From Candidatus Rokuibacteriota bacterium (lineage in GTDB: Bacteria > Methylomirabilota > Methylomirabilia > Rokubacteriales > CSP1-6), in the NCBI GenBank assembly GCA_016866775.1, contig VGLJ01000002.1, positions 28,174 to 92,173 on the forward strand: 64,000 nucleotides of DNA, given 5' to 3'. This document shows, piece after piece, positions 1 to 64,000 of this stretch. Within the stretch, counting starts at the first letter, position 1; the number at the start of each line of letters is the position of its first letter. The position numbers and the translations under genes are program-made. Below the pieces are notes generated by a model that made no database searches, was not told where the DNA came from, and saw only the letters and a program-made list of their open reading frames with translations.

Positions 1-14
1 TTCGCCTTGAGGGC

Positions 15-302
15 TTGCTGGTCCTTCGTCAGGTCGAAGTCCATGAGAAGGAGTGTACGCGAACGCGCGACTTTGTCGCCGAGCGGCGAGCGCACTATCC
101 TAGACGCGTGAACGAACGGCCGGTTCGCGTGCGGCGGATGACGAAGGATGGGGACGAGGCACCGGTGCCCCGGACGGCATCGGAGCGCTTGGCGATGATG
201 TGGCAGCTCACCCTCGACACCTGGGCTTTCAAAGGAGAAGCGCTCGCTGCTGAATCCGGACTTCCGCGACATGTTGTCCGCGTTGTCCGCCACGCGCGCT
301 GA
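15..302 (+). CDS. hypothetical protein; frame is open to window start so it may be 5'-partial; overlaps the start of the next gene
   Basis: ORF track; natural-looking C-terminal half (SERLAMMWQLTLDTWAF); no recognisable family. Confidence 0.25.
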   Translation: MLVLRQVEVHEKECTRTRDFVAERRAHYPRRVNERPVRVRRMTKDGDEAPVPRTASERLAMMWQLTLDTWAFKGEALAAESGLPRHVVRVVRHAR

Positions 303-717
303 CTTCCTGATCGTCGGCGCGTACGCGGTGGCGGTTCACGGCATCGCCCGTGCGACCGCCGACCTCGATATCTGGGTTCGCCCGTCGGACGAGAACGCCG
401 CGCGAGTCGAACGGGCCCTGACGTCCTTCGGCGCTCCCGCTTCGGCGGTCGGTCGCAACGATCTCCGTACTCCCGGCAACGTCATCCAGATCGGCGTGGC
501 GCCGCGTCGGATCGATGTCCTTACGTCAATCGACGGCGTTGACTTCGACGACGCCTGGCAGCATCGGACTGAGGTCGACATCGAAGGCCTGCGCGTGCCC
601 GTGATCGGACGCCGTCATCTCATCCTGAACAAGAGGGCCGTAGGACGGCCTCAAGATCTCGCCGACATCGTGCGGCTCGAGGCGGAAGTCCCTGACAAGG
701 AGCCTCGCGAAGACTAA
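271..717 (+). CDS. nucleotidyltransferase-fold protein (Pol-beta superfamily, MNT-like)
   Basis: Motif FLIVGAYAVAVHGIARATADLDIWVRP and C-terminal KRAVGRPQDLADI; paralogous to the ORF at 58457..59137 (FLVGGAYAF...TKDFDVFVRP). Confidence 0.55.
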   Translation: MLSALSATRADFLIVGAYAVAVHGIARATADLDIWVRPSDENAARVERALTSFGAPASAVGRNDLRTPGNVIQIGVAPRRIDVLTSIDGVDFDDAWQHRTEVDIEGLRVPVIGRRHLILNKRAVGRPQDLADIVRLEAEVPDKEPRED

Positions 718-805
718 AGGCCTTTGACTACGGTCGCCGCCGCGTACACGCAGGCGCACAAACGCCGAGGCTGCCGCGCCGAGATTTCCCCGCGCGAGGA
801 TTCTG

Positions 806-1330
806 TTGCCCTTGGCGCCAACCACGTGGTTCGACTGGATCACGGTGATCGCGATCGTCCTTGGGCCCATCCTTGCGCTTTTGGCTCGGCGAGCGCTGGA
901 CTGGATTCGCGAGAAGAGACAACGCCGAGTTAGCCTCTGCTTGAGACTCATGGGGACGCGTGCGGCGTATCTGTCCCCCGAACACGTTCAAGCGCTGAAT
1001 TCGATTGACGTTGTTTTCAGTCGGCGAGGAGATCGTCAAGTACGCGACGCTTGGCAGAAGTTTCTTGCCCATGTAGCACCGCCGACCACCAACCTCGGAT
1101 GGAATAGAACCTATGACGACTTGAAGCTCGACCTCCTTCAGACGATGGGGTCGCGGGTCGGCTACCGATTCAGTACTGATGACCTGCGTCGCCAGATTTA
1201 CGCTCCCGCGGGATATGCGCAAGTCGAGCAAGAGAACGTTCAGCTTCGGCAGGCGCTCCTGACGATTCTGACCGAGCAAGTAGTCCACGATCCTGCTGTT
1301 GGGGGGAGGCACGAAGGAGCACGCCGTGAG
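806..1330 (+). CDS. hypothetical membrane-anchored protein in a lower-GC segment; no in-frame stop before the REP element (frame runs antisense through lpdA to 2002)
   Basis: N-terminal TM helix WFDWITVIAIVLGPILALLA; local GC clearly below flanks; frame +1 has TAG at ~1281, so an indel may have removed the natural stop. Confidence 0.3.
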
Positions 1331-1378
1331 GCGTGCGACGACGGTCGGAAGGGGGGCGAAGCCCCCCTCCGAGTGTTA
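1331..1378. repeat. REP-like GC-rich palindromic element, copy A (gcgtgcgacgacggtcGGAAGGGGGGcgaagCCCCCCTCCgagtgtta)
   Basis: Near-identical copies at 15921..15966 (inverted) and 54366..54414, half-copy at 63184..63203; its 3' end overlaps the lpdA stop codon. Confidence 0.65.
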
Positions 1379-2758
1379 CAGGTGGATCGCTTGACCGAGC
1401 GCGCCCAGCGTCGCCTCGAGCGCGGCCTCGGACAGCGTCGGGTGGGCGTGGATCGTATGGATGATCTCCTCGAGCGTCGCCTCGAGTGTGCGGCCGACCG
1501 CGAACTCGTGGATCATCTCCGTCGCCTCGGGCCCGAGAATGTGGACGCCGAGGATCTCGCCCGTCGACTTGTCGGCCACCACCTTCACGAAGCCGTCCGT
1601 GTCGCCGAGCGCCACCGCCTTGCCGCTCGCGGTGAACGGGAACTTGCCGACCGTGACCGTGCGGCCGTTCTCCTTCGCCTTGGCCTCGGTGAGGCCGATC
1701 GACGCGATCTGCGGGCGGCAGTACGTGCAGGACGGGACGTTCGTGTAGTCGACGGGGCGCGGGCTCTTGCCCGCGATCGCCTCCGCCGCCACGACGCCTT
1801 CGGCCATGGCCTTGTGCGCGAGCAGCGGCGCGCCCGCCATGTCGCCGATCGCGTAGACGCCCTTCACCGACGTCTCCATCATCGGGGAGACCTTCACGAA
1901 GTTCTTCTCCGTCTGGATGCCGAGGTTGTCGAGGCCGACGTCCTTCACCTTCGCGGCGCGGCCGACGGCCATCAGCACCTGCTCGGCGTCGAGCGTCCCT
2001 GAATCCGTCGTCACGCGGACGCCCTTGTCGCTCGCCGTAACCGACTGCACCTTCACGCCGGTCTTCGCCTCGATCTTCCGGCGCGCGAAGATGCGCGAGA
2101 GCTGCGTGGACACTTCCTCGTCCTCGATCGGGACGATCCGCGGCAACGCCTCCAGCAGCGTGACCGTCGTGCCGTACGCGCTGTAGACGTCCGCGAACTC
2201 CACGCCGACCGCGCCCGCGCCGATGATCACGAGCGACGCGGGACGGCCTTCGTTGCGCACGGCGCCGTTCGAGGAGATCACGCGCTTCTCGTCGATCGTC
2301 ACCCCGGGGATCGAGCGGGGCTCGGAGCCGGTCGCGAGGATCACCGCGCGGCCTTCGAGCGTCGTGGTGCCGGCGGCGCCGGTCACCTCGACGGCGGTCG
2401 CGCTCCGCAGCACGCCGCGGCCGGGCACGAGCGTGATCTTGTTCTTGCGGAACAGGAACTCGACGCCCTTCGCCATCCGGTCGGCGACCCGCCGGCTCCT
2501 GCGCACGGCCTCGGCGTAGTCGGCCTGGAAGCCGCTCACCTTGATGCCGAACTCCTCGGCGCGCGCGAAGAGGTGGACGACCTCGGCGTTGCGCAGCAGC
2601 GCCTTGGTGGGGATGCAGCCCCAGTTGAGGCACACGCCGCCCGGGCGATCGTCCTCGACCGCGGCCACGGAGAGACCGAGCTGCGCGCACCGGATCGCGG
2701 ACACGTAACCGCCCGGGCCCGTGCCGACGACGACGACGTCGAACTTCTGGGTCGCCAT
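1376..2758 (-). CDS. lpdA: dihydrolipoyl dehydrogenase (E3)
   Basis: N-terminal FAD motif VVVVGTGPGGYVSAI, redox-active CLNWGCIPTK, C-terminal HAHPTLSE. Confidence 0.95.
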   Translation of the reverse strand: MATQKFDVVVVGTGPGGYVSAIRCAQLGLSVAAVEDDRPGGVCLNWGCIPTKALLRNAEVVHLFARAEEFGIKVSGFQADYAEAVRRSRRVADRMAKGVEFLFRKNKITLVPGRGVLRSATAVEVTGAAGTTTLEGRAVILATGSEPRSIPGVTIDEKRVISSNGAVRNEGRPASLVIIGAGAVGVEFADVYSAYGTTVTLLEALPRIVPIEDEEVSTQLSRIFARRKIEAKTGVKVQSVTASDKGVRVTTDSGTLDAEQVLMAVGRAAKVKDVGLDNLGIQTEKNFVKVSPMMETSVKGVYAIGDMAGAPLLAHKAMAEGVVAAEAIAGKSPRPVDYTNVPSCTYCRPQIASIGLTEAKAKENGRTVTVGKFPFTASGKAVALGDTDGFVKVVADKSTGEILGVHILGPEATEMIHEFAVGRTLEATLEEIIHTIHAHPTLSEAALEATLGALGQAIHL

Positions 2759-2761
2759 CGC

Positions 2762-4177
2762 CTAGACCAGGAGCCGCAGCGACTCTTCGAGGAGACGCTT
2801 GACGTCCTGCAGGAAGCGCGCGCCCATCGCGCCGTCCATCACGCGGTGGTCGCACGAGAGCGTCATCATCATGCGGCGTCCGACGCCGAGCCCGGTGTCG
2901 TCGACGACCGGCACCTGCCGCACCGTGCCCACCGCGAGGATCGCGCCCTCCGGCGGGTTGATGATCGCGGAGAACTCGGTCACGTCGTACATGCCGAGGT
3001 TCGAGATCGAGAACGTCGCGCCCGACATCTCCTGCGCGCGCAGCTTGCGGTTGCGCGCGCGCTCGGCGAGATCCCGCGACTCGACCGCGATCTGGCTCAG
3101 GCTCTTCGCGTGGCAGTCGCGGAGCACGGGCGTGATCAATCCCTCCTCGAGCGCGACCGCGATTCCGATGTGCGCGCGGTGATACACGCGGATCGCCTCG
3201 CCCTGGAACGACGCGTTCACGCCGGGATGCTGCAGCAGCGCGAGCGCGCAGGCGCGAACGACGAAGTCGTTCACGGAGATCTTCGGCTGCCCTTCGAGGC
3301 CGTTCAGCTCCTCACGGAGCTCCCACGCGCGATCCATGGCGACTTCGCTCGAGACGTAGAAGTGCGGCACCGGCGCTTTCGACAGCGGCATCCGCTTGGC
3401 GATGATGGCGCGCATCTGCGACAGGGGCCGATCCTCGAACTCCGGACCGGCGGGGACGGCGACGGCTTGTGCCGTCGCGCCGCTCGCGGCCGGCGCCATG
3501 ACGGCGGCTTCGACGTCCTTGCGGACGATGCGTCCGCCGGGTCCACTGCCATGCACGAGCCGAAGATCAACGCCCGACTGCGCGGCAACTTTGCGCGCGA
3601 GCGGCGAGGCTTTGACACGGCCGGTGCTCGCGGCAGCGGGCGTCCTCGCCGCTGCCGCGCCTGCCCCCGATCGCGCAGCGGGTTCGGCGCGCTCGACGGT
3701 GACGTGATCTTCGCCGCGCGGCTGGGGAGGCACGGCCGCAGGCCGCGACGATGTTGCGCCGCTCGTCGCCCCTCCGCGTGATGGAGCCGAGGCTGGGGCG
3801 GCGGCGGCTCCGGGGGATGTCCGGCCGACATCCGCAGGCCCTGCGAGGACCGGAGGCCGGGCATCCCCCGGAGCCGCCGCCGCCCCAGCCGCCGCACCGC
3901 CACCAGCGGAGGCGACGACCGACGCGATGTCTTCGTTCGCCTCGGCAATGACGGCGATGAGCGTGCCGACGGGCGCCCGATCGCCCTCGGCCACGAGAAT
4001 CTTGCGCAGCACGCCCGCGCCGAAGGCCTCCATCTCGACGTCGGCCTTGTCGGTCTCGACCTCGGCGAGGATGTCGCCGCCGTTGACGCGGTCGCCTTCC
4101 TTCTTGATCCACTTGATGACCTTGCCGGTCTCCATCGCTTCGGACAGCTTCGGCATGACGACCTTGGTGATGGCCAT
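2762..4177 (-). CDS. dihydrolipoamide acyltransferase (E2) of the pyruvate/2-oxoacid dehydrogenase complex
   Basis: Lipoyl domain (ETDKADVEMEA), Ala/Pro linker, E3-binding domain, catalytic DHRVMDGA motif. Confidence 0.9.
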   Translation of the reverse strand: MAITKVVMPKLSEAMETGKVIKWIKKEGDRVNGGDILAEVETDKADVEMEAFGAGVLRKILVAEGDRAPVGTLIAVIAEANEDIASVVASAGGGAAAGAAAAPGDARPPVLAGPADVGRTSPGAAAAPASAPSRGGATSGATSSRPAAVPPQPRGEDHVTVERAEPAARSGAGAAAARTPAAASTGRVKASPLARKVAAQSGVDLRLVHGSGPGGRIVRKDVEAAVMAPAASGATAQAVAVPAGPEFEDRPLSQMRAIIAKRMPLSKAPVPHFYVSSEVAMDRAWELREELNGLEGQPKISVNDFVVRACALALLQHPGVNASFQGEAIRVYHRAHIGIAVALEEGLITPVLRDCHAKSLSQIAVESRDLAERARNRKLRAQEMSGATFSISNLGMYDVTEFSAIINPPEGAILAVGTVRQVPVVDDTGLGVGRRMMMTLSCDHRVMDGAMGARFLQDVKRLLEESLRLLV

Positions 4178-4180
4178 GGC

Positions 4181-5170
4181 TCAGCTCCCGTTGGCGTAGC
4201 AGACGCGGCGCACGGCGTCGACGACCCGGTCCTTATTTGGCGTCTTGAGGCGCTCGAGGTTGCGCGCGTACGGCATCGGCGCGTTGGCGCCCGTCACGCG
4301 CTCGACGGGCGCGTCGAGGTCGTCGAACGCGCGCTCGGTGATGAACGACGCGATCTCGGAGCCCATGCCGGCGAAGCCCGCGCCCGCTTCGACGACCACC
4401 GCGCGATGGGTCTTGCGCACCGACCCGACGATCGTCTTCTCGTCCATGGGCCGGAGCGTGCGCGGGTCGACGATCTCGACCGAGATCCCGTCTTTCTCGA
4501 GGATCTCCGCCGCCTCCATCGCGCGGTACATCATCCCCATGTACGCGATGACCGTGACGTCGGTGCCTTCGCGGCGGACGATGGCCTCGCCGAGCGGGAC
4601 CGTGAACTCCGGGTCTTCCGGCACCTCGCCCTTGATCGCGTAGAGCGTCTCCGACTCGATGAAGATGACCGGGTTGTCGTCGCGGATGGCGGACTTCAGC
4701 AAGCCCTTCGCGTCCATCGGCGTGGACGGCCGCACGACCTTGAGCCCGGGCACGTGATAGAAGTAGCTCTCCATCGACTGCGAGTGCTGCGCGGCCAGCT
4801 GATGCGCCGGGCCGCCCGGACCGCGCACGACGATCGGGATCGGATACTGCCCGCCGGACATGTAGTTCATCTTCGCCGCGGTGTTCACGATCTGGTCGAG
4901 CGCCAGCAGCGCGAAGTTGAACGTCATCATCTCCACGACCGGCCGCAGGCCGACCATGGCGGCGCCGATACCGACGCCCGTGAAGCCCGACTCCGCGATG
5001 GGGGTGTCGACGATGCGTTGCGGGCCGAACTCCTTGAGCAGGCCCTGCGTCACCTTGTACGCGCCCTCGTAGAGGCCGACCTCTTCGCCGATCACGAACA
5101 CGCGCGGGTCGCGATGCATCTCCTCGCGCAGGGCCAGGTTGAGCGCTTCGCGATAGGTCATCACCGCCAT
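4181..5170 (-). CDS. pdhB: pyruvate/2-oxoacid dehydrogenase E1 beta subunit (true start MAVMTYREAL, not the 514-aa ORF start)
   Basis: Transketolase-like E1-beta sequence (IVDTPIAESGFTGVGIGAAMVGLRP...); ATG at 5168-5170. Confidence 0.9.
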   Translation of the reverse strand: MAVMTYREALNLALREEMHRDPRVFVIGEEVGLYEGAYKVTQGLLKEFGPQRIVDTPIAESGFTGVGIGAAMVGLRPVVEMMTFNFALLALDQIVNTAAKMNYMSGGQYPIPIVVRGPGGPAHQLAAQHSQSMESYFYHVPGLKVVRPSTPMDAKGLLKSAIRDDNPVIFIESETLYAIKGEVPEDPEFTVPLGEAIVRREGTDVTVIAYMGMMYRAMEAAEILEKDGISVEIVDPRTLRPMDEKTIVGSVRKTHRAVVVEAGAGFAGMGSEIASFITERAFDDLDAPVERVTGANAPMPYARNLERLKTPNKDRVVDAVRRVCYANGS

Positions 5171-5175
5171 CGTCG

Positions 5176-6177
5176 TCAGTCCTTGTAGATGTCGGTGAAG
5201 AGCTCTTCGCTGGCCGGCTCCGGCGAGGCGTCGGCGAAGGCGACGGCCTCGTCGATGATGTCGTTGACGTCCTTCTCGATTCCCTGGACGTCCTCCCCGG
5301 TGAGCAGGCCCGCGCCGACGGCGCGGTCGCGGAAGAGCACGATCGGGTCGCGCAGCTTCTCGCGCTCCACCTCTTCCTTCGTCCGGTAGACGGCGCCGGC
5401 CGGATCGCGCATCGAGTGGCCGCGGAAGCGGTACGTGCGCGCCTCGAGCAGCGCCGGTGTCTTGTCCTTGCGCGCGCGCTCGACGGCCTTCCGCGTGCTC
5501 TCGCGAATGGCGAGCACGTCCATCCCGTCCACGGGCTCGGACGGGATCCCGTACGTCTCGCCGAACTTGTAGATCTCGGTCTGCGCGAGCGCGCGCTCGA
5601 GCGAGGTGCCCATCGCGTAGCGGTTGTTCTCGCAGACGTAGACGACGGGAAGCTTCCACAGCGCGGAGAGGTTCAGCGCCTCGTGGAACTCGCCCTCGGG
5701 CACGGCGCCGTCGCCGAAATAACACACGCAGACCTGGTCGCCGCCCTGGTACTTGATCGCGAAGCCGACGCCCGCGGCGAGGGGCAGGTGCGCGCCGACG
5801 ATCGCGTGCCCGCCGAGGAAGTTCACGCTCTTGTCGAACAGGTGCATCGAGCCGCCCTTGCCCTTCGAGAGCCCGTCGCTGCGCCCGAACAGCTCGGCCA
5901 TGGCGCGCTTGGGGTCGGAGCCCTTCGCCAGGCAGTGGCCGTGCTCGCGATACGTCGAGATCGCGTAGTCGTCCTGACGGAGGACGGACGTGACCCCGAC
6001 CGCCACCGCCTCCTCGCCGATCGAGAGGTGGAGGAAGCCGCCGATCTTGCCGAGCGCGTAGTTCTCCGCCGCCTTCTCCTCGAACCGGCGGATGAGCATC
6101 ATCTCGTGCAGCAGCTGCTTGGCCGTCGCGCCATCGACGCCGAGCCCCTGCGCCGCTTTTCCTGTCTTCTGGGCCAT
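5176..6177 (-). CDS. pdhA: pyruvate/2-oxoacid dehydrogenase E1 alpha subunit (TPP-binding); true start MAQKTGKAA
   Basis: YREHGHCLAKG...GDGAVPEGEFHEALN...VCENNRYAMGT motifs; its AGGAG RBS overlaps the nuoK stop codon. Confidence 0.9.
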   Translation of the reverse strand: MAQKTGKAAQGLGVDGATAKQLLHEMMLIRRFEEKAAENYALGKIGGFLHLSIGEEAVAVGVTSVLRQDDYAISTYREHGHCLAKGSDPKRAMAELFGRSDGLSKGKGGSMHLFDKSVNFLGGHAIVGAHLPLAAGVGFAIKYQGGDQVCVCYFGDGAVPEGEFHEALNLSALWKLPVVYVCENNRYAMGTSLERALAQTEIYKFGETYGIPSEPVDGMDVLAIRESTRKAVERARKDKTPALLEARTYRFRGHSMRDPAGAVYRTKEEVEREKLRDPIVLFRDRAVGAGLLTGEDVQGIEKDVNDIIDEAVAFADASPEPASEELFTDIYKD

Positions 6178-6188
6178 GGATTGAACTC

Positions 6189-6491
6189 CTACCAGCGCAT
6201 CAGGCTGAGATCGTCCACGGAGAGTCGGCTGCGCTGCCGGAAGATCGCGACGATGATCGCCAGGCCGACCGCGACCTCCGCCGCCGCCACCGCCATCACG
6301 AAGAAGACGAGCGCCTGTCCCTCCGCACTTCCGTAGCGCCGGCCGAACGCGACCAGCGCGAGGTTCGCCGCGTTGAGCATCAGCTCGATCGACATGAAGA
6401 TCACGAGCGGGTTGCGTCGGATGACGACGCCGATGACGCCGAGCGAGAACAGCACCGCGGACAGCGCCGTGTACCACACCTCGGGGATCAC
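6189..6491 (-). CDS. nuoK: NADH-quinone oxidoreductase subunit K (cluster 1), GTG start
   Basis: 100-aa, three TM helices, [14 protein letters not shown] signature. Confidence 0.9.
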
Positions 6492-6979
6492 GACGGTCTC
6501 CGCCGCGCCAGGACGAGCACGCCGACCATCGCGGCCAGCAGCAGGACCGACGTGAGCTCGAACGGGAACAGGTAGTCGGTGAAGAGCAGCGTGCCGAGCG
6601 ATTCCGCGCTCCCGCCCGCCGGCGGCGGGGGGACGCGCGCGTCGCGCGGCCGCACGATCATGGCGAGCTGGACGAACAGCAGCGCGCCGACGGGCAGCGC
6701 GAGCAGGCGCACCGCGCGGCGCGGGTCGGGGCCCGTTTCCTCCTTGCCCGGGATCAGCACCATGATCGCGAACACGAAGAGCACCATGATCGCGCCCGCG
6801 TAGACGATGACCTGCGCGGCCGCGAGGAACTCGGCGCCCAGGCTCAGATAGAGCACGGCGACGCATGCGAGGTTGATCACGAGGAAGAGCGCGCCGTGGA
6901 TCGGGTTGCGCTTGAGGATCAGCCCGAGCGCGGACGCCACTGCGAGCACCGCGACGACGAAGAACGTGACCGTCGCCAT
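6488..6979 (-). CDS. nuoJ: NADH-quinone oxidoreductase subunit J (cluster 1)
   Basis: Start [14 protein letters not shown]; hydrophobic NuoJ-like sequence. Confidence 0.85.
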
Positions 6980-7518
6980 CAGGGATGCCGCCGCGGCGGG
7001 ATCGGGATCGGCGAGCGCGGGCGCCCGTCGGTGCCCGCGGGCTCGAGCGAGAGCAGCCTCTCCTTCGTATAGATCATCGACTGCCGGTCGTACGCCGAGA
7101 ACTCGAGGATGCCGGTGTCCATGCGGATCGCGTCTTCGGGACACGCCTCGACGCAGTACCCGCAGAACACGCACTTGCCGAGGTCGATGTCGAAGCGCTG
7201 CGGCATCTTCTCGATCTCGGGATTGGGATGCTCTTCGGCGACGATGTAGATGCAGCGCGCCGGGCACACGGTCTCGCACATCATGCAGGCCACGCAGCGC
7301 GGCGAGCCGTCCTCGCGGCGCACGAGCCGGTGCAGCGTGCGCAGGCGCGGCGACAGCGGCCGGCGCTCCTCCGGATACTGGATGGTGACCGCGCCCCGCG
7401 CGTCCTTCTTGCCGAGGCTCCGCGCGATGTGCTTGCCCATGTTGCGGAAGAAGTGGCCGGCGGTGAGACCGAGGCCGCTCAGCACCTCGCGGAGATAGAA
7501 CCGCTGGCCGAGGTTCAT
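6979..7518 (-). CDS. nuoI: NADH-quinone oxidoreductase subunit I (2x[4Fe-4S] ferredoxin)
   Basis: [12 protein letters not shown] and [12 protein letters not shown] motifs; start [11 protein letters not shown]. Confidence 0.9.
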
Positions 7519-8609
7519 CGGGCTCCCCACGCGAGCACGAGCGCGCCCGTGAGCACGATGTTGAGGATCGACAGCGGGAAGAGGCCGAGCCAGCCGAGCT
7601 TCATCGCCTGATCGTAGCGGAAGCGCGGCAGCGTCCACCGGATCAGCATGAGGATGAAGATCATGACCGCGACCTTGGTGACGAACGCGCTTACCTGGAG
7701 CACCGTGACGGCGAGCGGCGAGAGCAGGAGCTCCGCACCCCACGGGAAGTGGAAGCCCTCGGCGTAGAGGTAGGGCACCTGCCAGCCGCCGAGGAAGAGC
7801 GCGGTGCAGAGCCCGGCGAGCACCGTCGTCTCCACCATGTCGGTCATCAGGAACATCCCGAACTTCATCCCGCTGTACTCGACGTTGTAGCCGATGATCT
7901 CGGACTCGCCCTCCGGGAAGTCGAAGGGGATGCGCTTGGTGGCGGCGATGCCCGCGGTCAGGAACAGGATGAACGCGAGGGGCTGGGTGATGATGCCCCA
8001 CTTCGGCAGCCAGCCCCAGAGGAGCTGGCCCTGCGCGCGCGCGATGTCCATCATGTTCAGCGAGCCGTAGATCATGATCACGCCCATGACGGAGGCGCCG
8101 ATCGCGATCTCGGCCGAGATCATCAGCGCGGCCGCGCGCTGGCCGCCGAGCAGCGCGAAGTTGTTGCCGGACGACCAGCCGGCCATCATCACGCCGTAGA
8201 CGCCGAGCGACAGCATCGCGAAGACGTAGAGGATCCCGACGTTGAGCGTGACGGCCTGCAGCGGGATCACGCGGTCGCCGATCGTGAGCGTGTCGCCGAA
8301 CGGGATCGACGCGAACGCCACCAGCGCGAAGACGACGGAGACGAACGGGGCCAGGCTGAAGAGGACCTTGTCGGCCCGCGCCGGGCGGAAGTCTTCCTTC
8401 GTCAGCATCTTCAGCGTGTCCGCGAGCGGGTGGAACAGGCCGAGCGCGCGAATGCCGAAGATCGACGCGCGGTTGGCGCCGATGCGGTCCTGCATGATCG
8501 CCGACTGCTTGCGCTCGACCCAGCCGAGGATCGCCGCCGTGTTCAGCACGAACAGCATGACGAACGCCACCCGCCCGAACGCGATGCCGAGATCCGCGAC
8601 GAGGCTCAT
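7515..8609 (-). CDS. nuoH: NADH-quinone oxidoreductase subunit H
   Basis: Full-length NuoH/ND1 signature (ERKQSAIMQDRIGANRASIFG..., EGESEIIGYNVEYSG). Confidence 0.95.
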   Translation of the reverse strand: MSLVADLGIAFGRVAFVMLFVLNTAAILGWVERKQSAIMQDRIGANRASIFGIRALGLFHPLADTLKMLTKEDFRPARADKVLFSLAPFVSVVFALVAFASIPFGDTLTIGDRVIPLQAVTLNVGILYVFAMLSLGVYGVMMAGWSSGNNFALLGGQRAAALMISAEIAIGASVMGVIMIYGSLNMMDIARAQGQLLWGWLPKWGIITQPLAFILFLTAGIAATKRIPFDFPEGESEIIGYNVEYSGMKFGMFLMTDMVETTVLAGLCTALFLGGWQVPYLYAEGFHFPWGAELLLSPLAVTVLQVSAFVTKVAVMIFILMLIRWTLPRFRYDQAMKLGWLGLFPLSILNIVLTGALVLAWGAR

Positions 8610-10225
8610 GCTTTCGCCTCGGCGGGCGCTTGCGGGGCGGTGCCGGCGGTCATCGCGCCCGTGTCGCCGATCGACTGGTACGTCAAGCCGGCGAACGCGG
8701 GCACGCCGGCCGCCAGCGCGCGGAACCAGTGCTCGGCGCGCGTTGCCGTCACCGGCGCGCCCGTCGCCGCGAGGATCCGGCCGACGATCTCCCAGGTCGG
8801 GATCGCCTCGCCGAGCGCTCCGAGCGCGGGGCGGAAGCGCTGCACCCGGCCTTCGAAGCTCGTGAACGTGCCGTCGCGCTCCACCCAGGCCGACGCGGGC
8901 AGCGCGAGATGCGCGCGGTCGCTCGTGCGGCTGCCGTTCGGGCCGACGAAGATCAGCGTGTCGACGGCTTCGAGCGCGCTACGGACGTCGCTCTCGCGCC
9001 ACCCCGTGTCGAAGAGATCGTGCTCGAAGACGAGGAGCGATCGCACGCGATGCGCGGTCGCCTCGTTGAGGATCTTGTCCACCTTGCCGTCGAGGCCCAT
9101 GAGCTCGGCGCCGCGGGTGTTCGGGTTCTTGTCGGCGCGGATGAGGAAGTCGTCCTCGTAGCCCGGCTCGGGCGGCGGCACGCGGAAGCCGACCTGGCGG
9201 ATCCCGCGCGCCTCGGCGAGCGTCTTGATCGCGAAGAGGTCCTCGTTCGCGAGCTTCGGCGAGGCGATGATCGCGGTCTGGTCCGCGGGCGTGCGACCAA
9301 GCGCGTCGACGACGGCCGCGATCGCGCCGCCCCAGCTCAGCTCCCGCGTCTCGCCGGCGTCGTTCCGGACCGGCAGCACGAGGCGCGTCGGCGCGTCGAC
9401 GAAGCCGTATCCGTACCGGCCCTCGTCGCACATCCACCACCTGTTCACGTCCTCGTTGAAGCGCGGCTTCACGCGCGCCACGCGCCGGCCTTCCGCGTGA
9501 TGCGGGCGGCGCCGGTTGACGTGCACGTCGATGTTGCAGCCGCGCGCGCAGCCCGGGCAGATCGACTTCGTGGTGTCGAGGTACCAGACGCGAACCTGGA
9601 AGCGGAAGTCGCGGTCGGTGAGCGCGCCGACCGGGCAGATGTCGACCACGTTGCCGGAATACTTGTTGGTGAGGTCGGCGCCGGGGAAGAGGCCGATCTC
9701 CGAGTGATCGCCGCGATTGAAGATGCCGAGCTCGCCCGTCTGGGTGACCTCGTCGCAGAAGCGCACGCAGCGCGAGCAGAGGATGCACCGCTCGGCGTCG
9801 AGCATCACGTGCGGCCCGAGCGGCACCGCCTTCGGCTTGTGGACCTTCTCGTCCTTCATCCGCGGGTCGTAGAGGCCGTGCTGCATGTAGTAGATCTGCA
9901 GCCAGCACTCGCCGGCCTGGTCGCACACGGGGCAGTCGAGCGGGTGGTTGATCAGGTGGAACTCCATGATCGACCGCCGCGTCTCCTTCACCCGATCGGT
10001 CTGCGTGTGGACGATCATCCCGTCCGTCGCCGGCGTGTTGCACGCGATCGTCGGGCGCGGCGTCTTCTCGATGTCGACCATGCACAGGCGGCACTGGCCG
10101 GCGATGGAGAGTCCCGGGTGATAGCAGTAGTGCGGGATCTCGATGCCGAGCCGGCGCGCGGCCTCGATGAGATTGGTCCCCGCGGGGACCTCGATCTCCT
10201 TGCCGTCGATCGTCAGCTTCGGCAT
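8606..10225 (-). CDS. nuoG: NADH-quinone oxidoreductase subunit G (75 kDa, short form)
   Basis: 2Fe-2S and 4Fe-4S cysteine motifs (CYHPGLSIAGQCRLC, CPVCDQAGEC, CILCSRCVRFC); start MPKLTIDGKEI. Confidence 0.9.
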   Translation of the reverse strand: MPKLTIDGKEIEVPAGTNLIEAARRLGIEIPHYCYHPGLSIAGQCRLCMVDIEKTPRPTIACNTPATDGMIVHTQTDRVKETRRSIMEFHLINHPLDCPVCDQAGECWLQIYYMQHGLYDPRMKDEKVHKPKAVPLGPHVMLDAERCILCSRCVRFCDEVTQTGELGIFNRGDHSEIGLFPGADLTNKYSGNVVDICPVGALTDRDFRFQVRVWYLDTTKSICPGCARGCNIDVHVNRRRPHHAEGRRVARVKPRFNEDVNRWWMCDEGRYGYGFVDAPTRLVLPVRNDAGETRELSWGGAIAAVVDALGRTPADQTAIIASPKLANEDLFAIKTLAEARGIRQVGFRVPPPEPGYEDDFLIRADKNPNTRGAELMGLDGKVDKILNEATAHRVRSLLVFEHDLFDTGWRESDVRSALEAVDTLIFVGPNGSRTSDRAHLALPASAWVERDGTFTSFEGRVQRFRPALGALGEAIPTWEIVGRILAATGAPVTATRAEHWFRALAAGVPAFAGLTYQSIGDTGAMTAGTAPQAPAEAKA

Positions 10226-10226
10226 G

Positions 10227-11447
10227 TCAGCGCTGGCAGAGTGCTTCGAACTCGCCACGGAACTTCTCGATGTACGAGATGTACGGACCCACGGCGCCGT
10301 CGTAAAACGCGCAGATCGTCGTGCCCGCGCCGCGCTTGGCGACGTCGAGGATCGTGTCCAGGTCGTCCTTTCGGCCTTTGCCCTCGACGATGCGGTGACA
10401 CATCTTGTAGATCCAGCCGGTGGACTCGCGACACGGCGTGCACTGGCCGCAGCTCTCGTGCGCGTAGAAGCGCGCGACGACCATCAGCGCTTCGGGAATC
10501 GAGACCGTGTCGTCGAAGACGATCACGCCCGCGGAGCCCGCCATGGTGCCGGCGTTGCGCAGGCCGTCGACGTCCATGACCACGTCGATCTCGTGGGCGG
10601 CGAGGATCGGCGCCGACGAGCCGCCGGGGACGACGGCCTTCAGCCGGCCGCTGCCGCTGACGCCGCCCGCGCGCTCGATGAGCTCGCGCAGCGTGATCGC
10701 GCACGACTCCTCGTACACGCCTGGCGTGGTCACCCGGCCCGAGACCGAGTACATCCGGGTCCCACCCTGCGTCTTCGAGCCGAGTCCCGCGAACCACGCC
10801 GCGCCGCGGTTGATGATGTGCGGCACGCAGCAGATCGTCTCGACGTTGTTGACGATCGTGGGCTGCCCGAACGCGCCCTTGATGGCCGGGAACGGCGGCT
10901 TCACCTTCGGCCAGCCCTTCTTGCCCTCGAGCGAGGAGATCAGGCCCGTCTCCTCGCCGCAGATGTAGGCGCCGGCGCCGCGATGCACGACGATGTCGAA
11001 GCCCTGGCCGAGATAGCCCGCGTCGTAGGCCTCGCGTACGGCCGCGGTGAAGCGGCGCCACGGCTCCACGTACTCGCCGCGGATGTAGACGAACCCGAGC
11101 GCGGACTTGATCGCGCGCGCGGCGATGATCATGCCCTCGATGAGCGCGTGCGGGTCCCGCTCGAGGAGGTAGCGGTCCTTGAACGTGCCCGGCTCGCCCT
11201 CGTCCGCGTTGATGACGAGATACACGGGGCCGGAGTGGTTCTTCGGGATGAACGACCACTTCATGCCGGTCGGGAAGCCCGCGCCGCCGAGGCCGCGCAA
11301 GTTCGACTTCTTCACCTCGTCGAGGATCGCCGCGGGCTCTCTGCCGAGCGCTTGCGCGAGCGCCGTGTAGCCGCCGGTCTCGCGATAGACCTTGAGGGTG
11401 TGCGAGTCCTTCACCCCGAAGTTGCGCGAGAGGATCTTCTCGCTCAT
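10227..11447 (-). CDS. nuoF: NADH-quinone oxidoreductase subunit F (NADH/FMN-binding, 51 kDa)
   Basis: GLGGAGFPTGMKW, GAGAYICGEETGLISSLEGK and ESCGQCTPCR motifs. Confidence 0.95.
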   Translation of the reverse strand: MSEKILSRNFGVKDSHTLKVYRETGGYTALAQALGREPAAILDEVKKSNLRGLGGAGFPTGMKWSFIPKNHSGPVYLVINADEGEPGTFKDRYLLERDPHALIEGMIIAARAIKSALGFVYIRGEYVEPWRRFTAAVREAYDAGYLGQGFDIVVHRGAGAYICGEETGLISSLEGKKGWPKVKPPFPAIKGAFGQPTIVNNVETICCVPHIINRGAAWFAGLGSKTQGGTRMYSVSGRVTTPGVYEESCAITLRELIERAGGVSGSGRLKAVVPGGSSAPILAAHEIDVVMDVDGLRNAGTMAGSAGVIVFDDTVSIPEALMVVARFYAHESCGQCTPCRESTGWIYKMCHRIVEGKGRKDDLDTILDVAKRGAGTTICAFYDGAVGPYISYIEKFRGEFEALCQR

Positions 11448-11926
11448 CGGAGCGCCTCGACGATGCGGTCGACTTTGTCGGGCGTGAGGTTCATCTCGTA
11501 GCGGTCGTCCACCTGCATCATCGGCGCGGCCTCGCACGCGCAGAGACATTCCACGGCCTGCAGCGTGATGCGGCCGTCGTCCGTCGTCTCGCCCACGTCG
11601 ATGCCCAGGCGCTCCTTGAGGTGCGCGAGGATCAGCGGCGCGCCCGCGAGGTGGCAGGAGAGGTTGTGGCAGACGGCCACGACGTGGCGGCCCCTGGGCT
11701 GCCGGAAGTAGAGGGTGTAGAACGTCACCACTTCGTGCACGTGCGCGGGGCTCAGCCCGAAGAGCGACGCGACGTACTCCTCCACCTCGAGCGAGACGTA
11801 GCCGAACGTGTCCTGCGCCATGTGAAGCACCGGCAGCAGGGCGCCGCGCTTGTCGGGGTAGAGCCCCTGCAGCCGGCGGACTTCGGCAAGCTGCCCGGTG
11901 GAGAACGCGATCGACTGCACGCTCAC
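11444..11926 (-). CDS. nuoE: NADH-quinone oxidoreductase subunit E (24 kDa, 2Fe-2S), GTG start
   Basis: CHNLSCHLAG...ECLCACEAAP thioredoxin-like ferredoxin motifs. Confidence 0.9.
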   Translation of the reverse strand: MSVQSIAFSTGQLAEVRRLQGLYPDKRGALLPVLHMAQDTFGYVSLEVEEYVASLFGLSPAHVHEVVTFYTLYFRQPRGRHVVAVCHNLSCHLAGAPLILAHLKERLGIDVGETTDDGRITLQAVECLCACEAAPMMQVDDRYEMNLTPDKVDRIVEALR

Positions 11927-13311
11927 CGGTCGAGCTCCCCGCCGATCATGTTCACCGAGCCGAACGTCGGGATGAGATCGGCGATCATCTCGCCCTCGAT
12001 CATGCGATGGAGCGCCGCGAGCGGCGGCAGGCACGGCGGCCGGCAGCGCACGCGGTAGGGACGATCGCTCCCGTCCGAGACGACGTAGAACCCGAGCTCG
12101 CCGTTCGCGCCTTCGGTGGCGAAGTACGCCTCGCCCTGCGGCGGCCGGATCCCGTAGCCTTCCATGATCAGCATGAAGTGGTTCATGAGACCTTCGATGG
12201 AGCCGTACGCGTTCTCCTTCGGCGGCAGGACCACGCGCTTGTCGTGGACGTTCACGCGCCGCTGCGCGGCGCGCCCCTGGCCCTCGAGATTCGGCGAGAG
12301 CGTGATCGGCACGAGCAGCAGGCCTTCGGTCTTCCCCTGCTTGCCCTGGTCGACGTACATCGCCGGATCGATCGGGCGGCCTTCGTGGTCGACGTTCACG
12401 GGGCCCGCGGGGATCGCGTCGAGCGCCTGCTCGGCGATCCGCATCGACTGCTCCATCTCGGCCATGCGCACGAGATACCGCGCGTAGTTGTCGCCGTCCT
12501 TCTGCGTCGGGACTTCCCACTCCACGCGGTCGTACGCCCAGTGCGGCTGCGCCCGGCGCACGTCGTAGCCGACGCCGGCGGCGCGCAGCAGCGGCCCGGT
12601 GATCGCGTAGGCGATCGTCTCCTCGCGCGAGAGGCGGCCGACCCCGACCATGCGGTCCATGAAGATCCGGTTGCCGGTGAGCAGCCGGTGGACCTCGGCG
12701 AGCACCAGGCGCGTCTCGGCGAACGCCTTCTTCGCCTGCGCGGCGAAGCCGTCGGGCAGGTCGGCCTTCACGCCGCCGACGCGGCCGTAGGAGATCGTCA
12801 GCCGGGCGCCGGTCACCGCCTCGACGAGCTCCCAGAGGAACTCGCGCGCCTTGATCATGTAGAGGAACACGGTGAACGCGCCGAGCTCCATCGCCGACGC
12901 GCCGACGCACGTGAGGTGATCGCACACGCGCGAGATCTCGGACATGATCGTCCGGATGTACGTGCAGCGCTCGGTCACCTCGATGCCGAGGAGCTTCTCG
13001 ACCGCGTTGGCGTAGCCGAAGTTGTTGATGAGCGGGGAGACGTAGTTCAGGCGGTCCGTGTACGGGATCGCGTTGTTCCACCCGCCGACTTCACAATCCT
13101 TCTCGAACGCGCGGTGGAGATAGCCGATCTCGACGTCGGACTTCGTGATCATCTCGCCGTCGAGCTCCGTCGTGATCCGGATGATCCCGTGCATCGCGGG
13201 GTGCTGCGGCCCGACGCCGAGGTGCATGGGCTGGCTGCCGCCGCCGGTGCCGCCGCCTTCGCCGAGCATGAACTCGCGCGTGGTCGTGGGCCGAGGCTCT
13301 GTCGTGGCCAT
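11923..13311 (-). CDS. nuoD: NADH-quinone oxidoreductase subunit D (49 kDa)
   Basis: MHLGVGPQHPAMHGIIRI...C-terminal GSVNMIGGELDR. Confidence 0.95.
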   Translation of the reverse strand: MATTEPRPTTTREFMLGEGGGTGGGSQPMHLGVGPQHPAMHGIIRITTELDGEMITKSDVEIGYLHRAFEKDCEVGGWNNAIPYTDRLNYVSPLINNFGYANAVEKLLGIEVTERCTYIRTIMSEISRVCDHLTCVGASAMELGAFTVFLYMIKAREFLWELVEAVTGARLTISYGRVGGVKADLPDGFAAQAKKAFAETRLVLAEVHRLLTGNRIFMDRMVGVGRLSREETIAYAITGPLLRAAGVGYDVRRAQPHWAYDRVEWEVPTQKDGDNYARYLVRMAEMEQSMRIAEQALDAIPAGPVNVDHEGRPIDPAMYVDQGKQGKTEGLLLVPITLSPNLEGQGRAAQRRVNVHDKRVVLPPKENAYGSIEGLMNHFMLIMEGYGIRPPQGEAYFATEGANGELGFYVVSDGSDRPYRVRCRPPCLPPLAALHRMIEGEMIADLIPTFGSVNMIGGELDR

Positions 13312-13809
13312 CTAGTGCGCGGGGCCGATGAGCGGCTGGCGTCGTGTGATCGGATAGTCCTTCCGCAGCGGGTGGCCGACGAACTCCTCGTACATGAGCA
13401 GCCGGCGCAGGTCCGGATGCCCGTCGAAGCGGATGCCGAACATGTCCCACACCTCGCGCTCGAACCAGTTCGCGATCGGCCACAGCGAGTTGGCGGTTGG
13501 CACGAGGGCGTCGTCCTCGTCCACGCGCACCTTCACGCGCACGCGGTGGTTGTGCGCGATCGAGTACAGATGGTAAACGACCTCGAAGCGCGGCCCGTCC
13601 TCGCGGCCGGGGAACTTCGAGTAGTCGACCGCGGTGAGATCCATCAGCACGTCGAACGCGAGCGCACCGCTGTCCCGGCAGAACGTCAGCACGTCGCGCA
13701 GCGCGCGCCGCCCCACCACGGCCGTGTGATCGCCACGATGATCGTGGGTCTCGAGGACGGCGCTGCCGAAGCGCGCGCGGAGCTCGTCGAGGATCGCGGC
13801 CCCGTCCAC
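13312..13809 (-). CDS. nuoC: NADH-quinone oxidoreductase subunit C (30 kDa), GTG start
   Basis: [24 protein letters not shown] signature. Confidence 0.9.
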   Translation of the reverse strand: MDGAAILDELRARFGSAVLETHDHRGDHTAVVGRRALRDVLTFCRDSGALAFDVLMDLTAVDYSKFPGREDGPRFEVVYHLYSIAHNHRVRVKVRVDEDDALVPTANSLWPIANWFEREVWDMFGIRFDGHPDLRRLLMYEEFVGHPLRKDYPITRRQPLIGPAH

Positions 13810-14267
13810 TAGTACCTCTGGACCTGGGTCGCGATCTTGTCCTGCAGCTTCATCAGGCCGTCCAGCACCGATTCGGGGCGCGGCGGGCAGCCCGGGATGT
13901 AGACGTCCACCGGAATGATGGTGTCGATGCCCTGCACCGTGGCATAGTTGTCGTAGAAGCCGCCCGTGCACGTGCACACGCCGAACGCAACCACCCACTT
14001 CGGCTCCGTCATCTGGTCGTAGATGCGCTTCAAGACAGGAGCCATCTTGTGCGAGATGGTCCCCACCACGAACAGGACATCCGCCTGGCGAGGAGAAAAG
14101 CGAGGCAGCCCGGCGCCGAACCGGTCCACATCGTAATGCGAGCACGCGGTCGCCATGTACTCCATGCCGCAGCACGCGGTCACAAACGGGTACTGGAAGA
14201 TCGAGTACTTCCGCGCCCAGCCGATGGCTTCGTCGAGCTTCGACGTGAAGAAGCTGCCTACTCCCAT
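13809..14267 (-). CDS. nuoB: NADH-quinone oxidoreductase subunit B (20 kDa, N2 cluster)
   Basis: FVTACCGMEYMA...GVCTCTGGF...IPGCPPRPE motifs; start MGVGSFFTSKLDE. Confidence 0.9.
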   Translation of the reverse strand: MGVGSFFTSKLDEAIGWARKYSIFQYPFVTACCGMEYMATACSHYDVDRFGAGLPRFSPRQADVLFVVGTISHKMAPVLKRIYDQMTEPKWVVAFGVCTCTGGFYDNYATVQGIDTIIPVDVYIPGCPPRPESVLDGLMKLQDKIATQVQRY

Positions 14268-14596
14268 TCGAGCCCCCCCTTGCGCCAGATATAGAGGAAG
14301 CCGAACATCAGGATCCCCAGGAACACGAGCATCTCGGCGAAGCCGAACCAGCCGAGCCGGCGATAGAGCACCGCCCACGGCCAGATGAAGATCAGCTCGA
14401 TGTCGATCAGGATGAAGAAGATCGCGATCGTCGAGAACTTGATCGCGAAGCGTCCCTCCGCGACTTCGATCGGATCCTTGCCGCACTCGAACGGCTGCGC
14501 CTTCACCGCGGTGAGCCGGCGGGGCGCGATGAGGTGCGGGATCCAGATCAGCGCCCCCGCCACGGCCGCGGCGAAGGCGAACACCATGACGACCGG
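14258..14596 (-). CDS. nuoA: NADH-quinone oxidoreductase subunit A (start ambiguous: GTG ~14596 or ATG ~14587)
   Basis: PFECGKDPIE...ILIDIELIFIWPWA NuoA signature. Confidence 0.85.
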   Translation of the reverse strand, partial: PVVMVFAFAAAVAGALIWIPHLIAPRRLTAVKAQPFECGKDPIEVAEGRFAIKFSTIAIFFILIDIELIFIWPWAVLYRRLGWFGFAEMLVFLGILMFGFLYIWRKGGLEWE

Positions 14597-14604
14597 CACG
14601 TATT

Positions 14605-15594
14605 CTATGACCGCACATGGGGGGCCGCTTCCAGCGTCCCCCCAAGCCCCCCAGCGCTGCGGGCGCGGAGTGAATCCGCGCCCTTCGTGAGCGCCCTCTT
14701 CGCTGCCACTTCGGCCTGGTTCTTCGCGTGGTACGAGCTGCGCACGAGCGGGCCGGCCTCGACGTGCGCGAACCCCATCGACCGCCCCGCCTCCGCGAGC
14801 GCGGCGAACTCGTCGGGGTGGTAGTAGCGCGCGACCGGCAGGTGCGCGGGCGACGGCCGGAGGTACTGGCCGAGCGTGAGGATCGAGACGCCCGTCTCCC
14901 GGACGTCGCGCATCGTGTCGCGCAGCTCCCCGGGCGTCTCGCCGAGCCCGACGATGATCCCGGACTTCGTCACGAGATCCGGCGCACGGTGCCTCACGTG
15001 GCGGAAGACGTCGAGCGTGCGGTCGTAGCGGCCGCCGTGGCGCGCGAGCTTGTAGAGGCGCGGCACGGTCTCGGTGTTGTGATTGAAGACGTCGGGCGCC
15101 GCGTCGAGCACGGCGTCGATCGCCGAGGCGAGCCCCTGGAAGTCGGGGACGAGCACTTCCACGCGGCACCCCGGCGCGTGGCGTCGCACCGCGCGGATCG
15201 TCGCCGCCCAGTGCGTGGCGCCGCCGTCGGCGAGGTCGTCACGATTCACCGACGTGATCACGACGTGGTCGAGGCCCATCAGCGCCGTCGCGCGTCCGAT
15301 GCGCTCGGGCTCCTCACGATCTTCCCATTGCGGCTTGCCGTGCGCGACGGCGCAGTAGCCACAGTTCCGCGTGCACACGTCGCCGAGGATCATGAACGTC
15401 GCGGTCGCATCTTCCCAGCACTCGCCGATGTTCGGGCAGTGCGCTTCCTCGCATACCGTGTGGAGGTTCGCGGCGCGGAGCAGTCGCTTCAGGCGCATGT
15501 AGCTCGGCCCGCCGGGCGCACGGACCTTGAGCCACGCGGGCTTGCGCCCCGAGGCGCCGTCGTGGGGCTGGATGACCGGTAGCGAGTGCGTCAT
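14605..15594 (-). CDS. lipA: lipoyl synthase (radical SAM); C-terminal ~40 aa tail unusually long and overlaps the hairpins
   Basis: CEEAHCPNIGEC and CTRNCGYC motifs; start MTHSLPVIQPH preceded by TATAAT (15626..15631). Confidence 0.9.
   Translation of the reverse strand: MTHSLPVIQPHDGASGRKPAWLKVRAPGGPSYMRLKRLLRAANLHTVCEEAHCPNIGECWEDATATFMILGDVCTRNCGYCAVAHGKPQWEDREEPERIGRATALMGLDHVVITSVNRDDLADGGATHWAATIRAVRRHAPGCRVEVLVPDFQGLASAIDAVLDAAPDVFNHNTETVPRLYKLARHGGRYDRTLDVFRHVRHRAPDLVTKSGIIVGLGETPGELRDTMRDVRETGVSILTLGQYLRPSPAHLPVARYYHPDEFAALAEAGRSMGFAHVEAGPLVRSSYHAKNQAEVAAKRALTKGADSLRARSAGGLGGTLEAAPHVRS
14618..14683 (-). terminator. two GC-rich hairpins between lipA and nuoA (GGGGGG-N13-CCCCCC; GGGCGCGGA-gtgaa-TCCGCGCCC), terminator/attenuator-like
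   Basis: Perfect 9-bp stem with 5-nt loop at 14661..14683 plus a G6/C6 stem at 14619..14643; they lie inside the annotated 3' tail of the lipA ORF. Confidence 0.4.
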
Positions 15595-15625
15595 AACCGT
15601 GCGTCCGTCTTGATCAAACCACGTC

Positions 15626-15631
15626 ATTATA
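15626..15631 (-). promoter_or_regulatory. -10 box TATAAT upstream of lipA (overlaps the stop of the small membrane gene)
   Basis: Perfect TATAAT ~30 nt upstream of the lipA ATG; no good -35 seen. Confidence 0.3.
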
Positions 15632-15917
15632 CCGCGCGGCGCCGGAGCCGCCGGTTGATGGCCGCGAGGAGCCGGCGCTGATCGAGCAAGATCAGCAGCA
15701 GCTGACCGAAGACGATGAAGGGCGCGCCCGCGAGAATGCCGGACAGCACGAGGAACACCGCGACGACCACGCGCTCGAGGAACACCTGCCCGGTGACGCT
15801 CGCCCACGGCGTTTCGATGATGAGCGCGACGACGGCGAGCCCGGCACCGACGATGACGATGACGAGCCCGATGACGACGAGCAGCCGCGCCCAAAACCGG
15901 GTAACCCGCTCACTCAT
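15627..15917 (-). CDS. small hypothetical membrane protein (96 aa, 3 predicted TM helices)
   Basis: ATG at 15915-15917; [34 protein letters not shown]...; sits between the REP copy and lipA. Confidence 0.5.
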
Positions 15918-15920
15918 GGA

Positions 15921-15966
15921 ACTCGGAAGGGGGGGCTGCGCCCCCCTTCCGACGGTCGTCGCGCAC
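15921..15966. repeat. REP-like palindromic element, copy B (inverted orientation relative to copies A and C; perfect 10-bp stem GGAAGGGGGG/CCCCCCTTCC)
   Basis: actcGGAAGGGGGGgctgcgCCCCCCTTCCgacggtcgtcgcgcac; between tRNA-Leu(GAG) and the small membrane gene. Confidence 0.65.
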
Positions 15967-16155
15967 TGGCGCGCGCTCCTCCCTGCCGCCCCCCAGAAGC
16001 AGGATTGCGCGGGCAAAGCCCGCGCTCGAACCCCGTCGATTGCGCGTCTTGAAAGCGCCCCGCGTCCATTCGGCACTCGCGGAGCGCGCCGATTCATTCG
16101 GCGTGCGGAGCGTTGGGGAGTTTGGGGGGGCGCCTCGCATCCCCCCATGGTGATC

Positions 16156-16240
<85 letters not shown>

Positions 16241-16261
16241 AAGGGCTGGCGTGCGCCGGAG

Positions 16262-16290
16262 AGTATATCGCTAGCCTTTGCGCGTCGCAA
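16262..16290 (-). promoter_or_regulatory. sigma70-like promoter TTGCGA-N17-TATACT upstream of tRNA-Leu(GAG)
   Basis: -10 TATACT lies ~21 nt upstream of the tRNA 5' end; overlaps the 3' end of the upstream permease gene. Confidence 0.45.
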
Positions 16291-17131
16291 CGCGACCGGC
16301 CGCTTGTCGCAGGCGTGGATCGAGCGCGTCGCGAATGCCTTCGCCGAGCAGGTTGTACGAGAGCACGGTGACGAGGATCGCGACGCCGGGATAGAAGGAG
16401 AGCCACCAGCCGATCTCGATCGTGTCCTTCCCCTCGTTGAGGATGTTCCCCCACGTCGCGTACGGCGGCTGCACGCCGAGGCCGAGGAACGAGAGGCCGG
16501 ACTCCGTGAGGATCGCCGCGGGAATGCCGAGCGTCATCGCGACGAGCACGGGGGCCATCGCGTTCGGCAGGATGTGCCGCCACACCACCCGGTAGCCGCT
16601 CGCGCCGATCGCCTGCGACCACACGACGAACTCGCGCTCCTTGAGCGCGAGGAATTCCGCGCGCACGAGCCGCGTCACGCCCATCCAGCCCGTGAGGCCG
16701 ATGACGGCCATGATCGTCCAGATCGACGGACGGAGGAACGCGAGCACGGCGAGGAGCAGGAAGAAGCGCGGGAAGACGAGCATCAGGTCCACGAGCCGCA
16801 TGATGAACGCGTCGAAGCTGCCGCCGTTGTAGCCGGCGAGCGCGCCGAGGACGATGCCGATCGCCGTCGCGATGCCGACGGAGACGAAGCCGACCGCGAG
16901 CGAGACCCGCGCGCCGAAGAGCATGCGCGAGAGCACGTCGCGCCCGAGCTGGTCGGTGCCGAGCGGATGGCTGCGCGTCGGGTCGGCGAGGATCTTCTTC
17001 ACGTCCGGACGATTCGGATCCCAGGGCGAGAACAGCGGCGCGAACGCCGCCAGGACGACGAGGACGATGACGACGACGCCGCCGACGACGGCGAGCCGGT
17101 TGCGCCGGAACGCGCGCCAGAAGTCCTTCAC
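16271..17131 (-). CDS. ABC transporter permease (DppC/OppC type)
   Basis: Binding-protein-dependent transport system inner-membrane component signature (EAA-like region ...[11 protein letters not shown]...). Confidence 0.9.
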
Positions 17132-17144
17132 GGCTCGCCGCCGT

Positions 17145-18131
17145 TCACCGCCGCCGCCCCACGCGGATGCGCGGGTCGACGAGGCCGTACGCCAGGTCGG
17201 CGATGAGGTTCGCGACCAGCGTCAGCACGGCGACGATCACGAGGTTGCCCATGATCACCGGGTAGTCGCGCTCGAAGACGGCCTGGACCATCAGCTGGCC
17301 CATGCCCGGGATCGCGAAGATCGACTCCACGATCACGCTGCCGCCGATGAGCCCCGGCAGCGACAGCCCGAGAATCGTGACGATCGGCAGCATCGCGTTG
17401 CGGAGCGCGTGCTTGCCGATGACCACGCGCTCCGCGAGCCCCTTCGCCCGCGCCGACTGGATGTACTCCTGCCGCACGACCTCGAGCATCGACTGGCGCA
17501 TGTAGCGCGAGAAGCCCGCGAGCCCGCCGAACGTCGCGACGACGATCGGCAGAACGAGGTGGGCGACGAAGTCGCTCTGCTGGTGCCAGAACGAGAGGTA
17601 CTCCCAGTTCATCGAGCGCAGCCCCGAGATGGGCAGCCATCCGAGCTGGACGCCGAAGAGGATCATGAGCAGCAGCGCGAGCCAGAAGTCCGGCGTCGCG
17701 AACCCGATGAAGACGAACACCGTGGTGACCTTGTCGAAGAGCGAGTACTGCCGCGTGGCGGAGAGCACGCCGATCGGCACCGCGAGCGCGATGATGATCA
17801 GGAGCTCGACGATGTTCAGGAGGAGGGTGACGGGCAGCCGCTCGGCGATCTTCACCAGTACGGGCCGGCCGTCGGGTGAGAACGAGCGGCCGAAATCGAG
17901 CCGCACGAGCCGCGTGAGCCAGCTCCAGTACTGCACGTGAATGGGCTTGTCGAGCCCGTACATCTCGCGGAGGAGCTGGCGCGCCTGCGCGCTCGCTTCC
18001 AGCCGCGGATCCCCCGCCATGAGGTCGGTCGGCTCCCCCGGGGCGAGATGGATGATCGCGAAGGAGAGGAACGTGATCCCCAGGAGGAGCGGAATCGCGA
18101 AGAGGATGCGGCGGAGCGCGTAGGTCAGCAC
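17145..18131 (-). CDS. ABC transporter permease (DppB/OppB type)
   Basis: Typical DppB N-terminus MLTYALRRILFAIPLLLGITFLSF and EAA region. Confidence 0.9.
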   Translation of the reverse strand: MLTYALRRILFAIPLLLGITFLSFAIIHLAPGEPTDLMAGDPRLEASAQARQLLREMYGLDKPIHVQYWSWLTRLVRLDFGRSFSPDGRPVLVKIAERLPVTLLLNIVELLIIIALAVPIGVLSATRQYSLFDKVTTVFVFIGFATPDFWLALLLMILFGVQLGWLPISGLRSMNWEYLSFWHQQSDFVAHLVLPIVVATFGGLAGFSRYMRQSMLEVVRQEYIQSARAKGLAERVVIGKHALRNAMLPIVTILGLSLPGLIGGSVIVESIFAIPGMGQLMVQAVFERDYPVIMGNLVIVAVLTLVANLIADLAYGLVDPRIRVGRRR

Positions 18132-18147
18132 GGCCGCGGCGCCGCGC

Positions 18148-19803
18148 TCATCCGGCCGTGTAGCGCTGCAACTCGCGCGGGACGAACCACTCGTGGAAGT
18201 TGTACATGATCCCGCCCGGCGACGGCTTCACGCCGCGCACGCGGGCGGTGATCGCGGGCAGCGCGTCCCGGTGATAGAGGAAGATGACGGGGATGTCGTC
18301 CGCGAGGATCTCGTGGACGCGATGGTAGTACTTCGCGCGCTCGTCCTGGAAGCACGTGGCGCGCCCGCGCTCCAGCAGGCCGTCGACTTCGGCGTTGGCG
18401 TACGACGCGACGTTGAAGTCTTCGGGACGGGTCTTGGAGGAATGGAAGAGCGCGGTCATGTCGGGATCGCGCCCGAGGCCCCAGCCGAGCACGAAGGCGT
18501 CGAAGTTCCGCTTGCGCACGTGCTCCTTCAGGAGCGTCGCCCACTCCACCGTCCGCAGGTCGACCTTGAGGCCGAGCTCGCGCAACGCGGCCTGGATGAT
18601 CTCGGCGATCTTCTTGCGCTCGTCGTTGCCCTGGTTGGTGAGGATCTCGAACGCAAACGGCTTGCCGTCCTTCAGGAGGAACCCGTCCGCGTCACGGTCG
18701 CGCCACCCCGCCTCCGCGAGGAGCCGGCGGGCGCGCGCGAGGTCGTACGGGAGCGATTTGACCTCGCCGTTGTGGGCCCACGCGCCGGGGAGGTAGGGGC
18801 CGGTCGCGTTGCGGCCGAGGCCGAGGATCACGTGGTCGATGAGCTCCTGCTTGTTGATCGCGTGCGCGATCGCGTGGCGCACGCGCTTGTCGGCGAACCG
18901 CGGGTCCTTCATGTTGAAGGCGAAGTACGTGACGGAGTTCGACGCGTAGCGGAACCGCTGGTACGCCTTGCGGAACGCCGGATACTCCGTCTGCCGCTTG
19001 TACTGCAGCGCGGTGAGCGAGGCGCCGTCGACGCCCTTCGCCTTGAGCTCGAGGAAGATGGTGGCCTGGCTCGGGATGATGCGATAGACGATGCGGCTGA
19101 TGTAGGGCCGGTCCGGCTCGTAGTAGTCGGGGTTCGCGACGAGCACGACCTTCTCCCCGGACTTCCACTCCTTGAAGCGGTACGGCCCCGTGCCGACGGG
19201 CGACGTCCGGTTCTGCGGCGCCTCGCGCAGCTTGCCGTCCTTCATGTAGGACTCGAGCAGGTGGCGCGGCAGCATGTACATGGACCAGCTCTGCAGCGCC
19301 TTGGCGTAGGGCGTCTTGTACGTGATCTGCAGCGTGTGAGGATCGACGGCCTCGATGGTCTCCACCGCGGCGAAGTCCTCGCGGTACGCGGTCGGCGTCT
19401 TGGGGTTCACCATCGTCGCGTGGGTGAACACGACGTCGTCCGCGGTGAACGGCTTGCCGTCGTGCCATCGCACGTTCTTGCGGAGCCGGAACGTGAGATG
19501 GCGGCAGTCGGGACTGAACGTCCACGACTCCGCGAGCTCGGGGATGACCTTGAGGTCCTTGTCGTAGGTCACGAGGCCGCTGTAGATCTGCCCGCCGACG
19601 TCGTGAGAGGCGCTGTCGTTGGCGATGTTCGGGATGAGCGCCGACACGTTGCCGATCGAGGCCTCGATGAAGGTGTCGCCCTTCGCGGGCGTGTTGTCCT
19701 TCACCGCGACGGGCTCGTCGGCGCCGCCGCGGTCGACGCCGCAGCCGGCGAGCGCGAGCGCGCTCGCGAGGGCGAGCCCGCCGAGCAGCGGCCCCCGTTC
19801 CAT
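18148..19803 (-). CDS. ABC transporter substrate-binding lipoprotein, family 5 (peptide/nickel/opine type)
   Basis: Lipobox LALAGC; DppA/OppA-family length and sequence. Confidence 0.9.
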   Translation of the reverse strand: MERGPLLGGLALASALALAGCGVDRGGADEPVAVKDNTPAKGDTFIEASIGNVSALIPNIANDSASHDVGGQIYSGLVTYDKDLKVIPELAESWTFSPDCRHLTFRLRKNVRWHDGKPFTADDVVFTHATMVNPKTPTAYREDFAAVETIEAVDPHTLQITYKTPYAKALQSWSMYMLPRHLLESYMKDGKLREAPQNRTSPVGTGPYRFKEWKSGEKVVLVANPDYYEPDRPYISRIVYRIIPSQATIFLELKAKGVDGASLTALQYKRQTEYPAFRKAYQRFRYASNSVTYFAFNMKDPRFADKRVRHAIAHAINKQELIDHVILGLGRNATGPYLPGAWAHNGEVKSLPYDLARARRLLAEAGWRDRDADGFLLKDGKPFAFEILTNQGNDERKKIAEIIQAALRELGLKVDLRTVEWATLLKEHVRKRNFDAFVLGWGLGRDPDMTALFHSSKTRPEDFNVASYANAEVDGLLERGRATCFQDERAKYYHRVHEILADDIPVIFLYHRDALPAITARVRGVKPSPGGIMYNFHEWFVPRELQRYTAG

Positions 19804-19808
19804 GGGCG

Positions 19809-20183
19809 CTACTTCGTGGGCGCGGCCGCGGGCGGCGCCGGTGCGGGCGCCGTGGTCGCGGGGGGCGCGGGCGTGGCGGGAGCCCGGGAGCCCGCGCCTT
19901 CAGATGGCGTGGCCGGAGCCGGTCGCTCACGCACCACCGAGCCCGTGCTCCCGCGCTCGCCGCCGAGCAACGCGAGCGAGAACGAGGTCAGCGTGAAGAC
20001 GATCGCCACCACCGTCGTGACCTTGCCGAGCACGGTGGGCGTGCTCATCGAGCCGAACACCGCCTGGCTGCCCGCGCCGCCGAACGCCGACCCGATGTCG
20101 GCGCCCTTGCCCGATTGCAGCAGGACGATCGCGATGATGGCGAAACACATGAGCACGTGAACGACCGTGAGCGCGATGATCAT
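19809..20183 (-). CDS. secG: preprotein translocase subunit SecG
   Basis: SecG signature LLQSGKGADIGSAFGGAGSQAVFG; conserved gap-pgk-tpiA-secG synteny. Confidence 0.85.
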   Translation of the reverse strand: MIIALTVVHVLMCFAIIAIVLLQSGKGADIGSAFGGAGSQAVFGSMSTPTVLGKVTTVVAIVFTLTSFSLALLGGERGSTGSVVRERPAPATPSEGAGSRAPATPAPPATTAPAPAPPAAAPTK

Positions 20184-20968
20184 CGACTTCCCTCTCGCGC
20201 GGCCGCGGGCGCCGCGACGGCTTTCTTCACGATGGCGATGAACTCCGGCGCCTTGAGGCTCGCCCCGCCGATCAGGGCGCCGTCGATCTCAGGCTCGGTC
20301 AGCAGACTCTCTGCGTTGTCGGCCTTGACGCTGCCGCCGTACAGGATCGAGGTCGCCTGCGCGGTCTCCTTCGACGAGAGCTCCGAGAGAATCCCGCGCA
20401 GGTAGCCGTGGACTTCGGCGGCCTGCCCTGGCGTCGCGTTGACGCCGGTGCCGATCGCCCACACGGGTTCGTAGGCGAACACCAGCTTGCCGACGGCCTC
20501 CGGACCGAGACCGGCGAGGCCGGCGCGGAGCTGACCTTCGATGGTGGTGAACGTGAGGCCCTGGCGGCGCTCGTCGCCCGTCTCCCCGACACACAGCACC
20601 GGCGTGAGACCGTGCGTGAGGACCGCCTGCACCTTGCGATTGATCTGCTCGTCGGTCTCGCCCATCTCCTTGCGGCGCTCCGAGTGACCGACGAGGACGT
20701 AGCGACAGCCGAGCTCCGCCAGCATCGGCACGGAGATCTCGCCGGTGTGGGCGCCGGACGGCTCGGGATGGCAGTTCTGCGCGCCGAGCGCGATCACGCT
20801 GCCGGCGAGCACCTCGGCGACGGCGGGGAGCGCGGTGAACGGCGGGCACACCGCGATCGTCACCGCGACCTTGCGCTTGAAGCCCTCGCGCACCGCCGAC
20901 GCCAGCGCGCGCGCGTCCGCCTGCAAGCCGTGCATCTTCCAGTTGCCGATGACGAGCGGCGTCCTCAT
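20180..20968 (-). CDS. tpiA: triosephosphate isomerase (true start MRTPLVIGNWKMHG)
   Basis: NWKMHG, GHSERR and AYEPVWAIGTG motifs. Confidence 0.95.
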   Translation of the reverse strand: MRTPLVIGNWKMHGLQADARALASAVREGFKRKVAVTIAVCPPFTALPAVAEVLAGSVIALGAQNCHPEPSGAHTGEISVPMLAELGCRYVLVGHSERRKEMGETDEQINRKVQAVLTHGLTPVLCVGETGDERRQGLTFTTIEGQLRAGLAGLGPEAVGKLVFAYEPVWAIGTGVNATPGQAAEVHGYLRGILSELSSKETAQATSILYGGSVKADNAESLLTEPEIDGALIGGASLKAPEFIAIVKKAVAAPAAAREGSR

Positions 20969-22152
20969 CGTGGCGCCTCCGTGAGGGCCTCGACGCCCGG
21001 AAGCGTGCGGCCCTCGAGGAACTCGAGGAACGCGCCGCCGGCGGTGGAGATGTAGCCGATCCGCTCCGCCACGCCGGCCTGGTTCACCGCGGCCACCGTA
21101 TCGCCGCCGCCGATCACGGAGAACGCCGGCGCCGCCGCGACCGCGCGCGCCACCCCGAGCGTGCCCGCGGCGAACGGCGCCTTCTCGAACACGCCCATCG
21201 GTCCGTTCCACACGACGGTTCCCGCGGTCGTGATCACTCCGTCGAACCGCTCGACCGTCCGCGGTCCGATGTCGAGGCCCATCTGGTCGCCGGGAATGTC
21301 CCGGATCCCGACCGTGCGGCCCGACGGCGCGTCGAGGCCCGCGGCGACGACGGCGTCGATCGGGAGCACCACCTGCACGCCGCGCCGGCGCGCGCTCTCC
21401 AGCACGCGGCGCGCCGTCTCCACCCGGTCGGCTTCGAGGAGCGAGCGGCCGACGCCGTGCCCGAGCGCGTGGAGGAACGTGAACGCCATGCCGCCGCCGA
21501 TCACCAGCGCGTTGACGCGCTCGAGCAGATGCTCGACGAGCGCGACCTTGTCGGAGACCTTCGCGCCGCCGAGGATCGCCACGAGCGGCCGCTGCGGCGC
21601 TTCGAGGATGCGGCCGAGTGCCACGAGCTCCGAGCGCATCAGCAGACCGGCCGCCGCGGGCTGCAGGTGATGCGTGATCGCTTCGATGGAGGCGTGGGCG
21701 CGGTGCGCGGCGGCGAACGCGTCGTTGACGTAACAATCCGCGAGCGCCGCGAGCTCGCGCGCGAAGCCGTCGTCGTTCGCCTCCTCCTCGGGGTGGAAGC
21801 GGAGGTTCTCGAGGAGCAGAAGCTGGCCGCCGGTGACGCCTTTCGCGAGCGTCACCGTGTCGGGGCCGACGCAATCCGGCGCGAGCGGCACGGGCCGGCC
21901 GAGCAGCGACGCCATGCGCTCGGCCACCGGCTTCAGGGAGAACTTCGGATCGCGTGTCCCTTTGGGACGTCCGAGATGCGAGGCCAGCACCACGGCGGCG
22001 CCACGATCGAGCGCCAGCCGGATCGTCGGGACGACCGCGGTGAGCCGCGTGTCGTCGCTCACGGCGCCGCCCTCGAGGGGCGCGTTGAGATCGGCGCGGA
22101 GGAAGACGCGCTTGTCCCGAAGATCGAGCTGCTCGATCGTGAGCTTGGGCAC
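20965..22152 (-). CDS. pgk: phosphoglycerate kinase
   Basis: RADLNAP...ASHLGRPKG...GGGMAFTF signature. Confidence 0.95.
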   Translation of the reverse strand: MPKLTIEQLDLRDKRVFLRADLNAPLEGGAVSDDTRLTAVVPTIRLALDRGAAVVLASHLGRPKGTRDPKFSLKPVAERMASLLGRPVPLAPDCVGPDTVTLAKGVTGGQLLLLENLRFHPEEEANDDGFARELAALADCYVNDAFAAAHRAHASIEAITHHLQPAAAGLLMRSELVALGRILEAPQRPLVAILGGAKVSDKVALVEHLLERVNALVIGGGMAFTFLHALGHGVGRSLLEADRVETARRVLESARRRGVQVVLPIDAVVAAGLDAPSGRTVGIRDIPGDQMGLDIGPRTVERFDGVITTAGTVVWNGPMGVFEKAPFAAGTLGVARAVAAAPAFSVIGGGDTVAAVNQAGVAERIGYISTAGGAFLEFLEGRTLPGVEALTEAPR

Positions 22153-22158
22153 GCGCGA

Positions 22159-23199
<1,041 letters not shown>

Positions 23200-23227
23200 C
23201 TACGATCGCCCCAAAGTATACAGGCAC

Positions 23228-23893
23228 TTACAGGACACGAGCAACTGCGAGCACGCCGACGCGCGCGGCCCCGGCCGCGCGGAGCGCGCGCGCGCACTCT
23301 GCGACCGTAGTTCCCGTCGTGATCACGTCGTCGATGAGCACCACGTATCGCCCCGCGACCGCGGAAGACGCCGCGAAGGCACCGGCGACGTTGGCGCGCC
23401 GTTCCGCCGCGGTGAGGTCGGTCTGCGGGACGGTGGCACGCCGCCGTACGAGCCAGCGCGGCCGGACGCGGAGCCCGGTACGCTCACCGACACGCTCCGC
23501 CAGCAGGACCGCCTGATTGAAGCCTCGCGCGCGCTCGCGACCGCGCGCGAGCGGCACCGGCACGAGCGCGTCGGGACCGCCGGCCAGGGCGCCGCCGCAC
23601 TGCTCGACGATCAAGTCCCCGAGCGGCCGTGCCAGCGAGCGCCGGCCCCCGAACTTCAGTCCGTGGATCGCTTCGCGGACCGCGCCGCCGAACGCGGCCG
23701 AGGCGCATGCGTACTCCCACCCCGGCTCGGCGTCGTGACAGGCGGCGCACGCGAGCGGCGGCGTGATGCGCGAGAAGCTGCTCCAGCACGTGCCGCAGAT
23801 GGGATCCCGCCGGCCGGCGGCCAGACGCGCCGCGCAGAGCGGACAGACCGCGGGGAAGAGGAGGTCGAGCGCCGCGAGCGCGAGAGCCCGCAT
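23228..23893 (-). CDS. ComF-family phosphoribosyltransferase-like protein
   Basis: N-terminal Cys-rich zinc-finger (CPLCA...CGTC) plus PRTase-type C-terminus VVLIDDVITTGTT. Confidence 0.7.
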   Translation of the reverse strand: MRALALAALDLLFPAVCPLCAARLAAGRRDPICGTCWSSFSRITPPLACAACHDAEPGWEYACASAAFGGAVREAIHGLKFGGRRSLARPLGDLIVEQCGGALAGGPDALVPVPLARGRERARGFNQAVLLAERVGERTGLRVRPRWLVRRRATVPQTDLTAAERRANVAGAFAASSAVAGRYVVLIDDVITTGTTVAECARALRAAGAARVGVLAVARVL

Positions 23894-23905
23894 CGCGGGC
23901 GATGC

Positions 23906-24823
23906 CTAGCCGCGGGCGGGGTGGACGGTGTTCCACGCGCGGCAGCGCTCGCAGCGCTCGCGCCATCCGGCGGCCGCGGCGCCGCACGCGGCGCAGACGT
24001 GCGGCCACTCGAACGCATGACCGAGGCGGAGCGCGCGCCGGTACTCCTCGAACGCGGCGCGCGTCTCGCCGCGCCGCTCGAAGACCGCGCCGAGGTACGC
24101 GTGCACCAGCGGCAGATCGGGGGCACGGACCTCGACTTTCTCCAGCTGGTCGGCGGCCTCATCGAGCATCTCGAGCTCGAGATAGACGCGGCCCAGCGCG
24201 ACCGCGAGCGCCAGATCGTTCCCCGCGCGGGCCACGGCGTCCTGATACACCGCGATCATGCGGCTCGGCCGTCCTTCCTCGCGATACGCGCGCTCGAGCC
24301 GAGTGAGCAGCGGCAGCGCGGGATGCGTCTCGGCGGCGCGCTCCCACGCGCGGACGGCCTCGCGCCGATCGCCGGCCGCTTCGTAGGCTTCCCCGAGCGC
24401 GACGAGCGCCGGCAGGAAGTCGCGATCGAGGCGCAGCACCGCACGGAAGTATCCGAGCGCGCTCGCGGGGCGGCCGTGCGCCAGCTCGGTGCGCCCCGCC
24501 TCATGGAGCAGCACGGCCTCCTCGTCGCGCCGGCCGGCGGTATGCGCCTCGCGCGCCCGGCGCACGAGCTCCGCCGTCTCGGGATCGGAGGCGGAGTCCG
24601 GCGGGCGGGCGGTGAACTGCTGGACGACGCCGCGGCCGCGGGCGACGAGGTCGCGGAGCGCGGTGATCAGTGAGGCCACGGCGTCGAAACGCGGATCCGC
24701 GGACCCGGGTTCCGGATCACCCGGTCGCCATGCGCTCCTCTTCCTCCACGACGCGCTGGCATTCGATGCAGTGGCGCGCGAAGGGGAGCGCTTCGAGACG
24801 CTTCTCGGCGATGGGCTCGCCAC
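23906..24823 (-). CDS. TPR-repeat protein with C-terminal rubredoxin-like zinc ribbon (LapB/YciM-like); start uncertain
   Basis: TPR-like repeats and C-terminal HVCAACGAAAAGWRERCERCRAW. Confidence 0.5.
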   Translation of the reverse strand: MASPSPRSVSKRSPSRATASNASASWRKRSAWRPGDPEPGSADPRFDAVASLITALRDLVARGRGVVQQFTARPPDSASDPETAELVRRAREAHTAGRRDEEAVLLHEAGRTELAHGRPASALGYFRAVLRLDRDFLPALVALGEAYEAAGDRREAVRAWERAAETHPALPLLTRLERAYREEGRPSRMIAVYQDAVARAGNDLALAVALGRVYLELEMLDEAADQLEKVEVRAPDLPLVHAYLGAVFERRGETRAAFEEYRRALRLGHAFEWPHVCAACGAAAAGWRERCERCRAWNTVHPARG

Positions 24824-25082
24824 AGCGCTCGCAGGTGCCGAAGTTGCCGTCGTCGATGCGCTGCAGGGCCGACACCACGTCGCGGAGGAGCCGGCGGTCG
24901 CCGTTGCCGAGCTCGAAGAAGAACTCGCGCGTGTACGCGGTGTTCGCCTGATCGCCGAGATCCTTGATCGAGTCGTCCTCCTGATACTTGCCGTAGACTG
25001 CGCTCTTTCCCACGTCGGCCGTGAGCTGCTGTTGCTTCTCCAGCAGGCGCTTTCTGAAGTAGATCAGGCGACCCTTCCTCAT
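24717..25082 (-). CDS. DksA/TraR-family C4 zinc-finger transcription factor
   Basis: CERCGEPI...CIECQ four-Cys finger, ~120 aa. Confidence 0.8.
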   Translation of the reverse strand: MRKGRLIYFRKRLLEKQQQLTADVGKSAVYGKYQEDDSIKDLGDQANTAYTREFFFELGNGDRRLLRDVVSALQRIDDGNFGTCERCGEPIAEKRLEALPFARHCIECQRVVEEEERMATG

Positions 25083-25100
25083 CGGGACCTCCTACCGCCG

Positions 25101-25136
25101 GTTGCGTGTCGAGGCAGGCTAGCACGCAACCCGTCA
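25101..25136 (-). terminator. hairpin GGTTGCGTG-N14-CACGCAACC between rsfS stop and the dksA-like start
   Basis: Perfect 9-bp inverted repeat directly after the rsfS stop. Confidence 0.4.
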
Positions 25137-25487
25137 GCCTTCAATGGGAACGGAGGGCGCGTCGCCCCAGAGCCGTTCGAGCGCGTAATACGCGCGCGTG
25201 TCCTCGAGAAAAACGTGCACGAGCACGTCGCCGTAATCGAGGAGCACCCATCCGCTCTCGGGCTTTCCCTCGGCGTGGAGCGGCCGGATCCCGTCGGCCT
25301 TCAGCTCCGTGCGGATCGCGTCGACGATCGTGCGCAGGTGCGGCGTCGACTTGCCGCCGCAGACGAGGAAGTAGTCGGTCACCGACGACACGCGCTGCAC
25401 GTCGAGCACGGTGAGGTCGACGGCCTTCTTGTCGAGCGCCGCCCGCGCCGCGCGCTGGGCCGTGCCGCGTCCGCCCGCGCGCGCCAT
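25134..25487 (-). CDS. rsfS: ribosome silencing factor RsfS (Iojap)
   Basis: YFLVCGGKSTPHLRTIVDAI...DYGDVLVHVF motif; conserved position after nadD. Confidence 0.85.
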   Translation of the reverse strand: MARAGGRGTAQRAARAALDKKAVDLTVLDVQRVSSVTDYFLVCGGKSTPHLRTIVDAIRTELKADGIRPLHAEGKPESGWVLLDYGDVLVHVFLEDTRAYYALERLWGDAPSVPIEG

Positions 25488-26131
25488 CACGCGCGCCCCC
25501 CGTAGAGACGGTGACGCGCGATGTAGTCGGCGACCGGCGGCGGCACGCGATAGGTGATGGACGCGCCGCGCGCGACGCGCGCGCGGATGTCCGAGGCCGA
25601 CAGCGGGAGTGACGTCGCGTGCAGGACGATCACGCCTGCGTCCGGCGCGCCGTCGTCGGCGCGCGCGATGCCGTCGGCGCCGATCTCGCGGAGCACCTTC
25701 TGCGCGGCGGCGCTCTCGGGATCGAACGCGCTCCGGGCGCGCGGGATCACGACGAGGCGGCAGCGGGCCGCGATGCGGCGCGGCTCGTGCCACGAGAGCA
25801 GGTCGAGGAACGTCTCCGAGCCGATCACGAGGTAGAGGTCGGCCGGCGCCACGCCGAGCGCCTCGACGGTGTCCGCGGTGTACGACGGGCCCGTGCGGCG
25901 CAGCTCGAGGTCCGATGCCTCGAACGCCGGGTTGCCGGCGATGGCGAGCCGCACCATCGCGAGGCGGTGCTCGCCGGGCGCCATGCCCGCCGCCGGCTTG
26001 TGCGGCGGGATACCGGCGGGCATGAAGACGACGCGCGCGAGCCCGAGGCGCTCGCGCACCTCGTCGGCGAGCAGCAGATGGCCATAGTGGATCGGATTGA
26101 ACGAGCCGCCGAAGAGCGCCGTGCGCGCCAC
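25487..26131 (-). CDS. nadD: nicotinate-nucleotide adenylyltransferase
   Basis: FGGSFNPIHYGHL nucleotidyltransferase motif. Confidence 0.9.
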   Translation of the reverse strand: MARTALFGGSFNPIHYGHLLLADEVRERLGLARVVFMPAGIPPHKPAAGMAPGEHRLAMVRLAIAGNPAFEASDLELRRTGPSYTADTVEALGVAPADLYLVIGSETFLDLLSWHEPRRIAARCRLVVIPRARSAFDPESAAAQKVLREIGADGIARADDGAPDAGVIVLHATSLPLSASDIRARVARGASITYRVPPPVADYIARHRLYGGRA

Positions 26132-26132
26132 G

Positions 26133-27389
26133 CTACTCGCGCACCTGCCCGTCGCCGTGGACCACGAACTTCGTCGTCGTGAGCTCCCGCACCCCGACGG
26201 GGCCGCGCGCGTGCACGCGGGACGTCGAGATCCCCATCTCCGCCCCGAGGCCGAACTGGTTGCCGTCGACGAGGCGGGTCGACGCGTTGACGAGCACGGC
26301 CGCCGCGTCGACCTCGCGCGTGAACCGGCGCGCGGCGGCGAGGTCGTTGGTCACGATCGCCTCGGCGAGGCCCGTGCCGTGCGCGCGGATGTGCGCGATC
26401 GCGCTGCCCAGATCCGGCACGACCTTCACCGCGAGCACGAGGTCGAGATACTCCTCGTCCCAGTCGGCGTCACTCGCCGGCGCCGCTCCCGGTACGAGCG
26501 CGCGTGTCTTCGGGCAGCCGCGCAACGCCACGCCGGCGTCGACGAGCCGCGCGGCGATCATCGGCAAGAGCCGCGGCGCCGCAGCCTCGTGCACGAGCAG
26601 CGTCTCGAGCGCGTTGCAGACGCTCGGCCGCTGGGCCTTCGCGTTGACGACGATCGCGGCCGCCATCTCGGCATCCGCGGCGGCGTCGACGTACACGTGG
26701 ACGAGCCCCTTGTCGTGCTTGAGCACCGGCACGCGCGAGCGCTCGGCCACCCATCGCACGAAGTCCTCGCCGCCGCGCGGGATCACGAGATCGAGCAGGC
26801 CGTCGAGCTCGAGCATCGCCGCGACGGCCGCGCGGTCGGTCGTGTCGATGAACTGGATCGCGTCCGCCGGCCCGCCCGCCTTCTCCGCCGCTTTCGCGAG
26901 TAGCGCCGCGATCATCGTGTTCGACTCGATCGCCTCGCTGCCGCCGCGCAGGAGCACCGCGTTGCCCGACTTGAAGCAGAGGGCCGCGGCGTCGGCGGTG
27001 ACGTTCGGGCGCGACTCGTAGATGAAGCCGATCACGCCCAGCGGGACGCGGACGCGCGCGATCTCGAGGCCGTTCGGCCGGCGCCACGCATCGACGACGT
27101 CGCCGACGGGATCCGGCAGCGCGGCGACCTCGCGGAGCTGGCTCGCCATCTGCTCGACGCGCGTCTCGGTGAGCGTGAGGCGATCGAGGAACGCCCGCGG
27201 GTGACCGGCGGTGCGGGCACGATCGAGATCCGCGCGGTTGGCCTCGATGAGCGCCGCGGTCTTCTCTTCGAGCGCACGGGCCATCTGCGCGAGCGCGTCG
27301 TTCTTCGTCTTCGTCGGACACAGCGCCAGGATCGCCGCCGCGTTCCGCGCCGCCTGCGCCTTCGCCCTCACCAGCGCCGTCACGTCCAT
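26133..27389 (-). CDS. proA: gamma-glutamyl phosphate reductase
   Basis: Full-length ProA similarity (catalytic Cys region ...NAKAQRPSVCNALETLLVH...). Confidence 0.95.
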   Translation of the reverse strand: MDVTALVRAKAQAARNAAAILALCPTKTKNDALAQMARALEEKTAALIEANRADLDRARTAGHPRAFLDRLTLTETRVEQMASQLREVAALPDPVGDVVDAWRRPNGLEIARVRVPLGVIGFIYESRPNVTADAAALCFKSGNAVLLRGGSEAIESNTMIAALLAKAAEKAGGPADAIQFIDTTDRAAVAAMLELDGLLDLVIPRGGEDFVRWVAERSRVPVLKHDKGLVHVYVDAAADAEMAAAIVVNAKAQRPSVCNALETLLVHEAAAPRLLPMIAARLVDAGVALRGCPKTRALVPGAAPASDADWDEEYLDLVLAVKVVPDLGSAIAHIRAHGTGLAEAIVTNDLAAARRFTREVDAAAVLVNASTRLVDGNQFGLGAEMGISTSRVHARGPVGVRELTTTKFVVHGDGQVRE

Positions 27390-27399
27390 GCCCTTGCCC

Positions 27400-29585
<2,186 letters not shown>

Positions 29586-29588
29586 CCG

Positions 29589-29846
29589 TCAGGCCGGCTG
29601 GGTGAGGATGCTGATGAAGCGCGAGTCCCCCCGCCGCTCGAAGCGTACGTAGCCGTCGATCTTCGCGAAGAGCGTGTCGTCGTTGCCGCGGCCGACGTTG
29701 AGGCCGGGCTTGAAGCGGGTCCCGCGCTGCCGGACGAGAATGCTGCCGCCGGTCACGAATTGGCCGCCGAACCGCTTGACGCCGAGCATCTGCGGGTTCG
29801 AGTCGCGGCCGTTACGGGAGCTGCCAACGCCTTTCTTGTGCGCCAT
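29589..29846 (-). CDS. rpmA: 50S ribosomal protein L27
   Basis: [16 protein letters not shown]... canonical L27. Confidence 0.95.
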
Positions 29847-29852
29847 GTCGCC

Positions 29853-30167
29853 TCAGACCTCGATGTCGGTGATGCGCACCGTGGTCGCCGCCTGCCGGTG
29901 ACCGCGGTGCCGACGGTAGTTCTTGCGCCGCTTGAACTTCACGATCATGACCTTGCGGGAGCGCGCCTGCCGCACGACCTCGCCCTTCACGAGCGCCGTC
30001 TTCAGCGCGTCGGCGCCGGAGAGGACGTCGCCGCCATCCCGCGTGACCATGAGGACCGATCGGAACTCGACGACCCCGCCCTTGTCGCCCGGAAGCTTCT
30101 CGACGGAAATGACCTGGCCCGGCGTCACGCGGTACTGCTTGCCCCCTGTGGCGATCACGGCTTCCAT
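29853..30167 (-). CDS. rplU: 50S ribosomal protein L21
   Basis: MEAVIATGGKQYRV...canonical L21. Confidence 0.95.
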   Translation of the reverse strand: MEAVIATGGKQYRVTPGQVISVEKLPGDKGGVVEFRSVLMVTRDGGDVLSGADALKTALVKGEVVRQARSRKVMIVKFKRRKNYRRHRGHRQAATTVRITDIEV

Positions 30168-30219
30168 CGACGTCAGACCCTCGTCTTTCTCTTGAGTGAC
30201 AAGCCGTTATCAGACCATA

Positions 30220-30250
30220 GGGGGCCGGAGGGCGTCAACTCCTGGCCCCC
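30220..30250 (-). terminator. hairpin GGGGGCC-N17-GGCCCCC immediately after the ECF sigma stop codon
   Basis: 7-bp GC stem with a structured loop. Confidence 0.45.
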
Positions 30251-30253
30251 GGC

Positions 30254-30865
30254 TCAGGCGGCGCCGGCCAGGTAGCCCGCGAGCTTCTTGCGGACGAACA
30301 GCCGCGACCGGTGCACCCGCGACTTCACCGCGGGCAGGCTGATGCCGAGCGTCTCCGCGATGTCCGGGTTCGGCATGCCTTCGACGTCGTGCATCACGAG
30401 CGCCGTGCGGTAGTCCGGCGGCAGCTCGCCGATCGCCCGCTCGAGGACGTCGCGCAGCTCGCCGTTCACGGCGTTGTCGTCCACGCGCGGCGCCCAGTCG
30501 TCCATCGGCTCGAAGTGCAGGCCCTCCCCGTCCATCGCCGGCAGCACGTCGTCGAGCGCGATCTCGTGGGCCTTCGCCTTGCGCGAGCGCAGCTTCTGGT
30601 ACGCGGCGTTCGCGGCGATGCGATAGAGCCAGCTGCCGAACTGCGACTCGCCCTTGAAGCTGGCGATCTTCCGCGCGGCGGTCCACAGCGCGTCCTGCGT
30701 CGCTTCCTCGGCGTCCTCGTTGGAGCCGGTGATCCGGTAGGTCAGCCGGTACACACGGTCGCCGTAGGTGTCGACGAGCAGCTCCGCCGCCGCGGGATCT
30801 TCCGCGCGAAGCGCTTCGAGCAGCGCCGCGTCGCGATCCACTTTCGGACGGGTTTCCGTCGTCAT
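30254..30865 (-). CDS. ECF-type RNA polymerase sigma factor (sigma-70 regions 2 and 4)
   Basis: Region 2 ...YRLTYRITGSNEDAEEATQDALW... and region 4 ...YRTALVMHDVEGMPNPDIAETLGISLPAVKSRVHRSR. Confidence 0.85.
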   Translation of the reverse strand: MTTETRPKVDRDAALLEALRAEDPAAAELLVDTYGDRVYRLTYRITGSNEDAEEATQDALWTAARKIASFKGESQFGSWLYRIAANAAYQKLRSRKAKAHEIALDDVLPAMDGEGLHFEPMDDWAPRVDDNAVNGELRDVLERAIGELPPDYRTALVMHDVEGMPNPDIAETLGISLPAVKSRVHRSRLFVRKKLAGYLAGAA

Positions 30866-31485
30866 CGTCCTCGCTCGTAAAGCGTGAGGTAGTGATTCAT
30901 CTCCTCAACGCACCGATCCATCACTGCGATCTCTTTCGTGAGCTTCGTCAGCAGCATCGCGCCTTCGAGCGATGCCACGAGGAAGTGGGCGACCGCCTGC
31001 GGTCGACACGCCTCGTTCAGCTCGCCGCGCGCCTGCGCCTCCTCGAGCGCCCGGGTCAGGCGCGCGTTCCAGCGCGCGAACAGCCCCGCGAGGCGCGTGC
31101 GGAACCCCTCGTGGACGTCCGCGAGCTCTGCCGCCAGGTTCCCGAAGAGGCAGCCTCCCACACAGTTGCGCGCCTCCACGGCCTCACGCACGCGGCCGAG
31201 GAAGCAGCGGATCTGATCGACCCGCGGCGCGTCGGTATCGGCGAAGCACGGCTCGATCCCCCGGGTGATGAAGCTGTCGATGACCCGGTCAAGGATCGCG
31301 AAGCCGAGGTCTTCCTTGCTCTTGAAGTAGTGATAGAAGTTGCCTTTTCCGACTCCGCTGGCGCTCAGGACGTCATCGAGCGTCGTGCTCTGGTAGCCCT
31401 TGAGGTGGATCAGGCGGGTCGCCGCCTCGATCACCGCCTCGCGGGTGCCCTTGCCTTCTTTCGCCCGGGTCGCTGTCGCCGTCAT
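30862..31485 (-). CDS. TetR-family transcriptional regulator (ATG at 31483-85; alternative TTG at 31500); overlaps the ECF sigma start
   Basis: N-terminal HTH TRLIHLKGYQSTTLDDVLSASGVGKGNFYHYFKSKEDL. Confidence 0.85.
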   Translation of the reverse strand: MTATATRAKEGKGTREAVIEAATRLIHLKGYQSTTLDDVLSASGVGKGNFYHYFKSKEDLGFAILDRVIDSFITRGIEPCFADTDAPRVDQIRCFLGRVREAVEARNCVGGCLFGNLAAELADVHEGFRTRLAGLFARWNARLTRALEEAQARGELNEACRPQAVAHFLVASLEGAMLLTKLTKEIAVMDRCVEEMNHYLTLYERGR

Positions 31486-31493
31486 CTCGCTCT

Positions 31494-31538
31494 GTACCAA
31501 CTAGTCGGTACAATACCGACCGTTGCGCGTCGTGTCAA
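31494..31538 (-). promoter_or_regulatory. TetR promoter TTGACA-N17-TATTGT with overlapping palindromic operator GTACCAACTAGTCGGTAC / CGGTAcaaTACCG
   Basis: Perfect -35 hexamer, 17-nt spacer, 18-bp palindrome (8/9 arm matches) between the -10 and the start codon. Confidence 0.5.
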
Positions 31539-31633
31539 CAGGTGTGTCCGAGACCCCTGAGACCCCGTGCGACGCCTGACGTGAAAGCGGGGTTCGAGCG
31601 CCGGCTTCGCCGGCGCAACTCCTGGGGGGAGTG

Positions 31634-31659
31634 TCGAGGGGGGCCGTCGAGGCCCCCTC
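31634..31659 (-). terminator. hairpin CGAGGGGGGCC-gtcga-GGCCCCCTCG after the nuoN stop
   Basis: 10-bp GC stem 4 nt downstream of the stop codon. Confidence 0.5.
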
Positions 31660-31662
31660 GAG

Positions 31663-33090
31663 TCAGAAGAGAGGGGTGGCGACCCGAAGCGCGGCCATCA
31701 CCAGGGGCTTCGGGTACACGCCGAGCACGACGACCCCGAGCACGCAGAGCAGGAGCGCGATCGCCAGCGTCGGCGCCACGCGGATGCGCGCCGCGCGCTC
31801 CGGCGCCTCGATGTACATCCGCTTCGCGATGACGAGGTAGTAGAAGAGCGCCACGACGGTGAGGATCGCGCCGACGAGCACGAGCCAGTAGAGGCCGGCC
31901 GCCGCCGCCGCCCAGAAGACGTAGAGCTTCGCCCAGAAGCCCGCAACGAACGGGATCCCGCCGAGCGAGAGCAGGAAGAGCAGCATCGACAGCGCGAGGA
32001 GCGGCGAGCGCTGCGCGAGGCCGCGGAACGCGGCGGTGCTTTCCGACCCTTCGAAGCGCGCGACGGCGTCGACCACGAGGAACGCGCCCATGTTCCCGAA
32101 CACGTACGCGACGAGATAGAAGAGCACCATCGCCGTGCCGGAGGCGGAGGCCGCGGCGAAGCCGACCAGCATGTAGCCGATCTGCGCGATCCCGGAGTAC
32201 GCGAGGAGCCGCTTCGTGTTCTGCTGCGGAAGCGCCATCAGGTTGCCCGCCAGCATCGTGATCGTCGCCAGCCCGGCGGCGATCGGGATCCATGCCACGA
32301 CCCGCTCGCCCGCGCCCTCGTAGTACACGCGGAAGAGCGCGACGAAGCCCGCGGCCTTCGGCGCGACGCTGAGCCACGCGACGAACGGCGTACTCGCCGC
32401 CTCGTAGGTGTCGGGCACCCACATGTGGAACGGAAACGCGGCGATCTTGAACGCGAAGCCGGCGAACGCGGCGAGCAGGCCGAGCACGAGCAGCGGCGAG
32501 CCCGCGGCGAAGGCTTTCGCCACGCCCGCGAGGCTCGTCGTCCCCGCCGCGCCGTAGACGAACGACAGCCCGTACGCCATGACCGCGGACGACACGCTCC
32601 CGACGAGGAAGAACTTGAGCGCGGCCTCCACGGCGATCGCGTCGCGCTTGACGAAGCCCGAGAGCACGTAGAGCGGGATCGACATCAGCTCGAACGCGAG
32701 AAAGAGCAGGATCAGATCGCGCGCGGACGCCAGCACGCACATGCCGAGGAGCGACGTGAGCACGAGCAAGTGGTACTCGCCCGATCGCCGCGCGAAGACC
32801 GGGTCGGTCGACGAGAGCCCCGCGAGCAGGCCGATGAACGTCGCGATCAGGAAGAGCCGCTTGGCGAAGATCGCCAGGCCGTCGAGCACGAACATCCCGC
32901 CGAGGGCCGGGGGGACCGTCGACGCCGGCGCCACGAGGAAGCTCCCGGCGAGCACGACCAGCACACCGATCGTGGCGAGCCATCCGATCGCGCGGCGGTC
33001 GTCGCCGCGCGCGAAGAGCGTGGCGAGGAACACGAGCAGCACCAGTACGCCGAGGCCGATCTCCAGCGCGAAGGGCGACGTGACCGTCAC
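31663..33090 (-). CDS. nuoN: NADH-quinone oxidoreductase subunit N (cluster 2), GTG start overlapping the nuoM stop
   Basis: 14-TM antiporter-like subunit; NuoN-family sequence. Confidence 0.9.
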   Translation of the reverse strand: MTVTSPFALEIGLGVLVLLVFLATLFARGDDRRAIGWLATIGVLVVLAGSFLVAPASTVPPALGGMFVLDGLAIFAKRLFLIATFIGLLAGLSSTDPVFARRSGEYHLLVLTSLLGMCVLASARDLILLFLAFELMSIPLYVLSGFVKRDAIAVEAALKFFLVGSVSSAVMAYGLSFVYGAAGTTSLAGVAKAFAAGSPLLVLGLLAAFAGFAFKIAAFPFHMWVPDTYEAASTPFVAWLSVAPKAAGFVALFRVYYEGAGERVVAWIPIAAGLATITMLAGNLMALPQQNTKRLLAYSGIAQIGYMLVGFAAASASGTAMVLFYLVAYVFGNMGAFLVVDAVARFEGSESTAAFRGLAQRSPLLALSMLLFLLSLGGIPFVAGFWAKLYVFWAAAAAGLYWLVLVGAILTVVALFYYLVIAKRMYIEAPERAARIRVAPTLAIALLLCVLGVVVLGVYPKPLVMAALRVATPLF

Positions 33091-34613
33091 GGGCTCACGA
33101 TCCTCGCGAGCAGGGGCACGGTGGCGGTGTCGACGGGCACGAGCGCGAGGCCGGGCGCCATGCCGAACAGCACGAGCGTGAACACCAGCACCACGATCGC
33201 GACCCACTCCGGTCCCCGCGCGTCGACGAGATCGTGGAAGTGTGGCGACGGCGGGCCCCAGAAGATCTGGCGGACCACGCGCAGCACGTAGACCGCGGTG
33301 AGCAGCGTGCCGAGGACCGCGGGCCACAGCCACCAGCGGTGATCGGAGCGCCACGCGCCCATGAACGTCAGCACCTCGGCGACGAACCCGGCCGTGGCCG
33401 GCAGCCCGAGCGACGACAGGCCGCCGATCGTGAACGCGGTCGCGATGCCGGGCATCGCCGCGCCGAACCCGCCCATCTTGAAGATCTCGCGCGAGTGCGC
33501 CTTCTCGTACACGAGCCCCACCAGCGCGAAGAAGAGGCCGGTCATCACGCCGTGCGCGAACATCTGAAAGACGGAGCCGTTCAGGCCGGCTTCCGTGAGC
33601 GTCGCCGCGCCCAGCATCACGAGGCCCATGTGCGAGACCGACGAGTACGCGATCACGTACTTGAGGTCGACCTGCGCCATCGCCGACAGCGCCCCGTAGA
33701 CGACGTTGATGCACGCGATGCCGCCCACCAGCCACGCGAGGTCCACGGCCCCTTCGGGCAGGAGGCCCATGCCCACGCGCACGACGCCGTACGCGCCGAG
33801 CTTCATCAGCACGCCCGCGTGGAGCATCGAGACCGCCGTCGGCGCGGAGGCGTGGCCGTCCGGCGACCAGGTATGCAGGGGCCAGATGCCGGCGAGGATG
33901 CCGAAGCCGACGTAGAACGCGAGAAAGACCCAGCGCTGGACCCCGAACTCGAACGTGATCGCCTCGAGGTCGAGGAACGAGAACGAGGCGGCGCCGGCAT
34001 TGACGTAGAGTGCGAAGATCCCCACGAGGATGAACGCCGACCCGAAGAGCAGGTAGAGGGTCAGCTTCATCGCCGCGTACTCCTTCGTCCCCACGCCGGT
34101 CTCGCGGAACGCCCACGCGAAGATCCCGCGCGGCCTCACCTCGCCGCTCGAGCCCCAGATGCCGATGAGCAGGTACATCGGGAGCACGGCGAGCTCGTAG
34201 AAGAGGAAGAGGACGAAGAGATCGAGCGAGCAGAAGACGCCGTAGACCCCGGTGACGAGCGCGAGCAGCAGCGCGTAGAACTCCTGGCTCCGCGTCTGCA
34301 CCGTCCACGACGCGAACACGCCCGTGAAGATGATGATCGAGGTGAGCAGCACCATCAGCAGGCTCATGCCGTCGACGCCGAGCTCGTACGAGATCCCGAG
34401 CGGCGGGACGAGCGACAGCTTCTCGTAGAACTGGAAGCCCGCCGCCTCGGTGTCGTACGCCACGTAGATCCACAGCGAGAGGACCGTGGAGATACCCGTC
34501 GTCACGACCGCGATCAGGCGGACCAGGAGCGGCCGGTGGCGCGCCAGGGACATGATCAGCAGCGCGCCGATGAACGGCGACCACGTGATGACGGACAGAA
34601 GCGGAAACCTCAC
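33087..34613 (-). CDS. nuoM: NADH-quinone oxidoreductase subunit M (cluster 2), GTG start overlapping the nuoL stop
   Basis: NuoM/ND4 family signature (WLPDAM-like HTWSPDGH..., antiporter fold). Confidence 0.9.
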   Translation of the reverse strand: MRFPLLSVITWSPFIGALLIMSLARHRPLLVRLIAVVTTGISTVLSLWIYVAYDTEAAGFQFYEKLSLVPPLGISYELGVDGMSLLMVLLTSIIIFTGVFASWTVQTRSQEFYALLLALVTGVYGVFCSLDLFVLFLFYELAVLPMYLLIGIWGSSGEVRPRGIFAWAFRETGVGTKEYAAMKLTLYLLFGSAFILVGIFALYVNAGAASFSFLDLEAITFEFGVQRWVFLAFYVGFGILAGIWPLHTWSPDGHASAPTAVSMLHAGVLMKLGAYGVVRVGMGLLPEGAVDLAWLVGGIACINVVYGALSAMAQVDLKYVIAYSSVSHMGLVMLGAATLTEAGLNGSVFQMFAHGVMTGLFFALVGLVYEKAHSREIFKMGGFGAAMPGIATAFTIGGLSSLGLPATAGFVAEVLTFMGAWRSDHRWWLWPAVLGTLLTAVYVLRVVRQIFWGPPSPHFHDLVDARGPEWVAIVVLVFTLVLFGMAPGLALVPVDTATVPLLARIVSP

Positions 34614-36433
34614 GGCGTCCGCCACCACCGCGCCCAGACCAGCAGCAGCAGCACGCCGAAGGCGACGCCGTAGACGTAATCCTGCGCCTGCCCGCTCTGG
34701 ATCCGGCGGAGCGCGTCGCCCGCGCGCAGGCTCCACGCGCTGCAGACGTTCAGGATGCCGTCGACCACGTAGCGATCGATCCAGCCGACGACGCGCGAGA
34801 ACCCGAGCATCAGCCCGCGGTAGATGCCGCCGTAGATCGCGTCGAGGAAGTAGCGCCGGCGCGCGAGGAAGTCGATGGTCGCGAGCGGGCGGCGCACGAG
34901 CTCGACCGGGATGACGCCCGTGCCGTACATCGCCCACGCGAGCGCGATCCCGCCGCCCGCGAGCGCGAGCGAGAGAACGGTCAACCACACCGGCGGGTGG
35001 TGATCGCCGGGCGCGCCGATCACGAAGCGCACGCCGATCGCGACCGTGAGTGCCGCGAGCAGCCACAGCGGCCCGCGCATCAGCCACGGCGGGTCGTGCG
35101 GAGGGTGCGTGTCGCCGTGCGGATGACCGGGCCCGAAGAACGTGATGAAGACCACGCGGAACATGTAGAACGCCGTGAGGAACGCGGTGACCGCGAGCGC
35201 CACGAACACGCCCGGCCGGCCGCCGGCCACGACGCCTTCGAGGATCGCCTCCTTCGAGAAGAAGCCCGCGAGCGGCCACACGCCGGCCAGCGCCAGCGTG
35301 CCGGCGATGAACACGATGCCGGTGTGCGGCATGAACCGCCAGAGCCCGCCCATGCGGAAGATGTCGTTGGTGCCGACGGCGTGGATGACCGCGCCCGCGC
35401 CGAGGAAGAGCAGCGCCTTGAACACGCCGTGCGTGAGGAGATGGAAGAAGCCCGCGGCCGCGGCGCCCGCGCCCGCGGCGGCCAGCATGTACCCGAGCTG
35501 CGAGACCGTGGAGTACGCGAGCACGCGCTTGATGTCGCTCTCGACGCACGCCATCGTCGCGGCGAGGAGCGCGGTGAACGCGCCGACGCGCGCGACGATC
35601 GTGAGCACGGCCGGCACGAGCACGAGCAGCGGCTCGGAGCGCGCCACGAGGAAGACGCCGGCCGTCACCATCGTGGCCGCGTGGATGAGGGCGGACACGG
35701 GCGTCGGCCCCTCCATCGCGTCCGGCAGCCACACGTGCAGCGGGAACTGCGCCGACTTTCCGACGGCGCCCAGGTAGATCAGGAACATGATCGTGGTGAG
35801 GCCCTCGAGCGGCAGCGTCTGGTCCTTCGCCATCCGGAACAGCGCCTCGAACTCGAAGGTGCCGGTGTTCGACCACAGCATCACGATGCCGGCGACGAAG
35901 CCGAGATCCCCGAGCTTGGTCGTCCAGAACGCCTTCACCGCGGCGCGCGCCGCCGCCGGCCGCGTGTACCAGAAGCCGATCAGCAGGTACGAGCACAGAC
36001 CGACCAGCTCCCAGAACACGAACATCTGGAGGTACGTCGGCGAGAGCACGAGCCCGAGCATCGAGAACGCGAACAGCGACTGGTACACGTAGTAGCGGCC
36101 GAGCGAGCGCGGCGGCTCGTCGTCGAGATACGCGAGCGAGTAGACCTGCACCAGCAGCGACACCAGCGTGACGAGCACGAGCATCGGCGCCGACAGGCCG
36201 TCGAGCAGCAGCCCGACGGTGGCCATCGGGCCGCCGTCGCCCGGCAGCCACGGCACGATCAGCGACCCGCGCGCGCCGTCGCGCCAGATCACGAGCGCCG
36301 TCACGAACGCGGCCGCCGTCGCGGCGGTGCTCACCCAGCCCGCGAGCACGCCGCGCCGGCGCAGCGGCGCCGCGAGCGAGAGGAGGAGAAAGACGGCGAA
36401 CGGCAGCGCGAGGACGACGAGCGGCTTATCCAC
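34610..36433 (-). CDS. nuoL: NADH-quinone oxidoreductase subunit L (cluster 2)
   Basis: NuoL/ND5 signature (...FPLHVWLPDAMEGPTPVSALIHAATMVTAGV...), 607 aa. Confidence 0.9.
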   Translation of the reverse strand: MDKPLVVLALPFAVFLLLSLAAPLRRRGVLAGWVSTAATAAAFVTALVIWRDGARGSLIVPWLPGDGGPMATVGLLLDGLSAPMLVLVTLVSLLVQVYSLAYLDDEPPRSLGRYYVYQSLFAFSMLGLVLSPTYLQMFVFWELVGLCSYLLIGFWYTRPAAARAAVKAFWTTKLGDLGFVAGIVMLWSNTGTFEFEALFRMAKDQTLPLEGLTTIMFLIYLGAVGKSAQFPLHVWLPDAMEGPTPVSALIHAATMVTAGVFLVARSEPLLVLVPAVLTIVARVGAFTALLAATMACVESDIKRVLAYSTVSQLGYMLAAAGAGAAAAGFFHLLTHGVFKALLFLGAGAVIHAVGTNDIFRMGGLWRFMPHTGIVFIAGTLALAGVWPLAGFFSKEAILEGVVAGGRPGVFVALAVTAFLTAFYMFRVVFITFFGPGHPHGDTHPPHDPPWLMRGPLWLLAALTVAIGVRFVIGAPGDHHPPVWLTVLSLALAGGGIALAWAMYGTGVIPVELVRRPLATIDFLARRRYFLDAIYGGIYRGLMLGFSRVVGWIDRYVVDGILNVCSAWSLRAGDALRRIQSGQAQDYVYGVAFGVLLLLVWARWWRTP

Positions 36434-36734
36434 GGAGCAGATCGAGCCGGTCGGCGTCGATGGTGCGACGCACGCGGAAGATGACGATGACGATGGCGAG
36501 ACCGACGGCGACCTCGGCGACCGTGATCGCGATGGTGAACAGCGCGAACAGGAGGCCGATCGGATCGCCGTGCAGCCGCGCGAACGCGACGAGGTTGATG
36601 TTGACCGCGTTCAGCATGAGCTCGATGCCGAGGAGGATCCCGACCGCGTTGCGCCGGGTGAGGACGCCGAAGAGCCCGATCGCGAACACGAGGGCGGCGA
36701 CCACCAGGTAGGAGTGGAGCCCGGGCACGCTCAA
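36426..36734 (-). CDS. nuoK: NADH-quinone oxidoreductase subunit K (cluster 2)
   Basis: GIELMLNAVNINLVAF signature; paralog of 6189..6491. Confidence 0.9.
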   Translation of the reverse strand: MSVPGLHSYLVVAALVFAIGLFGVLTRRNAVGILLGIELMLNAVNINLVAFARLHGDPIGLLFALFTIAITVAEVAVGLAIVIVIFRVRRTIDADRLDLLRG

Positions 36735-37231
36735 TCCTCGCGCGCGAAGTAGAGCGCGCCGAGCAGGGCGATGACGAGCAGTACGCCGAGGAGCTCGAAC
36801 GGCACCGCGTAGGGACCGAGGATCGCCCGCGCGAGCGCGACGGTCTGGTCGCCGCCGGGCGGCGGCGTCGCCGGTGCGGCCGGCGCGGGCCCCGATTGCA
36901 CGAGGAAGCCGACGATGCCCACGAACACGGCCACGGAGACGATGACGCCGTTGACGAGGTCGTGGCTCGACTGGCGGATCCTGAGCCCCACGATCCGCTC
37001 GGTCAGCATGATCGCGAAGACCACGAGCACGACCACACCGCCCGCGTAGAGCAGCAGCTGGACGCCGAAGAGGAACGGCGCGTGGAGAAAGAGGAAGACG
37101 ACGCCGGTGGCGACGAGGGCCACGGCGAGGAAGAGCACCGAGTGGAAGAGGTTCGGCGTGAGCACGACCGCCAGGCTCGAGGCCAGCAGCACCACGGCTA
37201 CGGCCCAGAACCCCGCGGTCGCGGCGGTCAC
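36731..37231 (-). CDS. nuoJ: NADH-quinone oxidoreductase subunit J (cluster 2), GTG start
   Basis: Hydrophobic NuoJ-like sequence; GTGA overlap with the nuoI stop. Confidence 0.85.
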   Translation of the reverse strand: MTAATAGFWAVAVVLLASSLAVVLTPNLFHSVLFLAVALVATGVVFLFLHAPFLFGVQLLLYAGGVVVLVVFAIMLTERIVGLRIRQSSHDLVNGVIVSVAVFVGIVGFLVQSGPAPAAPATPPPGGDQTVALARAILGPYAVPFELLGVLLVIALLGALYFARED

Positions 37232-37791
37232 TCGGTCGACTCCTTCGCCTCTCCCTTCGCGGCCGGCGCCTTCGCCGGCTTCGGCGGCGCCTGCATGTCG
37301 CGGAGCCTGTTGCCCGTCGCCCACGACGGCTCGAAGTCGAGACCGATCGCGTGCAGCCGGTCCTTGTCGAGGAGGAGCTCGCGGCGGTCGGCCGTCGCGA
37401 GGTCGAACGACTTCATCATGATGATCGCGTCGGTCGGGCAGACCTGCACGCACAGCTCGCAGAACTCGCACGCGTAGAGCTCGAGCTGGAAGACCTTCGC
37501 GAAGTTCCGCTTCTCGGCCTTCAGCATCTCGACCTTGATCACCTGCGGCGGGCAGATGTACTCGCAGAGCCGGCAGCCGATGCAGTTCTCCTCGCCCGTC
37601 TCCTTGTCGTAGGTGAGCGCGAGGATCCCGCGGAAGCGGTCGGGGTAGAGGCGCTTGACGTCGGGATAGTGCACGGTGACCGGCTTGCGGCCGAGGTTCT
37701 TCAGCGTCACGCCCATCGCGCGTCCCACCGCGCGCACGAGCCGGCCGAAGTCGCTCCAGAACCCGGCGCCGTTGCGCGCTGCCTCAGGCAC
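37228..37791 (-). CDS. nuoI: NADH-quinone oxidoreductase subunit I (cluster 2)
   Basis: CIGCRLCEYICP and CEFCELCVQVCP ferredoxin motifs. Confidence 0.9.
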   Translation of the reverse strand: MPEAARNGAGFWSDFGRLVRAVGRAMGVTLKNLGRKPVTVHYPDVKRLYPDRFRGILALTYDKETGEENCIGCRLCEYICPPQVIKVEMLKAEKRNFAKVFQLELYACEFCELCVQVCPTDAIIMMKSFDLATADRRELLLDKDRLHAIGLDFEPSWATGNRLRDMQAPPKPAKAPAAKGEAKESTE

Positions 37792-38770
37792 CGGCCCCTC
37801 CGCGCAGCGCGACCCAGAACGCGGTCACGAGCAGCAGGCCCAGCGTCGCCGGCAGCAGCAGCTTCCACGACACCGCGAGGATCTGGTCCACGCGGATGCG
37901 CACGAAGCTCCAGCGCACCCACGTGACGACGAGAAAGACCAGCATCGCCTTCAGGAGGAACCAGAGCACGCCGATCGCCGGGATGTCGGAGCCGGGGCCC
38001 AGCCAGCCGCCGAGGAAGAGCAGCGCGCCGAGGAAGGAGCTCGCGATCATGTGGGCGTACTCGCCGAGCTGGATGATCGCGAACTTCATCCCGCTGTACT
38101 CGACGCGGAAGCCCGCGACCAGCTCCGACTCCGCCTCGAGGATGTCGAACGGCACGCGGTTCTCGGCGGCGAGCGTCGCGACGAGGAACGCGACGAAGCC
38201 GAGCTGGCCGATGACCGGATACGCGACGAACCAGAGGCCCTGCTGCGCGGCGACGATCGCGGACATCTGCAGCGAGCCGGCGAGCACCACCGGGATGAGC
38301 GCGGCGAAGACGAACGGCAGGTCGTAGGAGATGATCTGGTTCACCGCGCGCATCGCGCTCAGCAGCGCGTACTTGTTGTTCGAGCCCCAGCCGCCCATGA
38401 AGAGGCCGACGATCTCGAGCGACGACACCGCGAGGAAGAACAGCACGCCGATGTTGAGGTCGGCGAGGCCCAGCCGGGGCGCGAACGGGATCGTCGCGAA
38501 GATGAGCACGCACGGGATGAGGAACACGATCGGCGCGAGGTTGTAGACCCACCGGTCGGCCGCGCGCGGCACGATGTCTTCCTTCATCATCAGCTTGAGC
38601 GCGTCGGCGATCGGCTGCAGCAGCCCGTGCGGGCCGACGCGGTACGGCCCGATCCGCGACTGCATCCGCGCCGCGAACTTGCGCTCGAGAAGCGTCACGT
38701 ACGTGACCATCCCGATCACGGCGTTGAGCAGGATGAAGGCGGCGAGCGCGTCCAGCGCGAGATGCTCCAT
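37784..38770 (-). CDS. nuoH: NADH-quinone oxidoreductase subunit H (cluster 2)
   Basis: NuoH/ND1 signature (ERKFAARMQSRIGPYRVGP..., EAESELVAGFRVEYSG). Confidence 0.95.
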   Translation of the reverse strand: MEHLALDALAAFILLNAVIGMVTYVTLLERKFAARMQSRIGPYRVGPHGLLQPIADALKLMMKEDIVPRAADRWVYNLAPIVFLIPCVLIFATIPFAPRLGLADLNIGVLFFLAVSSLEIVGLFMGGWGSNNKYALLSAMRAVNQIISYDLPFVFAALIPVVLAGSLQMSAIVAAQQGLWFVAYPVIGQLGFVAFLVATLAAENRVPFDILEAESELVAGFRVEYSGMKFAIIQLGEYAHMIASSFLGALLFLGGWLGPGSDIPAIGVLWFLLKAMLVFLVVTWVRWSFVRIRVDQILAVSWKLLLPATLGLLLVTAFWVALRGGAGA

Positions 38771-38773
38771 GGC

Positions 38774-39937
38774 CTAGCGGTCCACCTCGCCGAAGACCGG
38801 ATCCACGGAGCCCATGATGGCGACGACGTCCGCCACCTTGCAGCCCGGGATGATGTGCGGGAGGATCGCGAGGTTCGAGAACGAGGCGCCGCGCACCTTC
38901 ATGCGATAGGGCTTCGGGCCGCCGTCGGCGACGATGTAGAAGCCGATCTCGCCGCGCGCGCCCTCGACGCGCGCGTACCCTTCCCCCTTCGGCACGCGCA
39001 CCTGCCCGACCGACTTCACGCCCGGCCGCGACGAGATCGGCCCCTCGGGCAGCCCGTCGAGCGCCTGGCGGACGATCTTGATCGACTCGCGGAATTCGAC
39101 CATGCGCACGCGGTAGCGCGCGTAGCAGTCGCCCGCCGTCTCCACGGGCACCTTGAAGTCGAAGTCCTGGTAGGACGAGTACGGCTCCGCGCGGCGCAGG
39201 TCGAAGTCGATCCCGGAGCCGCGCGCGAGCGGGCCCGACACGCCGACCTCCTGCGCGAGGGTCGCGCTGATCACCCCGACGCCCTGCGTGCGCACGAGGA
39301 AGAACGCGTTGTCCTCGAGCATCGCCTCGTACTCGTCGAGGCGCTGCTCGATGAGCGCGATCGTCTCGCGGCACGTCTGCGCCCAGCCCGGCGGGATGTC
39401 GTAGCGCGTGCCGCCGACCTGGTGGAAGCCGTAGAGCAGGCGCGCGCCGGTGAGCGACTCGAAGAGATCGAGGATCAGCTCGCGCTCGCGGATGCAGTAG
39501 AGGAACACCGTGGCGCCGCCGCCGAGTGCCCCGCCCATGTCGAGGCACCACGTGCCGAGCCAGAGGCAGTGCGAGGCGATCCGCTGGAGCTCGGCGACGA
39601 TCACGCGCAGGTACTGCGCGCGCTTCGGGACCTCGAAGCTCGCCACCTTCTCAACGGCGGTGACGTAGGCGAGCTCGGCGGTCATCGCGGCCACGTAGTC
39701 CGTCTTCGACGCGATCGTCGGGTACTGCACGTACGTCAGCATCTCGCCGAGCTTCTCGTGACAGCGATGCAGGTAGCCGATGACCGCGTCGACGGCGACG
39801 ACGGTCTCGCCCTCGAGCGTGAGGATCGCGCGGAAGACGCCGTGGGCGGACGGGTGCTGCGGCCCCATGTTCATCACGAGGCGCTCGTTGCCCCCGTAGC
39901 CGAGCTCGATGACTTTCCGCGATTCGCTGTCCGCCAT
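38774..39937 (-). CDS. nuoD: NADH-quinone oxidoreductase subunit D (cluster 2); true start MADSESRKVIELGYGG
   Basis: NMGPQHPSAHGVFR...C-terminal GSVDPVFGEVDR. Confidence 0.9.
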   Translation of the reverse strand: MADSESRKVIELGYGGNERLVMNMGPQHPSAHGVFRAILTLEGETVVAVDAVIGYLHRCHEKLGEMLTYVQYPTIASKTDYVAAMTAELAYVTAVEKVASFEVPKRAQYLRVIVAELQRIASHCLWLGTWCLDMGGALGGGATVFLYCIRERELILDLFESLTGARLLYGFHQVGGTRYDIPPGWAQTCRETIALIEQRLDEYEAMLEDNAFFLVRTQGVGVISATLAQEVGVSGPLARGSGIDFDLRRAEPYSSYQDFDFKVPVETAGDCYARYRVRMVEFRESIKIVRQALDGLPEGPISSRPGVKSVGQVRVPKGEGYARVEGARGEIGFYIVADGGPKPYRMKVRGASFSNLAILPHIIPGCKVADVVAIMGSVDPVFGEVDR

Positions 39938-39942
39938 CCGGC

Positions 39943-40578
39943 CTACTTCATCGGCGAGGACGGCGCCGGGATCAGGATGATCGACTTCATGTCGACGAGC
40001 AGCGGCGTCGCCTTGCCGAGGAATGCCTGCCACTCGGGATCCGCGATCGCCCTGGCGCGCACCGACGCACGCTCGTTGAGGTCGCGGTACGCCCACATGT
40101 GCACGGCCTCGTTGAGCTGGCCCGCTTCCGTCTGCCACAGGCCCACGTTCTTCGAGTACTTCTCGCGCACGGGCATGATGTCCTTGATGTGGCCGATCCA
40201 TTCGCCGATCCGGCCCGTGTGCGACCGGTACCAGCGGAGCTCGTAGAGCCATCCGCTGTCCGCGGGCGGCTCGAGCGGCAGCTGCGGCGAGAGGATCTTG
40301 TTCTCCTGCGCGAGGATCAGCGTGCGGATGCGCGGCACGTACTCCTTCGTCCACGCGTCGTTCTTCGCGAGCTGACCGCGCAGCCGCTCGCGCTCGTCGA
40401 GGCTCGGATACTCCCAGAGGTGGACGTACCGGTTGAGCGTCCCGAACTCGGTCGTCCACGAGCCGGCGAGCCGGCCGTAGTCGTCACCGCGGATCTTGCG
40501 GCCGACCTCGACGTTCAGCTTGAGGTACTCGGGCAGCTTGCCCGGCGTCAGCGTGTAGGTGCGCAGCTCGTAGATCAT
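39943..40578 (-). CDS. tandem NIPSNAP-domain protein embedded between nuoC and nuoD of cluster 2
   Basis: Two repeats of YELRTYTL...G.W..E.G.LN..VHLWEY.SL.ER (second: YELRWYRSH...VHMWAYRDLNERA). Confidence 0.8.
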   Translation of the reverse strand: MIYELRTYTLTPGKLPEYLKLNVEVGRKIRGDDYGRLAGSWTTEFGTLNRYVHLWEYPSLDERERLRGQLAKNDAWTKEYVPRIRTLILAQENKILSPQLPLEPPADSGWLYELRWYRSHTGRIGEWIGHIKDIMPVREKYSKNVGLWQTEAGQLNEAVHMWAYRDLNERASVRARAIADPEWQAFLGKATPLLVDMKSIILIPAPSSPMK

Positions 40579-40597
40579 GCGTCCTTCCTCTCTCGCC

Positions 40598-41057
40598 TCA
40601 GCGGTACGGCGAATAGTCGGCGTCCACGAAGTCCTTGCGCAGCGGGTGGCCGGCCGGCCAGTCCTGTCCGAGCAGGATGCGCCGGAGATCGGGATGGCCG
40701 TCGAAGACCACGCCGAACATGTCGTAGCACTCGCGCTCCATCCAGTCCGCGCCCTTCCAGACGTCCGTCAGCGTCGGGCAGTGCACGTTGCCCGCGCCGA
40801 GCTTCGTCCGCAGCATCAGCGCCACGCGGCTCTCGAGGTTCTCGACCCGGCAGACGACTTCGAAGCCCTGCTCCTTCCAGTCGATCGCGCTGAGCCAGCT
40901 GAAGTAGAGACAGCCGATGGCGTCATGGGCGATCCGCGCGGCCGCGTGCCAGCGATCGACCGGCACGTCGAGCGTCACCAGCGCGCCCGCGACGGTCGGG
41001 GTCAGACCGAGGTGCTGTTCGAGGCGGGCGGCCGCGACGTCGAACGCGATCTTCAAG
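40598..41057 (-). CDS. nuoC: NADH-quinone oxidoreductase subunit C (cluster 2), probable TTG start
   Basis: [25 protein letters not shown] signature. Confidence 0.85.
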
Positions 41058-41685
41058 AGGTGGCGGCCGGCGTGACGACGCGCGTGCCCGTCTTCTGGAA
41101 CTCCGCGACCTGCTCCTGGAGCTTGAGCAGCCCGTACATGAGGGAATCCGGCGTGGGCGGACAGCCGGGGACGTAGACGTCGACGGGCACGACGCGATCC
41201 ACGCCCTTGACCACGTGGTAGCCGTGACGGAACGGGCCGCCGGAATTCGCGCACGACCCCATCGACACCACCCACTTCGGGTCGGGCATCTGGTCGTAGA
41301 TGCGCTTGAGCATCGGCGCCATCTTGATGGTCACGGTGCCCGACACGATCATCAGATCGGAGTGGCGGGGCGAGGCCCACGGGACCATGCCGAATCGCTC
41401 GACGTCGAAGCGGCTGGCGAACGTGGCCATCATCTCGATCGCGCAGCACGCCAGGCCGAACGTCACGGGCCAGAGCGAGGACTTGCGCGCCCAGTTGAAG
41501 ATCTTGTCCGTCGACGTGGTGACGATCCAGCCGCCGGGCATGTGGTGGATCGCGTCGGCGATCGACGCGAGCGTGTTCGACGTCTTGTCGTCGCCGGCCC
41601 GGGTCTGATGGTACTTCTCCCACTCCTGCAGATCCTTCACGTCGCTCCAGCCGGGCGGCGGGACCTGGGGCAGGGGCCGCTTCAC
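41053..41685 (-). CDS. nuoB: NADH-quinone oxidoreductase subunit B (cluster 2), GTG start overlapping the nuoA stop
   Basis: [12 protein letters not shown]...[10 protein letters not shown]...VPGCPPTPD motifs. Confidence 0.9.
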
Positions 41686-42035
41686 TTCCACTCCAGCACT
41701 CCCTCGCGATACGCGTACACCCAGCCGAGCATCACGATCGCGATGAACGCGGCCATCACCCAGAACGCGCCGAGGCCGGCGGTGCGCACGACGAGGGCCC
41801 ACGGGATGACGAAGACCGCCAGCGCGTCGAAGACGATGAAGACCAGCGCGACGAGGTAGAACCCGACCGGGAACTGGACCCATGCAGAGCCGATGGGCTC
41901 GGCACCACATTCGTAGTTCTCGAGCTTCACAGCATCGGGCCGCGCCGGCCGGAGCAGCCACGCGACGCCGATCGACACCACGCCGAACGCGACGATGAAG
42001 GCGGCGAATATCGCGACTGCCAGGTACTCGGACAC
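41682..42035 (-). CDS. nuoA: NADH-quinone oxidoreductase subunit A (cluster 2), GTG start, GGAGG RBS
   Basis: [12 protein letters not shown]...NuoA signature; upstream AT-rich CATATATACT -10-like box. Confidence 0.9.
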
Positions 42036-42139
42036 GCTTTTTCCCTCCGGTCCTCGGGCCCGACGACGCAGTATATATGATTGATGAAAGCGGGGCGAGA
42101 CGCGGCCCTTGGCACAGCGCTTGCCCGTCGTGAGGGGAC

Positions 42140-42673
42140 ATGAGCCCCGGCGGACATCTCCTCACGACAGCGGCCGCCACGGCGGCAATGGGCTACGCGA
42201 CCGGCTCGGTGCCGCTCGCCGCGGCCGTCGCGACCGGCGGTTTCCTCATCGACCTCGACCACGCGGTCGACTACGTCCTCTTCGACAGGCAACGCGACCT
42301 GCGTCCCGGCGCGTTCCTCCGGTACTACGTCGAGGGTCACGTGAAGCGCGCGGTGCTCGTGCTCCACTCGTACGAGCTGATGGCCCTGCTCGCGCTGATC
42401 GCGTGGTGGACGCACGCGCCGTGGCTCTCGGGCTATCTCGTCGGCGCGCTGATGCACCTCGCGCTCGACATCGTCTTCAACGGCCGCATCACGCCGTTTT
42501 CGATCGCCGCGTTTTACTCGTTCACGTACCGCGCGTACCATCGATTCGACGCCGTCGCACTTCTGGGAATCGCGGAACGTCCCGTCGATGAAGGCTTCTG
42601 GGGGATGTTCTTCGACAACGGGCACGTGGTGAAGCCGCTGCCCCGGACGGGTGTGCCCGACGCGCTGACATAA
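42140..42673 (+). CDS. membrane-bound metal-dependent hydrolase-like protein (YdjM/DUF457 type)
   Basis: Polytopic membrane protein with conserved His/Asp positions ([24 protein letters not shown]); divergent from nuoA2. Confidence 0.55.
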
Positions 42674-42690
42674 CCCGCAATTGACGGCTG

Positions 42691-43419
42691 ATGGCCGTCG
42701 AGCAGCGTGCTGGACTCCCGCCGATGCGCGTGTTGGTCGTCGAAGACGAGCAGGACGTCGGCGACGTATTCCTCGACTATTTGCTCGAGCTCGGTCACCA
42801 GCCGCTCCTCGTGCGCACCGCCGAAGCCGCGCTCGGCAAGCTCGTGACCGAGCGTCCCGACGCGATCATCGTCGACGTGAATCTTCCCGGGATGAGCGGG
42901 ATCGAATTCCTCCAGCTGCGCCCGATCCGCGAATCCGGCGTGCCCGTCGTCGCGGTGTCCGCCGTCGCGACGGAGAGCCAGGCGCGCGAGTGCCTGCGCC
43001 TCGGCGCAGTGGATTTCGTCGGCAAGCCGCTGCCGTTCGAGCGCCTGCAGGAAGTGCTCACGTATCTCGAGCCGTACGCGCTCGACCGCAAGCTCGGCAC
43101 CGACGAGGCGAAGCCCGACCGCCGCAGCGCGCCGCGCGCGCCGCTGACCGTGCCGGTGCGCGTCGTCGAGTACGGGGGCGCGGAGTGGCAGGCGACGTCC
43201 GTCGACGTGAGCGTCGGCGGGAATCCGCCTGAGCGGCCGCGCCGCGGCGCGCGCCGGCAGCGCCGCGCGCCTCACGTTCACGCCGCCCGACGGCGGCGCC
43301 ACCATGACCGTGATGGCGCTCCTGGTCCGGGCCGACATCGGCGGCTACGCGTTTTCGTTCGTGAACCTCACCGCCTCCGAGAAGGATCGCCTCCGCCAGA
43401 TCACTCGACGCCTCGTCTA
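42691..43419 (+). CDS. response regulator with receiver and PilZ domains; apparent +1 frameshift near 43215 (extra A in GGGAATCC)
   Basis: REC (VLVVEDEQDV...DVNLPGMSG) then PilZ RRSAPRAPLTVPVRV...DVSVGG; the PilZ C-terminus IRLSG...GGYAFSFVNLTASEKDRLRQI continues in the +1 frame ending TAG 43417-19. Confidence 0.6.
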
Positions 43420-43588
43420 GGCCGCCGGGGAGGTGTCGGTAAACAGTTGGACACTTCGGTCCGGCGCTTGCCTCTAGGCCGTTCCTCCCTGTTGCGCAAC
43501 TTCCCGCAGGACTGAGAGTTCCCGCCCGTCGGTCTGGCAGTGGAAATGCGCCCGTCCTCCTCCGGTCACTCCAGACCGGGGGAGTCGC

Positions 43589-43894
43589 ATGGGATTCTTT
43601 CGGCGCGAAATAGAAGTGACGCTCAAGATGCTCGGCGTGGCGTTGCTCGTCGGGCTCATCGTTCTCCCCGTCGCGTGGGGGTACGAGCAGCGGCGCCAGG
43701 CGCGCACGTGGCAGAACGTGGCCTGTGCCTATCGCATCAAGGAGGTCACGCGCACGGCGCCGTTCATCCAGAACGTCGAGCGCGCTCCCGACGCGTGCAC
43801 GGCGCTCGCGCGGCCTGGATTCCAGCTGTCGGAGACGGAGTTCGTGCCGCTGCCGACGGCGGCCGCGGGCCTTTCCTCGACGAGGACTCGCTAG
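43589..43894 (+). CDS. small hypothetical membrane protein (101 aa)
   Basis: GGGGGAG RBS 7 nt upstream; one TM helix LGVALLVGLIVLPVAW. Confidence 0.45.
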   Translation: MGFFRREIEVTLKMLGVALLVGLIVLPVAWGYEQRRQARTWQNVACAYRIKEVTRTAPFIQNVERAPDACTALARPGFQLSETEFVPLPTAAAGLSSTRTR

Positions 43895-45366
43895 GACGCG
43901 GCGAGCGCTTCGGCTTTCCGTTCACCGTCCGGGCCTGAGAGCACCAGCAGACGGTAGTCGCGTGCGAGACGCGTCGCCTGACTGAAGTCGGCGCTCTCGC
44001 ACGCGCCGTCCCGCAACGCCTTCTCCGCGGCGGCCAGGGTCGCCGCGAGGACGCGATCGAGATGGGCGGTCATCCGCCGCCGCACGTCGCCGTACCCCTT
44101 CACCAGCTGACCCGCGCGCGCGACCTCACGCGCGAGCTCGATGTTCCACGTCGAGCAGCGACGCACGACCGCGAGCCATCGCGTGATCAGCGCGAACTCC
44201 TCGTGCGCGCGGTAGGAGATCGGCCGGATGCGTCGCAGACGGCCGAGCAGCCACACGCGCAGGTACCCCAGCACGGTCGTCGTGCGGACGTGCTGCGTGA
44301 GGGTCGGGCGGCCGTGCGGCCAGCGTCGCTCGGCCCAGCGCGCGAACGGCGCGACGAGCGCGTGCGGGAGGATGCCGTAGATCTCGTCGAGGTCCGGCTT
44401 CAGGTAGTCCGTGACTTCGACGACCGCGCCGGGTGTCCGCGCTTCGCCCTGGATGCGCGTGAAGCGCGCCGCCCGCGTCTTCAGGTCGGCCACGCGAATG
44501 GCGTCCTCGTACGTCATCCACAGCGCCAGGTACCGCGCGACGTGCGCGGCGACTTCCGCGTCGCCGGCGACGAACGGCTGCAGCAGCGCGAGATAGCGTT
44601 CGGCGTAGCGCGCGTCCTGGTAATCGATCAGCCGCGGCAGCGCCTGGCGGACGATGGGACGGACGGCCTCGGGCATCGCCGCGACGCGCGGGTCGTCGGC
44701 GGCCGGCGCCGCGTGCGCCGCGCCGTTCCGTGCCGCAGCCGCCACGGGTCCGCGGCGCGCCAGCGCGAGGCCGAGCTCGAAACCGCGCAGGTTCGCGTCG
44801 ACCTGGACCCCCTTCGCGCGGATCGCGCCGCGATACGCGTCGTCCTTCAGCGGCAGCACGCCGCTGCCCGCGAGCGCGCCGAGGAGGATGGCGTTGACCT
44901 CGGTGCGGTGCTCGCGCGCGAGCGCCAGCGCGTCGAACGCGTGCAGCGTGCGCGAGAACGCGCGCGCCGCGTCGACGAGGCGATCCGCGGGATAGATCGC
45001 GTTGCCCAGCGCCAGCTTCTCCTGGATCGAGTAGAGGCGGTGCGTGCTGGTGATGATCGTGGTGCGCGCGGGCGACGGAAACCCGAGCTCGATCATCCGC
45101 CCCACCTCGAGGAGCTCCGGCGCCAGGAGCACGTCGAGCGCGCCGGGCACCGGATACAAGGACACCGTGGGCTCGCGATCCCCGGGCGGGAAGATCTCCA
45201 CGTAGTAGGTCGTCGAGCCGGTGCGCTGCGCGACGCCGGGGATGGACGTCCCGTGCGCGACCTGGCCGTCGGCGATCGCCGCTTCGACGAGCCACTCGGA
45301 GAGCACGCCACCGCCCTGCCCCCCGACCGCGGGAATGAGCACGCTGACGAAGCCGGCCTCGTTCAC
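43891..45366 (-). CDS. iorB: indolepyruvate/2-oxoacid:ferredoxin oxidoreductase subunit beta-family protein (GTG start overlapping iorA stop)
   Basis: N-terminal pyruvate-ferredoxin oxidoreductase gamma-like domain (VLIPAVGGQGGGVLSEWL) plus C-terminal extension. Confidence 0.75.
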   Translation of the reverse strand: MNEAGFVSVLIPAVGGQGGGVLSEWLVEAAIADGQVAHGTSIPGVAQRTGSTTYYVEIFPPGDREPTVSLYPVPGALDVLLAPELLEVGRMIELGFPSPARTTIITSTHRLYSIQEKLALGNAIYPADRLVDAARAFSRTLHAFDALALAREHRTEVNAILLGALAGSGVLPLKDDAYRGAIRAKGVQVDANLRGFELGLALARRGPVAAAARNGAAHAAPAADDPRVAAMPEAVRPIVRQALPRLIDYQDARYAERYLALLQPFVAGDAEVAAHVARYLALWMTYEDAIRVADLKTRAARFTRIQGEARTPGAVVEVTDYLKPDLDEIYGILPHALVAPFARWAERRWPHGRPTLTQHVRTTTVLGYLRVWLLGRLRRIRPISYRAHEEFALITRWLAVVRRCSTWNIELAREVARAGQLVKGYGDVRRRMTAHLDRVLAATLAAAEKALRDGACESADFSQATRLARDYRLLVLSGPDGERKAEALAAS

Positions 45367-47507
45367 TGTGCGAGCGCGGCGAGGCGGCCGATGACGGCGC
45401 GGCGGACGCGCGCGAGGAGGCGCCGCCACCAGCCCGGGTTGGCGACGATCTTCATCTCGTAGAACGACGGGCAGAGGACGGCGGCATGCGCGACTTCTCC
45501 GCACACGCCGCAGCCGACGCACGTCTCGTCGACGTGCGCGATCGGGTCCTCGCGGAGCGCGTCCGGGCTCGGACGCAGCGTCAGCGACGGACAGCCATTG
45601 AACCGCATGCACGAGTGGTCGCCCGTGCACACGTCGGGATCGACGCCGAAGCGCGGCTGCTCCACGGTCTTGCCGGCGGCGGCCCGCGCGCGCTTGCGCG
45701 GCCGCTCGCGTCGCTGGCGCTCCAGCATGCACTCGCCCTTGGCGATGACGACCTTGAGGCCCGGCGCGCGCGTGGTGAGCGCGTCGCGCAGCGTGCCGAT
45801 CATCTCGGGGATGCGATACGACTCGACGGTCTTGATCCACGTCACGCCGAGGCCGCGGAGCGCGCCGGGGATGGTGGTCGTCAGGCGCTCGCCGCGCGCG
45901 TTGGTCCCGGTCGAGGGCACGTGGTGCTGGCCGGTGGCCGCCGCGTAACCGTTGTCGATGATGACGAACACGGCGTCCTGCTTGTTGTAGACGGCGTTGG
46001 CGACGCCGGTCGTGAGCCCATTGTGCCAGAAGCCGCCGTCGCCCATCACCGCGATCGTGCGCTTGCCGAAGAGCGGCGCCACCGCGCTGTTCGACGCGAG
46101 GCCCATGCCGTAGCCGAGCACCGAGTTGCCGATGTTGAACGGCGCCTGCGTCGAGAACGTGTTGCAGCCGATGTCGTGCGAGACGTGCGTGTCGCCGATC
46201 GCGGGCTCGCGCTCGCGCAGGATCTTCATCGCGCTGAACAGCGGGCGCTCCGGGCAGCCGGTGCAGAACGACGGCGGGCGCTTCGCGACCGGCTCGCGCA
46301 GCACGGCGGTGATGCGCTCCTGGTGCTCGGTGAGACGGCGATAGCGGTCGGCGATGGCGCCAGCCGGCACGCCGCGCGGCGAGCAGCCCGCGAAGAACTT
46401 CGCGAGCCCCCCCACGACCAGGCGGGGCACGTATTCGCCGTTCGGCGCGAGCAGGTCCTTGCCGTGGATCTCGACGTCGAGGCGCGCCTCGTGCGCGAGC
46501 GCCTGCAGCTCGCGCTCGATGAAGTTCGGCATCCCCTCCTCGACCACGAAGATCTGACGCTTGCCGCGCATGAACGCGATGAGCTGCTCCGGCACCAGCG
46601 GATGCAGGCAGTTGAGGACGAGCAAGGGGACCGCCGTGCGCCCGTAGATGTCGGCGACGCCGAGCTCCGCGAGCCCGCGCACCGTGGTGTTCCACTGGCC
46701 GCCCTGCATCACGATGCCGATCTCACGATCGTCGCCGTCGAAGATCTCGTTCAGAGCGTGATCGATGACGTACCGGCGCGCCGCGGGCAGGCGGTGCTCG
46801 AACTTCTGCGCCTCCATGGCGTACGTGAACGGGGGCAGGTTGATGCGATCGATCGAGAAGCTCTGCGCGCCGAGCGGCAACAGCGTGCTCACGGCCGGCT
46901 TCACGTTGTCCTTGCAGACGAGCGTGCCGCGCATGTGGCAGGCGCGGATGCGGATCGAGAAGAAGACGGGCTCGTGGCAGGCCTCCGAGAGGCCGAAGCC
47001 TTCCTCGACGAAGCGGGCGAACGACTGGAGGCTGTTGCGCGGATCGAGCAGCGGCACGGAGGACTTCAGCGCCGCCGAGTGCGTGCGCTCCTGCAGGATC
47101 GAGGAGCCTTCGCCGTAGTCCTCGCCGATGACGATCAGGCATCCGCCGCGCACGCCCGCCGACGCGACGTGCGAGAGCGCGTCCGAGGCGACGTTCGTGC
47201 CGACCACCGACTTCCACGTGACGGCGCCACGCACCGGATAGTTGATGGACGCGCCCAGCAGCGCGGCCGCGGCGGCTTCGCTGCCCGACTGCTCGAAGTA
47301 CACGCCCATGGGCCTGAGCAGGACGTCGTTCGCGTCGGCGAGCACGTCGATCATGTGGGAGACCGGCGCGCCCGGATAGCCGCCCACGTAGCTCACGCCG
47401 GACTGCAGGAGGGCCTTCGTGATCGCCAGGATCCCTTCCCCGTGGAGGATCTGGCCGGCGCCGTAGCCGAGCTGCTTGACGTCTTCGGCGAAGGTCCGCT
47501 CGCCCAT
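45363..47507 (-). CDS. iorA: indolepyruvate/2-oxoacid:ferredoxin oxidoreductase subunit alpha (TPP, 2x[4Fe-4S])
   Basis: TPP-binding GDGGFWHNG, cysteine clusters CTGCPERP...CMRFNGCPS...CVGCGVCGE; TATAAT 6 nt upstream of the ATG (leaderless-like). Confidence 0.85.
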   Translation of the reverse strand: MGERTFAEDVKQLGYGAGQILHGEGILAITKALLQSGVSYVGGYPGAPVSHMIDVLADANDVLLRPMGVYFEQSGSEAAAAALLGASINYPVRGAVTWKSVVGTNVASDALSHVASAGVRGGCLIVIGEDYGEGSSILQERTHSAALKSSVPLLDPRNSLQSFARFVEEGFGLSEACHEPVFFSIRIRACHMRGTLVCKDNVKPAVSTLLPLGAQSFSIDRINLPPFTYAMEAQKFEHRLPAARRYVIDHALNEIFDGDDREIGIVMQGGQWNTTVRGLAELGVADIYGRTAVPLLVLNCLHPLVPEQLIAFMRGKRQIFVVEEGMPNFIERELQALAHEARLDVEIHGKDLLAPNGEYVPRLVVGGLAKFFAGCSPRGVPAGAIADRYRRLTEHQERITAVLREPVAKRPPSFCTGCPERPLFSAMKILREREPAIGDTHVSHDIGCNTFSTQAPFNIGNSVLGYGMGLASNSAVAPLFGKRTIAVMGDGGFWHNGLTTGVANAVYNKQDAVFVIIDNGYAAATGQHHVPSTGTNARGERLTTTIPGALRGLGVTWIKTVESYRIPEMIGTLRDALTTRAPGLKVVIAKGECMLERQRRERPRKRARAAAGKTVEQPRFGVDPDVCTGDHSCMRFNGCPSLTLRPSPDALREDPIAHVDETCVGCGVCGEVAHAAVLCPSFYEMKIVANPGWWRRLLARVRRAVIGRLAALAQ

Positions 47508-47838
47508 GGCGCCATTATAGGCGTGTATCAAACACTGGACATTCACGGGCGTGCGGCGGGGTCGCTAGCGTCGATGGAATGGCCACTCTCTCGTCGGCGT
47601 CGACGGTGATCTAAGCGAACGAAAGAAGGAGGGTCGCCATCCGCTGTGGAAGCTGCGCTACGCGAAGGCTGAGTCGATCCGACTCATCCGTTGGATGTAC
47701 TACGCGCCGGACGTTCCTTGTCTCGCACGGACGCGTGCGAAGGCCGAGCGATTCCTTTCGCCGCTCGGTCGGAGCAACACTCGTCCTGCAGGTCGACCGC
47801 GAGTCGGGTGGCTGTACAATGATTCGGCCTCCGAGAGT

Positions 47839-47924
47839 GCCGGAGTGGAGTAACGGTAGCCTCGTGGCGCTCAAAACGCCATGCCCGCAAGGGCGTGTGG
47901 GTTCGAATCCCACCTCCGGTACCA
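47839..47924 (+). tRNA. tRNA-Leu (anticodon CAA), type II, CCA encoded
   Basis: Manual fold: acceptor GCCGGAG/CTCCGGT, anticodon loop CTCAAAA, variable arm GCCC-GCAA-GGGC, T-loop TTCGAAT; TACAAT -10 at 47815..47820. Confidence 0.85.
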
Positions 47925-47951
47925 ACCCCACGTCGTTCAGGTCTCCCTTTC

Positions 47952-47981
47952 TTGACACCTCCGGCGCGCGGCCTGTAACGT
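47952..47981 (+). promoter_or_regulatory. promoter-like TTGACA-N17/18-(G)TAACGT between the two tRNAs
   Basis: Perfect -35 hexamer 37 nt upstream of the tRNA-Ala 5' end. Confidence 0.4.
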
Positions 47982-47993
47982 ACCCCCTCGCGT

Positions 47994-48069
<76 letters not shown>

Positions 48070-48082
48070 TTTCATTCCTCTC

Positions 48083-48409
48083 GTGATCCTCTACACCACC
48101 ACCGGCTGACCGACCTGCACCCGCGCGAGAGAGGATCTCTCGCGTCGCGGCCTCGCCTACACGAACCGGCCCGTCGACGAGCAGCCGGTCGACCGCGAGG
48201 GGACGCTCGCCATCGCGCGCGGCGCCCGGCACCTGCACGTCAAGCTGGGTGACACGCTCGCGCGGCTCGACGGTCCCTTCACCGACGCGGAGCTCGCGAA
48301 GTATCTCGTGCACGAGGACGGCTTCATGCGCGTGCCCGTCCTCGTGCGCGGCGACCTGATCGTGCGCGGCTACACCGACGCGCTGTACCGCGACGCGCTC
48401 GGCGACTGA
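48083..48409 (+). CDS. candidate selenoprotein: Spx/ArsC/YffB-family thioredoxin-fold protein (108 aa) with in-frame UGA (48107..48109) replacing the first Cys of CxxC (UPTC)
   Basis: GTG start 13 nt after tRNA-Ala. Translation MILYTTTG-U-PTCTRAREDLSRRGLAYTNRPV...FMRVPVLVRGDLIVRGYTDALY aligns with Spx LYTSPSCTSCRKAR...RRPIIID..LQVGY. High GC3 on both sides of the UGA; SECIS-like hairpin downstream. Confidence 0.55.
48122..48146 (+). promoter_or_regulatory. SECIS-like hairpin (stem CGCGAGAG/CTCTCGCG, apical loop AGGAU) 15 nt downstream of the in-frame UGA
   Basis: 8-9 bp stem; loop G residues lie 23-29 nt after the UGA, within the bacterial SECIS spacing window. Confidence 0.45.
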
Positions 48410-48431
48410 CGCCGGAGCGCGCTCGCGCCCC

Positions 48432-48905
48432 TCACCGCACCAGCGTGTACTGCACCTGCTGGTTCACCGGCAGCACGTCGATCACGCCGAAGCCGGCGAC
48501 GAACAGATCCGAGAGGGCCTGAGCGCACGGTGCGCCCGGGGCGACGGTCGGGCCGCCCGCGCTGGTGCTCGCGCTCGACACGAGCAATCGGCCGGCGCCC
48601 GTTGAAAACTCGGGGGCGCAGACGATGATCGCCGCCTCTCGCGGCGCCGGCGTCGCGGTCGTGCTCGCCGCCGGCGGCGGCGTGACCGACGTGTTGGGCG
48701 AGAGCGTTCCGGTGGTGTTCGTCTGCGCCGCCAGCGTAGCCGGTGCCAGCATCAGCATCAGGACCGCGAGCGTCGTCCGCATCATCCCCTCCTGACGATG
48801 CTCCTGACACGATCCGTGCGTCTCGGAGCGATTGTCCATCGGCTCGACCTCGCCGACGTTCGCGGGCCGCCCTTCACGCTCGCACCACGCGCATTTCAAC
48901 TTCAT
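48432..48905 (-). CDS. hypothetical membrane-anchored protein: N-terminal Cys/His zinc-ribbon-like segment, one TM helix, Pro/Thr-rich linker, small C-terminal domain (alternative start at 48785 gives a secreted form)
   Basis: MKLKCAWCEREG...THGSCQEH then MMRTTLAVLMLMLAPATLAAQ; GAGG RBS 8 nt before the ATG at 48903-05; lower-GC upstream region. Confidence 0.4.
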   Translation of the reverse strand: MKLKCAWCEREGRPANVGEVEPMDNRSETHGSCQEHRQEGMMRTTLAVLMLMLAPATLAAQTNTTGTLSPNTSVTPPPAASTTATPAPREAAIIVCAPEFSTGAGRLLVSSASTSAGGPTVAPGAPCAQALSDLFVAGFGVIDVLPVNQQVQYTLVR

Positions 48906-48967
48906 ACAAACGCCTCGTACGGTCCTTTCACCTCCTTCGCGGTCGCAAGAGCGAGGCCACGCGCCGC

Positions 48968-49690
48968 TCACCCCCCGAGATAGAGCCGCTTCACCTCGGG
49001 ATCGTCGAGCAGCGTCCGGCCGGGGCCTTCGAAGCGATTGCGTCCGAGCTCGAGGACGTAGCCGCGGTCCGCGATGGCGAGCGCGCGCGCGGCGTTCTGC
49101 TCGACGAGCATCAGCGTGAAGCCCGCCGCCTTCATCTCGACGAGCTTGTCGAAGATCTGCGTGACGAACTTCGGGGAGAGCCCGAGCGACGGCTCGTCGA
49201 GCATGATGAGGCGGGGCGCGGTCATCAGCGCGCGGCCGATGGCGACCATCTGCTGCTCGCCGCCGGACATCGTGCCGGCCTTCTGCCGCCGCCGCTCGCC
49301 CAGCACGGGGAACAACGCGAAGACGCGCTCGAGCGCCGCGGCGATCCGGCCGCCATCGCGCTCGATGTACGCGCCCATCTCGAGGTTCTCCAGCACGGTC
49401 ATCTGGGGGAAGACGATCCGCCCCTGCGGAACGTACGCGAGACCGCGGCGCAGCACGAGATCGGGGCGCAGCCCGGTGATCACGTCGCCGTTGAAGACCA
49501 CGCGGCCGGTCCGCGGCGCGAGGAAGCCGACGATCGTCTTGAAGGCCGTCGACTTGCCGGCGCCGTTCGGTCCGATGACGCTCACGATCTCGCCCTCGTG
49601 CACGGTGAGCGAGACGCGGTGGAGGATGTCCATCCGGCCATAGCCGGCGGTGAGGTCCTCGGCGACGAGGAGCGGCGCGTCGGCGGTCAT
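48968..49690 (-). CDS. livF: branched-chain amino acid ABC transporter ATP-binding protein LivF
   Basis: Walker A GPNGAGKST, signature MSGGEQQ, LivF-type C-terminus. Confidence 0.9.
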   Translation of the reverse strand: MTADAPLLVAEDLTAGYGRMDILHRVSLTVHEGEIVSVIGPNGAGKSTAFKTIVGFLAPRTGRVVFNGDVITGLRPDLVLRRGLAYVPQGRIVFPQMTVLENLEMGAYIERDGGRIAAALERVFALFPVLGERRRQKAGTMSGGEQQMVAIGRALMTAPRLIMLDEPSLGLSPKFVTQIFDKLVEMKAAGFTLMLVEQNAARALAIADRGYVLELGRNRFEGPGRTLLDDPEVKRLYLGG

Positions 49691-50334
49691 GGCCGCCGCG
49701 TGCACACGTAGAGGACGTGCGGATACGGCAGGATGTCCACCATCAAGTGGCGCCGCACCGTGAATCCGGTGCGCTCCAGCGCCGCCGTCAGCTCGTCGCC
49801 GGACCAGTAGCGGACGGGGGCGCGCGGATCCATCGCCTTGTCGAGCGCCCACGTGAACCAGCGCTTGAGCACGGGCCGCGTGTCGACGTCCTTCACGAGG
49901 AGCATCCCGCCCGGCGCGAGCGCGCGGTGGAGCTGCCGCAGGAGCGGCGGAACGGCCGCCGGAGACACGTGGTGGACGATGTCGAGCATGTACGCCGCGG
50001 CGACTTCCGAATCCCCCTTGAAGTCGCGCGCGTCGGTCTCTTCGTAGGCGACGTTCTCGAGCCCGAGGCGCGAGGCGGCACGGCGGGCGAGCGCGATGCG
50101 GCGCGTGTTGCGATCGAGGCCGCGCAGGAACCGCGCGGGCGCCGTCGCCGCGTAGTAGAGCGAGAAGAGCCCGAACCCGCAGCCGATGTCGAGCACGGTG
50201 CCGGCCGGCGGCAGGTACTGGCCGATCTCGTCGAGGAAGCGCTGATGGACGATCGCGAAGCGCGCCCAGCAATAGGCCCGCACCACGGGGTCGTCGTACG
50301 CGCGAACGATGCTACGAACGGTGTCGCTTCGCAT
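49687..50334 (-). CDS. class I SAM-dependent methyltransferase
   Basis: Motif I VLDIGCGFGLFS, motif post-I, LLVKDV; start and stop overlap flanking genes. Confidence 0.75.
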   Translation of the reverse strand: MRSDTVRSIVRAYDDPVVRAYCWARFAIVHQRFLDEIGQYLPPAGTVLDIGCGFGLFSLYYAATAPARFLRGLDRNTRRIALARRAASRLGLENVAYEETDARDFKGDSEVAAAYMLDIVHHVSPAAVPPLLRQLHRALAPGGMLLVKDVDTRPVLKRWFTWALDKAMDPRAPVRYWSGDELTAALERTGFTVRRHLMVDILPYPHVLYVCTRRP

Positions 50335-51772
50335 GGATCCGGTATCCGTCGCCCTGGCGAGCCAGGACGTAGTGCTCCTCGAGCCAGGTCGCCAGCGCGG
50401 GGAACGCGGCGATGCGCTCGTAGCCGCCGCTCGGCCACCCCGGCTCCCACAGCACGACGACCGCCGGCGGTCGCGCGCGCAGATCGCGCAGCAGCTCCGC
50501 GCGCAGCCGCTGGATCATCGGGGCCTCGACGTGGTGGAAGAAATGAAAGTCGTACACGAACCGCGTCGGCTGGACGAGCCGCGCGCGGAGCAGCGCGTGC
50601 ACGCCGCCATCCGTCGTATCGAGCACCTGAACGGTCTCGCCGGCGCGCGTCCGCGCGGCGAGATCGGAGACGAGCGCGGTCACGCGCCGCTCCTTCATCG
50701 CGATCCATCCCGAGTCCGCGGCTTCGGCCCCTTTGACGCCGAGCAGCCACACGACGGCGGCGAGTCCGGCCACGAGCATGCCGAGCGCGGGACGACGCGC
50801 GCGCTCGACCTCGGCGCAGAGCAACACCGCCGCGAACACCGCGAGCGGATAGAGGTGGTACTCCCAGCCTTTCCGCTGCAGGACGAAGTGCGCGAGACCG
50901 TACGCGAGCCCGAGCATCGCCACCGCGTGGCGGGCCGTGATCGCGCGACGCCACGCCACGCTCGCGACGGAGACCGCGAGCGTCGCGAGGATGGCCACCC
51001 AGACGTGCCAGCGGAAGTAGAGCCAGTCGGCCGGGCGGAAGACGCGTGAGTAGAGCGGCACCAGGTAGCCGAGGACGATCTCGCGCCACGCGCCGAGGGC
51101 GCCGAGAGCGGCAAGCCACGCACCGGCCGCGAGCGGCGCCACGACGATGCCGCCGACGAACGCCGCCAGCGGCGCGCCGGTACGCGTGCCAGCGCGCACC
51201 AGGATGAACACGCCGAGCGCGGCCGCCAGCACGATCGTGTGCGGCTTGATCGTCATGCCCGCACCGAGCGCGAGCCCGCCGCCGAAGAGCGCAGGCAAAC
51301 CGCCGAGCCCGCGTCCGGGCGCCGGCGTCGCGAGGCGCTCCGCCCAGCGCACGACGCCGAGCGCGCCGGCGAGCAGGAGCGGGCACAGCAAGAAATCACG
51401 CTGCCCCGCGTTCCACGCTCCACCCGCGAGATGATAGGCCGCGAAGAACAGCGCGCCTCCGATCGCGGCGACCCGTCCCCACGGGGCGGCCATCAGCGCG
51501 ACGAGGAGCGCCGCGACGCCGGTGACGCCCAGGTCCACGGCCCGCCACGCGAGATCCCCCGTCCCGAGCACGCGCACGACACCGAGATGGAAGAGATACA
51601 CGCCGGGAAAGTTCATGTCGAACAGGTCGCGGTACGGCACCGCGCCGTCCAGGATCCTCCACGCGATGTAATGCAGGATCGGCGCGTCGTGAATGAGCGG
51701 CCAGCCGAGGGACGCCCACCCGAGCCACACGACGAGAAACCCGAACGCGCCGACGAGGAGATTACCGGCCAA
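50312..51772 (-). CDS. GT-C fold membrane glycosyltransferase (family 39/83, ArnT/PMT-like), TTG start inside the livG 3' end
   Basis: ~12 TM helices, periplasmic loops, size and topology of ArnT-like transferases. Confidence 0.65.
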   Translation of the reverse strand: MAGNLLVGAFGFLVVWLGWASLGWPLIHDAPILHYIAWRILDGAVPYRDLFDMNFPGVYLFHLGVVRVLGTGDLAWRAVDLGVTGVAALLVALMAAPWGRVAAIGGALFFAAYHLAGGAWNAGQRDFLLCPLLLAGALGVVRWAERLATPAPGRGLGGLPALFGGGLALGAGMTIKPHTIVLAAALGVFILVRAGTRTGAPLAAFVGGIVVAPLAAGAWLAALGALGAWREIVLGYLVPLYSRVFRPADWLYFRWHVWVAILATLAVSVASVAWRRAITARHAVAMLGLAYGLAHFVLQRKGWEYHLYPLAVFAAVLLCAEVERARRPALGMLVAGLAAVVWLLGVKGAEAADSGWIAMKERRVTALVSDLAARTRAGETVQVLDTTDGGVHALLRARLVQPTRFVYDFHFFHHVEAPMIQRLRAELLRDLRARPPAVVVLWEPGWPSGGYERIAAFPALATWLEEHYVLARQGDGYRIHAKRHRS

Positions 51773-52466
51773 AGTAGGCTTCGATCACGCGCTGATCGCT
51801 CTGGATCACGCCCGGCGGGCCCTCCGCGATCTTCTCGCCGTGATCGAGGACGAACACGGTCTCGCACAGTCCCATGACCACTTTCATGTCGTGCTCGACG
51901 AGGAGCACCGTCTTGCCCGCGTCGCGCAGGCGCCGGACGGCGTCGAGCAGCTCGTTGAGCAGCGTGCGGTTGACGCCGGCGGCCGGCTCGTCGAGGAGCA
52001 CGAGCGACGGGTCGCGCATGAGCATCCGCACGAACTCGACGAGCTTCTGCTGCCCGTAGGACAGATTGCCCGCATACTCGCCCGCGAGATCCTGAAGCCT
52101 GACGAAGGCGAGCAGCTCGCGCGCGTGCGCCTCGGCCGCCGCGCGCGGACCGCGCGTCACAACCAGCAGGTTCTCGAGCGCGGTGAGCTCGGGGAACACG
52201 CGGATCATCTGGAACGTGCGGCCGACGCCACGGCGTGCGATCTCGTACGGCTGCAGCCCGTGGATCGGCTCCCCGTCGAGCAGGATGCGGCCCCGATCGA
52301 GCCGCTCGACGCCGGTGATGCAGTTGAACAGCGTGGTCTTGCCCGAGCCGTTCGGTCCGATGAGCCCGTGGATGCGGCCGCGCTCGAGCGACAACGACAC
52401 TCCGCTGACGGCGCGCACGCCGCCGAAGCTCTTGTGGACGTCCGCCACCTCGAGGGCGGGTGCCAA
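51762..52466 (-). CDS. livG: branched-chain amino acid ABC transporter ATP-binding protein LivG (TTG start overlapping the livM stop)
   Basis: Walker A GPNGSGKTT, signature LSYGQQK, LLDEPAAG. Confidence 0.9.
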   Translation of the reverse strand: MAPALEVADVHKSFGGVRAVSGVSLSLERGRIHGLIGPNGSGKTTLFNCITGVERLDRGRILLDGEPIHGLQPYEIARRGVGRTFQMIRVFPELTALENLLVVTRGPRAAAEAHARELLAFVRLQDLAGEYAGNLSYGQQKLVEFVRMLMRDPSLVLLDEPAAGVNRTLLNELLDAVRRLRDAGKTVLLVEHDMKVVMGLCETVFVLDHGEKIAEGPPGVIQSDQRVIEAYFGR

Positions 52467-52468
52467 GG

Positions 52469-53389
52469 TCAGACCGTCCTCGGCAGCCGGTACTTGAGCT
52501 GGAGGAGCCCGAGGATCCCGCGCGGCATCGCGAGCACGACCGCGACGATGATCGCGCCGAAGAGCAGCGGGTGGATGTACGGATACCGCGCCCAGACCAT
52601 CTCCTGGGCGACGAAGAGGACGACGGCGCCGAGCACCGGGCCCCAGACCGTCCCCTTGCCGCCGAAGAGCGTCATCACGATCATCGTGATCGTCGTCGCG
52701 AGCGGGAACACGCTGAGCGGCTCGATGTAGCCCTGATCGCGCGCGGTGAGCGCGCCGGCGATCCCGGGACCGATCGCCGACAGCAGGAACGCGACGAGCT
52801 TGTGCCGGAACGTGGGAATGCCCATCGCCTCGGCCGCGACCTCGTCTTCGCGAATCGTCATCAGCCGCAGACCGAACCGCGACCCGATGATGAGGCGCGC
52901 GCCGAACGTCACCGCGAGCGCCGTCACGCCCATCGCGTAGTAGATCGGCACCGTCGCGTCGAGCGTCGGCATCGACAGCCCGTTGCCGCCGCCCGTGAGC
53001 CCCTCGAAGTACGAGACGAGCGCGCGCAGCACCTCGTTGAGGCCGAGCATCGCGATGGCGAAGTACGGCCCCTTCAGCCGGAGACACGGTCCTCCGATGG
53101 CGAGCGCGAGGACGCCGGCGGCGGCGCCGGCCGCGAGCGTCGCGATCGGCCACGACCAGCCGGCGGACGCGATCAGGATGCCCGCCGTGTAGGCGCCGGC
53201 GCCGAAGAACGCGACGTGGCCGAACGACACGTAGCCCGTGAGCCCCGAGATGAGGTTCCAGGAGCCGGCGAGCGCGATCCACATGAAGGCCTGGAGCACG
53301 GAGCGGAGGCCGTAGCCCGTCCCGACGGCCGGATAGCAGGCGAGCGCGACGAGCACCAGGACGAGCGCGGCGAGCACGGCGGGCCTCAC
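52469..53389 (-). CDS. livM: branched-chain amino acid ABC permease LivM (GTG start overlapping the livH stop)
   Basis: LivM-type hydrophobic sequence (YAMGVTALAVTFGA...). Confidence 0.85.
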   Translation of the reverse strand: MRPAVLAALVLVLVALACYPAVGTGYGLRSVLQAFMWIALAGSWNLISGLTGYVSFGHVAFFGAGAYTAGILIASAGWSWPIATLAAGAAAGVLALAIGGPCLRLKGPYFAIAMLGLNEVLRALVSYFEGLTGGGNGLSMPTLDATVPIYYAMGVTALAVTFGARLIIGSRFGLRLMTIREDEVAAEAMGIPTFRHKLVAFLLSAIGPGIAGALTARDQGYIEPLSVFPLATTITMIVMTLFGGKGTVWGPVLGAVVLFVAQEMVWARYPYIHPLLFGAIIVAVVLAMPRGILGLLQLKYRLPRTV

Positions 53390-54264
53390 GTCTGCCGGCC
53401 TCCGAGCAGGCCCGTGGGCCGCACGAGGAGGACGAGCACGAGCAGCACGTACGCGACGACCTCGGAGAGCTGCGTGGTGAGGAAGAGCGAGGCGAGCTGC
53501 TCGATCAGCCCGAGCAGCATCCCGCCGAGGAGCGCGCCCGGGTAGTTCCCCGCGCCGCCGAGGACGATCACGAGGAACGACTTGAACGTCCAGATCTGGC
53601 CCATCTCCGGCTGGATGGCGACGATGACCGAGATCAACGCGCCCCCCGCGGCGGCGAGCGCGCTCGCGAGCCCGAACGTGAGGCGGTGGATCTTGCCCAC
53701 GTCGATGCCGCACACCATCGCGACCTCGCGGCTCTGCGACGTCGCGCGGATCGCCTTGCCGAGGCGCGTGGACCGGAGGAAGAGGAACGCGCCGCCGGTG
53801 AGGAAGCCGGCGAACACGAACGCGATGACGCGCGACTTCGAGAAGGCGAACGGGCCGAGCACCCACGAGCCCGTGATGTATTCGACCGCGCGCAGGTCGG
53901 AGGTGAACGCGAGCTGTGCTCCGTTGACGAGCGCGATGGAGATGCCGAACGTCAGCAGCAGCGACGACAGCTCGGGCGCGTCGACGACGCGGAACACGAG
54001 CGTCCGCTCCAGCACGACGCCGGCGACGAACAGCACGGCCATGCTGATCGGCACGGTGAGATACGGATTCAGCCCGAACGCGCTGTAGAGGAAGAAGGTC
54101 GTGTACGCGCCGAGCATCAGCAGGGGCCCGTGCGCGACGTTGATGATCCTCATGACGCCGAAGATCAGCGCGAGCCCGAGCGCGACCATCGAATAGAGAA
54201 CGCCCGAGAGAATGCCCGAGATGATGACCTGCCCGATCATGGCCGGCGTGATGACGATGTTCAT
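53386..54264 (-). CDS. livH: branched-chain amino acid ABC permease LivH
   Basis: LivH-type sequence (GVMRIINVAHGPLLMLGAYTT...). Confidence 0.9.
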   Translation of the reverse strand: MNIVITPAMIGQVIISGILSGVLYSMVALGLALIFGVMRIINVAHGPLLMLGAYTTFFLYSAFGLNPYLTVPISMAVLFVAGVVLERTLVFRVVDAPELSSLLLTFGISIALVNGAQLAFTSDLRAVEYITGSWVLGPFAFSKSRVIAFVFAGFLTGGAFLFLRSTRLGKAIRATSQSREVAMVCGIDVGKIHRLTFGLASALAAAGGALISVIVAIQPEMGQIWTFKSFLVIVLGGAGNYPGALLGGMLLGLIEQLASLFLTTQLSEVVAYVLLVLVLLVRPTGLLGGRQT

Positions 54265-54365
54265 GTGGCTCTGATCTCAATCGTCACGCGTTGGCTCAGC
54301 AGTGTCCGAGCGCCGGCTCCGCCGGCGCATCCTGCCCTGGGGAGGCAGGAAGGAGCACGCCGCAG

Positions 54366-54414
54366 GCGTGCGACGACCGTCGGAAGGGGGGCGCGAAGCC
54401 CCCCTCCGAGTTAT
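54366..54414. repeat. REP-like palindromic element, copy C, filling the livK-livH intergenic spacer and abutting the livK stop codon
   Basis: gcgtgcgacgaccgtcGGAAGGGGGGcgcgaagCCCCCCTCCgagttatc; ~90% identical to copy A. Confidence 0.65.
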
Positions 54415-55593
54415 CTATCGCCCGGACCAGGGTGGAGTGGGGAAGAGGACCTTGCCCTGGGCGAGGTCGTCCGGCCACACGATGACCTTCTTCTCCTTCT
54501 GCCACTGGAAGGTGACCATCTTGTGCGCGGTCTGGAAGCCGTCCTGGTCGACCTTGTAGTCGCCGAACATCGTGCGGATCTCGAGCTTCAGCAGCGCGTC
54601 ACGCACCTTGTCGGAGTCGAGGCTGCCGGCGCGCTTGACGCCCTCCGCGTAGATCAGGCAGCCCGCGTAGCCGGCCGCGGAGTGGTACACCGGCTCGCGC
54701 TTGAACTCGGCCTTGTACGCCTCGAACCATTCCTTGTTGCCGGGATACTTGAGGTCCGCCTCCCACTGCGTGGCGCCGTAGATGTACTCGGCGTTGCCCT
54801 TCAGCAGGTCGTAGAACTCCGGGAGGTCCCCGCCGACGGTCACGCCGTACATCTTCGGGTTCACGTTGAGCTCGCGCATCTGCCGCGTGAGCGCGACCGC
54901 GTCGTCGAAGTACGTCGCGGCGGCGATGACGTCCGGGTTGGCGGCCTTGATCTTCGTCAGCAGTGCGGAAAAGTCCGTGTTGCCCTTCGGGTACGCCTCG
55001 GTCAAGACGATCTGCATGCCCTTTTTCTTGGCGAGGTCGGCGGCGCCGGCCGCCGCAGCCTTCGAGAACAGCGTGTCCTCGTTCACGATGGCCACGGTCT
55101 TGAGCCCGCGCCTGGCCGCCGTGTCGACGAGGCCCTCCAGGTACACCTCGGCGGGCGAGATGACCATGAACATGTACTTGCGGCCCTTCTTGAAGATCGA
55201 CGTCGTCGCGGCGAGCGGCGACACCATCACCTTTTTGTACTTCTCGGTGACGTTGGCCACGGCCTCGGTGATCGGCGACGAATACGGGCCCATCACCACG
55301 TCGACCTTGTCCTCGGTGATCAGCTTTTCGTACAGGCGCACGCCCGTCGGCGGCATCGACTGGTCGTCGTAGATGACGAACTCGACTTTCCGGCCGAGCA
55401 GGCCGCCCTTCGCGTTCAACTCCTTCTGGCAGAACTGGTAGCCCTCGTGCTGGTATTTTCCGGGCTTCGCGTAGGTGCCGGTCAGCGACAGCGAGGCGCC
55501 GATCCGGATCGGGCCCTGGGCGTCGGCCGCGAGCGAGGCACAGAAGACGCCGAGGACCGTGAGAACGACGGCGAGAATCGCCGGACGTTTCAT
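54415..55593 (-). CDS. livK: branched-chain amino acid ABC transporter substrate-binding protein (true start MKRPAILAVVL, signal peptide)
   Basis: Periplasmic binding protein type I (LivJ/K-like); GGAGGT RBS. Confidence 0.9.
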   Translation of the reverse strand: MKRPAILAVVLTVLGVFCASLAADAQGPIRIGASLSLTGTYAKPGKYQHEGYQFCQKELNAKGGLLGRKVEFVIYDDQSMPPTGVRLYEKLITEDKVDVVMGPYSSPITEAVANVTEKYKKVMVSPLAATTSIFKKGRKYMFMVISPAEVYLEGLVDTAARRGLKTVAIVNEDTLFSKAAAAGAADLAKKKGMQIVLTEAYPKGNTDFSALLTKIKAANPDVIAAATYFDDAVALTRQMRELNVNPKMYGVTVGGDLPEFYDLLKGNAEYIYGATQWEADLKYPGNKEWFEAYKAEFKREPVYHSAAGYAGCLIYAEGVKRAGSLDSDKVRDALLKLEIRTMFGDYKVDQDGFQTAHKMVTFQWQKEKKVIVWPDDLAQGKVLFPTPPWSGR

Positions 55594-55696
55594 CGTGACC
55601 TCCGTGTGATGAAAGTGCGCGCCAGCGTAACACAGGGTCGCGCGCGGGTTCCGGGCCGCCGCTTGGTCGCGGTGGTAGGGTGGAGGTAGGAGCGGC

Positions 55697-56103
55697 ATGA
55701 AGGCCGAACCCGCCAGCCCCGGAACGCCGTCCGTCGGACGCTCCATCCTGATCATCGAAGATCACGATGACGCGCGCGAGGCGCTGCGCGCGCTGCTCGA
55801 GCTCGAGGGCCACCGGGTCGAGGCGGCCGCCTCGGGCCCCCGGGCGTCGAGCTCGCGCGCCAGACGCTGCCCGACATCGCGCTGGTGGACATCGGGCTGC
55901 CGGAAGTCGACGGCTACGAGGTGGCGCGGCGTCTCTGCGGACTCACCGGCCGCCCGTACCTGATCGCGCCGACGGGGTACGGCCAGCCGGACGACGTCAA
56001 GCGCGCCCGGGACGCCGGCTTCGACGCCCACCTTCTCAAGCCCGTCGATCCCGACGCGCTGGCGAAGGTCCTGAGCGCGGCCCCCTACTCGCGGAACTCC
56101 TGA
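55697..56103 (+). CDS. single-domain CheY-like response regulator; apparent -1 frameshift near 55845 (C5/G3 homopolymer)
   Basis: N-half ILIIEDHDDAREALRALLELEGHRVEAAASGP in one frame; C-half LPDIALVDIGLPEVDGYEVARRL...LLKPVD in the adjacent frame. Confidence 0.6.
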
Positions 56104-56582
56104 TCCAGGATCTCGCGGATGAAGCGGTCGAGGGAGACGGGATAGAACCGCGCGTCCGGCGACACGATCACGCCGGTGTCGATGATCTCGCGGCGTGAGA
56201 GCTCCTCCAGCACCCGCTCGACGTGGCTGCCGGCGTCGCGATCCTGCCGCCGGATCTTCAGATCGTCGCTCTCGAGGGTCACGCGGCCCGCGTATTTGAA
56301 GCTGAACACCCGCGCGACGATCCGGTGATCCATCAGCTCCTGCTCGCCGAACAACTCACCGTAGGTCGGCCCGTCACGGCCGGGCGCGATGACGAGCCGG
56401 GGCGAGACCTTGATGCGCCCGCGCACTTCCACGGAGCGCGCCGGGGCGTCGTGATCCGCGCCGACGAGGATGTACGGCAGCACGTGGTAGCCGCTGATGA
56501 TCCCGCGGAGCGGCTTGCGCAGCACCGTCGTCTCGTCGAAGACGTGCTGGAGCAGCTCCGCGTCGTTCCATTCGGGGTCCAT
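56085..56582 (-). CDS. hypothetical protein (165 aa; start MDPEWNDAELL)
   Basis: ORF track; no recognised family; translationally coupled to the upstream zinc-ribbon ORF. Confidence 0.4.
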   Translation of the reverse strand: MDPEWNDAELLQHVFDETTVLRKPLRGIISGYHVLPYILVGADHDAPARSVEVRGRIKVSPRLVIAPGRDGPTYGELFGEQELMDHRIVARVFSFKYAGRVTLESDDLKIRRQDRDAGSHVERVLEELSRREIIDTGVIVSPDARFYPVSLDRFIREILDQEFRE

Positions 56583-56767
56583 CACGGATCCGCGCAATCG
56601 CGATAGAAGCCACACCGCTTGCAGAGGATCTTGCACTTCTGCTCTTCCATCCGCGCGCCGCACCGCTCGCAGTAGTGCTCCCACTCCACGCCGCCGCCGC
56701 CCCGATCGATCGCGCGGTCGTTCATGGCGAGAGCGTGGCATCCGATCCGCCGGCAAGTCAACATCAC
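56582..56767 (-). CDS. small zinc-ribbon protein (two or three CxxC pairs)
   Basis: HYCERCGARMEEQKCKILCKRCGFYRDC. Confidence 0.4.
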   Translation of the reverse strand: MMLTCRRIGCHALAMNDRAIDRGGGGVEWEHYCERCGARMEEQKCKILCKRCGFYRDCADP

Positions 56768-56790
56768 TTCGAGTCCCGTACACTGGCGCC

Positions 56791-57456
56791 ATGGCGGAGA
56801 CGCGCCGCGCGAAGCGCCGGGTGTTTCTCCTCTCGCCCGCCCGCAGCGACGGCGAGCGCGCGGCGCTGCTCACTTCGCCCCGCGCGGCGTTCCCGCTCGC
56901 GCGCCAGCTGCGCGAGGCCGAGGGCGCGCCGCTCGGCGACGTGATGAGCTTCCTCTCGGGCCTCTACTTCCGCGGCAAGCTGACCTACGCCATGACGTTC
57001 GCGCGGCCGCCGGCCAGGACGGAGGGCGTGCTCGTCATCACGCCGGACCGCGGGCTGCAGCCGCCGTCGTCGCCGTTCACGCTCGACGTCATGCGCCGCG
57101 CCGCGGGCGTCGACATCGACGCCGCGAACCGCCGCTATCGCCGGCCGCTGGAGGCCAGCGCGCTGGCGCTGGCCGCGCGTCTCAAGCCGCGCGACGAGGT
57201 CGTCCTGCTCGGGAGCATCGCGTCAGGGAAATACGTCGACGTCCTGACGCGGATCTTCGGCCAGCGCCTCCTGTTCCCGGCCGACTTCGTCGGACGCGGC
57301 GACATGAGCCGTGGCGGCCTGCTGCTGCGGTGCGTGCGCGAGGGCACCGAGCTGACCTACGTGCCGGTCGCCGGCGCCGTCCGTAGCGGCCCTCGGCCGC
57401 CGAAGCTCGCACCGCTGCCGCGCGCAACGCCCGTGCTCCTGCCGGGGCGGCCCTGA
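56791..57456 (+). CDS. conserved hypothetical protein (221 aa); stop overlaps the start of the LigD-polymerase gene (TGATG)
   Basis: ATG at 56791; no family recognised by eye. Confidence 0.45.
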   Translation: MAETRRAKRRVFLLSPARSDGERAALLTSPRAAFPLARQLREAEGAPLGDVMSFLSGLYFRGKLTYAMTFARPPARTEGVLVITPDRGLQPPSSPFTLDVMRRAAGVDIDAANRRYRRPLEASALALAARLKPRDEVVLLGSIASGKYVDVLTRIFGQRLLFPADFVGRGDMSRGGLLLRCVREGTELTYVPVAGAVRSGPRPPKLAPLPRATPVLLPGRP

Positions 57457-58460
57457 TGGCGCGCGCCCCCCGCGCGCGCCACTCGGCGACGGTCGCGCGC
57501 GCGCGGCGGGCGCTCACCGCGGCTGTGCCCAAGGTCCGCATCCCGCGCGATCGCACCAACGCCACGCTGGAGATCGGCGACCGCACGGTCCACCTGACCA
57601 ACCTCGAGAAGCCGTTCTGGCCGGAGCTCGGTCTCACGAAGGGCGATCTGCTGCAGTACTACGCGGACGTGGCACCCGTCCTGCTCCCCCACGTGCGCGA
57701 CCGCGCGATGGTGATGAAGCGCTATCCGAACGGCGCCGGCGGCGAGTTCTTCTTCATGAAGCGCGCGCCGACGCCGCGGCCCGAGTGGATCGAGACCTGC
57801 GCGATCGCGCACGCGTCCGGCCGCGTCATCGACTTTCCGATGATCCAGGATCTCGGGGCACTGCTCTGGGTGGTGAACCTCGGCTGCATCGACCTGAACG
57901 AGTGGTACGCGCGCTGCGACGACGTCGACCGGCCCGACTCCCTGCACTTCGACCTCGACCCGACGCCGGGCGCGACGTTCGCGCAGATCCGCGAGGCCGC
58001 GCTCATCGTCCACGAGGCCCTGGGCGCGCTCGACATGCCGAGCCACGCGAAGACGACGGGCTCGCGCGGCCTGCACGTCTACGTGCCGATCGTTCGCGGG
58101 CCGACGCAGGACCAGGTCTGGGCGCTCTCGAAGCGGCTGTCGCACGAGATCGCGAGGACGCACCCGCGCCTGCTCACCGCGGTCTACGCGAAAGCGCGGC
58201 GGCCGGAGCGCCGCGTGCTGGTCGACTACAACCAGAACGCGTGGGGCCGCACGCTGGCGTCGGTCTATTCGGTCCGCCCGAAGCCGCAGGCGACGGTCTC
58301 GACGCCCGTGACGTGGAAAGAAGTCGAGCGTGGGGTCGAGATCGAGGACTTCCGCATCGACAACGTGCGCGGGCGGCTCGCGAAGGTGGGCGACCTGTGG
58401 GCCCCGGTTCTGCCGTCGTCGAAGCCCCGCGCGCGCCTCGCGCCGCTGCTGAAGAGCTAG
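57456..58460 (+). CDS. NHEJ polymerase/primase (LigD polymerase-domain protein, stand-alone)
   Basis: LEKPFWPELGLTKGDLLQYY...HFDLDP...GSRGLHVYVP archaeo-eukaryotic primase motifs typical of LigD PolDom. Confidence 0.75.
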   Translation: MARAPRARHSATVARARRALTAAVPKVRIPRDRTNATLEIGDRTVHLTNLEKPFWPELGLTKGDLLQYYADVAPVLLPHVRDRAMVMKRYPNGAGGEFFFMKRAPTPRPEWIETCAIAHASGRVIDFPMIQDLGALLWVVNLGCIDLNEWYARCDDVDRPDSLHFDLDPTPGATFAQIREAALIVHEALGALDMPSHAKTTGSRGLHVYVPIVRGPTQDQVWALSKRLSHEIARTHPRLLTAVYAKARRPERRVLVDYNQNAWGRTLASVYSVRPKPQATVSTPVTWKEVERGVEIEDFRIDNVRGRLAKVGDLWAPVLPSSKPRARLAPLLKS

Positions 58461-59137
58461 GCCGCCGGGCGCTCCCCGTCGACCTTGATCCCGTCCGTCC
58501 AGAGCTGGACGTCTTCCTCGTTCATCGCGCTCTCGTGCGTGAGCCGCGCGTCGCGAACGCCGCGCTGCTCGATGTCGTGGAGGTACTGCGCGCGCGACAG
58601 CAGCGGCCCGCGGCAGACGGGCGTGGTCTCACGAACCGGCACCGTCGCCGTCTCGCGGTGAAGACGCCGCGTCAGGTCCTGCATGACCCAGGCGGGAATG
58701 CGCCCGCGGTCGGACGGGTAGATGAAGCCGAACAGCACGAGGTGGCTGAACAGCACGCGCCAGTGACGTCCGTAGCGCGCCAGGAGACGGCCCCAGTCGA
58801 GACACTCCGCGCGCGCGTGGAGCAGGTGCGCGATGTCCGCGCCGTCGTAGCGCTCGCGCTCCATGATGAAGCCCTTCGACCAGATCATCTCCTCCGCCGG
58901 CATGAGCTGAACGCGCACGCCGAGCACGGTGTCGTCGACCGCGTGCTCGAACCACACGTCGTCGAACGCCTCGCCCAGATCCGCCGGCCGCACGAAGACG
59001 TCGAAGTCCTTCGTGTGCCGCGCGATCCCGGTGGAGCGCTCGAACGCGTACGCCCCGCCGACGAGGAACGGCACGCCGGCGTCGTCGAGCGCCTTCATCG
59101 AGCGCGCGTAGAACGCGAAGGTCGCTTCGTCGTCCAT
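58457..59137 (-). CDS. nucleotidyltransferase-fold protein (paralog of 271..717); true start MDDEATFAFYARS
   Basis: FLVGGAYAFERSTGIARHTKDFDVFVRP motif. Confidence 0.55.
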   Translation of the reverse strand: MDDEATFAFYARSMKALDDAGVPFLVGGAYAFERSTGIARHTKDFDVFVRPADLGEAFDDVWFEHAVDDTVLGVRVQLMPAEEMIWSKGFIMERERYDGADIAHLLHARAECLDWGRLLARYGRHWRVLFSHLVLFGFIYPSDRGRIPAWVMQDLTRRLHRETATVPVRETTPVCRGPLLSRAQYLHDIEQRGVRDARLTHESAMNEEDVQLWTDGIKVDGERPAA

Positions 59138-59139
59138 CG

Positions 59140-59885
59140 TCAGGCCACCGCGGCCGGCAGCGCGACCGTGAGCTCGATGATCCGGATGGGCGGCCGGCCC
59201 GGGAACGCCTGCACGAGGAGCGGCATCGCGACGTTGTGGACCGGCGAGCCCTCGCGCGTGCGGCCCTCGAGACTGCCGCGGTGCGCGTGACCGTGGAACA
59301 CCGCGCTCGCGGGATAGCGGTTGAGCGGATCCTCGAGGCGGCTCGAGCCGAGGAACGGATAGATCTCGAGCGGCTCGCCTTGCACGGTGCCGAGGATGGG
59401 CGCGTAGTGCATGATCGCGACGCGATGCGGAGTCCTGAGGCGCGCGAGCGCGGACTCCAGCTTGAGCGCCTCGTTGACCGCCTCGTGCACGAAGTTCTTG
59501 ATGCTCTCCTTGCCCCACGGCGCGAGCGCGCGCGGCCCGAAGCCGCCGGCGAAGCCCTTCACCCCGGCGAAGCCGACGCCCGCGACCTCCTGCGCGTCGC
59601 CGTCCAGCACCATCACGCCGGCGTCGACGAGGATCTTCGTGACCTCGGCCTGGTGGCCCGACTCGAAGTCGTGGTTGCCGAGCACCGCGATGACCGGGAT
59701 CTTCACGGGCGCCAGCGCGCTCGCGACGATGCGCGCCTCTTCCGGGAGCCCGTAATCGGTGATGTCCCCGGCGATCACGAGCACGTCCGCGCTGGCCGCC
59801 GCCGCGTTGAAGGCGGGCTGCAGCCCCGCGTGCCCGCCGCGCGGCACGTGCATGTCGCCGACGGCGGCGGTGCGGATCGTGTCCG

Positions 59886-59889
<4 letters not shown>
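59140..59889 (-). CDS. metallophosphoesterase (calcineurin-like)
   Basis: GDMH...GDITDYG...GNHDF...HGHAHR metal-binding motifs. Confidence 0.75.
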
Positions 59890-61050
<1,161 letters not shown>

Positions 61051-61054
<4 letters not shown>

Positions 61055-61719
61055 GACTCCCCCCGCGGCTGGCCTTCGGTGGTCGGAACCTCGCCCGCCT
61101 CCATGAGGTGCTTGAGGCGCCGCAGGTCGTCCTGCACCTGCTGGCTCGGCTCCTCGCCGAAGAGCTTCGCGATGACGGCGGCGAACTTGCCGCCGGGCGG
61201 CGCGTACGCGAGCGACACGCGAATCGTCGTCCCCCGCCCGCCGGGGCCGCGCTCGAACGCGACGGCCCCGGCGTTGCGGATGTCGGCGTCGTCGAGCGAG
61301 CGCCAGGCGATGAGCTCGTTGGGGCGCTCGTCGACGATCTCGGCGTCCCACGTGACGCGCCGTCCCGCCGGCGCGCGCGCCACCCAACGCGAGCGGCGCG
61401 GGCCGTCGCACGTCACCGACTCGAGGTGCCGCATGAAGCGCGGCAGGTTCTCGAAGGCGCGCCAGAAGGCGTAGACCTCTTCCACCGGCTTGTTGATGGC
61501 GACCGTACGCCGGACGGTGACGCCGCGGCAGTGCGCGAGGCTCGCGACGCGCGCGACGTGCGTGGGCTCCTCGCGGAGCCCCAGCGCGTCGTAGAGCAGG
61601 CTCCTGCCGCGCGCGGCGCGATAGATGAGCGCGCCGCCGCCCAGCGCGGCGAGCGCTCCCGACCGGCCGCCACGCGACAGCCCGAACACGAGCAGCAGGC
61701 TGCCGCCCACGAGCGACAC
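61051..61719 (-). CDS. SRPBCC/START-fold protein with N-terminal membrane segment
   Basis: [30 protein letters not shown]... polyketide-cyclase/COQ10-like signature. Confidence 0.55.
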
Positions 61720-61973
61720 CCAGCGCTCGCTCTCGTCGATGTTGACGTGCGCGCTCTGCCAGCGCCGGCGCGCGAGCGCGGCGCTCTCCGCGCCGCGCCC
61801 CGCCTGATCGCCCCGCCGTCATGGCTGTTCCTGGTCCCGGCGACGGCGAATGCGGGAACGCGTTTGGGTCATGGCGGGGTGCTTGGGAGCGAACCGCGTG
61901 CCATCGACCTCGCCAACGGGATCGTGGCCGCCGGCTTGCACCCCGCTGCACAGCCGCTCCGCGAGCGCCGCGC

Positions 61974-62267
61974 CTAGCGGATGCCCCAGCGCCCGGGCCA
62001 CCACACCCAGGCGTGTCCGTCCCACGCCCAGTGTCCAGGAACCCAGACGTTGCGGCCGCTGTGGGACGTCCCGAAGTCCTCGTTGTGATGGGCTCGTGGC
62101 GGGCCGACGCGGCGAGGGACCTCGCTCCGAAGCCCCCACGAGCGCCACGGATCGCGCGGCGGCGGGAAGACCGACGGCGGCGGCGACGTGATCCTGGAGA
62201 CTCGTCCGTCGTGGGCGGATGCGGGCGCGGCCCACGCCGTCACCGCGGCCAGCGCGAGGCCGATCAT
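61974..62267 (-). CDS. small secreted Trp/Gly-rich protein (signal peptide [18 protein letters not shown])
   Basis: C-terminal [21 protein letters not shown] repeat-like motif. Confidence 0.4.
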
Positions 62268-62302
62268 CGCGAGCCGTCCGGGCCTTCGGCCGATCGTCAG
62301 CG

Positions 62303-63118
62303 TCATCGCTCACCCATCTCCTGTTTCGAGTCTATCTCCGATCCGTGCACCAGCCAGCGTCCCGGCCAGCCGCGCACGTCCGTCTCGATCAGCGCGCCTC
62401 GTGACGTCAAGGTCCCGATGGCCGCCGCGGCTTCGGCCTCCGTCAGTCCGAAGATCCGGCGGAGGACCGACGGGCGCGTGACGACGGCGGCCCGCCCATA
62501 GCGTTCCACGAGCCGCGCCGCGGCGGTGGACCGCGAGAGCCGTCGGCCCGTCGCGACGGCGTCCGGCAGCCAGGCTTCGAGGAGATCCCAGCGGTACGAG
62601 AACGTCGGCTCGTAGCGCTCCTCGGTCTTCACCACCCAGAGCCCCTGTTGAAGCTCGGCCATCGCCCGCTCGAACTCGCGCGTCTGCCGCGGCTCGAGCA
62701 TGAAGCAGCTCGCGCGGAGCCCACGCGTGTACTGCGGATGCTCGGCGGTCAGCGCTTCCATGATGCGCCGTGCGGTGAGGGTGAGACGGCCGGCCTCGTA
62801 TCCCATGCGATAGGCGCGCGCGCGCTGCGGGCCGCGGACGAGCGCGTAGAAGGCGGGAAACAGGTCGAGCGCGACGAGCGTGGGCCGCCCCCGGAGGACC
62901 TTGCCGTAGTAGACGCGCCGCGCCGCCGGCAGGTCGTCTTTCAACCGCCACGTGAGCCCGACGCCGTCGTCGTGGTGCGAATGCTTGGGCCATCGCGGCG
63001 ACGCTCGCCCGACCACCGCTTCCCACAAGCACGGCACGCTGCCGTCACCGAACCGATAAAAGGTCGAGCAGAACCCGACGTCGTTGACGAACGCGAGCGC
63101 CGTTTTCGCGGAGCGCAC
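62303..63118 (-). CDS. winged-helix DNA-binding protein of the YcaQ/AlkZ-like (DUF1006) type; start and length uncertain
   Basis: Weak by-eye similarity only. Confidence 0.3.
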   Translation of the reverse strand: MRSAKTALAFVNDVGFCSTFYRFGDGSVPCLWEAVVGRASPRWPKHSHHDDGVGLTWRLKDDLPAARRVYYGKVLRGRPTLVALDLFPAFYALVRGPQRARAYRMGYEAGRLTLTARRIMEALTAEHPQYTRGLRASCFMLEPRQTREFERAMAELQQGLWVVKTEERYEPTFSYRWDLLEAWLPDAVATGRRLSRSTAAARLVERYGRAAVVTRPSVLRRIFGLTEAEAAAAIGTLTSRGALIETDVRGWPGRWLVHGSEIDSKQEMGER

Positions 63119-63183
63119 GCGCAGACTCGGGAGGCGCCGAAAGCGCCGATCGCGCAGCGCGAGGAGCCGCGCCGCGTCGATGC

Positions 63184-63203
63184 GCAGCCCCCTCCGAGTT
63201 ATC
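63184..63203. repeat. half-copy of the REP-like element (agCCCCCTCCgagttatc); its TTA supplies the stop codon of the REC gene
   Basis: Matches the 3' half of copy C. Confidence 0.4.
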
Positions 63204-63636
63204 GCTTTCCGGACGCCTGGAGGACTTCGCGGAAGACCCGGTAGAACGCGTCGTTCTCGGCGACGGCGCGGCGCAGGAGCGTCGCGAGCTGCGCGACGTC
63301 GCTGGTGTTGACCACGGCGTTCACGCTCCGCGCGAAGGCGGTGGCGTTGTCGAGCGTCTTCACGTCGGCGGCGAGGAGCGTCACGAACATGTAGCGCCGG
63401 ATCGACATCGGCATCGTGTTGAGCGCCTTGAGCACGGCGTGATCGAGCGCGGTGGCGCCGTCGTACGCCTCGTCGACGACGACGACCTGGTAGGCGACCT
63501 TCCGCAGGCGATCGGCCGCCTCGGCGGCGCCGGACGCCGTCTCGGGCGCGTAGCCGAGCTCTTCGAGGGCCTTGCGCACGGCGCCGCGGCGGTCGCCGTC
63601 GTCCACGCAGATCAGGGCCGGAGACGGATCACTCAT
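63199..63636 (-). CDS. single-domain receiver-like response regulator (PilG/PilH-like context)
   Basis: LICVDDGD...VVVVDEAYDG acidic pocket; overlaps the pilT-like gene end. Confidence 0.55.
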   Translation of the reverse strand: MSDPSPALICVDDGDRRGAVRKALEELGYAPETASGAAEAADRLRKVAYQVVVVDEAYDGATALDHAVLKALNTMPMSIRRYMFVTLLAADVKTLDNATAFARSVNAVVNTSDVAQLATLLRRAVAENDAFYRVFREVLQASGKR

Positions 63637-64000
63637 TTCTTCTTCACACTCTTGTTGTAGTCCCAGTCGAGCTTGAGGCCCTCGACCTCACTGGTCTTCT
63701 CGCCGCGCGTCTGCTTCACCTTGTCGATGCCGCGCTGGACGATCGCCTTGCGCGTGGCGTACGACACGGCGGTCTCCTCGGTGATCATCCCCGCCTCGTA
63801 GGCGCGGACGATCGCCTGGTCGAACGTCTGCATGCCGAACGGCTCGCCGACCTCCTGGATCTCGTAGAAGTTCTTGCCCTCGGACTCGCCGTGGAGGATC
63901 AGCTCGTTCGAGCGGATCGTGTTGCCGAGGATGTCGTGCACGGCGAGCCGGCCGCCGCCCACCTTCGGCAGCAGGCGCTGGCCGACGACCCATCGCACGG
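63633..64000 (-). CDS. pilT: PilT/PilU-family type IV pilus retraction ATPase, 3' fragment (5' end beyond window)
   Basis: C-terminal GRLPAV-like HDILGNT..., GMQTFDQAIVRAYEAGMITEE motif. Confidence 0.7.
   Translation of the reverse strand, partial: VRWVVGQRLLPKVGGGRLAVHDILGNTIRSNELILHGESEGKNFYEIQEVGEPFGMQTFDQAIVRAYEAGMITEETAVSYATRKAIVQRGIDKVKQTRGEKTSEVEGLKLDWDYNKSVKKK

Follow-up and report, generated by a model that had tools for sequence, protein, structure and literature searches.

A GC-rich palindrome recurs in near-identical form at positions 1331..1378 and 54366..54414, and inverted at 15921..15966, of a 64,000-nt stretch of a Candidatus Rokuibacteriota contig, referred to here as the window. 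The initial annotation described these sequences as ~45-bp REP/MITE-like elements found at gene 3' ends in both orientations. This raises the question of what the repeated unit is, how it has spread and what it does next to stop codons. Rokubacteria, uncultured bacteria that abound in soil, have large genomes; to our knowledge, nothing is known about their gene-end signals.

The 22-mer GCGACGACSGTCGGAAGGGGGG is identical in the three copies (A, B and C). It matches the window three times and has no match in 100 dinucleotide-preserving shuffles; the pattern GGAAGGGGGG-N3-9-CCCCCC gave the same result (three window copies, none in the shuffles), so the similarity among the copies is not due to chance. 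In a wide alignment of A, B and C, homology extends ~60 nt further 5' than the borders first proposed. Window copies were placed using a covariance model (CM) built from 96 copies. According to the model and the alignment, the repeated unit is not the ~45-bp palindrome but a sequence of ~108 nt with three different hairpins. The forward strand is defined here as the strand with GGAAGGGGGG. The window copies, and the parts of copy C, are the following:

1271-1373, plus strand: copy A (CM score 90.6 bits)
15922-16030, minus strand: copy B, full element (99.6 bits)
31593-31662, plus strand: copy E, a natural short form overlooked in the initial annotation (48.2 bits, E 8e-8)
54305-54410, plus strand: copy C, full element (96.6 bits, E 2e-17)
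54310-54328, plus strand: hairpin P1 of copy C, GCGCCGGC-TCC-GCCGGCGC
54338-54354, plus strand: purine-rich tract of copy C, GGGGAGGCAGGAAGGAG (pyrimidine-rich CUCCUUCCUGCCUCCCC in the mRNA sense), in nearly invariant columns
54355-54371, plus strand: hairpin P3 of copy C, GCACGCC-GCA-GGCGTGC
54372-54410, plus strand: 3' module of copy C, the portion noticed at first, consisting of GACGACCGTC with the CGTC tag, hairpin P5 (GGAAGGGGGG-CGCGAAG-CCCCCCTCC) and a GAG tail
63184-63198, plus strand: copy D, a decayed 3' remnant, GCAGCCCCCTCCGAG

A half-copy had been reported at 63184..63203; a remnant is present there, but it is only 15 nt long and not significant for the CM.

Oriented copies range from 103 to 115 nt, the commonest length being 107-109 nt, and conform to the consensus TTCGAGCGCCGGCTTCGCCGGCGCAATCC-(variable 0-20)-TGGGGGGAGGCAGGGAGGAGCGCGCCGTCAGGCGCGCGACGACCGTCGGAAGGGGGGCGAAGCCCCCCTCCGAG. 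From the 5' end, the unit comprises P1, a variable linker, the conserved purine-rich tract, P3 and the CGTC-tagged G6/C6 hairpin P5, the same G6/C6-cored hairpin that had been noticed and that is present in the copies on folding. RNAalifold and a neutral pair count define a P1 of 8 bp, a P3 of 7 bp plus three outer pairs, and the G6/C6 stem of P5. A 4-bp helix, in which 5' UCGA pairs with UCGG just 5' of P5, closes P1-P3, and the purine-rich tract of copy C is partly paired as an optional helix P2. Pairing is kept in 99.3% of 2658 cells, compared with 39-55% when partners are slid. Double-change cells number 105, against 31 in shuffles, and none of 500 shuffles reaches the observed values. Two P1 pairs covary, 9-21 (CG/GC 82/12) and 10-20 (CG/GC 54/41). 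Five of the 7 pairs of P3 feature double changes; pair 68-88, for instance, is found as GC65/AU20/GU7, and pair 71-85 clearly covaries. Pair 59-97, which joins GGCA[G/C]G and GACGAC[C/G]GTC, is G-C in 73 copies and C-G in 21, with 1 mismatch. Copies were retrieved by an exact 20-mer, and the invariance of columns 91-110 reflects this ascertainment. Each strand of the window copies folds better than shuffled sequences (z -2.7 to -5.3), the lowest z being that of copy C (-69.7 kcal/mol, z -5.3). A loop-loop interaction between P1 (CUUCG) and P5 (CGAAG) was considered and set aside: the consensus tips are reverse-complementary, but the loops do not covary.

Most occurrences (95/~110) are single P1-core-P5 units. 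Partial forms are rare: P1 may be combined with an alternative terminal hairpin (the short form), P5 may stand alone, P3 may be swapped or P1 duplicated; duplicated P1 modules are found in only 3 cases, and module swaps are few. A regular-expression search returned 45 candidate solitary P1 modules, which are mostly GC-rich coding noise with ~5 genuine partial forms, and the family is therefore not a BIME-like mosaic. Subfamily markers are reshuffled among copies. A leftward extension of the border by ~12 nt (CGAT..A.CCGCG) is present in one sub-family only and was not included in the unit.

All copies are extragenic. Gene strands were called by an ORF filter for high G+C sequences (GC3 > GC1 > GC2), and on this basis 79/83 resolvable copies adjoin, with their ...CCTCCGAG side, the 3' end of an opposite-strand gene. 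The initial annotation, which had described REP-like intergenic repeats at gene 3' ends, is supported in this respect. Both strands are used, as it had also stated, but the element is strictly polar with respect to the upstream gene. In 60 copies, the stop codon lies 0-8 nt from the ...CCTCCGAG end. As this end faces the stop of the opposite-strand gene, the mRNA of the upstream gene carries the reverse complement of the element, in which P5 starts 3-9 nt past the stop codon. The far-side neighbour is a same-strand gene in ~49 copies (about 60%, intercistronic) and a convergent gene in ~31 (about 40%). In intercistronic copies, a possible next start is often 10-60 nt away. Upstream genes are diverse and of an ordinary housekeeping type (77 Pfam families in 63 proteins), and no transposase was detected by Pfam among these 63 proteins. 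By analogy with malE, an enrichment of binding-protein genes was looked for; such genes account for only 6/63 upstream genes.

Flanks have a low information content (<=0.7 bit on the left, where CCGCG is weakly preferred, and <=0.2 bit on the right). The TAG triplet is over-represented beside the element (32/60 vs 34% background), and there is no fixed target motif. Stop codons are part of the flanks and not of the element, and flanks are not conserved between copies; the view that the TTA of copies A and D is the element's own stop is thus not borne out.

Housekeeping operons surround the window copies, which are spaced 14-22 kb apart and occur on both strands, an arrangement that does not fit an integron attC array. 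The 3' border of copy A falls 2 nt short of the dihydrolipoyl dehydrogenase gene (1376-2758, minus strand), whose stop is the TAA at 1376-1378. Copy A belongs to the GGCAC..GACGACG subfamily and has a complete core and P5; 11 unrelated nt are found in place of P1, which suggests a later rearrangement or insertion at its left end. Positions 1-1330 of the window form a patch of lower GC content (55-60% at 800-1300) with two plus-strand ORFs, one encoding a DUF6036 nucleotidyltransferase (271-717) and one a DUF6680 protein (806 onward). As the initial annotation noted, the latter has no stop before copy A; it passes through the copy, and the next in-frame stop is at 2002.

Copy B, one of the rare copies in the forward sense relative to its neighbours, was correctly placed between a tRNA and a small gene. 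It is located 125 nt downstream of tRNA-Leu(GAG) (16156-16240, minus strand); on its downstream side, 4 nt separate it from the ATG (15915-15917) that opens a same-strand ORF of 96 aa. A separate G7/C7 hairpin, GGGGGGATGCGAGGCGCCCCCCC (window ~16125-16150, minus strand), directly follows the tRNA gene upstream of copy B.

Copy C lies between a Peripla_BP_6 binding-protein gene (stop at 54415-54417, minus strand) and a BPD_transp_2 permease gene (start at 54262-54264, minus strand), as assigned by Pfam, and the operon mRNA carries the reverse complement of the element. The copy had been thought to end at the livK stop. The stop of the binding-protein gene does adjoin it, but the 3' border is 4 nt before the in-frame TAG (CTA at 54415-54417), and the TTA at 54411-13 is not a stop.

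Copy E consists of P1, a G-run and a variant terminal hairpin (TCGAGGGGGGCC-GTCGA-GGCCCCCTCGA) and lacks the central P3 core. It abuts the TGA (31663-31665) of a gene for an Mrp/Nuo-type antiporter subunit and precedes a TetR gene. An operator-like palindrome, TGTACCAACTAGTCGGTACA (window ~31494-31513), is found between the TetR-family gene (30862-31500, minus strand) and copy E. Copy D abuts the TAA (63199-63201) of an ORF (63199-63636, minus strand) that had been described as a REC gene; its Response_reg match is below threshold (15.4 vs 30.2 bits).

A terminator function, one of those initially suggested, finds no support in the sequences downstream of the hairpins. None of these is followed by a U-tract (P5 is followed by ...CCGAG and, on the other strand, P1 by ...CTCGAA), and an intrinsic (Rho-independent) terminator is therefore not supported. 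A consensus scan detected neither a terminator nor a promoter at copy C. Strong stop-proximal hairpins are not a general feature of genes in the window. In these high-G+C bacteria, in which U-tract terminators are lacking here, the element may be a useful handle on how mRNA 3' ends and intercistronic regions are controlled.

The best reading of the element class is a non-coding, non-autonomous repeat of the REP class, resembling CGTC-tagged REPs and set off by its composite, single and strictly polar build. The P5 module (~30 nt) fits the size of a REP palindrome, while the repeated unit is ~108 nt long with three unrelated hairpins. A CGTC tag is found directly 5' of the P5 stem in all copies, the tag being part of the 20-mer used for retrieval; remnant-like forms retain the tag as well (ACGGTCG in L115). 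CGTC-tagged REPs feature, as P5 does, an unpaired CGTC tag, a G+C stem of 9-10 bp, a 5-nt loop and a short unpaired tail (Di Nocera, De Gregorio & Rocco 2013; PMC3733652). Like the element, they are extragenic, occupy spacers between ORFs in unidirectional or convergent arrangement, at most 20 bp from the end of the upstream ORF, and have no known dedicated transposase. In contrast to these REPs, P5 never forms head-to-head dimers and is joined to two unrelated hairpins and a purine tract, and the element is strictly polar and occurs in a phylum outside those reported (PMC3733652). Families CGTC-1 to CGTC-4 have a stem of 8-9 bp with complementary A/T at positions 1-2, a 4-5 nt loop and a CCA-like tail (PMC3733652). 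The CGAAG loop of the element fits this description; since the stem (GGAAGGGGGG/CCCCCCTCC) begins with GG rather than A/T and the tail is GAG, the element falls outside the four families.

Similarities to the REP and BIME sequences of E. coli include the location of hairpins at 3' ends and between cistrons, the occupation of a binding-protein/permease junction (copy C; compare malE-malF), a first stem <=15 nt from the stop and the retention of some copies at orthologous sites. E. coli REPs are ~35 nt long, GTAG-tagged and RAYT-associated, and are arranged as inverted pairs in mosaics, whereas the element is a single composite unit, may occur in tens rather than hundreds of copies per genome outside the window and has the same sequence order-wide. 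A REPIN or BIME organization was rejected, most occurrences being single units rather than closely spaced inverted pairs or mosaics.

Miniature IS200/IS605-type elements also lack terminal inverted repeats (TIR) and target-site duplications (TSD), have a different hairpin near each end and a strand-asymmetric structure; the element differs from them in having no conserved target tetranucleotide and in including old orthologous copies under selection. The 830 kb surrounding 109 copies revealed no parent IS with tnpA/tnpB. Neisseria Correia elements and enterobacterial ERIC sequences are likewise dispersed structured repeats of ~100-150 nt, and they are co-transcribed with neighbouring genes and alter mRNA processing. 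They carry terminal inverted repeats, and Correia elements TA duplications as well, whereas the element has neither. Its ends, TTCGAGCG and CCTCCGAG, are not inverted repeats, and flanking direct repeats of >=8 nt occur in 5/95 copies vs 8/300 random pairings, which leaves no ground for the MITE-like label.

A few longer flanking repeats were seen. L091:1202-1304, L042:7366-7468 and L070:3770-3878 form an orthologous group in which the element lies in the forward sense between two same-strand genes. A direct repeat of 17-20 nt, CAAGGAGGCGACGCTGT(G/A)A, flanks it there and contains both the left gene's stop and the right gene's RBS. In L057 and L061, 9-11 nt of the end of the right gene are duplicated. 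As candidate target duplications, the 17 nt of L091 and the 9-11 nt of L057 and L061 were considered; duplications of this length are not general.

Scanning species-representative genomes with the 20-mer GACGACSGTCGGAAGGGGGG revealed exact-core matches in at least 108 stretches. The genome-wide search suggested by the initial annotation thus returned many further copies, all of them extragenic, an outcome that does not refute the annotation. Nearly all the matches listed are from MAGs labelled Candidatus Rokubacteria, Rokuibacteriota or Methylomirabilota, and at least 40 species-level assemblies are represented. L018 and L077 are chance matches to the 20-mer without the element. Four contigs labelled Elusimicrobia (L015), Acidoferrum (L029), Casimicrobiaceae (L078) and Deferrimicrobiaceae (L106) bear full elements. 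Of these, L029 and L106 have their orthologue in the Methylomirabilota locus L085. Because the flanks of the full elements are Rokubacteria-like and orthologous, these other-phylum contigs are probably mis-binned, and the element could consequently be used to mark Rokubacteriales contigs or DNA.

The element was not found in a search of 2.9 million viral contigs. In Rfam 15, no family matches the element at the gathering threshold, and only tRNAs pass in the window. The best match over the element is RsmW (CsrB/Rsm clan; 22.1 bits vs a gathering score of 52, E 0.12). This sub-threshold match covers all of copy B on the forward strand (window 15850-16300), where several GGA motifs are found. 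A literature search retrieved no paper on repeats in Methylomirabilota and none with the motif. The family is a previously undescribed structured extragenic repeat of ~108 nt, specific to Rokubacteria (order Rokubacteriales, phylum Methylomirabilota). With one consensus in at least 40 species and a location at stop codons, it is a candidate Rfam-type family. Some ~770 kb around the seed copies contain only ~3-4 further copies, while the 64 kb of the window hold four copies and a remnant; a typical genome may therefore have tens of copies, and the window is dense.

Many copies are located at orthologous sites in different species, as 63 copy pairs have common flanks. In 21 orthologous pairs with a clean coding flank, identity is 0.93, 0.96 and 0.73 at codon positions 1, 2 and 3, respectively, 0.87 in the element without the ascertained 20-mer, and 0.91 when the variable linker is also left out. 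The element exceeds third codon positions in 21/21 pairs. Non-orthologous copies are 0.84-0.88 identical. All copies thus conform to a single consensus, which would be maintained through purifying selection on the sequence or through homogenisation.

Presence and absence in related lineages, a comparison also proposed at the outset, was assessed at the binding-protein (SBP)/permease junction, using eighty genes related to the window's SBP gene (62-91% identity). Sites range from full through decayed to empty:

Full element: window, L118-120, L128 (in L128 its end is 8 nt before the permease ATG)
Short form: L121, where the form of copy E recurs at the orthologous site
Swapped or interrupted module: L110, L117
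Remnants with only P5 and ACGGTCG, comparable to copy D: L115, L178, L149
Unrelated G+C hairpins: L109, L137
Bare 30-nt spacer: L136, L143, L123

In L110:1566-1700, an unrelated hairpin (AAAAAGAGCGGGCC-GTCG-GCCCGCTCTTTTT) is found in place of P3, and in L117:4140-4300 the 3' arm of P5 is broken by an insertion of ~55 nt. In the SBP protein tree, all states but the short form fall in one clade, in which filled, decayed and empty sites are interleaved. The simplest history would be one old gain followed by at least five losses, and the element, being repeatedly lost, is dispensable at this site. The family offers a test case for the spread and domestication of REP-like elements without a known transposase.

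The data establish the family, its fold, its polarity beside stop codons and its gain, decay and loss at an orthologous site, and they point to purifying selection on its sequence; the mode of action is inferred from them. As for function, we lean, at roughly even confidence, towards a REP-class family that spread long ago, was then inherited vertically and acts in the transcript of the upstream gene as a hairpin barrier. The old spread would have relied on a mechanism leaving no inverted ends or target duplications, before vertical inheritance took over. The element would act as its reverse complement in the upstream-gene transcript. Since the hairpin cluster begins 3-9 nt past the stop, a terminating ribosome would have to melt the first stem, and the cluster would form a stable 3'-end or intercistronic barrier. 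Behind such a barrier, the upstream message could be sheltered from 3'-5' decay, and the upstream and downstream cistrons, for instance binding protein and permease, could be expressed independently. That the unpaired tracts are nearly invariant implies that a shared trans-acting partner, protein or RNA, would read the element sequence.

Judging from the arrangement of the copies, a hairpin role within operons is plausible, and the mode of action would most likely follow the precedent of E. coli REPs, which protect transcripts from 3'-5' decay and uncouple cistron expression; the malE-malF REP reportedly stabilises its mRNA. The unrelated hairpins at the same junction in element-less lineages (L109, L137) fit a barrier role. 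[quoted passage not shown]

Evidence against a role in the upstream transcript comes from the strands, as both the G.U bias and the loop types favour the strand antisense to the upstream mRNA. Among non-Watson-Crick cells of P1 and P3 on the forward strand, which is antisense to the upstream-gene mRNA, 37 are of G.U type and 6 of A.C type, a count that leaves out pair 2-102 and an alignment artefact at pair 105-124. In 8 separate orthologous groups, pair 67-89 is polymorphic for U.G, a C-to-T change in column 67; no instance of the mirror change was observed. Forward-strand loops are mostly GNNA in P3 and mostly C-GNA-G in P5. The C-to-T biases expected of non-template and lagging-template strands would give the opposite pattern. 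Pairing seems to be best preserved on the antisense strand, which keeps alive two rivals that place function in single-stranded DNA or in forward-sense RNA. If real, this strand paradox would be biology outside current REP models. Also weighing against the transcript role are the missing U-tract, the absence of a general pattern of strong stop-proximal hairpins in the window and the repeated loss of the element at one site.

The first of these rivals, possible though we hold it to be on the unlikely side, is a selfish single-stranded DNA element of the REP/RAYT or miniature IS200/IS605 type. The forward strand would be active, the subterminal P1 and P5 would be recognised by an HUH/Y1 or other enzyme, and the stop-proximal polarity would mark tolerated insertion sites. 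The hairpins near both ends, the lack of TIR and TSD, the CGTC tag 5' of P5, as in tagged REPs, and the weak CCGCG preference at the left junction are in line with such an element. So are the strand-asymmetric conservation, the reshuffled subfamily markers, the gain and loss at an orthologous site and the GNA/GNNA loops, among them d(GCGAAGC), a very stable single-stranded DNA mini-hairpin. However, no Y1-transposase-like ORF was detected by phmmer among 5924 ORFs in 830 kb around 109 copies (a small sample, with YafM and IS608 TnpA queries), and 95/96 copies are distinct in sequence, so that there was no recent burst. Moreover, many copies are kept at orthologous sites and evolve more slowly than synonymous sites, the 95% polarity to the adjacent gene exceeds the expectation from gene-strand bias, and genes co-oriented with replication would expose the mRNA-sense lagging template rather than the forward strand.

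Another reading, which we regard as unlikely, is that the element is no passive REP but a module kept by selection whose functional form is the strand antisense to the adjacent mRNA, read by a sequence-specific partner. This form could be single-stranded DNA, placed beside stops by a new hairpin-recognising enzyme, or an antisense RNA. If true, an uncultured phylum would harbour a polar gene-end element of a new class.

It is improbable that the functional molecule is a forward-strand RNA, either an antisense transcript or the 3' UTR of a convergent gene, whose GGA/GGAGG-rich tract would serve as a sponge for a CsrA/Rsm-like protein or block convergent transcription. The G.U and loop-type bias points to the forward strand, as do the lower folding energy of this strand in 96/96 copies and the whole-element RsmW match. 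However, an energy difference is expected of any G-rich strand, and the RsmW match is far under threshold. About 60% of copies lie between same-strand genes, where no forward-sense transcript is known; moreover, conservation is lacking in the upstream flank, and the scan detected no promoter-like site.

It is quite improbable that the element acts as duplex DNA, bound by a nucleoid protein, gyrase or a similar factor in the way proposed for E. coli BIMEs, with no role for RNA. Such a site would account for the conserved sequence of the unpaired tracts in all copies, but compensatory pair-keeping changes and strand asymmetry are unexpected for a duplex site, and the stop-codon polarity is left unexplained. 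A remnant of a DDE-transposon MITE, or chance GC-rich similarity, which short dispersed repeats in a 70% G+C genome might bring to mind, is very improbable, and in effect already refuted, given the lack of shuffle matches, of TIR and of an excess of flanking direct repeats, and the occurrence in at least 40 species.

An inverted repeat of another kind was also observed in the window. Its two 81-nt arms (3746-3826 and 3855-3935) are 79% complementary and 28 nt apart, and lie within the E2 acyltransferase gene (2762-4177, minus strand).

Follow-up and report, generated by a model that had tools for sequence, protein, structure and literature searches.

A conserved Rokubacteriales gene array joins lipoyl synthase and pyruvate dehydrogenase genes to a complex I cluster without nuoL, nuoM and nuoN

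The DNA analyzed here, a 64-kb window (the whole stretch, 64,000 nt), comes from an uncultured soil bacterium of the Rokubacteriales (Methylomirabilota). Between positions 15594 and 1376, its minus strand carries 16 genes in the order lipA, nuoABCDEFGHIJK, pdhA, pdhB, E2, and lpdA. This order, first read from the bare sequence in an earlier note, was borne out by Pfam and NCBIfam assignments, and nuoL, nuoM, and nuoN are missing from the array. The first conserved gene, lipA (14605–15594), encodes a lipoyl synthase of 329 aa with Pfam Radical_SAM and LIAS_N domains, scoring 372.8 bits against TIGR00510 (cut-off 310.25). The last conserved gene is lpdA. The genes and junctions of the array, the second nuo cluster, and the hairpin after lpd described below lie on the minus strand.

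The 11 nuo genes of the array (cluster 1) follow lipA. NuoA1 (14258–14599, 113 aa, Pfam Oxidored_q4) keeps the ECG loop and the DIE motif of TM2 in alignment with M. smegmatis NuoA. NuoB1 (13809–14267, 152 aa, Oxidored_q6) shares 90–98% identity among relatives and 51% with its paralogue NuoB2 elsewhere in the window. NuoC1 (13312–13809, 165 aa) matches Complex1_30kDa. NuoD1 (11923–13311, 462 aa) matches Complex1_49kDa, split over two stretches, and its motifs GPQHPAxHG and PYxDRLxY align with those of 49-kDa subunits in the quinone-site His/Tyr region of PDB chains. The NADH-oxidizing part comprises NuoE1 (11444–11926, 160 aa, 2Fe-2S_thioredx), the NADH/FMN-binding subunit NuoF1 (10227–11447, 406 aa, Complex1_51K, SLBB, and NADH_4Fe-4S; NCBIfam NF010120 at 478 bits, cut-off 389), and a short NuoG1 (8606–10225, 539 aa, Fer2_4, NADH-G_4Fe-4S_3, Fer4_Nqo3, and Molybdopterin). 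Alignment of NuoG1 with the 690–910-aa NuoG/75-kDa chains in the PDB covers residues 1–340 only. NuoH1 (7515–8609, 364 aa, NADHdh) keeps its conserved motifs in PDB alignments. NuoI1 (6979–7518, Fer4 families) has 179 aa in the public gene call, or 183 aa with a start at 7530. PDB alignment also places the TM3 Tyr and TM5 Glu motifs in NuoJ1 (6488–6979, 163 aa, Oxidored_q3). In NuoK1 (6189–6491, 100 aa, Oxidored_q2), the final nuo product of the array, both membrane glutamates (SIELML, AAAEVA) are kept relative to T. thermophilus Nqo11. Cluster 1 hence holds a complete N-module (NuoE, F, G), a complete Q-module (NuoB, C, D, I), and the proximal membrane subunits NuoA, H, J, and K with their conserved charged residues; NuoL, M, and N are not encoded alongside them.

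The pyruvate dehydrogenase (PDH) genes begin with pdhA (5176–6177, 333 aa), an E1 alpha with a Pfam E1_dh domain and 449.9 bits against TIGR03182, PDH_E1_alph_y (cut-off 393.9). The E1 beta gene pdhB (4181–5170, 329 aa, Transket_pyr and Transketolase_C) scored 502.4 bits against NF006667 (cut-off 321). A putative dihydrolipoamide acetyltransferase, E2 (2762–4177, 471 aa, in agreement with the public call; Biotin_lipoyl, E3_binding, and 2-oxoacid_dh), has one lipoyl domain, an E3-binding domain, and a catalytic domain, with 443.2 bits against TIGR01349 (cut-off 445). The E3 dihydrolipoyl dehydrogenase gene lpdA (1376–2758, 460 aa, Pyr_redox_2 and Pyr_redox_dim) scored 552 bits against TIGR01350 (cut-off 408.8). 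The family scores of E1 alpha, E1 beta, and E3 thus all lie above the cut-offs expected of a PDH with heterotetrameric E1. The usual order E1 alpha, E1 beta, E2, E3 is common to this array and to pdhABCD-type operons of the mitochondrial/alphaproteobacterial 'y' type. Unlike in those operons, the pdh genes here have no upstream region of their own; they start 11 nt after nuoK, with lipA at the head of the array 8.4 kb upstream.

All 15 junctions of the array lie on one strand and range from a 16-nt overlap to an 11-nt gap, most being very short and carrying a Shine-Dalgarno sequence. The lipA stop precedes the nuoA start by 5 nt. Within nuo, A/B overlap by 10 nt, B/C and I/J by 1 nt, and D/E, E/F, G/H, and J/K by 4 nt each; C/D abut (0 nt), and F/G are 1 nt apart. 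The H/I overlap is 16 nt with the nuoI start at 7530, or 4 nt with the public 179-aa call. Gaps between E1 alpha, E1 beta, E2, and E3 are 3–5 nt. The earlier statement that all nuo junctions overlap by 1–4 nt fails at A/B, C/D, and F/G. The nuoK–pdhA spacer (6178–6188, TAGGAGTTCAATCCATG) is too small for a terminator or promoter. This junction reads TAG GAGTTCAATCC ATG, with GGAG overlapping the nuoK stop and ending 8 nt before the ATG; the overlap of stop and Shine-Dalgarno sequence described earlier was correct, but the gap measures 11 nt rather than the reported 9 nt. Nor is the array literally translationally fused, as the note had put it, since the genes are separate open reading frames with their own Shine-Dalgarno sequences. 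A promoter and terminator scan gave nothing at any junction, and its overall match counts were at chance level. A terminator or promoter between nuoK and pdhA, named by the earlier note as an observation that would speak against its reading, was thus not found in the sequence scan. One strand, short or overlapping junctions, and no internal terminator-like site are the features of a single operon.

Conservation was surveyed in the 80 best genome matches, all of them Rokubacteriales metagenome-assembled genomes and species-level relatives. The nuoK–pdhA adjacency, for which a survey of related genomes had been proposed earlier, recurred in 67 of the 67 loci that reach past nuoK, and the complete lipA-to-lpd array was present in 37 of the 80. 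The lipA–nuoA gap was at most 17 nt in 46 of 54 loci, a 4-nt overlap being the commonest value. Between nuoK and pdhA, 43 of 66 loci had at most 24 nt with a GGAGG-type spacer, 21 had spacers of 25–300 nt, and two carried a 3-kb insert encoding a korAB-like ferredoxin oxidoreductase. The tight nuoK–pdhA junction is therefore not essential. Strict translational coupling at this point is not conserved, and the variable spacers in relatives argue against an obligatory coupling. Some of the longer spacers (at least L004, L005, L022, L045, L059, and L078) contain REP-like repeats that could hold promoters or terminators.

The nuo lineage of cluster 1 is defined by an insertion of about 46 residues in NuoD1 (about 308–354 in PDB alignment) and marked also by the short NuoG. 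Rokubacteria matches of at least 85% identity saturated a direct homology search with NuoD1; a 50%-representative search and, after it, another homology search led to the sister lineages. The insertion is common to NuoCD proteins of KSB1 and Elusimicrobia and absent from NuoD2, the second NuoD of the window. In KSB1-like loci of this lineage, YpdA-like, lpd, and lipB genes lie upstream of nuoA-B-CD-E-F-G-H-I, and in one genome (L081) E2 and lipA additionally lie downstream of the nuo genes. The lipoyl-enzyme link predates Rokubacteria, because KSB1-like loci of the same lineage are also flanked by lipoyl-enzyme genes.

These comparisons bear on whether the adjacency means anything at all. The relatives all belong to one order, so that the 67 loci cannot be counted as separate events, and the nuoK–pdhA junction can accommodate as much as 300 nt of spacer or the 3-kb insertion. 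Both points would fit three independent transcription units (lipA, nuoA–K, and pdh–lpd) that came together a single time in the ancestor of the Rokubacteriales and have stayed so by inertia, without functional meaning. Such an origin is highly improbable, given that gaps of at most 24 nt with Shine-Dalgarno sequences predominate, that a NuoH identity of 75–88% among relatives marks a long divergence in which the order was never lost, and that the same partners (lpd, lipB, E2, and lipA) are arranged differently around the same nuo lineage in KSB1-like bacteria. Coordinated expression of lipoyl synthase, nuo, and PDH, as the earlier note had suggested, is the simplest reading of the 67 loci, the short junctions with Shine-Dalgarno sequences, and the KSB1-like linkage.

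Antiporter-like genes occur in the window only as nuoL2-M2-N2 (31663–36433; Pfam Proton_antipo_M and tblastn), part of a second nuo cluster 16 kb upstream of cluster 1 on the same strand. Its front part is nuoA2-B2-C2-(NIPSNAP)-D2-H2-I2-J2-K2 (36426–42035, Pfam), and K2 and L2 overlap by 8 nt. Cluster 2 as a whole (31663–42035) is of the 11-subunit type by its Pfam content: A–D and H–N are all present, and E, F, and G are absent. Matches to nuoE, nuoF, and nuoG in the window fell in cluster 1 only. Paralogues of the two clusters share just 31–51% identity, which rules out a recent duplication. The linkage of clusters 1 and 2 on one strand is kept in relatives L086 and L087 (ProA identity 81–85%). 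By tblastn, L/M/N-like sequence was absent from the window outside cluster 2, nor does the source contig carry such a gene over the 10 kb that follow lpd; to this extent, the claim that nuoLMN exist only in the second cluster holds.

One way to account for the missing genes is that cluster 1 has its own lineage-1 nuoL, nuoM, and nuoN at a third locus outside the window, making it an ordinary 14-subunit complex I, rearranged and by chance beside pdh. The sister lineage is indeed fragmented: in Elusimicrobia, L-M-N lie upstream of nuoA with no J or K nearby, and KSB1-like clusters end after nuoI. L2, M2, and N2 moreover look native to cluster 2, given the 8-nt K2/L2 overlap and an identity of 28–41%, only at the level of lineage 2, to the L/M/N encoded with the lineage-1 nuo genes of an Elusimicrobia genome; phylogenetically, they are of cluster 2's lineage. 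We nevertheless regard a third locus as rather unlikely. L/M/N-like genes were absent within 10 kb of nuoH1 in all 80 relatives' loci, as well as from the searched parts of the window and contig given above, and a rearranged operon leaves the conserved link with lipA, pdh, and lpd unexplained.

The A–K set without L/M/N is conserved in all relatives, and J and K are encoded within cluster 1 itself instead of being borrowed from cluster 2. This could point to a stand-alone enzyme, in which NuoA–K form a small NADH:quinone oxidoreductase with the proximal proton path (NuoH/A/J/K) only, pumping few or no protons and taking up the NADH made by PDH with low coupling. In mutants of Yarrowia and E. 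coli, subcomplexes without the distal pump module remain active and still pump, at a lower stoichiometry. To our knowledge, however, all characterized members of the complex I superfamily have at least one antiporter-like subunit. In NuoK1, the two glutamates that usually form the relay to NuoN are still present, and a full L/M/N set lies 16 kb away in conserved synteny. A stand-alone enzyme therefore seems quite improbable.

The reading we prefer on the genomic evidence, and consider probable, is a conserved and co-expressed Rokubacteriales super-operon whose complex I front end borrows L/M/N from cluster 2. Sharing of these subunits is favored because the canonical charged residues along the proton path to NuoN are present in NuoK1, J1, A1, and H1, because cluster 2 is complete for A–D and H–N and stays linked to cluster 1 in relatives, and because subunit sharing between two nuo clusters has already been proposed for Chloroflexus. 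Truncated clusters related to cluster 1 end even sooner, after nuoI, so that membrane subunits encoded at other loci must be a general requirement of this lineage. Transcription of all 16 genes together would keep NADH producer, NADH consumer, and cofactor supply in step. LipA would supply the lipoyl synthase that activates E2, and the PDH complex, of mitochondrial/alphaproteobacterial type, would make NADH. This NADH would be consumed by NuoEFG (NADH-oxidizing), NuoBCDI (quinone-reducing), and NuoAHJK (proximal membrane) of the distinct lineage, with the missing antiporter-like subunits presumably provided in trans by the co-oriented cluster 2. Two complex I isoforms may then form on one shared L/M/N pump module, that of cluster 1 fed by NADH and that of cluster 2, without an N-module, probably fed by ferredoxin. 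Conservation of the array across the order suggests joint production, and perhaps joint operation, of the main source and the main consumer of NADH. Such sharing of L/M/N would require J1/K1 to dock with an N2 of the other lineage, which is not guaranteed, since L2/M2/N2 share only 28–41% identity with the lineage-1 set and the paralogues only 31–51%.

Going further, the L/M/N-less complex I might be docked physically on PDH, with E3 beside the NADH site of NuoF, possibly via the NuoD insertion or the shortened NuoG. Such a membrane-bound pyruvate:quinone oxidoreductase megacomplex would channel NADH, and the KSB1-type nuoA–I clusters amid lpd, lipB, E2, and lipA would encode other versions of it; we hold this to be very unlikely. 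Sumegi and Srere reportedly found in 1984 that NAD-linked dehydrogenases, PDH included, bind mitochondrial complex I, a case of NADH channelling. The producer/consumer pair is the same here, but that work was biochemical, whereas the present link is purely genetic and is seen in bacteria. Channelling between NADH producers and consumers in mitochondria has been debated for decades.

Canonical 14-gene nuoA–N or nqo1–14 operons (E. coli, Thermus thermophilus, Paracoccus, and M. smegmatis) share with the array the A-to-K order, complete N, Q, and proximal P modules, and the quinone-site and proton-path residues. In contrast to them, the array ends at nuoK with pdhA in the place of nuoL, has lipA before nuoA, and encodes a NuoD with a 46-residue insertion and a NuoG of only 539 aa. 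Complex I-like enzymes of 11 subunits without NuoEFG are known from cyanobacterial NDH-1 and Desulfitobacterium (PMC11238625, PMC4453560). Cluster 2 is a member of this group, and cluster 1 resembles it in being partial yet conserved, presumed functional, and in keeping with a modular complex I; it is also its mirror image, with the N-module kept and the distal pump module absent. Chloroflexus aurantiacus has two nuo clusters, one incomplete (without nuoG) and one with full A–N, and sharing of the missing subunit was proposed (PMC3150298). Here, neither cluster holds all 14 subunits, EFG being confined to cluster 1 and LMN to cluster 2.

A literature search covering Rokubacteria complex I, nuoLMN-less operons, nuo with PDH or lipoyl genes, and NADH channelling returned no description of this arrangement. 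Partial complex I clusters without the NADH module are well known; a conserved cluster with that module but without any of the three pump subunits is, to the extent of our search, undescribed. If L/M/N are shared, the locus would be a natural case of two electron-input front ends on one pump module, bearing on the modularity of complex I assembly and coupling. PDH, E3, and lipoate synthesis are tied genetically to the cluster 1 lineage of complex I in two distant bacterial groups with differing gene orders, which is comparative evidence for a functional tie of NADH producer and consumer. The array offers defined gene sets for heterologous expression with which the ideas of sharing and channelling could be pursued, and it sharpens metabolic models for the Rokubacteria, uncultured bacteria that abound in soil and groundwater.

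Regulatory elements and small flanking reading frames were considered as well. The Rex operator TTGTGAA-N6-TTCACAA gave no match at up to three mismatches, and an Rfam scan of the whole window returned two tRNAs only, with no riboswitch or leader near lipA. Two neighboring reading frames, orf96 (15627–15917) and orf194 (728–1312), were dropped as array members, neither being conserved in relatives; the publicly annotated locus, which ends short of orf96, has no gene call at the position of orf194. Three nucleotides past the lpd stop, the hairpin scan located a G+C-rich hairpin, GGAGGGGGGC-TTCG-CCCCCCTTCC (1346–1372, −21 kcal/mol), a possible terminator that may mark the 3′ end of the array. 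A near-identical hairpin lies at 15922–15953, upstream of lipA.

The window has a G+C content of ~70%, and its genes were called by codon position and identified by profile searches. On the minus strand, an uninterrupted array carries lipA (14605-15594), nuoA, B, C, D, E, F, G, H, I, J, and K (14599 down to 6189), and the genes for PDH E1 alpha (5176-6177), PDH E1 beta (4181-5170), E2 (2762-4177), and dihydrolipoyl dehydrogenase (E3, lpd; 1376-2758). Matches above cut-off were obtained for E1 alpha (TIGR03182), E1 beta (NF006667), and E3 (TIGR01350). E2 contains lipoyl, E3-binding, and catalytic domains and scored 443.2 on the mitochondrial-type acetyltransferase model, against a cut-off of 445. 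By these profile matches, the array dehydrogenase is of the pyruvate type. No antiporter-like gene (nuoL, nuoM, nuoN; L/M/N) lies inside the array; in the 64 kb, such genes were found only at 31663-36433. The gene order and the absence of L/M/N described in an earlier note on this DNA were confirmed, with small numerical corrections. All 15 array junctions range from a 16-nt overlap to an 11-nt gap. The nuoK-pdhA spacer, previously given as 9 nt, measures 11 nt (TAG GAGTTCAATCC ATG), and its GGAG shares bases with the stop codon, leaving 8 nt between its end and the ATG. Overlaps of 1-4 nt had been claimed for every nuo junction, which did not hold for A/B (10 nt), C/D (abutting), or F/G (1-nt gap); H and I overlap by 4 nt with the public 179-aa NuoI call. 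The gap from the lipA stop to nuoA is 5 nt. A scan for consensus promoters and terminators returned nothing at any array junction, with match counts at chance level.

A second nuo cluster (cluster 2) is located at 42035-31663 on the minus strand, as is the array (cluster 1). Profile searches identified nuoA2, B2, C2, a NIPSNAP gene, D2, H2, I2, J2, K2, L2, M2, and N2, with the E, F, and G genes absent. The subunits common to both clusters share 31-51% identity, indicating that the clusters represent different complex I lineages and not recent duplicates. Neither cluster encodes 14 subunits alone; within the window, EFG is confined to cluster 1 and LMN to cluster 2. The NIPSNAP gene (39943-40578, minus strand), between nuoC2 and nuoD2, encodes 211 aa with two NIPSNAP domains and gave no NCBIfam match. 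Its product may serve the enzyme lacking the N-module (NuoEFG) as an accessory subunit or in docking a donor. Alpha and beta genes of an indolepyruvate-type 2-oxoacid:ferredoxin oxidoreductase are present 1.8 kb upstream of nuoA2 (43891-47507, minus strand), mirroring the NAD-linked PDH attached to the N-module-bearing cluster 1.

For conservation, the best 80 loci of a genome-collection scan with NuoH1 (cluster 1) were taken, and the window proteins were mapped onto all of them. All 80 belong to Candidatus Rokubacteria, Rokuibacteriota, or Methylomirabilota MAGs, at 75-88% identity. The nuoK-pdhA adjacency, for which the earlier note had proposed a survey of related genomes, was upheld: nuoK is reached in 70 of the 80 loci and is followed by pdhA in 67, and the other three contigs stop ≤152 nt from nuoK. 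The complete lipA-to-lpd array is present in 37 of the 80 loci. Spacer lengths between nuoK and pdhA are ≤24 nt in 43 of 66 loci, usually as TAG-N(2-4)-GGAGG-N(4-6)-ATG, 25-100 nt in 16, and 101-300 nt in 5. Several of the longer spacers contain one to four copies of a REP-like repeat of ~45-60 nt (loci L004, L005, L022, L045, L059, and L078) with the core GCGAGCCGCAG ... GCGAGGCGAGCCT, a motif not found in the window. In two relatives (L001, 12583-15349; L026, 12451-15312), nuoK and pdhA are separated by a 3-kb insert encoding a two-subunit 2-oxoacid:ferredoxin oxidoreductase with a POR + POR_N + PFOR_II gene and a PorB/KorB-type beta gene. lipA and nuoA are at most 17 nt apart in 46 of 54 loci, most commonly with a 4-nt overlap. 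The spacers and the locus survey together show that adjacency and orientation are invariant, and that very tight coupling is usual, not obligatory. In two further assemblies with identical lpd, E2 is 471 aa in one (L090, 8582-9997) and 442 aa in the other (L091, 8669-9997), which may reflect an indel in the E2 linker.

The spatial relation of the two clusters was followed by looking up homologues of ProA, encoded between them, on long contigs. Two relatives (ProA identities of 85% and 81%) match the window gene order: nuoI2/J2-K2-L2-M2-N2, TetR, sigma factor, rplU, rpmA, obg, proB, proA, nadD, rsfS, and dksA, followed by a TPR gene, a phosphoribosyltransferase-domain gene, gap, pgk, tpiA, secG, oppA, oppB, and oppC. 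In many of the 80 loci, oppC (with oppB, and in some oppA) is directly upstream of lipA. Taken together, the synteny and the oppC-lipA adjacency indicate that, across the group, the nuo clusters keep a distance of ~16 kb and a common orientation. Between both nuo clusters (20180-23163, minus strand) are gap, pgk, and tpiA of lower glycolysis, with secG next in relatives, and their order is kept in the long-contig relatives L086 and L087.

Cluster 1 proteins have distinctive features. NuoD1 (11923-13311, minus strand) carries a ~46-residue insertion relative to all solved 49-kDa/NuoD structures, and NuoG1 (8606-10225, minus strand) is short, at 539 aa, without much of the usual C-terminal domain. 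In a search of 50%-identity representatives, the nearest outside relatives spanning the insertion were NuoCD fusion proteins of candidate division KSB1, Calditrichota-like bacteria, and Elusimicrobia; by alignment, the insertion is common to the KSB1 and Elusimicrobia fusions and absent from NuoD2. Identities of the outside clusters to cluster 1 (B, 76-88%; D, 57-63%; H, 55-63%) indicate orthology to cluster 1 and not to cluster 2. The KSB1-like context L081/L082 has the order YpdA-like flavoprotein, lpd, lipB, nuoA, B, CD, E, F, G, H, I, methyltransferase, E2 (SucB-like), and lipA. In L083, L088, and L089, the YpdA-like gene and lpd come before nuoA to H or I; lipB accompanies them in L088 and L089 and is missing from L083, and in L089 TCA-cycle genes separate the YpdA-like, lpd, and lipB genes from the nuo cluster. 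All these clusters end after nuoH or nuoI, without J, K, L, M, or N. An Elusimicrobia relative (contig JACPAN010000010.1) has the order L-M-N-A-B-CD-EF-G-H-I and no lipoyl genes; its L/M/N share 28-41% identity with L2/M2/N2 of the window. In the KSB1-like loci (L081, 6048-7043; L088, 5757-6749; L089, 1-532), the gene before lpd is in every case of the YpdA family, a putative bacillithiol-disulfide reductase, and has no counterpart in the Rokubacteria array. Directly after nuoA-I, L083 (18745-21771) and L089 (17097-21866) carry a second, incomplete set (nuoB', nuoC', ferredoxin-like gene, nuoD'), followed in L089 by an HdrD-like CCG-domain protein.

In two distant groups whose gene orders differ, the N-module-bearing nuo lineage is linked to genes for E3, E2, and lipoate attachment or synthesis. 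Such recurrent linkage argues for selection that keeps this NADH-oxidizing enzyme expressed, or working, together with lipoyl-dependent NADH-producing dehydrogenases, and against a frozen accident. The coordinated expression proposed in the earlier note thus gains support from comparative genomics, and a functionless adjacency of the array genes appears highly improbable. That PDH docks physically on complex I is speculation, which the data permit but do not directly support.

Since the cluster 1 lineage is habitually without the distal membrane subunit genes, these subunits must come from elsewhere. In Rokubacteria, the obvious source would be the linked 11-subunit cluster, which has a complete L/M/N set. 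A third, lineage-1-type L/M/N locus elsewhere in the genome is considered unlikely; L/M/N-like sequence was found within 10 kb of nuoH1 in 0 of the 80 loci. The source population is present in JGI and ENA assemblies (in ENA, ERZ27247963, 203-kb contig k141_873165), and the 10 kb beyond lpd on the source contig carries no antiporter-like gene. A genuinely L/M/N-free enzyme would be remarkable, and we regard it as less likely still. NuoK1 retains both membrane glutamates, and NuoA1, J1, and H1 retain the conserved charged residues; in solved structures, these residues connect the quinone site to NuoN. This retention fits the supply of L/M/N by the linked cluster and an enzyme that would still drive a pump module.

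The model that follows has two complex I isoforms sharing one pump module: the first would be NADH-fed and made together with PDH, and the second would lack the N-module. Judging from other 11-subunit enzymes (PMC11238625), ferredoxin may be the electron donor of the cluster 2 enzyme; the oxidoreductase upstream of cluster 2 (43891-47507) and the korAB-like insert after nuoK1 in two relatives may be relevant. Partial nuo clusters without NuoEFG are well documented (PMC4453560, PMC11238625), and in Chloroflexus two clusters have been suggested to share nuoG (PMC3150298). Among the papers searched, Rokubacteria genome papers included, we came across no account of a conserved nuoA-K cluster without L/M/N or of a nuo-pdh-lipA array. 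The individual genes are ordinary family members; what is new is the conserved architecture and its implications.

At the array boundaries, a G+C-rich hairpin (GGAGGGGGGC-TTCG-CCCCCCTTCC) occurs at 1346-1372 (minus strand), 3 nt past the lpd stop. With a near-identical G+C-rich copy upstream of lipA (15922-15953), it forms a pair (GGAAGGGGGG-loop-CCCCCCTTCC) that brackets the lipA-to-lpd array. The two hairpins are plausible array boundaries and may represent terminators or repeat elements. Conservation of the flanking small ORFs orf96 and orf194 was not found in relatives, and the public annotation has no gene call at orf194. A tRNA-Leu(GAG) between oppC and lipA (16156-16240, minus strand) was found by ARAGORN and was not detected by Rfam at gathering threshold. 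It has a sigma-70-like site directly upstream (TTGCGA-17-TATACT, 16262-16290), and 24 of 49 relatives likewise carry the tRNA upstream of lipA.

Follow-up and report, generated by a model that had tools for sequence, protein, structure and literature searches.

Codon-bias gene calling combined with Pfam searches placed a tight operon of the order nuoA-B-C-[NIPSNAP]-D-H-I-J-K-L-M-N (cluster 2) at positions 31663-42035 on the minus strand of the window, i.e., the whole 64,000-nt stretch of DNA analyzed here. A sequence-only reading of the same DNA had given this interval, and its ends are exactly where nuoN2 stops and nuoA2 starts. That reading had listed A, B, C, D and H to N as present and E, F and G as missing: all 11 core genes were recovered at Pfam gathering scores and Pfam found no NuoE, NuoF or NuoG domain in cluster 2, so that the 11 nuo genes were listed correctly, while a twelfth gene, encoding a tandem-NIPSNAP protein at the nuoC2|nuoD2 junction, had been overlooked. 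From nuoA2 to nuoN2, neighboring genes overlap or are spaced by 3-19 nt, and no internal promoter was detected in the operon. A spacer of 177 nt containing a GC-rich hairpin comes directly after nuoN2, ahead of a promoter-like site (31538-31510) assigned to the TetR gene. Cluster 1, an NADH-type cluster, sits 17 kb from cluster 2 (Table 1).

Table 1. Positions of the two nuo clusters and their neighbors in the window
Feature	Position	Strand	Evidence
pdhA, pdhB, E2, lpd (NADH-producing 2-oxoacid dehydrogenase complex)	1376..6177	-	Pfam; JGI gene calls; synteny
Cluster 1: nuoA1-B1-C1-D1-E1-F1-G1-H1-I1-J1-K1, NADH-type, without L/M/N	6189..14599	-	Pfam
lipA (lipoyl synthase), 5 nt upstream of nuoA1	14605..15594	-	Pfam Radical_SAM + LIAS_N; synteny
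TetR-family regulator + ECF sigma factor, downstream of nuoN2	30254..31485	-	Pfam; synteny (conserved neighbors)
nuoN2, 475 aa	31663..33090	-	Pfam; TIGR01770, 370 bits
nuoM2, 513 aa (JGI gene call: 508 aa)	33087..34628	-	Pfam Proton_antipo_M; TIGR01972, 465 bits
nuoL2, 607 aa	34610..36433	-	Pfam Proton_antipo_N + Proton_antipo_M; NCBIfam NuoL, 606 bits (cut-off 556)
nuoK2, 102 aa from TTG start (JGI gene call: 100 aa)	36426..36734	-	Pfam Oxidored_q2
nuoJ2, 166 aa	36731..37231	-	Pfam Oxidored_q3
nuoI2, 187 aa	37228..37791	-	Pfam Fer4 families
nuoH2, 328 aa	37784..38770	-	Pfam NADHdh, 2.7e-110; NCBIfam NuoH NF004741, 328 bits (cut-off 305)
nuoD2, 387 aa	38774..39937	-	Pfam Complex1_49kDa
Tandem-NIPSNAP protein, 211 aa	39943..40578	-	Pfam PF07978, two domains, E = 4.2e-51
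nuoC2, 152 aa, short NdhJ-like form	40598..41056	-	Pfam Complex1_30kDa, 4.9e-37
nuoB2, 212 aa	41053..41691	-	Pfam Oxidored_q6
nuoA2, 117 aa	41682..42035	-	Pfam Oxidored_q4, 1.8e-31
IorA-like + IorB-like 2-oxoacid:ferredoxin oxidoreductase	43891..47546	-	NCBIfam NF006179, 476 bits (cut-off 348); IOR_alpha match below its cut-off

Alignment with NuoB1 showed that all four N2-cluster cysteines (CC..C..C-P) are present in NuoB2, which also carries a conserved N-terminal extension of ~50 aa not found in NuoB1. NuoI2 has two CxxCxxCxxxCP motifs (2x4 cysteines) and a C-terminal tail rich in Lys, Ala and Pro. In NuoD2, aligned to Thermus Nqo4, the quinone-site residues His38 and Tyr87 (Thermus numbering) are kept; the protein ends in DPVFGEVDR, and the NiFe-ligand cysteines are absent. 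A comparison of motif conservation showed that the conserved FD-x-E motif lacks its Glu in NuoA2. Key Glu/Lys residues are kept in the alignments of NuoK2, NuoL2, NuoM2 and NuoN2, including both membrane Glu residues of NuoK2 and the TM5 Glu, TM7 Lys and TM12 Glu of NuoM2, and NuoL2 has the C-terminal lateral-helix region. Cluster 2 is complete for the 11-subunit enzyme class, with the N2, NuoI and quinone-site motifs intact.

Cluster 2 is kept as a unit in >80 species, and the order A-B-C-NIPSNAP-D-H-I-J-K-L-M-N was observed in 76 of 80 Rokubacteria species loci as well as in three more divergent Methylomirabilota loci. Upstream of it on the same strand lie the IorAB genes, which synteny places there in most of the 80 species loci. 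Three opposite-strand genes stand between IorAB and nuoA2 and, therefore, IorAB is not co-transcribed with cluster 2. No ferredoxin gene was found within or adjoining the operon.

The NIPSNAP gene is separated from nuoC2 by 19 nt and from nuoD2 by 5 nt. Its product is a lineage-specific, soluble, basic protein (pI 9.2; AF2 model with pLDDT 94.8) that contains no cysteines and is therefore unable to carry Fe-S clusters. We regard it as a candidate accessory or assembly subunit of the cluster-2 complex, and possibly its twelfth subunit, which might bind the NuoC/NuoD face exposed by the missing N-module in an accessory, donor-docking or assembly role. Should it instead be an operon passenger, i.e., a small enzyme or stress protein without a role in the complex, its occasional loss would be unsurprising: in 4 of the 80 species, which fall into at least two separate groups by subunit identities, the gene is absent and nuoC2 directly abuts nuoD2, so that it is dispensable to some degree. 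Its sequence also evolves much faster than those of the core subunits (49-60% identity in the three divergent Methylomirabilota loci, compared to 78-84% for NuoD2), and the nearest folds found by Foldseek are cofactor-free monooxygenase-like alpha+beta barrels. We nevertheless consider a passenger unlikely, since all tandem-family homologs whose context was inspected (the 76 species loci and the three divergent ones) lie at the nuoC|nuoD junction with differing flanks, the spacing is tight, and 60 alignment columns are invariant across 55 orthologs. In addition, Omnitrophota have a TPR protein at the equivalent junction, which suggests that this junction is used for Q-module helpers. Among the 50 PDB matches listed by Foldseek, no complex I subunit shared the NIPSNAP fold and NDH-1 structures provided no counterpart, and a literature search found no paper linking NIPSNAP to nuoC or nuoD.

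Cluster 1 carries nuoA to nuoK, with E, F and G and without L, M and N, as the sequence-only reading had described it. pdhA begins 11 nt past nuoK1, and the layout lipA-nuoA..K-pdhA-pdhB-E2-lpd is kept in every related locus spanning cluster 1; the E2 of the pdh cluster scored 443 bits with the NCBIfam PDH E2 model, just under the cut-off of 445. Candidatus Rokubacteria (Methylomirabilota), the lineage from which the window comes, share both cluster layouts. Neither the lipA/pdh embedding nor this phylum-level conservation had been part of the earlier reading. Cluster 1 is predicted to share a transcript with the genes for lipoyl synthase and the NADH-producing pyruvate dehydrogenase complex. 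Alignment showed that the coupling residues are kept in NuoK1, NuoJ1 and NuoA1, with both membrane Glu residues present in NuoK1.

The eight subunits encoded in both clusters are indeed diverged, the paralog pairs being 31-51% identical and NuoK being 100 versus 102 aa, as had been claimed. Cyanobacterial NDH-1 is the best PDB relative of NuoD2 (362 bits, NdhH 6hum_H), NuoL2 (411 bits, aligning near full-length, residues 58-599, with NdhF1 6hum_F), NuoN2 (278 bits) and NuoK2 (90 bits, best match NdhE); the best PDB match of NuoD1 is the mitochondrial 49-kDa subunit. Cluster 1 is orthologous to the NADH-type enzyme of Candidatus Omnitrophota (B 91%, D 62%, F 61%, H 57% identity), and the 57-62% identity to Omnitrophota NuoD/F/H compares with 32-36% between cluster 1 and cluster 2; cluster 2 is 32-48% identical to the Omnitrophota enzyme. 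These comparisons are best read as two distinct isozymes of different lineages, with cluster 1 a putative separate NADH-oxidizing isozyme of an Omnitrophota-like lineage. Overall, the evidence tips moderately toward cluster 2 encoding a self-sufficient 11-subunit non-NADH quinone reductase with the NIPSNAP protein, and cluster 1 a separate NADH isozyme with its L/M/N elsewhere.

With respect to the source of these subunits, tblastn of the whole 64-kb window returned no further copies of E1, F1, G1, L2, M2 or N2, which, for the window, agrees with the claim that E/F/G and L/M/N are single-copy and split between the clusters. The sequence-only reading had allowed for nuoEFG or nuoLMN copies adjoining the clusters beyond the window; both clusters lie wholly inside it, so that such extensions do not arise, and the ~9 kb past each window end holds no nuo genes. 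Among about 125 related loci, no third nuoLMN locus was found within 10 kb of either cluster. Because the nearest relatives of cluster 1 have a separate operon for the membrane arm, a third nuoLMN locus in another part of the genome appears at least as likely a source for cluster 1 as sharing of the cluster 2 set: in the Omnitrophota relatives, nuoJ-N form their own operon or lie away from nuoA-I. The L/M/N of cluster 1 would thus most probably be found at such a third locus, as in these split-operon relatives.

The second alternative of the sequence-only reading was a mix-and-match assembly. If NuoL2, NuoM2 and NuoN2 were the only such set in the genome and completed both the cluster-2 core and the NADH-type core of cluster 1 (N-module, Q-module and H/A/J/K), two different heads would work on one common distal proton-pumping module. 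The single-copy L/M/N in the 64-kb window, their absence from the 10 kb around cluster 1 in every related locus and past the window ends, and the phylum-wide conservation of the complementary two-cluster layout are consistent with this, and NuoK1 still has the two membrane Glu residues that form the link to NuoN, so that the cluster-1 core looks made for joining an antiporter chain. However, NuoL2, NuoM2 and NuoN2 match Omnitrophota L/M/N at 0.64-0.77 bits per residue, compared to 1.2-1.3 for the true orthologs H and D; with similarity to the cluster-1 lineage only at the paralog level, a hybrid complex would cross lineages. NuoK1 and NuoK2 are 47% identical, which is no closer than NuoK1 is to Mycobacterium or Thermus NuoK, and this unremarkable similarity gives no sign of a shared-partner constraint. 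Since L/M/N come last in operon 2 with no internal promoter detected, the supply of two complexes would be awkward, and separate membrane-arm operons are usual in the cluster-1 lineage, judging from its relatives. Sharing is, in our estimate, improbable.

Less plausible still is that cluster 1 encodes a naturally truncated NADH:quinone oxidoreductase (NuoA-K) with no antiporter-like subunits, a truncated enzyme having also been among the suggestions of the sequence-only reading. Such an enzyme would be weakly coupled or uncoupled and, co-expressed with pyruvate dehydrogenase, could serve rapid NADH re-oxidation; pdhA directly follows nuoK1 in a conserved operon that includes lipA, and E. coli and Yarrowia subcomplexes without distal antiporter subunits keep redox activity at a lower proton stoichiometry. 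Against this, loss of NuoN or NuoM usually destabilizes the complex, and we know of no natural relative of complex I that is devoid of antiporter-like subunits. Furthermore, the coupling residues of NuoK1, NuoJ1 and NuoA1 are kept, and the Omnitrophota ortholog clearly has J-K-L-M-N.

Returning to the preferred reading, the product of cluster 2 is predicted to be an 11-subunit complex I-like quinone reductase of the NUO11 or 'ancestral' type, without the N-module NuoEFG. The sequence-only reading had suggested, within its first alternative, an ancestral-type enzyme of 11 subunits fed from another electron source, and the complete gene set, the intact motifs, the NDH-1 similarity, the conservation as a unit and a lineage other than that of cluster 1 all support it. 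Ferredoxin is the probable electron donor, given the conserved presence of an IorAB-type 2-oxoacid:ferredoxin oxidoreductase nearby. A low-potential one-electron carrier, most likely reduced ferredoxin supplied, for example, by the neighboring IorAB-type enzyme, would deliver electrons to NuoI, from whose two clusters they would reach quinone in the NuoD/NuoB/NuoH site by way of N2 in NuoB, with protons translocated via NuoL/M/N and the NuoH/A/J/K channel. There is little chance that the enzyme normally runs in reverse, with the proton motive force driving electrons from quinol to ferredoxin as reductant for IorAB-type or other ferredoxin-dependent enzymes: the proposed coupling site would be identical, the 2-oxoacid:ferredoxin oxidoreductase is a conserved neighbor in either case and a reverse role has been proposed for the unusual Nitrospina complex I (PMC3578206), but the sequence carries no sign of direction, and Rokubacteria are described as aerobically respiring heterotrophs (PMC5712423), which makes ferredoxin oxidation the simpler role.

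Both the 11-subunit enzyme and the co-existence of isozymes have been described before; the insertion of NIPSNAP and the conserved nuo-pdh operon without L/M/N apparently have not. According to the literature (PMC11238625, which also mentions the NuoX/NuoY complex I of Campylobacter and Helicobacter), the 11-subunit enzyme occurs widely, with an unknown donor and with extra donor-docking subunits 'not excluded'. It shares with cluster 2 the set and order of the 11 core genes, the lack of NuoEFG, intact N2, NuoI and quinone-site motifs and a donor that is not operon-encoded (PMC11238625, PMC4758237), whereas cluster 2 differs by the tandem-NIPSNAP gene between nuoC and nuoD and by the L/M/N-less NADH-type cluster 17 kb away. 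Cyanobacterial/chloroplast NDH-1 takes electrons from ferredoxin, aided by small extra subunits (PMC11238625). Like cluster 2 it has no N-module, and it is the top solved relative (6hum) of NuoD2, NuoL2, NuoN2 and NuoK2; unlike NDH-1, cluster 2 belongs to a non-photosynthetic host, and none of its 12 operon genes matched the NdhL/M/N/O/S families in Pfam. Rhodobacter, Geobacter, Sulfurospirillum and Nitrospina have two complex I isozymes of different clades, of which one is proposed to take electrons from ferredoxin or flavodoxin (PMC4453560, PMC11238625, PMC3578206). Two divergent nuo clusters per genome are found there as here, but the NADH-type cluster described here is not a full nuoA-N set and ends at nuoK followed by pdh genes, and this layout is conserved throughout the lineage.

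The complex I of Candidatus Omnitrophota resembles cluster 1 in its short NuoG (about 530-545 aa) and in an operon split inside the membrane-arm genes, and in two of three loci it resembles cluster 2 in having one more gene between nuoC and nuoD. It differs in that the split follows nuoI and not nuoK, the extra gene encodes a TPR protein in an NADH-type cluster and not NIPSNAP in an 11-subunit cluster, and there is no pdh fusion. In Campylobacter and Helicobacter, NuoX and NuoY replace NuoE and NuoF and are linked to the non-NADH donor flavodoxin. As in cluster 2, non-canonical gene(s) lie inside the nuo operon; there, NuoX and NuoY take the E and F positions and NuoG is kept, whereas cluster 2 is without E, F and G and has its extra gene between C and D.

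Open reading frames in the window, which has a G+C content of about 70%, were picked by codon bias and then assigned by Pfam. By exact protein match the window lies on JGI metagenome contig Ga0194128_10000252 (100,299 bp), where its position 1 corresponds to position 28239 of the record. In cluster 2, homologues of NuoA, B, C, D, H, I, J, K, L, M and N (11 of 11) scored above the Pfam gathering scores and are arranged as one operon, in which neighbouring genes overlap by 4–19 nt or are separated by gaps of 3–19 nt. Among the 12 genes of the cluster, Pfam found no 2Fe-2S_thioredx, Complex1_51K or NuoG domain, and the same was observed in at least 80 related loci. On the 3' side of nuoN2, a spacer of 177 nt containing a GC-rich hairpin precedes the promoter-like site of the next gene, which encodes a TetR regulator; in a scan for promoters and terminators within cluster 2, only this promoter-like site exceeded chance. 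The sequence-only reading, which had described cluster 2 as a nuo cluster lacking E, F and G and cluster 1 as A–K including E, F and G without L, M and N, is thus borne out by 11 core genes with zero NuoE/F/G domains in the former and by the Pfam assignments in the latter. It was also right that the duplicated subunits are diverged (paralogue pairs are 31–51% identical) and that E/F/G and L/M/N are single-copy and split between the clusters, since tblastn found no further copies of either set in the window; nor does any nuo gene, a point it had raised for the flanks, lie in about 9 kb past either end. It missed the NIPSNAP gene in cluster 2 and the lipA/pdh surroundings of cluster 1. Neither cluster by itself corresponds to the canonical 14-subunit complex I (NuoA–N), cluster 2 being without E/F/G and cluster 1 without L/M/N.

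Coordinates of the two nuo clusters, their neighbours and the compared loci of Candidatus Omnitrophota (L172, L174, L175)
Feature	Position	Strand	Remark
nuoA2, B2, C2, NIPSNAP, D2, H2, I2, J2, K2, L2, M2, N2	42035 to 31663	-	codon bias and Pfam
nuoA2	41682-42035	-	
NIPSNAP gene	39943-40578	-	211-aa tandem-NIPSNAP protein
nuoM2	33087-34628	-	
Three genes divergent from nuoA2	42140-43894	+	177-aa membrane protein (weak YdjM match), 263-aa response regulator, 101-aa protein without family match
IorA/IorB	43891-47546	-	2-oxoacid:ferredoxin oxidoreductase pair
lipA, nuoA1-K1, pdhA, pdhB, E2, lpd	1376-15594	-	close gene string, gaps of at most 11 nt
nuoB1	13809-14267	-	
nuoD1	11923-13311	-	462 aa
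nuoG1	8606-10225	-	539 aa
L174 nuo genes			nuoA-B-C-D-EF-G-H-I, then separate convergent nuoJ-K-L-M-N operon
L174 nuoB	L174:4077-4586		
L172 and L175 nuo genes			string stops at nuoI; no J-N within 10 kb
TPR-repeat protein genes	L172:4260-5186; L175:4131-5084		about 310 aa, between nuoC and nuoD of NADH-type cluster
Second L175 nuo cluster	L175:1-2204		divergently transcribed nuoA-nuoB(243 aa)-nuoCD(fused)

The residues expected of a working complex I core are retained in cluster 2. NuoB2 carries the four N2 cysteines (CC...C...C-P), NuoI2 carries two CxxCxxCxxxCP motifs, i.e., sites for two [4Fe-4S] clusters, and alignment of NuoD2 to Thermus Nqo4 showed that the quinone-site residues His38 and Tyr87 (Thermus numbering) are conserved. 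The membrane Glu/Lys residues are retained in NuoK2, L2, M2 and N2, and the NuoL2 alignment extends through the C-terminal lateral-helix region. Against solved structures, NuoD2 scored 362 bits with NdhH, 325 with the Thermus subunit and about 292 with the mitochondrial subunit, whereas the best score of NuoD1 was with the mitochondrial 49-kDa subunit. The best solved-structure matches of L2, N2 and K2 were likewise NdhF1 (411 bits), NdhB (278) and NdhE (90), with M2 as the exception, scoring about equally with Paracoccus NuoM (272 bits) and NdhD1 (266). Judged by its gene set and motifs, cluster 2 is a predicted complete 11-subunit, N-module-less complex I, a known enzyme class, as the sequence-only reading had offered for this cluster. 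It differs from the cyanobacterial and plastid NDH-1, which has the extra subunits NdhL, M, N, O, S and V, none of which was matched by Pfam among the 12 operon proteins. Membership in the F420H2 dehydrogenases (Fpo) is excluded by NCBIfam scores below the cut-offs: D2 scored 380 bits against an FpoD cut-off of 600, H2 285 against a cut-off of 475 and L2 427 against one of 1050; cluster 2 also has no FpoF-like extra input gene, NIPSNAP being its sole extra gene. A membrane-bound [NiFe] hydrogenase (Ech/Mbh/Hyf) was rejected as well, for NuoD2, with its N-terminal motif GPQHPSAHG and C-terminus DPVFGEVDR, has Cys in neither and is without the NiFe-binding cysteine motifs, and Mbh and FHL large subunits scored only 181 and 143 bits. 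The 11-subunit enzyme is widespread and its electron donor unidentified (PMC11238625; PMC4758237). Two local features of cluster 2 were also seen. NuoA2 has FDALAVF at the place of the FD-x-E found in NuoA1 and the Omnitrophota NuoA, the conserved-loop Glu being missing, and the same residues predominate among 69 Rokubacteria orthologues; NuoM2, compared with Omnitrophota NuoM, has about 18 inserted residues (SGEVRPRGIFAWAFRETG) right behind the conserved GIWGS motif.

Rokubacteria are an abundant uncultured lineage of soil and freshwater. Proteins with 82–90% identity to NuoD2 are encoded by 80 GTDB species genomes, nearly all named Candidatus Rokubacteria, Rokuibacteriota or Methylomirabilota, which places the organism among the uncultured Rokubacteria. 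Across these 80 loci the order A2-B2-C2-NIPSNAP-D2-...-N2 is retained as far as the contigs reach, save for NIPSNAP in four; most have IorA/IorB on the upstream side, and the downstream side has TetR, an ECF sigma factor and L21/L27/Obg. The gap between nuoC2 and nuoD2 that holds NIPSNAP is present in 76 of the 80, at roughly 590–1,010 nt and mostly 650–700 nt. In the remaining four (L016, L033, L055 and L073) NIPSNAP is absent throughout the locus and nuoC2 abuts nuoD2 with gaps of 6–84 nt. Since these four lie in two different identity groups, pointing to at least two losses, NIPSNAP was probably lost more than once, as far as such groupings indicate. The gene for the 177-aa membrane protein is a conserved neighbour of cluster 2 in many related loci. 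Seven GTDB MAGs labelled Nitrosocosmicus, Verrucomicrobiia, Acidoferrum, Limnocylindria, Dormiibacterota or Binatia (L025, L027, L045, L048, L051, L055 and L059) carry a Rokubacteria-type cluster 2 with 84–86% identity in NuoD2, and these contigs are probably mis-binned.

The NIPSNAP protein has two PF07978 domain matches (171.8 bits, cut-off 22.3), is hydrophilic with a pI of 9.2, and contains zero cysteines; without Cys to bind Fe-S, it is not an Fe-S electron carrier. In its AlphaFold (AF2) model (pLDDT 94.8, pTM 0.90) a pseudo-dimeric alpha+beta barrel is built from two ferredoxin-like halves; superposition of each half on 1vqy, 2ap6 or 5k9f gave target-normalised TM-scores of 0.90–0.93. 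The matches listed by Foldseek were 'putative monooxygenases' of tandem ABM-like type, together with NIPSNAP proteins that have a single domain and no known function; the fold of a known accessory subunit of complex I was considered and set aside, there being no complex I chain among the 50 PDB matches listed. An alignment of 55 orthologues has 60 invariant columns, and a search from a divergent orthologue returned homologues down to about 45% identity among the matches listed. In three divergent loci (L176–L178), which differ in their flanks, NIPSNAP again occupies the nuoC/nuoD junction within this 12-gene operon, NuoD2 still being 78–84% identical. The tandem-NIPSNAP family is tied to this operon for every member whose context was inspected. 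On these sequence data, the most economical reading is that NIPSNAP would serve the Q-module as an accessory, docking or assembly protein. At the junction where cluster 2 of Rokubacteria has NIPSNAP, two Omnitrophota loci with an NADH-type enzyme have instead a TPR-repeat protein. TPR-repeat proteins are typical of assembly helpers. The literature searched yielded no paper that brings NIPSNAP together with nuoC, with nuoD or with NADH dehydrogenase clusters of bacteria, and as far as that literature goes an operon-embedded NIPSNAP protein was not found before. Its relevance is that the donor and any docking subunits of such enzymes are known only for cyanobacteria, and NIPSNAP, soluble, conserved and always encoded at the nuoC/nuoD junction where present, is a candidate for an input-side subunit.

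As to the donor itself, the absence of the NADH-binding subunit and the conserved neighbourhood of IorAB lead us to infer that cluster 2 would accept electrons from ferredoxin, flavodoxin or another non-NADH carrier. The IorA/IorB-type oxidoreductase, whose IorB meets the NCBIfam cut-off, is a conserved neighbour upstream of the cluster; it is not in the cluster 2 transcript, because three opposite-strand genes lie between the pair and nuoA2.

Cluster 1 belongs to a different setting. The lipA gene lies 5 nt upstream of it and pdhA, pdhB, E2 and lpd start 11 nt downstream, so that genes for lipoyl synthase, for the core of an NADH-type complex I and for the PDH complex, which produces NADH, stand in one string. 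Among 80 metagenome loci that surround NuoH1 (79–97% identity), nuoK1 is followed by pdhA in every locus that spans the junction, lipA is upstream of nuoA1 wherever the locus extends there, the whole string is kept in every spanning locus, and L/M/N are near cluster 1 in none. This conservation, together with that of cluster 2, rules out assembly artefacts and marks both layouts as stable lineage features. The fusion of the NADH-type cluster with PDH, and the ferredoxin-making IorAB beside cluster 2, suggest that NADH and ferredoxin would enter at separate points; an NADH-making dehydrogenase goes with the NADH-type enzyme and a ferredoxin-making oxidoreductase goes with the N-module-less enzyme, which suggests two reductant pools routed into the respiratory chain. 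While the literature already documents 11-subunit enzymes, split nuo operons and the presence of two isozymes in one genome (PMC4453560, PMC11238625, PMC3578206), a conserved lipA-nuoA..K-pdh-lpd operon without L/M/N beside a full cluster lacking E/F/G was not found in the literature searched, where Rokubacteria genome papers have nothing specific on complex I and an HMM survey preprint goes no further than defining 'Nuo-Partial' clusters. An NADH-type operon in which nuoK is the last nuo gene and pdh follows is a natural test of complex I modularity, and raises the question of whether a complex I core can function without L/M/N or can borrow those of another isozyme.

When NuoH1 was compared with 1.84 billion representative proteins, the nearest group among the matches listed was Candidatus Omnitrophota, at 61% identity, and cluster 1 subunits share with their Omnitrophota orthologues 91% (B), 62% (D), 61% (F), 58% (I), 57% (H), 52% (K) and 51% (G) identity. 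Enzymes of this lineage characteristically have their membrane-arm genes split, as the Omnitrophota layouts in the table illustrate, and a third nuoLMN locus is therefore plausible in Rokubacteria. Further, the coupling residues are retained in NuoK1, J1 and A1, and the cluster 1 core therefore looks designed to join an antiporter chain. We lean, with some reserve, towards cluster 1's L/M/N being encoded elsewhere in the genome. The L2/M2/N2 of cluster 2 are 37–45% identical to Omnitrophota L/M/N, at 0.64–0.77 phmmer bits per residue; this is similarity at the level of paralogues (0.72 for D2 against Omnitrophota NuoD) as against 1.2–1.3 for orthologues, and the idea that they are simply relocated genes of the cluster 1 lineage is not supported. 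For M2 the score with Omnitrophota NuoM (395 bits) exceeds that with every PDB NuoM (at most 272 bits), on thin sampling.

The mix-and-match assembly proposed by the sequence-only reading, here taken as cluster 1 sharing cluster 2's L/M/N, fits the single copies in the window but is unlikely. It is similarly doubtful that two isozymes are built from interchangeable modules, the single L2M2N2, encoded by cluster 2 only, docking to both cores. If true, L2M2N2 would serve a ferredoxin-type core (A2-K2 plus NIPSNAP) and a phylogenetically unrelated NADH-type core (A1-K1, co-expressed with pyruvate dehydrogenase), a natural case of cross-lineage sharing of the distal membrane arm. An unusual likeness of K1 and K2 through a shared NuoN was looked for and rejected, K1 scoring 107 bits with Mycobacterium NuoK, 99 with Thermus and 78 with K2 by phmmer (85 by BLAST). 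Least probable is the truncated enzyme that had also been proposed for cluster 1, in keeping with the missing L/M/N but at odds with the retained coupling residues, and we give it little weight beside L/M/N encoded elsewhere.

Several further features of the NADH-type cluster were observed. NuoB1 is 91% identical to the NuoB of L174, the remaining cluster 1 subunits being only 38–62% identical to their Omnitrophota counterparts; this may reflect either a recent transfer or very strong constraint. In NuoD1 an insertion of about 75 aa splits the Pfam match in two. NuoG1 is short and falls just below the NCBIfam NuoG cut-off, and the Omnitrophota NuoG is likewise short, at 527–544 aa. Beside its nuoA-I string without J-N, L175 carries a second, divergently transcribed nuo cluster with a fused nuoCD, a pair that possibly parallels the two-cluster arrangement of Rokubacteria.

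Follow-up and report, generated by a model that had tools for sequence, protein, structure and literature searches.

The analysed window, a 64-kb stretch of DNA, contains on its plus strand a gene of 108 codons plus stop (48083..48409), which is located directly downstream of two tRNA genes and is interrupted by an in-frame TGA. Both tRNA genes were identified with ARAGORN and Rfam; tRNA-Leu(CAA) (47839..47924, plus strand) is the first gene of a probable transcription unit and tRNA-Ala(GGC) (47994..48069, plus strand) lies directly 5′ of the protein gene. Since tRNA-Ala ends at 48069, the GTG start codon (48083..48085, plus strand) is found 13 nt past the tRNA 3′ end, 8 codons upstream of the UGA at 48107..48109 (plus strand). 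An earlier sequence-only reading had proposed this GTG at 48083, the in-frame TGA at 48107-48109 and a terminal TGA at 48407-48409; all three were recovered and the translation was identical. The gene has a GC3 of 0.94 and its predicted product, M-ILYTTTG-U-PTC..., is a glutaredoxin (Grx)-fold, ArsC/Spx/YffB-like oxidoreductase in which the UGA would encode selenocysteine (Sec) as the first residue of a U-P-T-C redox motif.

The frame and translation are supported by homologues in 91 related loci with the same frame, start position and TGA. An ATG or GTG is present 6-13 codons 5′ of the TGA in every homologue, and in the closest relatives (L009, L020 and L023) a GTG occupies the same place. 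The leader UUUCAUUCCUCUC upstream of GTG 48083 is without a Shine-Dalgarno sequence. Past the TGA, the first in-frame ATG, GTG or TTG appears only at the Val codon of YLVHED, in line with the earlier description of the downstream part as a start-less fragment. Due to the in-frame UGA, which is here read as Sec, gene callers miss the gene, as had also been anticipated: the proteins of this family in databases are either N-terminally truncated gene calls or absent.

The arrangement of the three genes suggests a common transcript. A promoter-like sequence, TCGACC-16 nt-TACAAT (47793..47820, plus strand), was detected by a consensus scan only, which returned 2 sites against 0.2 expected, and no terminator-like sites were found between it and the gene. 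This candidate promoter would drive a tRNA-tRNA-selenoprotein transcript, and the sequence is consistent with co-transcription of the gene with both tRNAs. The mRNA may then arise from 3′ processing of the tRNA-Leu/tRNA-Ala precursor with a leader of ~13 nt lacking a Shine-Dalgarno sequence, and if so, synthesis of the selenoprotein would be tied to transcription of the tRNA operon. The order Leu-Ala-gene also occurs in L007, L020, L022-L025 and L029, while L021 ends before the Leu gene. Most homologues are not located beside a tRNA, yet they keep both the TGA and the hairpin described below. No operon partner recurs across clades: in one clade the neighbour is a Cys-rich ORF of 68 aa, in L007 it is an overlapping ORF of 87 aa, and in the present window a secreted protein is encoded convergently.

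The codon aligned to UGA 48107 is TGA in 91 of 91 related loci with the N-terminus on the contig, which correspond to 75 distinct nucleotide sequences (75/75 TGA) with amino-acid identities of 46-86%. The N-terminal (I/V)LYN(K/R)xG is kept among the homologues, so that coding conservation extends to both sides of the TGA. All named homologue records are Rokubacteria MAGs, and most of the others are contigs from metagenomes of soil or groundwater; the clade appears to be limited to Rokubacteria/Methylomirabilota. The search pattern GCPTCT[RSN]AR would have caught Cys forms, and TGC orthologues with identical flanks, which had been named as a finding that would speak against Sec, were not found. 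Within the Rokubacteria clade, every sequence with a readable codon at the Sec position has the Sec form; at the protein level, one representative (P0045) has Arg at this position.

In a sister clade, Sec and Cys forms of the protein occur side by side, i.e. the Cys/Sec pair by which selenoprotein genes are recognized. Cys is aligned to the UGA in the sister-clade proteins P0052 (C-P-A-C), P0087 (C-P-S-C) and P0047 (C-P-T-S). The sister-clade Sec forms L097 and L098 (~36% identity) retain the hairpin sequence GCGAGRGAGUUUCUCUCGC. The hairpin is missing from the Cys forms L095 and L096, the only two for which DNA was available, with folding energies of -2.5 and -6.3 kcal/mol. With its two forms, the sister clade offers a clean natural experiment on how a SECIS element within a coding sequence is gained and lost.

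The hairpin itself, CGCGAGAG-AGGAU-CUCUCGCG, was recovered as originally described (48124-48144); its stem begins after a spacer of 14 nt from the UGA, and the loop G residues are 24-25 nt past the UGA. Its conserved core, a candidate SECIS element (48125..48143, plus strand), consists of the 7-bp stem GCGAGAG/CUCUCGC and the loop A-G-G-A-U (48132-48136); the copy in this window has a longer stem of 8-10 bp (48123-48145). The pattern GCGAGRG-AGNNN-CUCUYGC was found in every homologue copy, and the RNAalifold consensus is likewise a stem of 7 bp with a 5-nt loop. In 48 distinct sequences, the six inner stem pairs show no pair-breaking change, and the changes found there are wobble-compatible only. 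At the codon level the hairpin is nearly frozen: Ala GCG, Glu GAG and Leu CTC are each used in 75/75 sequences, the Ser codon is TCG in 71/71 with the other four copies carrying TTG, which leads to a G-U pair, and the Arg codon is AGA or AGG in 75/75 vs 5% AGR among the Arg codons elsewhere in the gene (Fisher p = 1.7e-80). In 15 window genes, AGA accounts for 0 of 509 Arg codons. The frozen synonymous sites together with the lack of pair-breaking changes indicate that the hairpin RNA itself is under selection, in addition to encoding the conserved A-R-E-x-L-S of helix 1. Double compensatory substitutions were not found in the stem, as it is nearly invariant and shows wobble changes only; for this reason the structural evidence rests on the frozen synonymous sites and on the loss of the hairpin in the two Cys forms with DNA.

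The bacterial SECIS model (bSECISearch, Zhang and Gladyshev; summarised in PMC13188914) describes a loop of 3-9 nt and a stem of 4-16 bp, a G in the first two loop positions (N1-G-[G/U]-N-N2), a spacing of 16-37 nt and an MFE of at most -7.5 kcal/mol. All four constraints of this model accommodate the hairpin, with its 5-nt loop and 7-bp stem, loop sequence A-G-[G/U]-N-N, UGA-to-loop distance of 22 nt and an MFE of -7.7 to -15.8 kcal/mol in 48/48 distinct copies (-15.8 at this locus). As a single sequence it is less distinctive: the fold of 60 nt gave z = -1.48, with 17/200 shuffles folding as well, which is not significant. Moreover, 43 perfect hairpins with 8 bp or more occur in the 64-kb window, and ~10 TGA-plus-hairpin combinations among its 1420 TGA trinucleotides have SECIS geometry. 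The hairpin alone is hence statistically unremarkable, and it is the comparative data that place it far beyond chance. An Rfam search of the hairpin region returned no SECIS family and only chance hits (E > 1). The hairpin differs from the E. coli fdhF SECIS in that it has no bulged U; its primary sequence is family-specific and shared with the sister clade.

With regard to the protein, the earlier assignment to Spx/ArsC/YffB was confirmed only in part, since profile matches support similarity at the superfamily level and no curated ArsC or Spx family cut-off was reached. Pfam PF03960 (ArsC/Spx) aligned to residues 4-103 below threshold (13.9 bits, E = 0.068 vs a gathering score of 24). Glutaredoxin (PF00462) was the sole Pfam model passed, with 35.3 bits vs a gathering score of 22.9 (E 1.3e-8), and it covers the N-terminal half (residues 2-44 of 108). 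Full-length profile matches were obtained to 2m46, YffB and Spx, and the scores for Spx, ArsC-family proteins, YffB, plain glutaredoxins and NrdH were practically equal. The Spx/MgsR model TIGR01617 gave 18.5 bits for the window protein vs a cut-off of 75 (best member E = 7.3e-8).

In the structure prediction, for which a full-length sister-clade Cys homologue was used as a stand-in for the window protein, the features of a thioredoxin-fold UxxC protein were predicted: a beta-alpha-beta ... beta-beta-alpha core, a redox motif at the N-terminal end of helix 1, and a strand 3 that is preceded by a cis-Pro loop. The inserted module is predicted to consist of helix, beta-hairpin and helix. The insert in ArsC and Spx is usually described as all-helical, and the family would differ from the ArsC/Spx/YffB superfamily (PF03960; 2m46, 1rw1, 3l78, 1z3e, 3gkx) in the predicted beta-hairpin; its Pfam score is also below gathering. 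The Sec aligns with the catalytic Cys position of R773 ArsC-type arsenate reductase, which in addition has an arsenate-binding Arg triad and is usually encoded in an ars operon. A reliable mapping of the Arg triad was not obtained, and neither arsR nor arsB nor ACR3 was seen among the genes called next to the inspected loci. Grx selenoproteins and 'Uxx-star' proteins (PF00462; NF041212, NF041114) share the N-terminal beta-alpha-beta unit with U/C-P-x-C and a nucleophilic Sec. Their matches are confined to residues 2-50, with NF041212 at 5e-12 and below the NCBIfam cut-off; owing to the insert, the window protein is ~30-40 residues longer than these families, and whereas Uxx-star proteins stop right after the Uxx motif, it continues.

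Among the curated families, NF041106 'ArsC family (seleno)protein' is, together with ArsC/Spx/YffB, the nearest. The length (~107 aa) is the same and the alignment runs end-to-end (residues 4-102 to model positions 5-107), with UxxC at the same N-terminal position, a thioredoxin/Grx fold with an insert and the coexistence of Cys and Sec forms. This model was matched by 31/31 tested members (best E 7.5e-16), with none reported over the cut-off; the window protein scored 35 bits vs the cut-off of 85 and is therefore a relative, not a member. The motifs differ as well: LVHEDGF(L/M)RVPVL...VRG(Y/F)T in the window family vs WxYxRxxCxTC...G(P/R)xGxLRAP...VGF in NF041106-like proteins. Both PMC9312934 and PMC13188914 list proteins of the NF041106 kind under the name 'arsenate reductase-like protein, UxxC', and the first description of ArsC-like selenoproteins is that of Zhang et al. 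2006 (PMC1794560). In view of these profile comparisons, the window family probably represents a genuine, divergent subfamily of the known ArsC/Grx-like UxxC selenoprotein class.

Considering the invariant TGA, the conserved hairpin fitting the bSECIS model, the Cys/Sec pairs and the loss of the hairpin in Cys forms, the Sec reading first put forward from the window alone is well supported, and 48083-48409 most probably (at a probability of about 0.88, judged from comparative sequence data) codes for a selenoprotein of 108 residues from a Rokubacteria-type (Methylomirabilota) organism, with Sec inserted via a SECIS element and a Grx-type fold. Translation would begin at GTG 48083, on an mRNA that probably originates from the tRNA-Leu/tRNA-Ala/gene transcript and is freed from it by tRNA 3′ processing, and would reach UGA 48107, where the hairpin core 15 nt past the UGA, acting as a bacterial SECIS, would recruit SelB-GTP-Sec-tRNA(Sec), so that Sec would be inserted in place of termination. 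The resulting protein would have a glutaredoxin-type thioredoxin fold with the inserted helix/beta-hairpin/helix module, comparable to the ArsC/Spx/YffB superfamily, and Sec9-Pro-Thr-Cys12 at the N-terminus of helix 1 would sit where CxxC oxidoreductases have their nucleophilic Cys. The protein would most likely alternate between the selenol/thiol and selenenylsulfide states, thereby reducing a disulfide or another oxidised substrate.

A general reassignment of TGA in the genetic code is excluded, as TGA is the usual stop in the window, where it terminates 27 of 39 genes, and is also the terminal codon of this gene. The opposite possibility, that the internal TGA is a true stop within a decayed pseudogene or non-coding remnant after the tRNA operon, with the hairpin being an unrelated tRNA processing or termination signal, would fit the lack of a Shine-Dalgarno sequence, the position abutting a tRNA, the fact that no caller gives a full-length product and the frequency of such hairpin geometry in GC-rich DNA. 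However, a pseudogene would not keep 46-86% identity and a GC3 of 0.94, nor would 75 distinct sequences still have an uninterrupted frame with its start codon and the same single TGA. The TGA and the hairpin also persist in most homologues, which are away from any tRNA, the hairpin is without a U-tract, and its codons specify the conserved A-R-E-x-L-S of helix 1. The sequence-only reading had noted that a hairpin not conserved where the UGA is conserved would count against Sec, and the hairpin instead tracks the UGA. The reading as a true stop is accordingly regarded as the least probable of the alternatives.

Only slightly more credible, and still very improbable, is a recoding of the UGA by the same SECIS/SelB-type route to Cys by means of a Cys-charged tRNA with a UCA anticodon. 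Sequence does not tell the delivered amino acid apart, and the evidence for recoding fits this explanation equally; for some uncultured bacteria it has reportedly been proposed that Sec codons are read as Cys. Such UGA-to-Cys systems are rare, however, while Methylomirabilota are reported to be selenoprotein-rich, and the full-length TGC relatives in the sister clade have lost the hairpin, which is expected if UGA gives something that Cys does not. Lastly, the Sec-containing protein could be an Spx-type redox-sensing regulator, binding RNA polymerase and using a Sec-Cys switch, instead of an enzyme. This is doubtful to a high degree, even if less so than the two former alternatives: its scores to Spx are no better than those to ArsC, YffB, Grx and NrdH, with all of them far below family cut-offs, and its inserted module has a beta-hairpin. 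Regulators of the Spx type are known essentially from Firmicutes, and to our knowledge there is no precedent for a Sec-dependent regulator. Insertion of Sec at UGA 48107 into a redox enzyme is thus the preferred reading.

For the window family, all curated selenoprotein models of NCBIfam and Pfam stayed below their cut-offs, which leaves the Rokubacteria clade as a whole mis-annotated; a model made specifically from the 75 sequences would mend the annotation. The ArsC/Grx-like UxxC selenoproteins would gain a subfamily restricted to one phylum, and the family would back recent reports of an unusual richness in selenoproteins among Methylomirabilota of soil and groundwater, leaving the knowledge of Sec decoding itself unchanged. 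Deng et al. (2026, Cell Rep) reportedly predicted 63 selenoproteins in a single Methylomirabilota MAG, and Sec-type hydrogenases are among the proteins reported from this phylum; like the Prx homologue described below, these reports speak indirectly for the use of Sec in this lineage. The literature on Rokubacteria and selenocysteine contained nothing directly on the family of the window protein.

Genes for the Sec machinery (selA, selB, selD and tRNA-Sec) were absent from the 64-kb window, of which 30 ORFs were scanned with Pfam for SelA, SelB and SelD, and tRNA-Sec was also absent from 40 related loci. A GC3-based scan of the window for in-frame TGA codons yielded antisense frames and adjacent-gene junctions only, and none of the other TGA-plus-hairpin matches (~10 geometric) was in frame in a coding region. 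On related contigs, a second Sec candidate was detected in a Prx homologue with TGA at the position of the peroxidatic Cys, in which the loop of the Prx-type hairpin is likewise located 22 nt past the TGA in three lineages.

The candidate selenoprotein gene at 48083-48409 (+) was proposed from the window sequence to encode a UxxC protein with a SECIS-like hairpin. Its frame and translation were recomputed and agreed exactly with that proposal, with a GTG start at 48083, an internal TGA at 48107-48109 and a terminal TGA at 48407-48409. No in-frame ATG, GTG or TTG is present downstream of the internal TGA before the Val codon of YLVHED, so that a callable gene exists only with recoding and, as had been claimed, reading UGA as stop leaves a start-less fragment. 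Upstream of the TGA an ATG or GTG is located 6-13 codons away in each copy of the family, and the segment (I/V)LYN(K/R)xG between start and TGA is conserved across the copies.

With C in place of U in the query, a protein search brought up 44 relatives. Every one is an N-terminally truncated gene call, and two of them start with MCT, exactly past the putative U-P. The DNA of relatives was taken from the encoding contigs, from one-genome-per-species contigs (9 loci; 8 titled 'Candidatus Rokubacteria/Rokuibacteriota' MAG and 1 'uncultured bacterium' MAG) and from metagenome contigs (75 loci). In all 91 loci with the N-terminus on the contig, representing 75 distinct nucleotide sequences with 46-86% identity to the window protein, the codon aligned with the UGA was TGA and in none was it TGC or another Cys codon. 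Two search patterns were used, one of which (GCPTCT[RSN]AR) was able to pick up Cys forms, and no Cys form at the Sec position was recovered with it. Since TGA is otherwise an ordinary stop, terminating 27 of the 39 predicted window genes as well as the window gene itself, site-specific recoding is indicated and the genetic code is unchanged. One representative protein, P0045 (JGI samples 3300056388 and 3300043331), reads LYSRSD-R-PSC, with Arg at the position where all others have UGA, perhaps through mutation to CGA or because this copy is inactive. Locus L041 (from 5726 onward) holds a second, truncated gene copy of 46 codons with a duplicated 'YN', and the product of one further metagenome locus departs after VRGFTD and extends to 126 aa, probably through frameshift or assembly error.

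The inverted repeat CGCGAGAG/CUCUCGCG with the loop AGGAU is located at 48124-48144, 3′ of the TGA at 48107. For bacterial SECIS elements the consensus summarized in PMC13188914 comprises a stem of 4-16 bp capped by a 3-9-nt loop (Fig. 2 legend), a G in loop position 1 or 2, typically as N1-G-[G/U]-N-N2, a UGA-to-loop distance of 16-37 nt and an MFE of <= -7.5 kcal/mol. The window hairpin, with a spacing of 22 nt and an MFE of -15.8 kcal/mol, agrees with this consensus in loop and stem size, loop G, distance and energy, as had been claimed for its geometry, and the MFE of 48/48 copies lies between -7.7 and -15.8 kcal/mol. By itself the hairpin is unremarkable in DNA of 70% G+C: the 60-nt fold has z = -1.48, perfect hairpins with 8 bp or more number 43 in the window, and about 10 combinations of TGA and hairpin there have SECIS geometry by chance. 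One such combination, at 61798-61821 (-), consists of the TGA bounding ORF 61051-61818 upstream followed by a perfect 8-bp hairpin with SECIS-like spacing, and was judged a chance match because the upstream frame has neither a redox motif nor a coding signal.

Comparison of the copies with RNAalifold (48 distinct 60-nt segments) gave a 7-bp stem GCGAGRG/CUCUYGC and a 5-nt loop A-G-[G/U]-N-N. The stem is nearly invariant, with no double compensatory changes among the 48 segments, and the sole changes in it turn an A-U pair into G-U (11 sequences) or a G-C pair into G-U (3). The evidence for selection on the hairpin RNA comes from synonymous sites. The hairpin Ala codon is GCG in 75/75 copies (another invariant Ala column has GCG 35, GCC 31 and GCA 8), Glu is GAG in 75/75, Leu is CTC in 75/75 and Ser is TCG in 71/71, the 4 non-Ser copies having TTG with a G-U pair kept. 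The hairpin Arg is encoded by AGA in 52 copies, by AGG in 23 and by CGN in none, while AGR makes up 5% of the other Arg codons of the family (Fisher p = 1.7e-80) and AGA is found in 0/509 Arg codons of 15 window genes. The mean synonymous entropy is 0.18 bits for the hairpin codons versus 0.92 bits elsewhere (p = 0.002).

A profile HMM of five family sequences, covering the region after the UGA, was run exhaustively against 1.84 billion representatives and yielded only 98 proteins with E <= 1e-3; the family is therefore narrow. Among full-length matches, Cys at the Sec position is restricted to the distant relatives P0052 (C-P-A-C), P0087 (C-P-S-C) and P0047 (C-P-T-S). The P0052 clade, a sister clade with about 36% identity to the window protein and source names including NC10 and Methylomirabilales, comprises full-length Cys forms as well as truncated calls. 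The truncated calls with retrieved DNA, L097 and L098, have the TGA and the same hairpin, GCGAGRGAGUUUCUCUCGC. In the Cys form L095 the hairpin is gone, AEVKEFLE being encoded by unrelated codons (fold -2.5 kcal/mol), and in the Cys form L096 (6049-6069; gene on a 5.6-Mb contig) A-R-E-Y-L-A and the rare AGA are kept with a broken stem (-6.3 kcal/mol), apparently a remnant left by a recent change from Sec to Cys. Presence of the hairpin with the UGA and its loss from the Cys forms, seen in only two Cys-form sequences, is the pattern expected of a SECIS element.

Within the 64-kb window no selA, selB, selD or tRNA-Sec was found. On contigs of one clade an AhpC/Prx homologue with an in-frame TGA is present on the minus strand (L001 8740-9213, L005 9782-10261 and L008 8012-8465), split by the gene calls into two fragments of 45 and 92 aa. 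The TGA takes the place of the peroxidatic Cys codon (DWG(S/G)I-U-TPEL) and is followed by an 8-bp hairpin with G first in the loop, 22 nt past the UGA. This Prx-type gene, about 3.5 kb from the window-gene homologue, is a second predicted selenoprotein gene. Rokubacteria are now the order Rokubacteriales of the phylum Methylomirabilota (PMC8780371), for which a MAG with 63 predicted selenoprotein genes is cited in a 2026 review (PMC13188914) and group 4 hydrogenases of the Sec type have been reported (PMC13582414). The Prx-type gene and the literature thus lend indirect support to Sec decoding by the lineage.

The window protein matched Pfam Glutaredoxin over residues 2-44 (35.3 bits, over the gathering score) and Pfam ArsC over residues 4-103 (13.9 bits, under the gathering score of 24). 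It also matched NCBIfam NF041212 Uxx-star, with 45.8 bits against a cut-off of 66, and, end to end, NF041106 'ArsC family (seleno)protein' (35 bits, cut-off 85); the latter was matched by 31/31 family members (best E 7.5e-16). The family profile aligned in full length with structures of the ArsC family (2m46, 6e-8; YffB 1rw1, 4e-6; Spx 3l78, 2.5e-5, and 1z3e, 2.6e-5), and with glutaredoxins in the N-terminal half. A model of the window protein without strand 1 had a pLDDT of 80, and the fold search with it was uninformative; a full-length Cys homologue of the sister clade scored 9.5 with Spx, 9.3 with the ArsC-related 3gkx and 9.1 with YffB over 82-85 residues, and 9.2 with Grx and 8.9 with NrdH over about 71 residues. 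These scores and matches lead to the conclusion that the protein has a Grx fold and is of the ArsC/Spx/YffB type. The proposed Spx/ArsC/YffB assignment therefore stands for the fold type, and membership does not, the scores being below the Pfam ArsC and NF041106 cut-offs: the protein is a relative of known families and a member of no curated one, and carries an insert and a signature of its own, LVHEDGF(L/M)RVPVL...VRG(Y/F)T being the signature. Sec9-Pro-Thr-Cys12 lies at the start of helix 1, the site of the nucleophilic Cys of CxxC oxidoreductases, which places the UGA at the first Cys of CxxC as suggested; a selenol/thiol to selenenylsulfide cycle at Sec9/Cys12 would follow naturally. The clades do not share a conserved operon partner, and no ars genes were seen near the examined loci.

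Upstream of the window gene, tRNA-Leu(CAA) at 47839-47924 (+) and tRNA-Ala(GGC) at 47994-48069 (+) were detected by ARAGORN and Rfam, preceded by a promoter-like site TCGACC-16 nt-TACAAT (47793-47820); no terminator-like site was found between the tRNAs and the gene. As the tRNA-Ala ends at 48069 on the same strand, the GTG is 13 nt past the tRNA. The same order, with 13-23 nt between tRNA 3′ end and start codon as calculated from coordinates, recurs in one subclade (L007, L020, L022-L025 and L029); L021, truncated ahead of tRNA-Leu, shows tRNA-Ala at this spacing. The leader in this subclade is pyrimidine-rich, e.g. UUUCAUUCCUCUC-GUG, and the reported lack of a purine-rich RBS was borne out by the absence of a Shine-Dalgarno sequence. 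Gene order, gap and leader suggest that the mRNA is freed by tRNA processing; co-transcription with the tRNA genes and subsequent liberation of an mRNA whose leader is very short and SD-less is plausible, and E. coli tufB is a precedent for tRNA-mRNA co-transcripts. In other clades Shine-Dalgarno sequences are recognizable, and the same tRNA pair, or a tRNA-Lys(UUU) at 100-1100 nt, is located further upstream. In the most divergent clade (L017-L019, L089-L091) the region about 15 nt upstream of the ATG contains a TATACT box, similar to a -10 element and 9 nt from the ATG; with it the mRNA would be leaderless or nearly so.

UxxC selenoproteins of the ArsC-like and Grx-like kinds date back to the mid-2000s in the literature (PMC1794560; also tabulated in PMC9312934 and PMC13188914), and the predicted decoding mechanism of the window gene is the standard bacterial one. 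The selenoprotein interpretation of the sequence-only reading is supported, and what is new is a divergent, apparently phylum-restricted subfamily missed by all curated models and truncated or overlooked by every gene caller, the Sec form in each Rokubacteria copy with a readable codon, and the clear contrast in SECIS retention between Sec and Cys forms of the sister clade.

A convergent gene at 48432-48785 (-), also conserved downstream of the L009 homologue, has a small secreted product that carries a signal peptide (MMRTTLAVLMLMLAPATLAAQ) and a linker rich in Thr/Pro. Additionally, the window contains two separate complex I (nuo) gene sets, 7515-13311 and 34610-42035 (-), in which NuoH (NADHdh) and NuoD (49-kDa) are each represented by two homologues. 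In the NuoD homologue at 38774-40459 (561 aa) the 49-kDa domain match is limited to residues 314-561, and this gene is read as a putative NuoC-NuoD fusion.
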